Source: a bacterium
GTDB lineage: Bacteria > Planctomycetota > UBA1135 > GCA-002686595
Assembly (NCBI GenBank): GCA_030428395.1
Contig: JAUIDW010000003.1
Location: 32,552-64,551 of the forward strand
Direction: 5' to 3'
Length of the DNA: 32,000 bases
The notes under the pieces were generated by a model. It worked only from the letters and a program-made list of their open reading frames with translations, ran no database searches and was not told where the DNA came from. Of the stretch, positions 1-32,000 are shown in pieces. The position numbers and the translations under genes were made by a program. Numbering within the stretch: the first letter of the stretch is position 1; every line of letters begins with the position of its first letter.

Positions 1-1031
1 CGCTCTACTACATCGACTTCTTCGGCCTGGGCTTGAAGTCCGCCGGGCTCGTGGCCGGCCTGTTCGGCCTGATGAACATCTTCGCCCGCACGACGGGCGG
101 GATCATCGGGGACAAGTTCGGCGCGCGGGGGGGCCTGAGGGGCCGCGTGCGGTGGTTGTTCATCGCGCTGTTCATCGAGGGGTTGGCCCTGATGGTCTTC
201 TCCCGCATGACCGTCCTGCCGGTCGCGATCGGCACGATGATCGTCTTCAGCCTGTTCGTCCAGATGTCGGAGGGGGCCACGTACTCGGTCGTACCCTTCG
301 TCAACAAGAAGGCCCTGGGCTCGATCGCGGGCATCGTCGGCGCCGGGGGCAACATGGGCGCCGTCGCGGCGGGGTTCCTGTTCCGGGCCGAGGGCATCAC
401 GTGGCCCAACGCGCTCCTGGTCCTGGGCTGCGTCGTGTTCCTGACGTCCTTCGTCGCGCTGCTGGTGCGGTTCAGTGAGGAGGACGAGAAGGCGGTCGCC
501 GCCGAGCACTCGGAGGCGCTGGAGCACCGCGCGCGCAGCGCTCGCAAGCCGCGCTTCGAGCTGCCGCGGCCGGTGGTCGGGCGCCGGGTGACGCCCATCG
601 CCGTGCTGCGCATCTACCTGGGCATCGCGCTCGCGATCAAGGGCATCTACTTCATCATGAACCTCGACGCGCTCGAGGCGCAGATGGGGGGGAGCTTCGG
701 CCCCTGGCAGGACGTCATCCCGTGGTTCGTCGTCCTCGCCCACGCCGTGGGCGGGGCCTGCCTCGCGCTGGGCTTCGCCACGCGCTTCGTGGCGGCGGTG
801 AACGCGATCGTGCTGGGCGGGGCGGCCGTCGTGCACCTGACGGGCACCACGACGCTCGAGGTGCTGGGGGCCAACCTGGACTTCCAGTTCGCCATGCTCG
901 TCCTGATGACCCTGCTCGTCATCTTCTGGCAGGGCGCGGGCGGATTCTCGCTGGACCGCCTGCTGCGGGGCGAGGGCGGAGACGCGCTCGCGCAGGGGGC
1001 CGAGGGGGCGCGGGCGCAGGGCGGTGCATAG
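1..1031 (+). CDS. narK: NarK/NasA-type MFS nitrate/nitrite transporter, 5'-truncated at the window edge, fused in frame to a C-terminal DoxX-like 4-TM domain
   Basis: The frame is open from nt 3 (no start in the window) to TAG 1029-1031. The first ~150 aa (LYYIDFFGLGLKSAGLVAGLFGLMNIFARTTGGIIGDKFG...PFVNKKALGSIAGIVGAGGNMGAVAAGFLF) look like the C-terminal half of NarK-family porters. A charged linker (FSEEDEKAVAAEHSEALEHRARSARKPRF) follows. Then come ~130 aa with four hydrophobic helices ending FWQGAGGFSLDRLL, which is typical of DoxX-family proteins. Confidence 0.8.
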   Translation, partial: LYYIDFFGLGLKSAGLVAGLFGLMNIFARTTGGIIGDKFGARGGLRGRVRWLFIALFIEGLALMVFSRMTVLPVAIGTMIVFSLFVQMSEGATYSVVPFVNKKALGSIAGIVGAGGNMGAVAAGFLFRAEGITWPNALLVLGCVVFLTSFVALLVRFSEEDEKAVAAEHSEALEHRARSARKPRFELPRPVVGRRVTPIAVLRIYLGIALAIKGIYFIMNLDALEAQMGGSFGPWQDVIPWFVVLAHAVGGACLALGFATRFVAAVNAIVLGGAAVVHLTGTTTLEVLGANLDFQFAMLVLMTLLVIFWQGAGGFSLDRLLRGEGGDALAQGAEGARAQGGA

Positions 1032-1063
1032 CCGGGATGGCATGGCTGCATAGCGCGGTATGC
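1025..1063. repeat. Direct repeat TGCATAGC (1025-1032 and 1047-1054, 22 bp start to start) plus the inverted half TATGC (1059-1063), in the narK-doxX/narC intergenic region
   Basis: Read directly from the sequence. The first copy overlaps the TAG stop of the upstream gene. GCATA (1048-1052) and TATGC (1059-1063) form a 5-bp inverted repeat. The function is unknown; it could be an operator. Confidence 0.35.
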
Positions 1064-1167
1064 GCCCGGACGCCGGGGGTCGGCCCGGGCGAGTCCTGGA
1101 GGGCGGGGTCGCACCCGGCACGGGCTTTGAACGGAGGCGGCGAGTCCATCCGACGGAGTTCCCCGCA

Positions 1168-2039
1168 GTGAGAAGACAAGCCGTCCTCCGAGTGCTCGTG
1201 CTGCCCGCCTTCCTCGCAGGGGCTTCCGGTCCGCTGCGCGCGCAGGACGCGCCGTCCGAGGAGACGATCGCCTTCTTCCGGCAGAACTGCATGAGCTGCC
1301 ACACCATCGGGGGCGGGCGGCTGACCGGGCCGGACCTGAAGGGGGCGCACGAGCGGGCGGACGAGGCCTGGCTGGTCGACTTCGTCCTGGATCCCAAGGG
1401 CGTGATCGACAGCGGCGACCCCTATGCCGCGGAGATCTTCCGCGACGCGCGCGGCGTCTACATGACGCAGGTGCCCGGTATCGACCGCGCGAGGGCGGAG
1501 AAGCTCGTTCGCCTGATCGTGAGCGAGTCCGCCAAGGAGAAGTCGGAGTTCGCCGGGCTCCAGGTCAGCGACCGCCCCCTGACCGATGCCGACGTCGCCC
1601 GGGGGCGCCAGCTGTTCCTCGGGGCCGCGACCTACCAGAACGGCGCGCCCGCCTGCGTCTCGTGCCACACGCTGAGCGGCCTGGGCGGGCTCGGCGGCGG
1701 AACGCTGGGACCGGACCTGACCGACGTCTACGACCGCCTCGAGGGACGCAAGGCCCTGGCGGCGTGGCTCGGGTCGCCTCCCTCGATGGTGATGCAGCCC
1801 GTGTTCGAGGGGCACGCCCTCGACGGCGAGGAGATCCTCGCCCTGGTGGGCTACCTCAAGTCCGTCGCGGAGGGCCAGGAGGAGGCGCAGCCGGCCAGCA
1901 CCCTGCGCTTCGTGCTGCTGGGGTTCGCCGGAGCCGCCTTCCTGCTCCTGCTCTTCGACTTCCTCTGGCGCAAGCGATACCGCGCGACGCGCCGGCCGCT
2001 GCTCAGGACGAGCCGCCACGCCGCGGCGGGGTCGCACTC

Positions 2040-2043
<4 letters not shown>
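1168..2043 (+). CDS. narC: Membrane-anchored dihaem c-type cytochrome, NarC-like
   Basis: GTG 1168 is preceded by GGAG (1155-1158). The N-terminus is signal-like ([26 protein letters not shown]). There are two CxxCH motifs (CMSCH, CVSCH). A C-terminal hydrophobic helix ([22 protein letters not shown]) is followed by a basic tail. The stop overlaps the narG start (ATGA at 2040-2043). The ORF-track start at 1060 is possible but would put ~36 non-signal residues in front. Confidence 0.8.
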
Positions 2044-5693
<3,650 letters not shown>

Positions 5694-5717
5694 GGCCGCC
5701 TCACGGGAACACACGCC

Positions 5718-7205
5718 ATGGACGTTCGATCCCAGGTTTCGATGGTCTTCCACCTGGACAAGTGCATCGGGTGCCACACGTGCAGCATCGCCTGCAAGAA
5801 CGTGTGGACCGACCGCGAGGGCACGGAATACATGTGGTGGAACAACGTCGAGACGAAACCCGGCACGGGATACCCGACGAAGTGGGAGGACCAGGAGTCC
5901 TACAAGGGCGGCTGGAAGACGGACGGGAAGAAGCTCGAGCTGCGCTCCACCAGCAAGCGCAAGATCGTCCCCAACATCTTCCACAACCCGTCCCAGCCGA
6001 GCCTCGACGACTACTACGAGCCCTGGACCTACGACTACAGCGAGCTCTTCAATGCGCCCGAGGGAGACGACCAGCCGGTTGCGCGCCCCGTCTCGATGAT
6101 CACCGGCGAGCCGCTGGATCTCGAGGCGGGGCCGAACTGGGACGACGACCTCGGGGGGTCCGAGGTGTATGCCGCCAACGACCCCAACCTGGACGTCCTG
6201 TCCGACCAGCAGCAGCAGCAGATGAAGGCCATCGAGCGGATGGTCATGTTCTACCTGCCGCGCATCTGCAACCACTGCCTGAACCCGTCGTGCGTCGCGT
6301 CGTGCCCGTCGGGAGCGATGTACAAGCGCGGCGAGGACGGCATCGTCCTCATCAACCAGGATCGGTGCCGGGCGTGGCGCTCGTGCATCTCGGCGTGCCC
6401 CTACAAGAAGACCTACTACAACTGGTCCACGGGCAAGTCGGAGAAGTGCATCCTCTGCTTCCCGCGGCTCGAGTCCGGGGAGGCCCCCGCGTGCTTCCAC
6501 AGCTGCGTGGGGCGCATCCGGTACCTGGGCAACGTCCTGTACGACGCGGACCGCATCCGGGAGGCGGCGCTGCTCCCGGACGACGCCCTCGTCGAGGCCC
6601 AGCGCGACACGATCCTGGATCCCGAGGATCCCGCGGTGCTCGACGCCGCGCGCAGGTGCGGGATTCCCGAGGGCGTGATCGAGTCGGCGCAGAAGTCGCC
6701 CGTCTACCGCTTCGCGAAGGAGTGGAAGCTCGGGCTCCCGCTGCACGTGGAGTACCGCACCTTCCCGATGCTGTTCTACGTGCCGCCGCTGCTGCCGGTG
6801 ATGTCCGTGTCGGAGGGGGACCTCGTGCGCAGCGACGTCGACGAGCTCTTCGCGGACATCGAGAAGGCGCGGGCGCCCATCGCCTACCTCGGGAAGCTGT
6901 TCGCGGCGGGCAACGAGGGCAAGGTGCGCTACGCCCTGCGCAAGCAGCTCGCCGTTCGCATCTGGCGCCGCCACTGCACGGTCGGAGACGTCGACGAGGC
7001 CGCCGCGCGCCTGGCGCTGAACGAGGCGGACTGCAGCCCCGAGCAGGCGGACGAGATCTACCGGCTCTCCGCGCTGGCGACCTGGGATGACCGCTTCGTC
7101 ATCCCCCCGTTCCAGCGCGAGATGGCCATGGAGATGATCGCCGACCCCCACGAGCACCGGTCCGCGGCCGGGTTCGGCTTCCGCGACGCGCCCCGGAGGA
7201 GCTGA
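5718..7205 (+). CDS. narH: Respiratory nitrate reductase beta subunit (Fe-S)
   Basis: 495 aa. It has the NarH-type N-terminus (QVSMVFHLDKCIGCHTCSIACKNVWTDREGTEYMWWNNVETKPGTGYP) and further ferredoxin-like Cys groups (CNHCLNPSCVASCPSGA, CRAWRSCISACPYKK, CILCFPRLESGEAPACFHSCVGRIRY). Confidence 0.97.
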   Translation: MDVRSQVSMVFHLDKCIGCHTCSIACKNVWTDREGTEYMWWNNVETKPGTGYPTKWEDQESYKGGWKTDGKKLELRSTSKRKIVPNIFHNPSQPSLDDYYEPWTYDYSELFNAPEGDDQPVARPVSMITGEPLDLEAGPNWDDDLGGSEVYAANDPNLDVLSDQQQQQMKAIERMVMFYLPRICNHCLNPSCVASCPSGAMYKRGEDGIVLINQDRCRAWRSCISACPYKKTYYNWSTGKSEKCILCFPRLESGEAPACFHSCVGRIRYLGNVLYDADRIREAALLPDDALVEAQRDTILDPEDPAVLDAARRCGIPEGVIESAQKSPVYRFAKEWKLGLPLHVEYRTFPMLFYVPPLLPVMSVSEGDLVRSDVDELFADIEKARAPIAYLGKLFAAGNEGKVRYALRKQLAVRIWRRHCTVGDVDEAAARLALNEADCSPEQADEIYRLSALATWDDRFVIPPFQREMAMEMIADPHEHRSAAGFGFRDAPRRS

Positions 7206-7206
7206 G

Positions 7207-7782
7207 GTGCGCCCCTCCCCCGAGGTCCACGACGCGCTGGCCTGCCTGTTGTCCTACCCCTGCGAGGGCGGGACGGGGATGCTCTACCCCGCGGCGACCG
7301 AGCGGCTCTCGCGGGCGCTCCCCGAGCTGGCCGACGACCTCCGCGTCTTCACCGCCGGGGTCAGCGGGCTGGACGCCGGCCAGCTGGAGGAGCTCTACAC
7401 GCGCACGTTCGACAACGTCGCCGACCGCTCGCTCGAGATCGGCTGGCAGCTCTTCGGCGAGAACTACGCGCGCGGCGCGCTGATGGTGCGCCTGCGCGTG
7501 CTGCTGCGGGAGAACGGAGTGCCCGAGCACACGGAGCTGCCCGACCACCTTACGCACGTGCTGTCCCTGGTGGGGCGCGCGCCCGCGCCGCTGGCCTCGG
7601 CCCTGGCGTGCGGCCACGCCACCCAGGCCGTCGACAAGGTGCTCGCCGCGCTGCGGTCCTACGGGAGCCCGTGGGTCGGAGTGCTGGAGGCGACGCGCAA
7701 GGTGCTCGGCATGCACCGTGTCGACGACCCGCCCCGCGGGGCGCCCCCTGTTCCTTCGGTGGCCTCGGAGCTGGCGCGATGA
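7207..7782 (+). CDS. narJ: Nitrate reductase molybdenum cofactor assembly chaperone
   Basis: GTG 7207 lies 1 nt after the narH stop. 191 aa. It carries the NarJ-like LEELYTRTFD motif and sits between narH and narI. Its stop overlaps the narI start (ATGA 7779-7782). Confidence 0.85.
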   Translation: MRPSPEVHDALACLLSYPCEGGTGMLYPAATERLSRALPELADDLRVFTAGVSGLDAGQLEELYTRTFDNVADRSLEIGWQLFGENYARGALMVRLRVLLRENGVPEHTELPDHLTHVLSLVGRAPAPLASALACGHATQAVDKVLAALRSYGSPWVGVLEATRKVLGMHRVDDPPRGAPPVPSVASELAR

Positions 7783-8468
7783 ACGACTACGTCCTGTTCG
7801 GTGTTCTGCCCTACGTCGTGATGGTGGTGTTCCTGGTGGTGACGATCCAGCGCTACCGGATGAAGGCCTTCAGCTACTCGAGCCTCTCCTCGCAGTTCCT
7901 CGAGAACCAGCACCACTTCTGGGGCTCGGTCCCGTTCCACTACGGGATCCTGGTCGTGCTGATGGGCCACGTGGTCGCCTTCCTGATGCCGAAGGCGATC
8001 CTGTGGTGGAACGCGGCTCCCCTCCGCCTGGTCCTGCTGGAGGTCACCGGCATCGCCTTCGCCGTCCTGACCCTGGTCGGCCTCGTCAACATCATGCTGC
8101 GCCGGGTGTCGCGCCGCCTGGCGCGGCGGGTCACCACGCCGGCCGACTGGGTGGTGTACGCGCTGCTGCTGGTGCAGGTGCTCTCGGGCATCGGTGTGGC
8201 CGTGTTCCACGGGTGGGGCAGCTCCTGGTTCGCGACCAACCTCTCCCCGTGGCTCTGGTCGCTGGTGACGCTGTCGCCCGACGTCCGGTTCGTCGCACCG
8301 CTCCCGGCGATGGTGAAGGTGCACATCGTCAACTCGTTCCTGCTGATCGGGTTCTTCCCGTTCACCAGGCTCGTTCACATCCTGGTCGTTCCCAACCAGT
8401 ACCTGTGGCGGCGAACCCAGGTCGTCATCTGGAACTGGGACCGATCCCGTGTCCGCAGCGTGGACTGA
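7779..8468 (+). CDS. narI: Respiratory nitrate reductase gamma subunit (dihaem b, membrane)
   Basis: From ATG 7779 the product is 229 aa. The N-terminus (MNDYVLFGVLPYVVMVVFLVVTIQRYR) and the multiple TM helices with conserved His (WGSVPFHYGILVVLMGH, KVHIVNSF, RLVHILVVP) are typical of NarI. The track start at 7608 is an out-of-context extension over narJ. Confidence 0.9.
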   Translation: MNDYVLFGVLPYVVMVVFLVVTIQRYRMKAFSYSSLSSQFLENQHHFWGSVPFHYGILVVLMGHVVAFLMPKAILWWNAAPLRLVLLEVTGIAFAVLTLVGLVNIMLRRVSRRLARRVTTPADWVVYALLLVQVLSGIGVAVFHGWGSSWFATNLSPWLWSLVTLSPDVRFVAPLPAMVKVHIVNSFLLIGFFPFTRLVHILVVPNQYLWRRTQVVIWNWDRSRVRSVD

Positions 8469-8480
8469 TCGGGGGCACGC

Positions 8481-10106
8481 ATGAAGACGCTGGCCCGCTG
8501 GGACGTCGAGGACGGGGAGTTCTGGGCCTCGGAGGGTCGGGCGGTCGCCACCCGCAACCTCTGGATCTCGATCCCCAATCTGCTGTGCGCGTTCGCCGTG
8601 TGGCTCTACTGGGGGATGCTGGCGAAGTTCATCCAGAAGCTCCACTTCGCCGACACGAGCGTCTTCGACTTCACGTTCCTGAACGACGGTGCCTCGTACG
8701 TGGGGGACGAGTATCGCGCGTTGCTGTTCACCCTGCCCGCCGTGGCGGGCCTGTCCGGTGCGACGCTGCGGATCCCCAACTCGTTCATGATCGCGATCTG
8801 CGGGGGGCGCAACGTCAAGTTCATGACGACGCTGCTGCTCATGCTGCCGGCTGTCGGCGCGGCGATCGCCCTGCGGAACCCGGACACGCCGTTCCACGTC
8901 TTTGTCGTGCTGGCGGCGCTCTCGGGGGTCGGCGGGGGCGCCTTCGCGTCGTCCATGTCGAACATCAGCTTCTTCTTCCCGAAGCGGATGCAAGGGCTGT
9001 CGCTCGGTCTGAACGCGGGCCTGGGCAACGCCGGGGTCAGCGTGATGCAGTTCCTGCTGCCCTGGATCATCACCTTCGGGGCCTTCGGTGCCCTGGGGGG
9101 AGAGCCCTACTCCGGGCCGGGGGGGAGCCCGGTCTGGGTCCAGAACGCGGCGCTCGTGTGGGTACCGATCCTGGCCGTGTTCGCGATCCTGGCGTTCCTG
9201 GGGATGAACAACCTGCCCCAGCACCGCTGCGGCCCGACCCACGTGGCCGTGGGCAAGTACCTGTGGTTGACGCTCCTCGGATTCCTGGGAGCCAGCGTGG
9301 GCATCGTTCTGCTGATCGCGCCCTGGGGCGGCTTCCCCGTCCTGCTGAAGACGTTCCTGGTCCTGGTCGCGGCGGTGGGGGCCACGCTGCTCGCGATGCG
9401 GTTCCTGACGCCCCGGGAGACCCGGGAGAACCTGGTCGGCCAGTTCGCCATCTTCCGCAACAAGCACAACTGGGTCATGACCTGGCTGTACACGATGACC
9501 TTCGGCTCGTTCATCGGGTACGCCAACGCCTTTCCCAAGCTGATCGACGACGTCTTCGGCGTCGTCCGGGTCGGCGCGGATGGCACGGCGCTGGCCGAGG
9601 CCGTCACCAATCCCAGCGCACCGGTCTCGGCGCGGTACATCTGGATCGGCGCCGGCGTCGGGGCGCTGATCCGGCCGCTGGGAGGCTGGCTCTCCGACAA
9701 GCTGGGCGGCGCGCGCGTCACCCAGTGGGACACGGTCGTGATGATCGGGGCCACGATCGGCGCGGGCTACTTCGTGTCCCGGGCCAGCCAGTCCGCGACG
9801 CCCGAGCGGTACTTCCTGCCGTTCCTGCTGCTCTTCATCCTGCTCTTCGCGACCACCGGGATCGGCAACGGCTCCACGTTCCGGATGATCCCGATCATCT
9901 TCTCGAAGGAGCAGGCGGGACCCGTCCTCGGGTGGACCTCCGCGATCGCCGCGTACGGGGCCTACCTGATCCCGAAGATCTTCGCGACGCAGATCCAGGC
10001 CGGGACGCCCGAGTACGCGCTGTACGGGTTCGCCGTGTACTACCTGTCCTGCCTCGCCGTGAACTGGTGGTTCTACGCGCGCAAGGGGGCGGAGGTGCCC
10101 TGCTGA
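8481..10106 (+). CDS. narK: MFS nitrate/nitrite transporter (NarK2-like, long form, 541 aa)
   Basis: 12-TM-type hydrophobic profile. It has the NarK-like N-terminus (NLWISIPNLLCAFAVWLYW) and motifs (GGGAFASSMSNISFFFPK, GLNAGLGNAGVS, TGIGNGSTFRMIP). It sits directly after narI. Confidence 0.9.
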   Translation: MKTLARWDVEDGEFWASEGRAVATRNLWISIPNLLCAFAVWLYWGMLAKFIQKLHFADTSVFDFTFLNDGASYVGDEYRALLFTLPAVAGLSGATLRIPNSFMIAICGGRNVKFMTTLLLMLPAVGAAIALRNPDTPFHVFVVLAALSGVGGGAFASSMSNISFFFPKRMQGLSLGLNAGLGNAGVSVMQFLLPWIITFGAFGALGGEPYSGPGGSPVWVQNAALVWVPILAVFAILAFLGMNNLPQHRCGPTHVAVGKYLWLTLLGFLGASVGIVLLIAPWGGFPVLLKTFLVLVAAVGATLLAMRFLTPRETRENLVGQFAIFRNKHNWVMTWLYTMTFGSFIGYANAFPKLIDDVFGVVRVGADGTALAEAVTNPSAPVSARYIWIGAGVGALIRPLGGWLSDKLGGARVTQWDTVVMIGATIGAGYFVSRASQSATPERYFLPFLLLFILLFATTGIGNGSTFRMIPIIFSKEQAGPVLGWTSAIAAYGAYLIPKIFATQIQAGTPEYALYGFAVYYLSCLAVNWWFYARKGAEVPC

Positions 10107-10107
10107 C

Positions 10108-10758
10108 ATGCTCTCCGCCCTCAACGCCAAGATCCTGGCCGTCTTGATGCTCGCCCTGGGAGCCGCCGTCCTGGCGGGCACCGCCGAGGTGCACCTGCCC
10201 GGGAACCACGAGGGCTACGCCCCCGTGCAGCCGATCGCCTACTCGCACCGCCTGCACGCCGGCGAGCTGCGCATCGACTGCCAGTACTGCCACCACGGCG
10301 CGGAGACCAGCCGGCACGCCGGGATCCCGTCGGCCTCGATCTGCATGAACTGCCACGCGACCGTCACCGCGGGCTTCGACGCGGTGCTGCAGGAGCGGGA
10401 GCGGGCCGAGCGCGAGGGCCGCGAGCCGGAGCGGATCGTCTCGTCCGAGCTGCGCAAGCTGTACGACGCGCTCGGCCTCGACGAGGACCTGCAGCCCACC
10501 GGCGCGAGCACCCCGATCGAGTGGGTCCGGGTGCACAACGTCGCCGACTTCGTCTACTTCGACCACCGAGTGCACGTCGCGCGTGGACTGGCCTGCGAGA
10601 CGTGCCATGGCCCCGTCCAGAGCATGGAGCGGATCCGGCAGTTCTCGGACCTCTCCATGGGCTGGTGCGTCCAGTGCCACCGCGACAGCTCCGTCGCTCC
10701 GGAGACGGGTGCCGGGCGGGACCGCGCCTCGACCGACTGTGCGGGGTGCCACTACTGA
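10108..10758 (+). CDS. actA: Alternative complex III pentahaem cytochrome c subunit
   Basis: The ATG is 1 nt after the narK stop, with GGAGG at 10092-10096. There is an N-terminal TM/signal anchor and five CxxCH motifs (CQYCH, CMNCH, CETCH, CVQCH, CAGCH). It sits at the head of an actBCDEF array. Confidence 0.85.
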   Translation: MLSALNAKILAVLMLALGAAVLAGTAEVHLPGNHEGYAPVQPIAYSHRLHAGELRIDCQYCHHGAETSRHAGIPSASICMNCHATVTAGFDAVLQERERAEREGREPERIVSSELRKLYDALGLDEDLQPTGASTPIEWVRVHNVADFVYFDHRVHVARGLACETCHGPVQSMERIRQFSDLSMGWCVQCHRDSSVAPETGAGRDRASTDCAGCHY

Positions 10759-13736
10759 TGGACCGACGAGATCGAGACGACCTGCTGCTCCCGTTCGAGG
10801 ACGTCGCGAGCTCGCGTCGCGGCTTCCTGCAGCTCGTGGGGTTCGGGATCACCAGCGCGGGGCTCGCGAGCTGCTCCCGGGGCCCCGCGGTGCACGCCGT
10901 GCCGGCCCTCGAGGTCTCGCGCGAGCTGGTCCCGGGGCGCGCGTACTGGATCGCGTCGACCTGCGGCGGCTGCGAGGCGGGCTGCGGCGTGCTCGCGAAG
11001 TGCCGCGACGGGCGGCCGGTCAAGCTGGAGGGCCTGCCAGGGCACCCGGTCTCGCGCGGCGGGTTGTGCCCGGCGGGCCAGGGCTCGATCCTGTCGCTTT
11101 ACGACTCCCGGCGCTTCGACGGTCCGCAGCGGGCGACGAGCGCCGGGCACCAGCCGGCGTCGTGGACCGCGGCGGACGCGGAGCTCATCGCCGCCTTCGA
11201 GCGGGTGCGGGCCGCCGGCGGTCGCGTACGCCTGCTCACGGGGACGGCTCACGGGCCGAGCACCCGGACCGCGATCCGGGGCTTCCTCGACAGCTTCGGG
11301 GACGGGGAGCTCGTGGTCTACGACCCGCTGTCGGTCTCCGCGATCGCCGACGCGCACGCCGCGACGCACGGCGCGCGGATCCTCCCGCGCTACCGCTTCG
11401 ACCGCGCGCGGACGATCGTGTCCTTCGACGCTGACTTCCTGTCGACCTGGATCTCTCCCGTCGAGCACACCGCGGCGTACACCGCCGGTCGAGCGCTCGA
11501 CGCCGACCCTCCGCGCATGTCGCGGCACTTCCAGCTCGAGGCTCGCACGTCCCTGACGGGGTGCCGGGCGGACGTCCGCAGGCGCCTGGCCCCGCGCGAC
11601 GTCGGGCCCGCGCTGAGCGGGCTCTGCGCGCTGCTCGAGCGCCACGCCGGGGTCGCGGGGCGGCTGGCCGGCGCGGACGAGAGCGCTCCGCACCGGGGCC
11701 TGCTCGAACGCATGGCGGACGAGCTGTGGGCCACGCGCGGAGAGAGCCTGGTGGTCGCGGGCGCGAACGACGAGGGCGTGCAGGTGCTCGTGAACCACGC
11801 CAACGAGCTGCTGGGCGGCTACGGGACGACCCTCGACCTCGAGCGACCCTCGCGGCAGCGCGGCGGCGACGACCGCGCCCTGGAGAGGCTCGGGGCGGAG
11901 CTCGCCGAGGACTCGGTGGACGTCCTGATCGTGCAGGGCGCGAACCCGGGGTACGACCTCGGCGGTCGGCTGCCCGTCGACCGGGCGAAGCTGCTCGTCT
12001 GCTGCGCCCAGGCCCCGGACGAGACGACTGCCCACGCCGGCTGGGTCTGCCCGGAGCCGCACTTCCTCGAGGCGTGGGACGACGGCGAGCCGCACACCGG
12101 CGCGCTGGTGCTGCGCCAGCCGACGGTTCCCCTGCTGCGCGACGGACGCACCCTGCGCGAGTCCCTGGCGCGCTGGTCGGGGGACGCCCGCTCCGACCGC
12201 GAGCTGCTGCGGGACCACTGGCGCGCGGAGGTGTTCCCGCGGCAGACCGCCCGCTCGGACTTCGACGAGTTCTTCGACCGCGCCTTGCACGACGGGCACG
12301 TGGTGCTGCCGGCGGACGGACCGCGCGTCTCCGCGTTCCGGGCCGACGCGGTGCGGCCGCTCGACCGCGCGGCGCCGCCCGCGGAGGGGGCGCTCGAGCT
12401 CGTGCTGTACGCGAAGGCGGGGATGCTGGACGGGCGTCACGGGCACAACCCGTGGCTGCACGAGCTGCCGGACCCCGTCAGCAAGATCACCTGGGACAAC
12501 TACGCCTGCCTGTCGCCCGCCACGGCGAAGAGCCGCGGGCTGGCCGAGGGGGACCTCGTGCGCGTGGACCTCGCGGACGGCTCCGGTGCCGTGGAGCTGC
12601 CCGTCCACGTGCAGGCCGGCCAGCACGACGAGGTCGTCGCGGTGGCCCTGGGATACGGCCGAGCGGGGACGGATCGCTTCACCGCGGTCGGCCCTCGGTG
12701 GCTGGAGGGCCGGCGCACCGTCGAGCCGGGCGGCGTGATCGGAGCCAGCGCCGCGACCCTGGTCGGCTCGGCCGCCGGGCGGCGCCGCTTCGACGGCGCC
12801 GCGGCGACGGTGACGCCGGTGGGCGGCGCGGTCGAGCTGGCCGCGACGCAGGACCACCACTCGCTGACGCTGCCCGGCTCCCTGGCCCCGAAGGGCCACG
12901 AGGTCCGCGAGGTCGTGTTCTCCGGCAGCTTCGACGACTGGCGAGCGGACCCCGGTGGCGCCGTCCACCGGCACGCGCTGCCCGAGGACGACCTCTGGCC
13001 CGAGGACCACGCGAGGGCGACGACCTGGGGCATGACCATCGACCTCGCGAGGTGCACGGGCTGCTCCGCCTGCGTGGTCGGCTGCCAGGCGGAGAACAAC
13101 GTCCCGGTGGTCGGTCGCGACGAGGTCCTGCGGCATCGCGAGATGAGCTGGCTGCGCATCGACCGCTACTACCAGGGCGAGGGCGACGACCTGCGCACGC
13201 TGCACCAGCCGATGCTGTGCCAGCACTGCGACCACGCGCCGTGCGAGTCGGTGTGCCCCGTGCTGGCCACCGTGCACTCGAGCGAGGGTCTGAACCAGCA
13301 GGTCTACAATCGCTGCGTCGGGACGCGGTACTGCGCGAACACGTGTCCCTACAAGGTGCGCCGCTTCAACTGGTTCGACTACCCCCACGAGAGCGAGCTG
13401 GAGAACCACTCGCTGAACCCGGACGTGACGATCCGCACGCGCGGCGTGATGGAGAAGTGCTCCTTCTGCGTCCAGCGCATCCAGGAGGCCAAGGCCGAGG
13501 CCGCGCGCGAGGGGCGCGCCGTCAGGGACGGCGAGGTCGCGCCCGCGTGCCAGCAATCCTGCCCGGCCGACGCGATCGTGTTCGGCGACCTGAAGGACCC
13601 CGACAGCCGCGTGGCCCGGCTGGCCGCCGACCCGCGCGCCTACGTGGTGCTCGAGGAGCTGAACGTGCGCCCGTCGGTGCGTTACCTGGCCCATGTCCAC
13701 AACGGCGCGAGCGAGGAGCACGGTCATGGTTCTTGA
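10758..13736 (+). CDS. actB: Alternative complex III subunit B (molybdopterin-oxidoreductase-like domain fused to a 4-cluster Fe-S domain)
   Basis: ATG 10758 shares one nt with the actA TGA. There is a twin-arginine motif (SRRGFLQLVG) followed by LASC. The N-terminal Cys group is CGGCEAGC...C...GGLCPAG. The C-terminal ferredoxin-like groups are CTGCSACVVGCQAENN, CQHCDHAPCESVCP, CVGTRYCANTCPYKVRRFN, CSFCVQR and CQQSCPADAIVFG. 992 aa. Confidence 0.9.
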   Translation: MDRRDRDDLLLPFEDVASSRRGFLQLVGFGITSAGLASCSRGPAVHAVPALEVSRELVPGRAYWIASTCGGCEAGCGVLAKCRDGRPVKLEGLPGHPVSRGGLCPAGQGSILSLYDSRRFDGPQRATSAGHQPASWTAADAELIAAFERVRAAGGRVRLLTGTAHGPSTRTAIRGFLDSFGDGELVVYDPLSVSAIADAHAATHGARILPRYRFDRARTIVSFDADFLSTWISPVEHTAAYTAGRALDADPPRMSRHFQLEARTSLTGCRADVRRRLAPRDVGPALSGLCALLERHAGVAGRLAGADESAPHRGLLERMADELWATRGESLVVAGANDEGVQVLVNHANELLGGYGTTLDLERPSRQRGGDDRALERLGAELAEDSVDVLIVQGANPGYDLGGRLPVDRAKLLVCCAQAPDETTAHAGWVCPEPHFLEAWDDGEPHTGALVLRQPTVPLLRDGRTLRESLARWSGDARSDRELLRDHWRAEVFPRQTARSDFDEFFDRALHDGHVVLPADGPRVSAFRADAVRPLDRAAPPAEGALELVLYAKAGMLDGRHGHNPWLHELPDPVSKITWDNYACLSPATAKSRGLAEGDLVRVDLADGSGAVELPVHVQAGQHDEVVAVALGYGRAGTDRFTAVGPRWLEGRRTVEPGGVIGASAATLVGSAAGRRRFDGAAATVTPVGGAVELAATQDHHSLTLPGSLAPKGHEVREVVFSGSFDDWRADPGGAVHRHALPEDDLWPEDHARATTWGMTIDLARCTGCSACVVGCQAENNVPVVGRDEVLRHREMSWLRIDRYYQGEGDDLRTLHQPMLCQHCDHAPCESVCPVLATVHSSEGLNQQVYNRCVGTRYCANTCPYKVRRFNWFDYPHESELENHSLNPDVTIRTRGVMEKCSFCVQRIQEAKAEAAREGRAVRDGEVAPACQQSCPADAIVFGDLKDPDSRVARLAADPRAYVVLEELNVRPSVRYLAHVHNGASEEHGHGS

Positions 13737-15144
13737 GGCCCCCACGCTCGCGGTGCCCGCGGAGCCGAGGCCGGCAGCGACGCCCGCTGCGCTGGTGGGC
13801 GGCCAGAAGTCGTGCCGCGACGTGACGCAGGACATCTGCGCGCCGCTCGAGCGCCGCCCGACGGGCCTGTGGTGGGCCGCATTCCTCGGCGCCGCCACGC
13901 TCCTGGCGATCGGCGTCGCGTCCGTCTGGTACCAGATCGCGACGGGCATCGGCACGTGGGGGCTCAACCGCACCGTCGGCTGGGGCTTCGACATCACCAA
14001 CTTCGTCTTCTGGGTCGGGATCGGCCACGCCGGGACGCTGATCTCGGCGGTGCTGCTGCTGTTCCGGCAGAAGTGGCGGACGTCGATCAACCGCTCCGCG
14101 GAGGCGATGACCATCTTCGCCGTCATCTGCGCGGGTCTGTATCCGGTGATCCACATGGGGCGGCCGTGGCTGGCCTACTGGGTGTTCCCGTATCCCAACT
14201 TCCGGGGGCCGCTCTGGGTCAACTGGCGCTCGGCGCTGCTGTGGGACGTGTTCGCGATCGGCACGTACTTCACGATCTCGCTCGTGTTCTGGTACGTGGG
14301 GTTGATCCCGGACCTCGCCACGCTGCGCGACCGTGCGCGGGGGCTGCGGCGCAGGATCTTCGGGGTCCTGAGCTTCGGCTGGGACGGCTCCGCGCGGACG
14401 TGGTCGCGCTACGAGATGGCCTGCGTCCTGCTCGCCAGCCTGGCGACCCCGCTGGTCGTTTCGGTCCACAGCGTCGTCAGCACGGACTTCGCGACGTCGG
14501 TCGTGCCCGGGTGGCACACGACCGTCCTGCCGCCGTACTTCGTCATCGGGGCCGTGTTCTCGGGGTTCGCGATGGTGCTGATGCTGATGCTCATCGCGCG
14601 CAAGGTGATGAGCTTCGAGCACTACATCACGCCCGCACACATCCAGGCCATGTGCAAGATCCTCGTGTTCACGGGCTCGATCGTGGGGCTGGCGTACGCG
14701 ACGGAGCTCTTCACCGCGTGGTACTCCGGCAGCCCGTACGAGCAGTTCGCGTTCGCCAACCGCATCCGCGGGCCGATGGGCTGGTCCTACGCGATCATGG
14801 TCCTCTGCAACGTCGTCGCGCCTCAGCTGCTCTGGAGCCGCCGCGTGCGGGGATCGCTGGGGATGGTGTTCCTGATCACCATCCTCGTGAACGTCGGGAT
14901 GTGGTTCGAGCGCTTCGTGATCATCGCCACGTCGCTCCAGCGCGACTACCTGCCGTCGGCGTGGTCGGGTTACACCCCGACGATGGTGGAGGTCGGGGCG
15001 CTGATCGGCGGCTTCGGGCTGTTCTTCACCCTGTTCCTGCTGTTCTGCCGCTTCCTGCCGATGATCTCGATGTTCGAGATCAAGGCCGTCGTCGCGGAGG
15101 CGCAGCACCACGGCCACGACGCGAAAGGGGAGGAGCCGCGATGA
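13726..15144 (+). CDS. actC: Alternative complex III subunit C (NrfD/PsrC-like polytopic quinol-interacting membrane protein)
   Basis: Many TM helices. NrfD-family-like motifs are present (GLNRTVGWGFDITNFVFWVGIGHAGTLISA, WHTTVLPPYFVIGAVFSGFAM). The start is ambiguous: ATG 13726 overlaps actB by 11 nt, and ATG 13693 is also in frame. Confidence 0.85.
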   Translation: MVLEAPTLAVPAEPRPAATPAALVGGQKSCRDVTQDICAPLERRPTGLWWAAFLGAATLLAIGVASVWYQIATGIGTWGLNRTVGWGFDITNFVFWVGIGHAGTLISAVLLLFRQKWRTSINRSAEAMTIFAVICAGLYPVIHMGRPWLAYWVFPYPNFRGPLWVNWRSALLWDVFAIGTYFTISLVFWYVGLIPDLATLRDRARGLRRRIFGVLSFGWDGSARTWSRYEMACVLLASLATPLVVSVHSVVSTDFATSVVPGWHTTVLPPYFVIGAVFSGFAMVLMLMLIARKVMSFEHYITPAHIQAMCKILVFTGSIVGLAYATELFTAWYSGSPYEQFAFANRIRGPMGWSYAIMVLCNVVAPQLLWSRRVRGSLGMVFLITILVNVGMWFERFVIIATSLQRDYLPSAWSGYTPTMVEVGALIGGFGLFFTLFLLFCRFLPMISMFEIKAVVAEAQHHGHDAKGEEPR

Positions 15145-15659
15145 ACCAGCGGATTCACGTCGGCGTGTTCCGGGACGAGGCGAGCCTGCTGTCCGCGATC
15201 GCCGAGAGCCAGGAGCGGGGCGTGCGCATCGTCGACGCGTACTCCCCGTACCCCATCCACGGCATCGACGCCCGCCTGGGCATCCGCCGCTCGCGCCTGA
15301 CGATCGTGTGCTTCCTCGGCTGCTTGACGGGACTCGCTGTCGGCCTGGGGTTCCAGTACTGGTCGTCCGCCGTCAGCTGGCCCGTCAACGTGGGGGGCAA
15401 GCCCTTCGACTCGCTGCCGGCCTTCGTGCCGGTCGGGTTCGAGCTGACGGTGCTCTGCGGCGGTCTCTCGACGGCGTTCGTGCTGCTGATGCGCAGCCGG
15501 CTCTGGCCCGGCAAGAGCAGCCGGGCGGTCGAGGGGGTCACGGACGACTGCTTCGCCCTGGCCATTGCCCGCAAGGACGCGAGCCTCCCCGCGGCCGAGC
15601 TCCCGGCGTTGCTGGAGAGGCACGGCGCGGTCGAGGTGCGCCTGGAGGGCGGGTCATGA
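15141..15659 (+). CDS. actD: Alternative complex III subunit D (DUF3341-like, two TM helices)
   Basis: The ATG overlaps the actC stop (ATGA 15141-15144). 172 aa. The N-terminal soluble part (GVFRDEASLLSAIAESQERGVRIVDAYSPYPIHGID) is followed by two hydrophobic helices. The position matches canonical act gene order. Confidence 0.8.
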   Translation: MNQRIHVGVFRDEASLLSAIAESQERGVRIVDAYSPYPIHGIDARLGIRRSRLTIVCFLGCLTGLAVGLGFQYWSSAVSWPVNVGGKPFDSLPAFVPVGFELTVLCGGLSTAFVLLMRSRLWPGKSSRAVEGVTDDCFALAIARKDASLPAAELPALLERHGAVEVRLEGGS

Positions 15660-16231
15660 GCACTGGCTGGAAGTCGTTCGTCGTCTGGTTGCTGCCCTGC
15701 GTGGTCGCGCTGCTCGCCTTCGAGCGGGTCCTGCGGCCCAACCACGCCGAGCGCAACTACGAGGTGTTCACGGAGATGGCCTACTCGCGCGCCTACGAGA
15801 CCCAGAGCCGGAGCCCGGAGCTGCCCGGCGGCCTGACGCAGCAGCCGCTGGTCGAGGGCGTGATCGTGCGGGACCGGCTGCCGTTCCGCTTCGGGCCGGG
15901 CCCGGAAGAGGCCGCGCGGGCCGGGCGCGAGCTCGTGAATCCGTTCGAGGACGAGCCCGCCGTTCTGGCCAGGGGTGCGCAGCTGTACGCGCGCTTCTGC
16001 GCGGTCTGCCACGGTGGGGACGGCGCGGGGCAGGGGCCGGTGGTCCAGCGCGGGATGCTGCCGCCGCCCTCCATGCACGCGGTGCGGGCCCTCGAGATGG
16101 CGGACGGCGAGATGTTCCACGTCCTGACGATGGGGCAGGGGAACATGGCGTCCTACGCCGCGCAGATCGCAGCTCCGGACCGCTGGAAGGTGATCCGCCA
16201 CGTGCGCTCGCTGCAGGAGGCCTCGCGATGA
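15656..16231 (+). CDS. actE: Alternative complex III monohaem cytochrome c subunit
   Basis: The ATG overlaps the actD stop (ATGA 15656-15659). There is an N-terminal anchor (WKSFVVWLLPCVVALLAF), a single CxxCH (CAVCH) and a downstream Met-rich segment (MGQGNMASY). 191 aa. Confidence 0.75.
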   Translation: MSTGWKSFVVWLLPCVVALLAFERVLRPNHAERNYEVFTEMAYSRAYETQSRSPELPGGLTQQPLVEGVIVRDRLPFRFGPGPEEAARAGRELVNPFEDEPAVLARGAQLYARFCAVCHGGDGAGQGPVVQRGMLPPPSMHAVRALEMADGEMFHVLTMGQGNMASYAAQIAAPDRWKVIRHVRSLQEASR

Positions 16232-17379
16232 ATGCCCCGCACGCCCCGGCCTACGAGCCCTCGCCGCGGCTCCTCCGGGGGTTGCTCCTGACGGCGGTCG
16301 CCGGCGGGATCGTGTTCCTGTGTGGAACGCTGATCGCCCCGGAGCGCGTGTGGAGCGGCTACCTCATGGGGTTCACGTACTTCGTCGGGCTCGCCCTGGC
16401 GGGCCCGCTGTTCCTGTCCGTGCTGTACCTGTGCAACGCGCGGTGGGGGCTGCCCCTGCTCCGCGTCCCCGAGGCGATGACCGCGGTGCTCCCGATCGCC
16501 TTCGTGCTGGGGCTCGTCCTGATCACGGGGACGCACGCGCTCTACGAGTGGTCGCACGAGCAGGTGGTCGCCCAGGACCCGCTGCTGAGGCACAAGGCGC
16601 CCTGGCTGAACGTCTTCGGGTTCTCGCTGCGCCTGGTCGCGTACTTCGCGATCTGGATCTGGCTCGGCCGCCGGCTGGCGCGGCGCTCGACGGTCCTCCA
16701 GGCGCCGGCGGAGAAGCGGCGCGGGGACATCGGGAGCTCCGCGCTGTTCATGGCCGCGCTCGCCTTCACGTTCTCGCTGGCCAGCGTCGACTGGATCCAG
16801 TCCCTGGATCCGCACTGGTTCAGCACCATGTTCGCCCTGCGGACGCTCTCCGGTGCGGGATGCGCTGGGCTGGCGCTGTGCACGATCCTGCTCGTCGCTC
16901 TGCGGCGCGCGGGGCCGCTGCGCGGCGTCGTGACGCGCGACGTGATGGACGACCTCGGCAAGATCCTCCTCGCGCTCTCCCTGCTCTGGGCGTACGTCTG
17001 GTACTGCGAGTACATGATCATCTGGTACTCGGACATCCCCGAGGAGACCGGCTACTACTTGCTGCGGCACCGCGGCGTGTGGGGCAGCCTGGTGCCCGTC
17101 AACCTGGCGGTGAACTTCGCCGTGCCCTTCCTGGCGCTCATGCTGCGCGCCTGGCGGCGCAACGGCGTCGCCCTGACGCGCATCGCGGCCCTGATCCTGG
17201 TCGGGCACGCGCTCGACCTGTACGTGATGATCGCGCCGCCGATCCTGGGCGCGGAGCCCTTCCTGGGCCTGTGGGAGATCGGGCCGGTCGCGGGAGCGCT
17301 CGCGCTGTTCACCTGGGCCCTGCTGCGCGCGCTGTCGCGGAGCCCGCTGGTCCCCGCGCAGGCGACTCCGTCCGCCTGA
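16228..17379 (+). CDS. actF: Alternative complex III subunit F (second NrfD-like membrane subunit)
   Basis: The ATG overlaps the actE stop (ATGA 16228-16231). 383 aa. It is polytopic and a distant paralogue of actC. It is the last gene before the convergent minus-strand gene. Confidence 0.8.
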   Translation: MNAPHAPAYEPSPRLLRGLLLTAVAGGIVFLCGTLIAPERVWSGYLMGFTYFVGLALAGPLFLSVLYLCNARWGLPLLRVPEAMTAVLPIAFVLGLVLITGTHALYEWSHEQVVAQDPLLRHKAPWLNVFGFSLRLVAYFAIWIWLGRRLARRSTVLQAPAEKRRGDIGSSALFMAALAFTFSLASVDWIQSLDPHWFSTMFALRTLSGAGCAGLALCTILLVALRRAGPLRGVVTRDVMDDLGKILLALSLLWAYVWYCEYMIIWYSDIPEETGYYLLRHRGVWGSLVPVNLAVNFAVPFLALMLRAWRRNGVALTRIAALILVGHALDLYVMIAPPILGAEPFLGLWEIGPVAGALALFTWALLRALSRSPLVPAQATPSA

Positions 17380-17504
17380 CGCGGCAGGGGCGCGAGCGCC
17401 GGTCGCGCGCGGCCCCGCCGACCCGTTCACCCCCGCGGACGTCCCGGGGAGCTGGAGGTCGGCGGTCGCCTCGAGGCTCTCCGGTCGCAGGCGACGCGCG
17501 TGCC

Positions 17505-18938
17505 TCATGGGCTCGCGGGGTCGCGGCCGAGCAGGTACTCGAGGACGTCGCGGGCCGTGTAGTCGCCGCGTCGAGCCGACAGGAGCTCCTCGACCACGGT
17601 CGTGTCGGCCCCGGAGGTGAGCAAGGGCGGCTCGGGATGTCCGTCTCGTCGGACCTGCCCCAGGCCGATGTTGGCCATGAGCGCGTTGCACACGCACTTG
17701 CGGCCGCGGAGCTCCTCGACCTGGCCACCCTTCCTCACGAAGGCCTCGGCGGGCTCGCCGGGACAGCGCCAGCCCACTCTCCCGTCGGCGCGGAGGTAGG
17801 CGTGCCGCAGGTAACCCAGGTCGCAGACCCGCTCCCTCCCCCCGAACACCTCGGGCTCGGAGATCGTGCCGGGCAGTCGAAGGACCTTGAACGGGAATCC
17901 CGTCGGGGAGGCGCGCACGTCCGTCTCGACCTGCGCCGCCCCGGCGCGGATTCGCTCGAGCGCGTGGCGCTTGACCTCGGGTGCCAGTCCGGACTCGAGG
18001 CAGAAGGCGAAGGCCGTCCCGACCTGGATCCCGGTGGCGCCCTGGCGCCGGGCCCACCGAAGCCGTTCCGGACTCGCGCACGAGCCCGCGATCCAGAAAG
18101 GCACCCCCAGACGCGCGACGGCCGCGAGATCGGGGACGTCCCGTTCGCCGAAGACCGCCTGGTCCGGACCGTCCGGCTTCGCGCGGCTCCGAGGAGGTGC
18201 GTTGTGTCCCCCGGCGGTGGGCCCCTCGAGGACCAGGCCGTCGACGCGCCCGGAGGCCTTGCGCAGCAGGACCGTGGCCACGGTCGACGAGGAGACGATT
18301 GCGAGGAAGTGCGGGCGCTCGAGGCGTGGCGCCGGGCCGCGCAGGAACGCGCTCGGGTCGAACCGGACGAGGTGGGGCTGGCGCGGGCTCGCGCCGCGCA
18401 CGTCGACGCGCAGTCGAGCGGGTCGCGCTGCCGCGTACTCGTCGAGCACGGCCGGAATGGCACGCGGGATGCCAGCACCGACGAGCACGTAGCCCACACC
18501 CGCGAGCATCGCGCCGAACAGGGACGGCAGGATCGTCAGCTGGATCTTCTCCATGTAGTTGACGCCGACCGCACCGCCGTGGCCCTCCCGTGCGAGGAAC
18601 ACCTCGACGAAGTTCGCCGCCACGATCAGTTCCTCGCGCGCGGGTGAAGGACGCAGGTCCAGCGGCGGCAGCGGGACGAACGGCGCGTCCGGAGCCTTGC
18701 CGCCGGGGACCAGGTAGCGGTCCACGATGCGCCGGGCGACGTCCGCGAGTGGAAAGTGGCCGAGGGCGCGCTGCACGTGGTCGCCGGGATCGCCGACCTG
18801 CAGGCGCCGGGCCAGGATGAGGTCCAGCCCCGTTCCGGCGACGACTCCGAGCTGGCCGGCTCGGGAGACCGCGCGGGCGAGCCGCCAGTCCGACACGCCC
18901 GCGCCCATGCCGCCCTGGATGATCGTGGGCAGCTTCAC
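17505..18938 (-). CDS. Nitronate monooxygenase / 2-nitropropane dioxygenase family FMN protein (long form with a Cys-containing C-terminal extension)
   Basis: It carries the NMO signature (PTIIQGGMGAGVSDWRLARAVSRAGQLGVVAG, EGPTAGGHN, GIQVGTAF). I prefer GTG 18938, which has GGAG 8 nt upstream on the minus strand. My hand count gives third-position GC of about 90% downstream of it, against about 79% in the 72 codons upstream. The track ORF instead extends to a TTG at 19154. Confidence 0.75.
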   Translation of the reverse strand: MKLPTIIQGGMGAGVSDWRLARAVSRAGQLGVVAGTGLDLILARRLQVGDPGDHVQRALGHFPLADVARRIVDRYLVPGGKAPDAPFVPLPPLDLRPSPAREELIVAANFVEVFLAREGHGGAVGVNYMEKIQLTILPSLFGAMLAGVGYVLVGAGIPRAIPAVLDEYAAARPARLRVDVRGASPRQPHLVRFDPSAFLRGPAPRLERPHFLAIVSSSTVATVLLRKASGRVDGLVLEGPTAGGHNAPPRSRAKPDGPDQAVFGERDVPDLAAVARLGVPFWIAGSCASPERLRWARRQGATGIQVGTAFAFCLESGLAPEVKRHALERIRAGAAQVETDVRASPTGFPFKVLRLPGTISEPEVFGGRERVCDLGYLRHAYLRADGRVGWRCPGEPAEAFVRKGGQVEELRGRKCVCNALMANIGLGQVRRDGHPEPPLLTSGADTTVVEELLSARRGDYTARDVLEYLLGRDPASP

Positions 18939-19150
18939 GTCGTGAGCTCCGGCGGGGTTCCAATCGCAGGCCTCCGGGCCGCCGCAGGAGGCGCAGGCGC
19001 ACGGGTCGTGGTCGTGAGCAGGAAAGGGGGCATCGGGGTCGGCGGATCCACGGCGCGGACTCGCGCGAGCCGCCGGTGGCGGGGTGGCCACGGCCGCGAC
19101 GGTGAGCCGTCCCGCGAGCCTGTGCACCAGGCCTGGGAGTCCGCTGAGGG

Positions 19151-19200
19151 GCAATTTAGGTATTTAGGTGTTGATATACCACTTAAGCCTGGGCGATCCT
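19151..19200. promoter_or_regulatory. AT-rich island with tandem ATTTAGGT repeats in the divergent NMO/had intergenic region; a candidate promoter/operator
   Basis: The sequence is GCAATTTAGGTATTTAGGTGTTGATATACCACTTAAGCCTGGG. ATTTAGGT occurs at 19154-19161 and again at 19162-19169. GGTAT (19159-19163) and ATACC (19176-19180) form an inverted pair. A TTGATA -35-like hexamer sits at 19171-19176. This is the only clearly AT-rich stretch I noticed in the window, and it lies immediately upstream of had (ATG 19208). Confidence 0.45.
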
Positions 19201-19207
19201 TGGGGGC

Positions 19208-20281
19208 ATGAGGGTCGAGTCCTGGATGGTCCGTGAGGTCTCCCGCCCGATGGTCCTCGCCGAGCGCGAGGAGGCGCCCGGCACCGGGGAGGTCCTGGTC
19301 GAGGTCGCCGGCTGCGGCGTCTGCCACACGGACCTCGGGTTCTTCTACGAGGCGGTGCCCACGCGCCACCCCCTCCCGCTGACGCTCGGACACGAGATCA
19401 GCGGACGGGTCGTCGCCGCGGGCCCGGGCGAGGAGGCCTGGATCGGGCGCGACGTCGTCGTCCCCGCGGTCATCCCCTGCGGCCGCTGCGAGGCCTGCGA
19501 GGCCGGCCGGGAGTCGATCTGTCCCGAGCAGGTGTTCCCGGGCAACGACGTGCACGGCGGATTCGCGTCCCACGTCCGCGTCCCCGCGCGAGGCCTGTGC
19601 GCCGTACCGGACCTCGGCGACCCGGCCGTGAACCCTGCCGGGCTGGACCTCGCGACGCTGTCGGTCGTCGCCGACGCCGTCTCGACGCCGTACCAGGCCA
19701 TCCTGCAGAGCGAGCTCGCGCGCGGGGACCTGGCCGTCTTCGTGGGGGTCGGAGGCGTCGGCGGGTTCGGCGTCCAGATCGCCGCGTCCCTCGGCGCCCA
19801 CGTCGTCGCGATCGACGTCGACGAGGGCAAGCTGGAGGCACTGGCCGACCGCGGCGCGCACCTGCGCCTGTCCGCCTCCGCGCTGGACTTCCGCGAGCTC
19901 AAGCGAGCCGTGAAGGGCTTCGCCGCCGAGCACGGTAGCCACAGCTGGCGCTGGCGGATCTACGAGACGTCGGGGACCGCCGCCGGGCAGCGCACGGCCT
20001 TCGGGCTGCTCGGCAAGGGAAGCTACCTCGGGGTCGTCGGCTACACGCCGGACAAGGTCAAGCTGCGTTTGAGCAATCTCATGGCGCTCGACGCGACGGC
20101 GCGCGGCAACTGGGGCTGCGTGCCCGCGCACTACCCGGCGATCGTCGAGCTCGTGCTCTCGGGGCAGGTCCTGCTGGCCCCCTTCGTCGAGCAGCGGCCG
20201 CTCTCGTCGATCAACGAGACGTTCGCCTCGGTCCACGCGCGCGACGTGTCCCGCCGCGTGATCCTCACACCGGACTGCTGA
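19208..20281 (+). CDS. had: Zn-dependent medium-chain alcohol dehydrogenase; probably 6-hydroxycyclohex-1-ene-1-carbonyl-CoA dehydrogenase
   Basis: MDR/ADH motifs are present (GEVLVEVAGCGVCHTDL, LGHEISG, CGRCEACEAGRESIC, GVGGVGGFG). The specific call rests on context: it sits 3 nt upstream of an Oah/BamA-like gene within a bcr/dch cluster. Confidence 0.7.
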   Translation: MRVESWMVREVSRPMVLAEREEAPGTGEVLVEVAGCGVCHTDLGFFYEAVPTRHPLPLTLGHEISGRVVAAGPGEEAWIGRDVVVPAVIPCGRCEACEAGRESICPEQVFPGNDVHGGFASHVRVPARGLCAVPDLGDPAVNPAGLDLATLSVVADAVSTPYQAILQSELARGDLAVFVGVGGVGGFGVQIAASLGAHVVAIDVDEGKLEALADRGAHLRLSASALDFRELKRAVKGFAAEHGSHSWRWRIYETSGTAAGQRTAFGLLGKGSYLGVVGYTPDKVKLRLSNLMALDATARGNWGCVPAHYPAIVELVLSGQVLLAPFVEQRPLSSINETFASVHARDVSRRVILTPDC

Positions 20282-20284
20282 ACC

Positions 20285-21412
20285 ATGGATTTCAAGAACC
20301 ACGACCTGACCGAAGCCCGCGAAGTGCCGGGCATCCGCTACGAGGAGAAGCCTCTGTACGTCTCCGGCGAGCGGGTCCCGGGGCTGCACGCCGTCTGGAT
20401 CACGCTGGACAACGAGAAGCAGTTCAACTCCTACACCACCGAGATGGTGAAGGGGGTCATCCTGGGCATGCGGCGCGCGAGCAACGACCGCGCGTGCGTG
20501 GCCGTCGTGTTCACCGGCGCGGGGGACCGGGCGTTCTGCACGGGCGGCAACACCCGGGAGTACGCCGAGTACTACGCGGGCCGTCCGGAGGAGTACGCGC
20601 AGTACATGCGGCTCTTCAACGACATGGTCAGCGCGATCCTGGCCTGCGACAAGCCCGTGGTCTGCCGCGTCAACGGGATGCGCATCGCGGGCGGGCAGGA
20701 GATCGGCATGGCCTGCGACTTCACGGTCGCCCAGGACCTGGCGGTCTTCGGACAGGCGGGACCGCGGCACGGCTCCGCACCCGACGGGGGCAGCACGGAC
20801 TTCCTCCCGCTCTTCGTCGGCATCGAGGCGGCCATGGAGAGCTGCACGGCCTGCGAGCCCTGGAGCGCGCACAAGGCGCACCGCCTGGGGCTCGTGTCGA
20901 GGATCGTCCCGGCGCTGCGGATCGACGGCGAGTTCGTGGCCAACCCGCTGGTCGAGACACGCCGGTGGACGAACGAGCTCGGCGAGATCGTCCACGGCGA
21001 GTTCGTCGTGGGCAACGAACGGCGCGCGGCCAAGGCGCTCCTCGGGAAGGGCGTGGTCGACCTCTCGAGGCTCGACGCGGCCGTCGACGAGCTCGTGGCG
21101 AAGCTCGCGAACACCTTCCCGGGCTGCCTGACGAAGACGATCCAGAGCGTCCGCAAGCACAAGCTGGCGCACTGGGACGCCAACCGCGAGACCAACCGCG
21201 CCTGGCTCGGCCTCAACATGATGACCGAGGCGCGCGCGGGCTTCCGGGCCTTCAACGAGGGCACGAAGGAGTGCCGTGAGGCGGACTTCCTGTTGCTGCG
21301 TCGGCGTCTGGCCGAGGGGACCGTGTGGGGGCCGGACCTCGTCGAGGAGCTGCTGGCCGGCGCTCACGGAGAAGCGCACTGCGCGAGCGTCCAGGGAGCC
21401 GGGGCACCGTGA
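20285..21412 (+). CDS. oah: Long (375 aa) crotonase-superfamily protein; probably the ring-opening 6-oxocyclohex-1-ene-1-carbonyl-CoA hydrolase
   Basis: It has the crotonase core (VVFTGAGDRAFCTGGN, CRVNGMRIAGGQEIGMACDF). Its ~375 aa length, with N- and C-terminal extensions, is typical of Oah/BamA rather than the ~260-aa hydratases. The neighbours are had, dch and bcrCBAD. Confidence 0.75.
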   Translation: MDFKNHDLTEAREVPGIRYEEKPLYVSGERVPGLHAVWITLDNEKQFNSYTTEMVKGVILGMRRASNDRACVAVVFTGAGDRAFCTGGNTREYAEYYAGRPEEYAQYMRLFNDMVSAILACDKPVVCRVNGMRIAGGQEIGMACDFTVAQDLAVFGQAGPRHGSAPDGGSTDFLPLFVGIEAAMESCTACEPWSAHKAHRLGLVSRIVPALRIDGEFVANPLVETRRWTNELGEIVHGEFVVGNERRAAKALLGKGVVDLSRLDAAVDELVAKLANTFPGCLTKTIQSVRKHKLAHWDANRETNRAWLGLNMMTEARAGFRAFNEGTKECREADFLLLRRRLAEGTVWGPDLVEELLAGAHGEAHCASVQGAGAP

Positions 21413-21897
21413 CGATCCACGCGGGGCTCACGATCCGACCGCTGCGGCCCGACGACTGGACCGCCGTCGTGGAGCTCGACGACCTCCTGACCGGGACCGT
21501 CAAGCGGGCCTACTGGAAACGCGTGCTGGAGAGCTACCTGCGCGACGAGGGCTGCATCGGCCTGGCCGCGGAGAACGACGGCATCGAGGGCTACCTCTTC
21601 GGCGAGCTGCGCGCGTTCGAGTTCGGGTCGGAGCCGTGTGGCTGGATCTTCGCGCTCGGCGTGCAGCCGGGCGCCGCGCGCCAGGGCGTGGCCTCGGCCC
21701 TGCTGGCCGAGGCGCGTCGGCGTTTTCGCGCACTGGGCGTGAGTCGCGTGCGGACCATGGTCCGCCGGACCGACGTGCCCATGCTGGCCCTCTTCCGCTC
21801 GCACGGGTTCGTGGGGGGGCCGTTCGTGCAACTCGAGCTGGACGTCGCCGACGACGCTCCGCCGCCGGAGGGAACCGGGATGGAGGACAGGCCGTGA
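21409..21897 (+). CDS. GNAT-family N-acetyltransferase (copy 1), embedded between oah and dch
   Basis: GTG 21409 overlaps the oah stop (GTGA), and its own stop overlaps the dch GTG (21894-21897). 162 aa. It has the GNAT core (IFALGVQPGAARQGVASALLAEARRRFRALGVSRVRTMV...FRSHGF) and is collinear with the GNAT at 28166-28669. Confidence 0.8.
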   Translation: MTIHAGLTIRPLRPDDWTAVVELDDLLTGTVKRAYWKRVLESYLRDEGCIGLAAENDGIEGYLFGELRAFEFGSEPCGWIFALGVQPGAARQGVASALLAEARRRFRALGVSRVRTMVRRTDVPMLALFRSHGFVGGPFVQLELDVADDAPPPEGTGMEDRP

Positions 21898-22676
21898 GCG
21901 AGACGACCGCGACGAAGAAGCTCCGCATCGCGCACCTGAACGAAGGCGCCCTGTGGCGCGTGTCCCTGAGCGCGCCCAGGGGCAACGTGCTCGACGCGGA
22001 GATGACCGACGAGCTGACCGCCGTGTTCCGCGCCGCGGCCGGGGAACCACGGCTGAAGGCCGTGGTCCTCACGGGGGAGGGCGATCACTTCTGCTTCGGA
22101 GCCAGCGTCGAGGAGCACCGCCCGGAGAGGGTGGCCGAGATGCTCGCGAGGTTCCACGGTCTGTTTCGCCAGATGGCACAGACGAGCGTTCCTGTGCTGG
22201 CGGCCGTGCGCGGGAACTGCCTGGGCGGCGGCCTGGAGCTCGCCGCGTTCTGCCAGCGCGTTTTCGCGCACCCCGAGGCACGGTTCGGCCAGCCCGAGAT
22301 CTCCCTGGGCGTGTTTGCGCCGCTCGGCTCGGCGATCCTCGCCGACCGCGTCGGGCGGGGGGCAGCGGACGACCTGCTCCTGAGCGGACGCAAGGTCGCC
22401 TGCGCGGAAGCTCTCGACATGCGGCTGGTCGACGCCGTCGACGAGCACCCCGAGGCCGCGGCCCTCGCCTGGGCGGAGCGGCACCTCCAGCCGCGCTCGG
22501 CCTCTTCCCTGCGCCTCGCAACGCGCGCGGCGCGGATGGAGTTCCTGCAGCGCGTGGACCGCTGCGTCGCCGACCTGGAGCGGATGTACCTGGACGAGCT
22601 GATGGCGACCAGCGACGCGCCCGAGGGGATCCTCGCGTTCCTCGAGAAGCGCGCGCCCCGATGGAGCGACGAGTGA
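21894..22676 (+). CDS. dch: Enoyl-CoA hydratase family protein; probably cyclohexa-1,5-diene-1-carbonyl-CoA hydratase
   Basis: 260 aa crotonase (AVVLTGEGDHFCFGASVEEH, VRGNCLGGGLELAAFC, GQPEISLGVFAP). It lies immediately upstream of bcrCBAD. The start is taken as the GTG overlapping the GNAT stop. Confidence 0.75.
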   Translation: MSETTATKKLRIAHLNEGALWRVSLSAPRGNVLDAEMTDELTAVFRAAAGEPRLKAVVLTGEGDHFCFGASVEEHRPERVAEMLARFHGLFRQMAQTSVPVLAAVRGNCLGGGLELAAFCQRVFAHPEARFGQPEISLGVFAPLGSAILADRVGRGAADDLLLSGRKVACAEALDMRLVDAVDEHPEAAALAWAERHLQPRSASSLRLATRAARMEFLQRVDRCVADLERMYLDELMATSDAPEGILAFLEKRAPRWSDE

Positions 22677-23878
22677 GCGCTCCCACGGCAGTGGCTGCTC
22701 CTGCAGGAGGCCGCCTGGCCGGGTTGCTGGAGCGGTGCGAGGAGCTGACGCGGGATACGTCCCTGCCCAGCGTGCGCGCCTGGAAGGAGCGGACCGGCGG
22801 CGTGGCGATCGGCTTCCTGCCGATCTACGTTCCGCGCGAGCTGCTGCACGCCCAAGGTGTGCTGCCCGTCGGCCTCATGGGCGGAGGCGAGATCGAGATC
22901 ATCCGCGGCGACGCCTACTACCAGTCCTACATCTGCCACCTGCCGCGCAGCACCGTCGAGCTGGGCCTGAACGGCAGCCTCGACTGCCTCGACGGCATGA
23001 TCTTCCCGGCGATCTGCGACGTGATCCGCAACCTGTCGGGCATGTGGCAGATGATGTTCCCCGCGAAGCTCGTGCACTACCTCGACGTGCCCCAGGACTT
23101 CGACCGGTCGATGGGGGGGCGGTTCTACCGGCACGAGCTCGGGGTCCTGTCGCAGAAGCTCGTGGAGGCCGGGGCGCGACCCCTGGACCCGGACGCGCTG
23201 CGGGCCTCGATCCGCACGTACAACGTCCACCACGGGCTCGTGGCAGAGCTCTACGAGCTGCGCCGCCGCGAGCCGTGGCGCGTGCCGACCGCAGAGCTGT
23301 ACGTAATGCTCCGCGCGGGCCTGGTGTTGCCCGTCGAGGAGCACAACGGGATGCTCGGGGAGTATCTCGAGGCCGTCCGCGCCGACGAGAGCCGGCGGCC
23401 GATGGACCAGGCGCGCGTTCTGCTGACCGGCTCGTTCTGCGAGCAGCCCCCGCTGGGGCTGATCAAGACCCTGGAGCGCGCCGGGTGCTACATCGTCGAC
23501 GACGACTTCGTGCAGGTCTCGCGCTGGTTCCGACACGCGCTCCCCGAGGACGGCGACCCGGTCGAGGCGCTCGTCGAGGCCTTCCTGGACGATGCCATCC
23601 CCGGCCCGACGCGCTATGTCGACGAGGGCGAGAAGGGGCGCGACCTGATCGAGCGCGTCGAGCGGGCCGGGGCCGAGGGGGTCCTGTTCTGCGCGCCGAG
23701 CTTCTGTGACCCCGCGCTGCTCGACCAGCCCATGGGAACGGCGGCAGCCACGCGCGCCGGGATCCCGTGGACGGCGTTCAAGTACAGCGAGGACACCGGC
23801 CAGTTCCAGGTCATCCGGGAGCAGGCCGGAACGTTCGCCGATTCCATCAAGCTCTGGAGCGAGGTCACGACGCCATGA
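22673..23878 (+). CDS. bcrC: Benzoyl-CoA reductase (class I, ATP-dependent) subunit C (BcrC/BadD; HgdB-like)
   Basis: It is 2-hydroxyglutaryl-CoA dehydratase/BcrBC family-like (GFLPIYVPRELLHAQGVLPVGLMGG, FPAICDVIRNLSGMW, CAPSFCDPALLDQP). GTG 22673 overlaps the dch stop. ATG 22661, 4 codons upstream, is an equally possible start. The gene order C-B-A-D matches the Thauera bcr and Rhodopseudomonas badDEFG order. Confidence 0.85.
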   Translation: MSAPTAVAAPAGGRLAGLLERCEELTRDTSLPSVRAWKERTGGVAIGFLPIYVPRELLHAQGVLPVGLMGGGEIEIIRGDAYYQSYICHLPRSTVELGLNGSLDCLDGMIFPAICDVIRNLSGMWQMMFPAKLVHYLDVPQDFDRSMGGRFYRHELGVLSQKLVEAGARPLDPDALRASIRTYNVHHGLVAELYELRRREPWRVPTAELYVMLRAGLVLPVEEHNGMLGEYLEAVRADESRRPMDQARVLLTGSFCEQPPLGLIKTLERAGCYIVDDDFVQVSRWFRHALPEDGDPVEALVEAFLDDAIPGPTRYVDEGEKGRDLIERVERAGAEGVLFCAPSFCDPALLDQPMGTAAATRAGIPWTAFKYSEDTGQFQVIREQAGTFADSIKLWSEVTTP

Positions 23879-25173
23879 GTCCCCAGTCGGCCCCGGCAGT
23901 CCCCGTGAGCAAGGACCGCAGCCAGGAGCGCCAGAAGCAGATGATCGTCGACCACTTCGAACGGCTGGCGACGGCCGAGCACCGCGGCGAGAAGTGCGTC
24001 TACACGTTCGTGCCGGGGAACCTGACCGAGCTGCTGCTGAGCTTCGACGTCGCCCCCGTGCTGCCCGAGATCAACGCGCTGCAGTCCGGCATGCGTGGAC
24101 TGAGCCGCGACTACATCGCCGCAGCCGAGAAGGAGGGGCACAGCGAGGACGTGTGCACGTACGTCAAGTGCGACATCGGAATGCTCCGGTCGGGCAACGT
24201 CGGCCCGACGGGGAAGCGCCTGCCGGACCCGGACCTGCTGCTGCTCAGCTACACCGGGTGCTTCACATTCCTGAAGTGGTTCGAGCTGTTGCGCGAGGAG
24301 TACGACTGCCCCGTGACGATGCTGCACGTGCCGTACCAGGCCGACGGCCGCATCACGGACGAGATGCGCCGGTACGTGGTAAACCAGCTGCGGAAGAAGG
24401 TCGTCCCCGCGCTCGAGAGGATCACCGGCAAGGCCTACGACGAGGATCGGCTCCGCGAGCTGCTGGCGCGGTCGGCCCGCGCGGAGGACGACCTCGTCGC
24501 CGTGCTCGAGTCGGCCAGGAACCGGCCGTCGCCGATCGACGCCTACTTCGGCGGCGTCTACTACATCGGCCCGATCTTCACGGCCTTCCGGGGGACGCAG
24601 GAGGCCGTCGACTACTATCGCGAGCTGCGCGAGGAGGTCGACCAGCGCCTGCGTGCGGGCCGCGGACCGATCATCCCCGACGGCGAGCTCGAGGAAGAGC
24701 GCTATCGCCTCGTCGTCGAGGGGCCGCCCAACTGGACCAGCTTCCGGCAGTTCTGGAAGATGTTCACCGACGAGGGCGCGGTCGTCGTCGCCAGCACCTA
24801 CACCAAGGTCGGCGGAGTCTACGACGACGGGTTCCGGCACGACCCCGACCGGCCCCTCGAGAGCCTGGCCGAGTACTGCCTCGGGTGCTACACGAACCTG
24901 AGCTTGCCGGCCCGGGTGAACAAACTCGCCGGCTACGTGCGGGAATACTCCGCGGACGGGTTCTTGATCAACTCGGTCAAGAGCTGCAACTCGTTCAGCG
25001 CCGGTCAGCTGATGATCCTGCGCGAGGTCGAGAACCGCACCGGGCGCCCCGGCGGCTTCATCGAGAGCGACCTGGTGGACCCGCGCTACTTCTCGGGTGC
25101 GAACATCCGCAACCGCCTGGAGTCGTACTTCCAGATGATCGAGCAGAAGCGAGGGCAGGGGGCGGCGCGGTGA
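23875..25173 (+). CDS. bcrB: Benzoyl-CoA reductase subunit B (BcrB/BadE)
   Basis: The ATG overlaps the bcrC stop (ATGA 23875-23878). 432 aa. It is a paralogue of bcrC with conserved Cys contexts (DVCTYVKCDIG, YTGCFTF, NSVKSCNSFSAGQ). Confidence 0.85.
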   Translation: MSPQSAPAVPVSKDRSQERQKQMIVDHFERLATAEHRGEKCVYTFVPGNLTELLLSFDVAPVLPEINALQSGMRGLSRDYIAAAEKEGHSEDVCTYVKCDIGMLRSGNVGPTGKRLPDPDLLLLSYTGCFTFLKWFELLREEYDCPVTMLHVPYQADGRITDEMRRYVVNQLRKKVVPALERITGKAYDEDRLRELLARSARAEDDLVAVLESARNRPSPIDAYFGGVYYIGPIFTAFRGTQEAVDYYRELREEVDQRLRAGRGPIIPDGELEEERYRLVVEGPPNWTSFRQFWKMFTDEGAVVVASTYTKVGGVYDDGFRHDPDRPLESLAEYCLGCYTNLSLPARVNKLAGYVREYSADGFLINSVKSCNSFSAGQLMILREVENRTGRPGGFIESDLVDPRYFSGANIRNRLESYFQMIEQKRGQGAAR

Positions 25174-26522
25174 AGTACGCGGTCGGCATCGACCTGGGCT
25201 CGACGACGACCAAGGCCGTCGTCCTCGATCCCGAGCGCGAGGGCATGCCGGTGCTGGGGCGCGGTATCACGAACAGCCGCAGCAACTACGACGTGGCGTG
25301 TGGCGTGGCGCTGGACGACGCCCTGATCGACGCGCGCTTCGGCATGGTGGCGGCCGCCCTCGAGCGCCGCGGAGTCGAGACCGAGCGCCTGCGGTGCGGC
25401 ATGGACGAGTTCTCGCTGCGTTTCCGGGAAGTGCAGTACCGCCGCCAGCTGAGCGCGCTCGCGGGCGTGCTGCGCGAGATGGTCGCGCACGACCTGCGGG
25501 ACGGGCAGGCGCGCGCGGAGGAGGCGCAGGCGCTCGAGGCCATCCTGGACGCGCTGTCGGCCGAGGCGAGCGAGCTCTTCGTGCCCGGCGCGGAGCGCAA
25601 GAGCGACTTCTTCCGGGACCTCGCGGGCAGCCAGTACATGCGCCGGGCCGAGGAGCTGACGCGGACGGGCGGTTGCGGGTCGAACTCGACCGGCATCCGG
25701 TTCGACCAGCTGGTCGGCTACTACGACAAGGCGATCCTCGTCGTCGAGAACATGGCCTCGGTCAGCGGGGACTTCCGCGACTGTGCGCTCGCGGCGCTCG
25801 GCGCACAGTCCGAGCCCCTCCCGGGGCTCGACGCCGCGGTGGCGCGCGTCGTCGGGATGCCGCTCGAGCAGGTCGCCAGCGTGGGAACGGGGTACGGGCG
25901 CGCCCGGCTGCCCTTCGACGACGCGCACATCCGTTCCGAGATCCTGTGCCACGGGCTCGGCGCGTTCACCATGTTCCCCGGCACCCGCACGGTCCTGGAC
26001 ATCGGTGGCCAGGACACCAAGGCCATCCAGGTGGACGCGAACGGCATCGTCACCTCGTTCCAGATGAACGACCGCTGCGCCGCCGGGTGCGGCCGCTACC
26101 TGGGCTACATCGCGGACGAGATGAACCTGGGGCTGCACGAGCTCGGGCCGCTCGCGAACGACTCGACGCGCCCCGTGCGCATCAACTCGACGTGCACGGT
26201 CTTCGCCGGAGCGGAGCTGCGCGAGCGCCTGTCCCTGGGCGAGAAGCGCGAGGACATCCTGGCCGGGCTGCACCGGGCCATCACGCTGCGCGCCATGTCG
26301 CTCCTCGCGCGCTCGGGCGGCGTCCGCGACGAGTTCACCTTCACCGGCGGGGTCGCCAACAACCCGGCGGCCGTGAGGGCCCTGCGCCAGCTGGTGACCG
26401 AGAACTACGGCGAGCTGACGATGAACATCTCCCCGGCGTCCATCTACACCGGCGCCCTCGGCGCGGCCATCTTCGCGGCCCGCAGCCTGGAGGCCGCCAC
26501 CGCGGAGGTCCCGGTCGCATGA
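25170..26522 (+). CDS. bcrA: Benzoyl-CoA reductase subunit A (BcrA/BadF; ATPase of the BcrAD_BadFG/HgdC activase family, long form)
   Basis: The GTG overlaps the bcrB stop (GTGA 25170-25173). It has an ASKHA phosphate-1 motif (GIDLGSTTTKAVV), DIGGQDTKAI, and cluster-bridging Cys contexts (NDRCAAGCGRYLG, STCTVFAGAE). A ~200-aa insertion relative to bcrD fits the large alpha subunit. Confidence 0.88.
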   Translation: MKYAVGIDLGSTTTKAVVLDPEREGMPVLGRGITNSRSNYDVACGVALDDALIDARFGMVAAALERRGVETERLRCGMDEFSLRFREVQYRRQLSALAGVLREMVAHDLRDGQARAEEAQALEAILDALSAEASELFVPGAERKSDFFRDLAGSQYMRRAEELTRTGGCGSNSTGIRFDQLVGYYDKAILVVENMASVSGDFRDCALAALGAQSEPLPGLDAAVARVVGMPLEQVASVGTGYGRARLPFDDAHIRSEILCHGLGAFTMFPGTRTVLDIGGQDTKAIQVDANGIVTSFQMNDRCAAGCGRYLGYIADEMNLGLHELGPLANDSTRPVRINSTCTVFAGAELRERLSLGEKREDILAGLHRAITLRAMSLLARSGGVRDEFTFTGGVANNPAAVRALRQLVTENYGELTMNISPASIYTGALGAAIFAARSLEAATAEVPVA

Positions 26523-27409
26523 GGGCCGCCGCGATCATGCCCGCAGCGGTCCCGGACCAGCTGACGGCGGGCATCGACGTCGGGTCGGCCACCGTCAAGG
26601 TGGCCCTCATGCGCGTCGGCGACGGCTGCGGCGAGGTCCTGGTGGAGGGCCGCTCCGAGCGCATTCGACGCCGGGAGCCCGAGGTCGTCGCCGCGGGACT
26701 GTTCGACGACGTGCTGGGTGCGGCGGGCGTCGAGCGCAAGCAGCTCGACTACGTCGCCACCACCGGCGAGGGCGAGCTCGTGGCCTTCCGCACGGGGCAC
26801 TTCTACGGGATGACGACGCACGCGCGGGGGGCGCGCTACCTCGAGCCCGGGGCCGACGCCTGCATCGACGTCGGTGCGCTGCACGCGCGCGCCATCCTCA
26901 TGGACGCGCGCGCCAAGGTGCTCGGCTACCGCATGACCAGCCAGTGCGCGTCGGGCTCGGGGCAGTTCCTCGAGAACATCAGCCGGTACCTGGGCGTGAC
27001 CATGGGGGAGATCGGGACGCTGTCCCTGAAGGCCGACGTCCCCGAGCCGTGTAGCTCGATCTGCGCCGTGCTGGCCGAGACGGACGTCATTAACATGGTC
27101 TCGCGCGGCATCTCCACGGCCAACATTCTCAAGGGCATCCACCTCTCGATGGCCGGGCGATACGTCAAGCTGCTGAACTCCGCGGGGGCGAAGCACGTCG
27201 TCCTGGTCACCGGCGGGCTCGCCGCCGACGTCGGCCTGATGGCGGCCCTCCGCGAGCACGCGGCGGAGTCCGGGGCGTCGTTCACAATCCGCGGCCACGA
27301 GCACTCGGCGCTGGCGGGCGCCATCGGCGCGGCGCTCTGGGGGGCGTTCCGGGCCCGCAAGATCGCCCGGCTGGGCGTGTCGCTCGAGGAGGCATCCGCC
27401 GGAGCATGA
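26519..27409 (+). CDS. bcrD: Benzoyl-CoA reductase subunit D (BcrD/BadG; second ATPase subunit)
   Basis: The ATG overlaps the bcrA stop (ATGA 26519-26522). Motifs present: GIDVGSATVKVALM, TSQCASGSGQFLE, SSICAVLAETDVI, TGGLAADVG. 296 aa. Confidence 0.88.
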   Translation: MRAAAIMPAAVPDQLTAGIDVGSATVKVALMRVGDGCGEVLVEGRSERIRRREPEVVAAGLFDDVLGAAGVERKQLDYVATTGEGELVAFRTGHFYGMTTHARGARYLEPGADACIDVGALHARAILMDARAKVLGYRMTSQCASGSGQFLENISRYLGVTMGEIGTLSLKADVPEPCSSICAVLAETDVINMVSRGISTANILKGIHLSMAGRYVKLLNSAGAKHVVLVTGGLAADVGLMAALREHAAESGASFTIRGHEHSALAGAIGAALWGAFRARKIARLGVSLEEASAGA

Positions 27410-28140
27410 CGAACCCTGCGGACACGACCCTCGGCCTGGCTGGCGCGGTCGCCCTCGTGACCGGCGGGAACGGGTGTATCGGGCACGCGATCGTGGAGGC
27501 GCTCGCCGACGCGGGAGCGAAGGTGGTCTCCGCCGACCTGGAGCACGACGCGGACTCGCGGGGCTCCCCCGCGAGGTGCGACGTCGCGAGCTCCGCAGAG
27601 GTCGACGCCCTGGTCGAGGGGATCGTCGCGGAGCAGGGAGGGCTCGACGTCGTGGTGCACTGCGCGGGGATCACGCGCGACGCGGTGCTGTGGAAGCTCT
27701 CCGACGAGGACTGGCAGTCCGTCCAGCGCGTCAACCTGGACTCCGCCTTCTTCATCCTGCGGGCAGCAGCGCGCCACCTGCGCCGCTCCGGTCGAGGCGC
27801 CGTGGTCCTGGTTTCCTCGATCAACGGCGAGCGCGGCAAGCTGGGGCAAGCGAACTACTCCGCGAGCAAGGCGGGCCTGATCGGGCTGGCCAGGTCCGCG
27901 GCCCGCGAACTGGGGCGCGATGGAGCCCGCGTCAACGTCGTCGCGCCCGGCTTCATCGAATCGCGGATGACGGCCGGACTCCCCGAGTACGTCCGCGAGC
28001 AGGCGCTGGCGGAGACGGTGCTCGGTCGGATCGGGAGCCCTGCGGACGTGGCCGCGTCCGTGCTGTTCCTGTGCTCACGCCAGGCGAGCCACGTCACGGG
28101 GCAGGTGCTCCGGGTGGACGGTGGACAGCTGATCGCATGA
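27406..28140 (+). CDS. Short-chain dehydrogenase/reductase, FabG-like (3-oxoacyl/3-hydroxyacyl reductase type)
   Basis: The ATG overlaps the bcrD stop (ATGA 27406-27409). It has a TGGNGCIG Rossmann motif, CAGITRD, SSINGERGKLGQANYSASKAG (Ser-Tyr-Lys catalytic residues) and VAPGFIESRMT. The substrate cannot be deduced from the sequence. Confidence 0.85.
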   Translation: MTNPADTTLGLAGAVALVTGGNGCIGHAIVEALADAGAKVVSADLEHDADSRGSPARCDVASSAEVDALVEGIVAEQGGLDVVVHCAGITRDAVLWKLSDEDWQSVQRVNLDSAFFILRAAARHLRRSGRGAVVLVSSINGERGKLGQANYSASKAGLIGLARSAARELGRDGARVNVVAPGFIESRMTAGLPEYVREQALAETVLGRIGSPADVAASVLFLCSRQASHVTGQVLRVDGGQLIA

Positions 28141-28165
28141 GGCGACGACGACCCGGAACCAGACC

Positions 28166-28669
28166 ATGGAAGACAACCACACGAGCCTCCGCGAGACCGA
28201 TCGCATCGTCGTGCGCCGGCTGCGGCCGTCGGACCTGGAGCCTGTCATCGCGATCGACTCCCGGCTGATCGGGCGACGCCGGGACGAGTACTTCAAGCTG
28301 AAGCTCGAGATGGCCCGCAACGAGACGGGCGTCGAGGTCTCCCTGGCGGCCGAGCTGGACGACCTCTTCGTGGGGTTCCTCATCGCGCGCGTGTACTACG
28401 GCGAGTTCGGCGTCGCCGAGCCCGCCGCCGTCCTCGAGGTCCTCGGCGTCCATCTGGACTTTCGCGGCAAGGGCGTGGGGTACGCGCTGATCGCGCAGCT
28501 GACCACGAACTTGCTCGGGCTGGGGGTCCGCAGGGTCTCCACCGAGGTCGCCTGGGGCGACCACGACCTGATGGCCTTCCTGGATCGCGTGGGCTTCTCT
28601 CCCGCGCCTCGCTTCTGCCTCGACATGGACTGCGAGGCCTTTCGGAGGCGCGAGGAGACCCGGATATGA
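28166..28669 (+). CDS. GNAT-family N-acetyltransferase (copy 2; BadL-like by context)
   Basis: 167 aa. The GNAT core is LEVLGVHLDFRGKGVGYALIAQLTTNLLGLGVRRVSTEV...LDRVGF. It is collinear with copy 1 over its whole length, at roughly one third identical residues by eye. It ends 7 nt before an Rrf2 regulator gene. Confidence 0.8.
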   Translation: MEDNHTSLRETDRIVVRRLRPSDLEPVIAIDSRLIGRRRDEYFKLKLEMARNETGVEVSLAAELDDLFVGFLIARVYYGEFGVAEPAAVLEVLGVHLDFRGKGVGYALIAQLTTNLLGLGVRRVSTEVAWGDHDLMAFLDRVGFSPAPRFCLDMDCEAFRRREETRI

Positions 28670-28676
28670 TCGCCCC

Positions 28677-29087
28677 ATGAACCTCAACAAGAGCACGCGA
28701 TACGCGTTGCACGCCGCGATGGAGATGGCGATGTCCGTGGACCGTCCGATCACCGCGGGGCAAATCGCCGAGCGCTACGGGATCCCCGAGAACGTGCTGG
28801 CGAAGGTCCTTCAGCAGCTGGTGCGCGTGGGCGTTGCGCGTGGAGCGCGAGGCGTCGGCGGCGGGTATCGGCTGGCGCGGTGTCCGGAGGACGTCTCGGT
28901 CCAGGAGATCATCGACTTCTTCGAGCCGATGCCCCCCCCGGACACGTGCATGCTGCGCGAGCTACCCGGGGAGAAGTGTCCGGATGCACGCACCCCCTCG
29001 TGCCGGCTCATGGGGTTGTTCCAGGAGGTCGACGAGACGGCCCGGTCGACGTTCGCCTCGGTCTCGCTGGCCACGCTCGCCTCCTAG
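28677..29087 (+). CDS. Rrf2-family winged-helix transcriptional regulator with three clustered Cys (BadM-like by context)
   Basis: 136 aa. It has the Rrf2 N-terminus (MNLNKSTRYALHAAMEMA...ITAGQIAERYGIPENVLAKVLQQLVRVGV...GGGYRLAR) and a C-terminal Cys trio (TC-x9-C-x7-C). Confidence 0.85.
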   Translation: MNLNKSTRYALHAAMEMAMSVDRPITAGQIAERYGIPENVLAKVLQQLVRVGVARGARGVGGGYRLARCPEDVSVQEIIDFFEPMPPPDTCMLRELPGEKCPDARTPSCRLMGLFQEVDETARSTFASVSLATLAS

Positions 29088-29165
29088 GTATCCCGAGCAC
29101 CGCGGATCCGTGTTCCTTCGCCACGAAACAGGACCTCGTCCCGGCCGCGAGCCCAGGAGGTCGAA

Positions 29166-29186
29166 ACACCTCGAGCTCGAGGGTGT
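29166..29186. repeat. Perfect 14-bp palindrome CCTCGAGCTCGAGG (29169-29182) with extended imperfect arms (ACA/TGT); a hairpin or operator candidate in the 220-bp Rrf2/radical-SAM intergenic region
   Basis: Verified by reverse-complementing the written sequence. It lies 82 nt after the Rrf2 stop and ~125 nt before the radical SAM start. No T-tract follows it. Confidence 0.5.
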
Positions 29187-29307
29187 CCCGGAACGCGGCC
29201 ACCCCCGGACGCGGCGCTCTGCCCGCTGGACGTTCGCGGCCCCGTTCCCGGGCAGATTCCCTGGGGCTCCGTGATGAGGCGGGCCGAGTAGGCAGAAGGA
29301 CGCGAAC

Positions 29308-30849
29308 ATGAAAGTGCTCCACATCACCCGAACGCTTCCCCAGGAGATGCTGGGGCCGATGTACCTCAGCCGGGCCGTGAAGGACGCGGGCCACGACATG
29401 CGGGCCGTCTGCCTGCCCGACCCCGCGTGGCTGCGGAAGATCCAGGAGTACCGGCCGGACGTGATCACGTGGTCGACCATGACCGGCAACCAGCGGCCGA
29501 TCTTCGACCTGAACCGGCTGCTGAAGCGCAAGTTCGACTTCTTCTCGCTGGTCGGCGGGCCCCACGTGACCTTCGTGCCCGACGAGGTCAAGGACCCCGA
29601 CGTCGACGCGCTCTGCATCGGCGAGGGCGAGGGCGCCCTGGTCGAGCTGCTCGACACGCTCGAGAGCGGCGGGGAGTGGCGGGACGTCCGCAACCTGGCC
29701 TTCTGCGACGACGGACAGGAGGTGATCAAGAACCCCCTGCGGCCGCTCGTCTCCGACCTCGACGGCCTGGGATTCCCGGACCGCGACGTGATCTACGACG
29801 CCCAGCACCTCTACCGGGACAGTCCGCGGAAGGTGGTGGTCACGCAGCGCGGTTGCCCGATGCTCTGCTCGTTCTGCTTCCACCACGCCTGGAAGAAGAA
29901 GGTCTACGGCGCTCGCAACAACCAGTACGTGCGCAAGAACTCGGTCGACTTCGTGATCGCGCAGGTGCAGGAGATGCGCTCCCGCTACCCGCTCGACTTC
30001 GTCCACTTCCTCGACGACATCTTCAACCTGCGCAGCGACTGGCTCGAGGAGTTCTGCGAGCGCTGGCCCCGCGAGGTGGGGCTGCCCTTCGACGTCATCC
30101 TGATGGCGAACATGACGCGCGAGAGCCACATCGAGCAGCTGAAGAGCGCGGGCTGCATCTACGCGCGGATCGCCTTCGAGGCCGCCAACGACTACATCCG
30201 CAACACCGTCTACCGGAAGAACACCGAGCGCAGCCAGCTCGTGGACGCGGCGGGCTGGATCAAGAAGCACGGTATTCGCCTGGGCTCCCTCAACATGCTC
30301 GGCGCACCGGGGGGGACGCTCGAGGACGACATCGCCACGGTCGAGCTCAACATCCAGTGCGAGGTGGACCACCCGCTGTGCTCCATCGTCCAGCCCTACC
30401 CGGAGTTCGAGCTGAACGAGATCACGCGCGAGATGGGGATCGCCGTCGCGGAGTACGACGAGTTCCCCGCGCAGTTCAACCGCGAGTCGTCCATCGAGGT
30501 GAAGGACAAGGTCGCGATCGAGAACCTGCACAAGTGGTTCCCGATCCTGGTGCGCAACCCGCGCCTCCTGCCGCTCGCGAGGCGCACGCTGGGCAAGCGC
30601 CTCCTGCGACTCCCGCTCCTCTGGATGTACATGCTGTACTCCGAGTGGCTCGTGACCGAGCAGAACTCGCTCTACAACCGGGCCCAGGGGAACCGCGGCC
30701 TCGGGACCTGGCCGCTCGTCGACTTCGGCAAGCGCGTCGTCACGAAGGGGGCGGTCCGTTGCCTGTCGCTGGTCGGCGCCAAGGTCGTCGGCAAGATGGC
30801 CACGCGCCTGCAGATGGGGGACGAGCGCGTGGTCGCTCACATGGACTGA
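29308..30849 (+). CDS. B12-binding-domain (class B) radical SAM protein, function unknown
   Basis: 513 aa. The N-terminal region is Rossmann-like and cobalamin-domain-like (PDVITWSTMTG...FSLVGGPHVTF...DALCIGEGEGALVELL). It is followed by the radical SAM motif CPMLCSFC (CxxxCxxC) and a TIM-barrel-like region. Confidence 0.8.
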   Translation: MKVLHITRTLPQEMLGPMYLSRAVKDAGHDMRAVCLPDPAWLRKIQEYRPDVITWSTMTGNQRPIFDLNRLLKRKFDFFSLVGGPHVTFVPDEVKDPDVDALCIGEGEGALVELLDTLESGGEWRDVRNLAFCDDGQEVIKNPLRPLVSDLDGLGFPDRDVIYDAQHLYRDSPRKVVVTQRGCPMLCSFCFHHAWKKKVYGARNNQYVRKNSVDFVIAQVQEMRSRYPLDFVHFLDDIFNLRSDWLEEFCERWPREVGLPFDVILMANMTRESHIEQLKSAGCIYARIAFEAANDYIRNTVYRKNTERSQLVDAAGWIKKHGIRLGSLNMLGAPGGTLEDDIATVELNIQCEVDHPLCSIVQPYPEFELNEITREMGIAVAEYDEFPAQFNRESSIEVKDKVAIENLHKWFPILVRNPRLLPLARRTLGKRLLRLPLLWMYMLYSEWLVTEQNSLYNRAQGNRGLGTWPLVDFGKRVVTKGAVRCLSLVGAKVVGKMATRLQMGDERVVAHMD

Positions 30850-30854
30850 GCCTC

Positions 30855-30893
30855 CCTGCCGGGCAGGCGACAGGGGGGACGGGCGACCCCGTC
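30855..30893. terminator. Two short GC hairpins between convergent genes (CCTGC-cgg-GCAGG at 30855-30867; GACGGG-cgac-CCCGTC at 30878-30893); a possible bidirectional terminator
   Basis: The inverted repeats were read from the sequence. There is no U-tract, so intrinsic terminator function is uncertain. Confidence 0.3.
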
Positions 30894-30907
30894 GCGCGCC
30901 GCTCCGC

Positions 30908-31291
30908 CTAGGTGGTGCCCCGGCGCCGCACGCCCTTCTGCGCCCCGGCCCGGGCCGCGGACGTCAACGCGTGCGACTCGTTCAGCCACCTCGACCAGAG
31001 CGCCTTCGGCAGGGGCTTCTCGGCGGTGAAGCGGGCGACGACCCACTTGCCAGTGCCCAGCTCGAAGCGGTCGGGGTGCTTCGCGGCGAGCTCCTCGGCC
31101 TGGGGGCGCGAGCGCTCGAGCTTGAACATGGCCTTGAAGCCCTGCCCTTTCGGACCGGGGCCGACGTAGAGGAACGCGCCCTGCTTCGTCTTGAAGGAGC
31201 TCTGCGTGCAGGCCGTGCCCTTCACCACGCCGGGGAGCGACGCGGCCATCGCGCGGAGCGCGTCGGTGGGATCCTGGGAGCGGGCCGCCAT
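30908..31291 (-). CDS. Small MmcQ/YjbR-like protein (127 aa)
   Basis: The ATG at 31291-31289 lies 2 nt after the upstream gene's stop. The sequence (QGAFLYVGPGPKGQGFKAMFKLE...FELGTGKWVVARF...WLNESHAL) resembles YjbR-family proteins. The track ORF extension to 31645 overlaps the SRPBCC gene in another frame and is rejected. Confidence 0.6.
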   Translation of the reverse strand: MAARSQDPTDALRAMAASLPGVVKGTACTQSSFKTKQGAFLYVGPGPKGQGFKAMFKLERSRPQAEELAAKHPDRFELGTGKWVVARFTAEKPLPKALWSRWLNESHALTSAARAGAQKGVRRRGTT

Positions 31292-31293
31292 GG

Positions 31294-31746
31294 TCAGCTG
31301 CGCACCGTGACGAGGGCGACGAGGGCCTCGAGCCCGTTCGTCCAGCCGCCCTGGATGATCCCGCACATCTCGTCGTTCGGCATGCCGGAGTGCGTCAGCG
31401 TCAGGCGCGTGCGGCCGCCGTCGAGCTGCTCGAGCACGACGCGCACCTCCATCGCGGGCATGCCCATGGCCTCGTCCGCGTCGGACACGTAGGCCAGCAC
31501 GTGGGGCGGGTCGACCTCGGTGAAGCGGCCGGTGCCCTCGACCTTCCACTGGCCGGGCATCTCCATCGTCGTCGCGTAGGTCGCGCCGGCCTCGGGCTTC
31601 CAGGACGTGCACTCGAGCACGGCCGACGCGTCGCACTTCATCCACCTCGACACCTGCTCGGCGTCGGTCCAGGCCGCGTACACGAGGTCGATCGGCGCGT
31701 CGTAGTCGCGGGTCAGGGTGACGGACAGTCGTTCGGGCTCGGTCAT
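31294..31746 (-). CDS. SRPBCC-superfamily (AHSA1/START-like) protein
   Basis: 150 aa. AHSA1-like motifs are present (RDYDAPIDLVYAAWTDAEQVSRWM, GGRTRLTLTHSG, GWTNGLEAL). The start overlaps the stop of the upstream ArsR gene (ATGA at 31743-31746, minus strand). This is the usual ArsR-AHSA1 pairing. Confidence 0.8.
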   Translation of the reverse strand: MTEPERLSVTLTRDYDAPIDLVYAAWTDAEQVSRWMKCDASAVLECTSWKPEAGATYATTMEMPGQWKVEGTGRFTEVDPPHVLAYVSDADEAMGMPAMEVRVVLEQLDGGRTRLTLTHSGMPNDEMCGIIQGGWTNGLEALVALVTVRS

Positions 31747-32000
31747 GGCGTTTCCTTCGTCTGCACGGTGTCGAGGTAGTCGGCGAGGCCGTCGAGCTGG
31801 CGGCCCCAGTGCTCGCGCACCCGGGCGACCCAGCGCTGGGCCTGCGCCAGCGCCGCGGGGTCGATCTCGCAGCGGTGGACGCGCCCGTCGACCTCGCGCG
31901 TGAGCAGGCCCGCGCGCTCGAGCACCTTGACGTGCTTGGTCACCGCCGGCTTCGTCATGGCGAACGGACGGCCCAGCTCGCCGATCGTCGCCGGCCCGCG
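31743..32000 (-). CDS. ArsR/SmtB-family HTH transcriptional regulator, 5' end outside the window
   Basis: The minus-strand frame is open to the window edge (...RGPATIGELGRPFAMTKPAVTKHVKVLERAGLLTREVDGRVHRCEI...). This is a typical ArsR recognition helix and wing. The Met at 31958 is internal. Confidence 0.8.
   Translation of the reverse strand, partial: RGPATIGELGRPFAMTKPAVTKHVKVLERAGLLTREVDGRVHRCEIDPAALAQAQRWVARVREHWGRQLDGLADYLDTVQTKETP

Follow-up and report, generated by a model that had tools for sequence, protein, structure and literature searches.

The window (the whole stretch of DNA analysed, 32,000 nucleotides in length) comes from an uncultured bacterium, probably a planctomycete. 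It contains a single 11-gene operon, had-oah-GNAT1-dch-bcrCBAD-SDR-GNAT2-rrf2, which is a self-regulated unit for the reductive dearomatisation of benzoyl-CoA. The genes of this operon and its predicted control site are as follows.

19152..19187, no strand: predicted Rrf2 operator, AT-rich imperfect palindrome (PWM; core AGGTA-N14-TACC at 19158-19180)
19208..20281, + strand: had, 6-hydroxycyclohex-1-ene-1-carbonyl-CoA dehydrogenase, operon gene 1 (TIGR03201, 472 bits, cut-off 339)
20285..21412, + strand: oah, 6-oxocyclohex-1-ene-1-carbonyl-CoA hydrolase, ring cleavage (TIGR03200, 572 bits, cut-off 464)
21409..21897, + strand: GNAT1, 162 aa, Rrf2-linked GNAT lineage, candidate BadL-like effector synthase (PF00583, AF2 GNAT fold)
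21894..22676, + strand: dch, cyclohexa-1,5-diene-1-carbonyl-CoA hydratase (TIGR03189, 282 bits, slightly below the cut-off of 292.5; ECH_1 domain)
22673..23878, + strand: bcrC, benzoyl-CoA reductase subunit C, Thauera type (TIGR02263, 497 bits, cut-off 421)
23875..25173, + strand: bcrB, benzoyl-CoA reductase subunit B (TIGR02260, 712 bits, cut-off 487)
25170..26522, + strand: bcrA, benzoyl-CoA reductase subunit A, ATPase (TIGR02259, 552 bits, slightly below the cut-off of 578)
26519..27409, + strand: bcrD, benzoyl-CoA reductase subunit D, ATPase (TIGR02261, 348 bits, cut-off 313)
27406..28140, + strand: FabG-like short-chain dehydrogenase, SDR (PF13561, PF00106; by synteny, kept between bcrD and GNAT2 in most relatives)
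28166..28669, + strand: GNAT2, 167 aa, reductase-linked GNAT lineage (PF00583, AF2 GNAT fold)
28677..29087, + strand: Rrf2-family regulator, 136 aa, predicted repressor at 19152-19187 (PF02082, 101.8 bits)

The neighbouring genes had been named correctly in the first-pass annotation: had, oah, bcrC, bcrB and bcrD exceeded the cut-offs of their NCBIfam equivalogs, and dch and bcrA fell slightly below. The reductase belongs to class I (ATP-dependent) and to the Thauera type, its four subunits matching bcr-type equivalogs (TIGR02259 slightly below cut-off), whereas bzd-type models gave only 74-140 bits on these subunits against cut-offs of ~380-454. A 151-aa ORF at 18756-19211 that seemingly overlapped had was rejected as spurious, with an NMO-like gene lying beneath it on the minus strand.

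All operon genes are linked by 4-nt overlaps or short gaps. ATGA/GTGA overlaps of 4 nt occur at seven junctions (oah/GNAT1, GNAT1/dch, dch/bcrC, bcrC/bcrB, bcrB/bcrA, bcrA/bcrD and bcrD/SDR), and a scan of the operon interior for sigma-70 consensus promoters and plus-strand terminator-like sites found neither. The overlaps of GNAT1 with both neighbours were confirmed, as the oah stop codon TGA (21410-21412) lies within GTGA at 21409-21412 and the GNAT1 stop within the GTGA at 21894-21897 that starts dch. On this basis it had been argued that GNAT1 must be made stoichiometrically with the catabolic enzymes. Such production does not follow, because the operon as a whole is packed with such overlaps and, in relatives, the spacing at oah/GNAT1 ranges between -16 and +31 nt.

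Compared with the had-oah-dch-bcrCBAD-fdx cluster of the Thauera aromatica type, the enzymes, the bcrCBAD order and the preceding had-oah-dch genes are all as in the window, and the NCBIfam matches likewise point to the Thauera (bcr) rather than the Azoarcus (bzd) type. However, the ferredoxin gene is missing in the window, the SDR, two GNATs and Rrf2 are present instead, and GNAT1 is inserted between oah and dch. GNAT proteins are reported to be co-induced in Thauera aminoaromatica on p-cresol (bioRxiv 10.64898/2026.01.30.702948), and bamK (Gmet_2077), an 'N-acetyltransferase' gene in the bam cluster of Geobacter metallireducens, is induced ~22-fold on benzoate (PMC1924859). The latter resembles the window in having an acetyltransferase gene within a ring-reduction gene cluster, and G. 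metallireducens has a second GNAT (BadL, Gmet_2096) near an Rrf2, giving a two-GNAT layout as in the window. The bam reductase is, however, class II (BamB-I) and that of the window class I.

Both GNAT1 and GNAT2 are members of the GNAT superfamily. Their ORFs scored 42.7 and 39.5 bits against PF00583 (curated cut-off 20.7), and their AF2 models (pLDDT 87.7 for GNAT1 and 83.2 for GNAT2) have the GNAT fold with the order beta-alpha-alpha-beta(3)-alpha-beta-alpha-beta. Motif A (Q/R-x-x-G-x-G/A) is canonical in GNAT2 (R-G-K-G-V-G), while GNAT1 reads A-R-Q-G-V-A, retaining G-x-A with a variable first position. Fold searches with both models returned hundreds of GNAT structures at probability 1.00; GNAT1 matches leaned to small-molecule enzymes, and the best GNAT2 matches to the protein N-terminal acetyltransferases Naa50, Naa60 and Ard1. 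Since all of these matches were generic (TM 0.6-0.7, identity at most 24%), the fold is too weak a guide for substrate assignment. The GTG start of GNAT1 at 21409 is backed by the N-termini of homologues, of which 951 were collected (the best 74-76% identical, besides one copy with 99% identity), and dN/dS values of 0.13-0.21 in four pairs show that GNAT1 evolves as a protein. Purifying selection acts on all three genes (GNAT1, GNAT2 and rrf2). The two GNATs are indeed collinear, with 34% identity over 142 aligned residues (E 7e-17). Calling them paralogues is thus acceptable at the level of the superfamily but not in the sense of a recent duplication, as they belong to two old, separately conserved families, which existing annotation merges under 'RimI-like'.

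The pairing of a GNAT with an Rrf2 regulator had been compared with Rhodopseudomonas palustris, and the account given of that system was accurate. There, the GNAT BadL acetylates 2-, 3- and 4-aminobenzoate, and the acetamidobenzoates free the badDEFGAB promoter of the Rrf2 repressor BadM (VanDrisse & Escalante-Semerena 2018, PMC6191541). BadL homologues are found in Magnetospirillum magneticum (amb3392) and G. metallireducens (Gmet_2096; PMC6191541), and the three characterised BadLs (RPA0664, amb3392 and Gmet_2096) have a mutual identity of 41-47%. Both badL and badM are induced on 4-hydroxybenzoate in R. palustris (PMC6974649); how benzoate yields acetamidobenzoate has been stated as still unclear (bioRxiv 10.1101/2023.10.10.561740). 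The window has in common with this system a GNAT and an Rrf2 encoded with class I benzoyl-CoA reductase genes, an Rrf2 site (predicted in the window) at the promoter of the reductase operon, and a same-strand GNAT gene right upstream of the Rrf2 gene. It differs in having two GNAT lineages instead of one, with the GNAT that tracks Rrf2, GNAT1, located 6.8 kb from rrf2 between oah and dch, and in that the regulator, the operator and both GNATs form one transcription unit with the Thauera-type dch-had-oah branch. The hosts also differ, BadL/BadM being known from Proteobacteria and the arrangement of the window from uncultured Planctomycetota, Acidobacteriota and others.

In a scan of GTDB genomes, 80 loci, all from MAGs, were retrieved with a GNAT2 alignment. 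The gene order of the window was repeated in L001, L085-L087 and most of the 80 loci, and the complete arrangement was found again in dozens of MAGs belonging to Planctomycetota, Acidobacteriota and other phyla. Of the 53 retrieved loci that covered both positions, 30 had GNAT1, either flanked by oah and dch or immediately preceding bcrC, as did four loci looked up on the basis of GNAT1. In L012, oah and dch seemed to be separated by an insert of 486 nt; a diverged GNAT1 was considered and rejected, the insert being an artefact of a partial oah alignment.

The regulator contains the Rrf2 winged-helix domain (PF02082, 101.8 bits; TIGR00738, 96.8 bits with a cut-off of 73.3). Upstream of had, 21-56 nt before its ATG, lies a 28-bp palindrome (19152-19187), and the operator motif obtained by EM was GtAAATAGGAAntnnanTTCCTATTTaC. 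In the window the PWM gave 22.9 and 17.3 bits in two registers at this element, against 2.9 bits for the best site elsewhere in the 32 kb, and AGGT-N15-TACC occurred once, at the predicted operator. With a PWM that was learned on the Rrf2-containing loci themselves, a motif of at least 18 bits was found upstream of had in 26 of 28 loci with Rrf2 and in none of 20 without it. The palindrome is therefore a strong comparative prediction of an Rrf2 operator. Loci lacking Rrf2 had no conserved substitute regulator downstream of GNAT2.

The window Rrf2 carries three cysteines (C91, C101 and C109), a triad that 26 of 48 homologues keep and the others lack, whereas BadM has been reported to be without the Fe-S-coordinating residues of RirA, IscR and NsrR (bioRxiv 10.64898/2026.06.27.734994). 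These residues may indicate that Rrf2 carries an Fe-S cluster for sensing oxygen or redox state and that neither GNAT signals to it, both being housekeeping or detoxifying enzymes or acetyltransferases of pathway proteins. Such a repressor would make sense given that the benzoyl-CoA reductase is oxygen-sensitive, and the lean of the GNAT2 fold matches towards Naa50, Naa60 and Ard1 fits as well, generic though these matches are. However, the operator and GNAT1 are both retained where Rrf2 has no cysteines, as in half of its homologues (L010 and L020 among them), and the strict dependence of GNAT1 on Rrf2 would be left unexplained; we thus consider this explanation improbable.

This dependence is evident from the 53 loci. 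Both GNAT1 and Rrf2 were present in 30, neither in 20 and Rrf2 only in 3, and no locus had GNAT1 only, where Rrf2 was scored at the locus and the genomes without it may encode one elsewhere. In a BcrCBAD tree (the NJ trees used here are crude), loci with both genes and loci with neither were interleaved. Among 11 independent contrasts, Rrf2 followed the change in GNAT1 in nine, was unchanged in two and changed in the opposite direction in none, even though the two genes are not adjacent. L010 and L024, for instance, are collinear with 82-84% nucleotide identity, and the operator region, GNAT1 and Rrf2 are the only three points at which they differ. These comparisons show that GNAT1, Rrf2 and the palindrome upstream of had are gained or lost together among the relatives sampled. 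The three loci with Rrf2 and operator but without GNAT1 indicate that the repressor can work without GNAT1.

GNAT2 behaved in a different way. In 75 of the 80 loci, bcrD was followed within 1.2 kb by a GNAT2-type gene, a constancy that is partly due to ascertainment since the loci were retrieved via GNAT2. Although GNAT2 adjoins rrf2 in the window, it stays behind bcrD in ~20 loci devoid of both Rrf2 and operator. Class I reductase genes also precede four distant relatives (37-50% identity, one of them from Campylobacterota); none of the four adjoins an Rrf2 gene, and one adjoins a TetR gene. The comparison shows GNAT2 as a different GNAT lineage, one that follows class I benzoyl-CoA reductase genes with or without Rrf2 at the loci examined.

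When clustered at 50%, the top-scoring relatives of GNAT2 were tandem double-GNAT proteins of 300-345 aa, which suggests that paired, diverged copies recur in the GNAT2 family. GNAT1 and GNAT2 might similarly form a heterodimer of one catalytic and one regulatory or substrate-binding subunit that is needed only under Rrf2 control, and the two being co-transcribed members of the same superfamily (34% identity) would agree with this. We give it little credence, considering that many operons carry GNAT2 alone and that the fused proteins are GNAT2-like in both halves rather than GNAT1 plus GNAT2. For the same reason, and because the single fused protein whose context was examined sits in a neighbourhood unrelated to aromatics, the fusions were rejected as a link between GNAT1 and GNAT2. 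A further point against a heterodimer comes from Agrobacterium, where a GNAT1-type gene has no GNAT2 partner nearby.

This Agrobacterium gene was the only named relative retrieved. A search with GNAT1 matched a GNAT on the Agrobacterium tumefaciens plasmid pAt15-1187-1-2a1 (NZ_CP123840.1), whose gene precedes an Rrf2 gene by 35 nt (WP_065658821.1 and WP_081308794.1 for the pair); GNAT2 as a query had no match in the plasmid collection, and no other useful loci came from searching plasmids with BcrB or with the GNAT and Rrf2 of Agrobacterium. The Agrobacterium GNAT scored 126.5 bits with the GNAT1 HMM and 40.3 bits with the GNAT2 HMM, it is 37% identical to GNAT1 and 20% to GNAT2, and the split uniting it with the GNAT1 family had a bootstrap of 96/100 in the NJ tree. 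Motifs in common with GNAT1 include TGT.K..[FY]W, EFGS.P.CGWI, VAS, RTMV and GP[FY][VI][QE]LE. Its Rrf2 is 35% identical to that of the window but lacks the C-terminal cysteine triad, and the 12.4-kb locus has a single AGGT-N15-TACC, located in the intergenic stretch that precedes the GNAT. The locus, which is known from sequence alone, differs from the window in that the GNAT1-type gene directly adjoins the Rrf2 gene and no benzoyl-CoA reductase is nearby. It has instead genes for an Hcr-like Mo-hydroxylase, an ABC transporter and a benzoate-CoA ligase, which is the gene content of the badL-badM-hba region of R. palustris. Thus, the searches show GNAT1 to be related to a GNAT that is paired with Rrf2 in an alphaproteobacterial hydroxybenzoate-type cluster. 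It is from this one proxy locus, together with the co-occurrence, that we infer the BadL-like label for GNAT1.

Comparison with BadL itself relied on the C-terminal peptides of the three BadLs as given by published primers. These peptides favoured the GNAT1 family profile over that of GNAT2, most clearly for M. magneticum BadL (22.7 and 4.7, respectively), but the 'LEKxL' C-terminal tails of distant GNAT2-like proteins matched the R. palustris and G. metallireducens peptides about as well as GNAT1 did. Joining the BadL and BadM peptides deduced from primers into one protein query yielded no candidate, and when metagenomes were scanned for the R. palustris badL primer from the literature, the three hits were all rejected as chance matches.

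It had been proposed that a GNAT and Rrf2 module is recreated in this operon, with GNAT2 next to rrf2 as its acetyltransferase. The module itself is supported by the operator being found only in loci with Rrf2, but GNAT2 persists without Rrf2 and the roles of the two GNATs were probably inverted. Our preferred reading, to which we give a probability of about one half on comparative evidence, casts GNAT1 as the BadL-like effector synthase of Rrf2 and GNAT2 as a reductase-linked acetyltransferase of a separate lineage. It should be noted that GNAT2, not GNAT1, adjoins rrf2, as would be expected of a functional pair, and that badL of R. palustris likewise lies right upstream of badM. Accordingly, the proposed alternative deserves attention, in which GNAT2 is the BadL orthologue that makes the effector for the adjacent Rrf2 and GNAT1 an additional copy, serving to amplify the signal or acting on a second acetylation target. 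Besides the gene order, identical to that in R. palustris, where badL is also beside the reductase genes, it can draw on the tight spacing of GNAT2 and rrf2 (a gap of 7 nt in the window, from the GNAT2 end at 28669 to the rrf2 start at 28677 as first described, and a 4-nt overlap in L085-L087), on the three loci in which Rrf2 and operator are accompanied by GNAT2 alone, on the 'LEKxL' tails, and on the GNAT2-like gene followed by a TetR regulator, a hint of a general signal-making role. We nevertheless regard it as rather unlikely in view of the ~20 loci and four distant lineages in which GNAT2-type genes persist without Rrf2 or operator, the GNAT1-type affiliation of the sole named Rrf2-paired GNAT retrieved, the lack of a plasmid-collection match for GNAT2, and the far closer agreement of the M. 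magneticum BadL C-terminus with GNAT1.

If GNAT1 is the functional counterpart of BadL, Rrf2 made from the last gene would bind the palindrome and repress the operon, and GNAT1 would transfer an acetyl group from acetyl-CoA to the nitrogen of a small aromatic amine (an aminobenzoate, if BadL is a guide), and the product would then free the operator of Rrf2. Because GNAT1 and rrf2 would both be transcribed from the controlled promoter, induction would give positive feedback through more effector enzyme and negative feedback through more repressor. Where the first-pass annotation suggested a feed-forward loop, a feedback loop is made plausible by both genes lying behind one operator. The overlaps do not make GNAT1 special. 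A further input, redox or Fe-S, may come from the three cysteines of Rrf2. With GNAT1 in the role of BadL, GNAT2 would probably acetylate another target connected with the reductase.

A more tentative possibility, one we would not favour but take seriously, is that GNAT2 belongs to a hitherto unrecognised family of acetyltransferases, one that accompanies class I benzoyl-CoA reductase genes independently of Rrf2 and has a regulator-independent job in ring reduction, with GNAT1, the BadL-like signalling enzyme, as a separate and dispensable add-on. Such a family would span Planctomycetota, Acidobacteriota, Gemmatimonadota, Myxococcota and Campylobacterota. It could modify the reductase or its electron donor, or protect the enzyme from poisoning by acetylating an amine, either a by-product or an analogue.

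Our analysis distinguishes two GNAT lineages, predicts an operator sequence and flags a reductase-linked acetyltransferase. The natural variants that are missing the operator, GNAT1 and Rrf2 provide built-in controls, and possible uses include reporter design, heterologous expression of benzoyl-CoA reductase and the reading of aromatic-degradation potential in metagenomes. Small-molecule acetylation as an inducer of anaerobic benzoate degradation is known from one organism and homologues in two others, all of them Proteobacteria. If the preferred reading is true, the same acetylation logic would be widespread in uncultured phyla of soil and sediment, and in a cleaner form, with the operator, the effector enzyme and the repressor within one operon.

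The 70% G+C window carries an unbroken row of plus-strand genes from had to rrf2, delineated by codon-position G+C profiles and family searches.

Genes of the ring-reduction operon in the window
19208-20281, +, had
20285-21412, +, oah
21409-21897, +, GNAT1 (acetyltransferase between oah and dch)
21894-22676, +, dch
22673-23878, +, bcrC
23875-25173, +, bcrB
25170-26522, +, bcrA
26519-27409, +, bcrD
27406-28140, +, FabG-like SDR
28166-28669, +, GNAT2 (acetyltransferase before rrf2)
28677-29087, +, Rrf2 regulator

Family models assigned the benzoyl-CoA reductase to the Thauera (bcr) type rather than the Azoarcus (bzd) type. The coordinates in the first-pass annotation were all right: GTGA forms both the oah/GNAT1 (21409-21412) and the GNAT1/dch (21894-21897) junctions, and 7 nt separate GNAT2 from the start of rrf2. 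However, its claim that GNAT1 must be made stoichiometrically with the enzymes does not follow, since translational coupling does not set stoichiometry and 4-nt overlaps, found at seven junctions, are the rule across the operon and thus carry no special message about GNAT1. Neither a sigma-70 consensus promoter nor a terminator was seen inside the operon in a scan of the window. The operon (19208-29087) lacks a ferredoxin gene, whereas Thauera (fdx) and R. palustris (badB) have one; the slot after bcrD holds a FabG-like SDR in most relatives, and two relatives' loci (L086 and L087) have KorAB-like 2-oxoacid:ferredoxin oxidoreductase genes on the upstream side.

Several other genes surround the operon. 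A minus-strand nitronate-monooxygenase-like gene (PF03060; 17505 to ~18940) diverges from had and shares with it the intergenic region containing the predicted operator; in L053, a locus without Rrf2, a similar gene, judged by a common N-terminal motif, lies just downstream of GNAT2. A 151-aa plus-strand ORF (18756-19211) that seemingly overlaps had was rejected as spurious. Respiratory-type oxidoreductase genes lie in the window's upstream half (1-15144); their products are a NarH-like Fe-S subunit encoded at 5694-7205, a NarJ-like chaperone at 7138-7782, a molybdopterin/4Fe-4S fusion protein of 1209 aa at 10107-13736 and an NrfD-like membrane subunit at 13663-15144. Beyond rrf2, after 220 nt, begins a B12-binding radical SAM gene (29308-30849; PF02310 and PF04055), which relatives do not conserve at that place.

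The two GNATs had been described as paralogues. They are indeed related (34% identity over 142 residues, E 7e-17), but the alignment separates them into two families, each with its own invariant residues, rather than a gene and its duplicate: TG..K..YW, R.FEFGS.xCGW, VAS, RTMV and GGPFVQLE for GNAT1, and GRRR.EYF, GF..AR.YYGEFG, TNLLGLG, TEV.W and P.PR.CL for GNAT2. Each has more than 900 homologues, almost all metagenomic, the best being 74-77% identical when one near-identical copy is set aside. A scan for the GNAT2 family in one genome per GTDB species yielded 80 loci, all in MAGs; the closest hosts were Planctomycetota (68-75%), and the others were Acidobacteriota/Vicinamibacteria, Eisenbacteria, Latescibacteria, Krumholzibacteriia, Gemmatimonadota, Brocadiaceae and Polyangiaceae. 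When the window proteins were mapped onto these loci, the same operon appeared nearly everywhere, and had-oah-GNAT1-dch-bcrCBAD-SDR-GNAT2-rrf2 was complete in all four look-ups begun from GNAT1 homologues. In 22 of 32 loci a 4-nt overlap joins GNAT1 to the gene after it, and its junction with oah ranges from -16 to +31 nt among relatives. The dN/dS values of GNAT1, GNAT2 and Rrf2 (0.09-0.21) indicate that all three are maintained as proteins; predicted structures of both GNATs are confident GNAT folds with generic fold matches. In L022, L029 and L045, bcrC directly follows had-oah-GNAT1, with no dch between. The top-scoring GNAT2 relatives at 50% clustering (P0241-P0284) are proteins of 300-345 aa with two tandem GNAT2-like domains; the sole context examined (that of the protein at L091, 145-1152) contains Memo/AMMECR1, Sua5 and inositol-phosphatase genes, unrelated to aromatic metabolism.

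GNAT1 co-varied with both rrf2 and a palindrome upstream of had. Among 53 loci covering both gene positions, GNAT1 and Rrf2 were both present in 30 and both absent in 20; three had Rrf2 only and none GNAT1 only (Fisher's test, 9e-12, phylogeny not corrected for). A neighbour-joining tree built from concatenated BcrCBAD sequences interleaves the two main locus types, and across 11 phylogenetically independent contrasts in GNAT1 presence, Rrf2 changed the same way in 9, was unchanged in 2 and never went the opposite way. Expectation-maximisation, run over the 200 nt preceding had in Rrf2-containing loci, returned a 28-bp palindrome, GtAAATAGGAAntnnanTTCCTATTTaC, located for the most part 44-85 nt ahead of the start codon. 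It is strictly associated with rrf2: of the 28 loci with Rrf2, the set on which it was trained, 26 reach 18 bits or more, against 0 of 20 loci without (maximum 16.4, median -8.8). The window has a single site, 19152-19187, which scores 22.9 bits in one register and 17.3 bits in another; the runner-up elsewhere in the 32 kb reaches 2.9 bits. Two of the three loci with Rrf2 but not GNAT1 had a scorable upstream region, and both carry the operator. The cleanest case is the pair L010 and L024, which stay collinear, with 82-84% nucleotide identity, all the way from had to past GNAT2, and which differ in three places: upstream of had, in a ~0.5-kb GNAT1 stretch and in a 1.2-kb stretch with Rrf2 and a 228-aa ORF. 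Such repeated joint change at three separate sites of a 10-kb operon has the look of a functional unit. In several Acidobacteriota-type loci (L010, 10989-11675; L086, 17620-18306; L087, 17590-18276) the 228-aa protein, which has no family match, is encoded between rrf2 and the gene for an AMP-binding CoA ligase; L024, a close relative of L010, lacks both it and Rrf2.

GNAT2, by its gene neighbourhoods, appears to track the reductase and not the regulator. In 75 of the 80 loci bcrD precedes it by no more than 1.2 kb, and just one of the loci with sufficient upstream sequence has no bcrD. Because this set was retrieved with GNAT2, distant relatives from a 50%-clustered protein library were also examined: P0286 (50% identity; dch-bcrCBAD-SDR-GNAT), P0294 (bcrCBAD-GNAT), P0300 (bcrD-SDR-GNAT-TetR) and P0409 (a Campylobacterota MAG; bcr genes, ferredoxins and GNAT, then thiolase, had and oah). 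None of the four has an Rrf2 gene adjoining the GNAT, and no conserved gene was found after GNAT2 in loci lacking Rrf2. GNAT2 is thus kept behind reductase genes without Rrf2, and feeding the adjacent Rrf2 alone does not explain it. In L094, a TetR-family regulator (3127-3765) lies 9 nt after the GNAT2-like gene of a bcr operon, where the window has Rrf2.

What the first-pass annotation said of BadL and BadM, the GNAT and Rrf2 repressor of Rhodopseudomonas palustris, agrees with the published system: BadL homologues acetylate 2-, 3- and 4-aminobenzoate, and acetamidobenzoates lower the affinity of BadM for the badDEFGAB promoter (PMC6191541). Deletion of badL is rescued by deletion of badM. 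We put the probability that GNAT1 is the BadL-like enzyme at about 0.5, on three indirect lines of evidence: its co-variation with Rrf2 and the operator, an Agrobacterium locus and C-terminal peptides. A translated plasmid search with GNAT1 gave one match (37% identity, E 9e-18), and with GNAT2 none. The match, on an Agrobacterium plasmid, is a GNAT gene that precedes an Rrf2 gene by 35 nt. On its flanks lie genes for a three-subunit Mo-hydroxylase and a benzoate-CoA ligase together with five ABC-transporter genes, a gene content matching the R. palustris badM-badL-hbaHGFE-hbaA-hbaBCD region. The Agrobacterium GNAT scored 126.5 bits on the GNAT1 profile versus 40.3 on the GNAT2 profile, and 96 of 100 bootstrap trees placed it with the GNAT1 family. 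The operator core AGGT-N15-TACC occurs exactly once in the window and exactly once in the 12.4-kb Agrobacterium locus, where it falls between genes, ahead of the GNAT gene. Published cloning primers gave the last 6-8 residues of three characterised BadLs (...MEKNLD, ...FIQFEKDL and ...IELEKPLD), which scored higher against the final strand of the GNAT1 family (FVQLELDI) than against the GNAT2 family (8.7 vs 5.5, 22.7 vs 4.7 and 13.1 vs 3.6). The earlier proposal that GNAT2 is the BadL-like partner of the adjacent Rrf2 ranks lower and seems unlikely, given that GNAT2-type genes persist where Rrf2 is absent, including the four distant relatives. In its favour, and counting against GNAT1, GNAT2 adjoins rrf2 (with a 4-nt overlap in L085-L087) and three loci have Rrf2 without GNAT1; moreover, LEKxL tails occur on some distant GNAT2-like proteins and, by our own reckoning, fit the R. 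palustris and Geobacter metallireducens BadL peptides about equally well.

With GNAT1 as the candidate BadL-like enzyme, Rrf2 would repress at the predicted operator, GNAT1 would make an acetylated aromatic amine and this product would release Rrf2. Because GNAT1 and rrf2 both lie behind the controlled promoter, the circuit would combine positive and negative autoregulation. The window Rrf2 contains C91, C101 and C109, a C-x9-C-x7-C triad, whereas BadM was reported to be without Fe-S ligands (bioRxiv 10.64898/2026.06.27.734994). Of 48 Rrf2 homologues encoded in related operons, 26 conserve the triad and the rest lack it completely. This pattern points to a sublineage with Fe-S or redox sensing, in which redox input is possible; such input cannot be general.

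The regulatory principle is already known from BadL/BadM, and acetyltransferases tied to ring-reduction clusters have precedents in bamK, which lies inside such a cluster in Geobacter and is induced ~22-fold on benzoate (PMC1924859), and in GNAT proteins co-induced in Thauera aminoaromatica (bioRxiv 10.64898/2026.01.30.702948). Our data provide new information by telling apart two GNAT lineages, by evidence that the embedded one appears to track the repressor, by a predicted operator, by the module's occurrence across uncultured phyla and by a reductase-linked GNAT2 family with no function assigned to it. One component may turn out to be something new.
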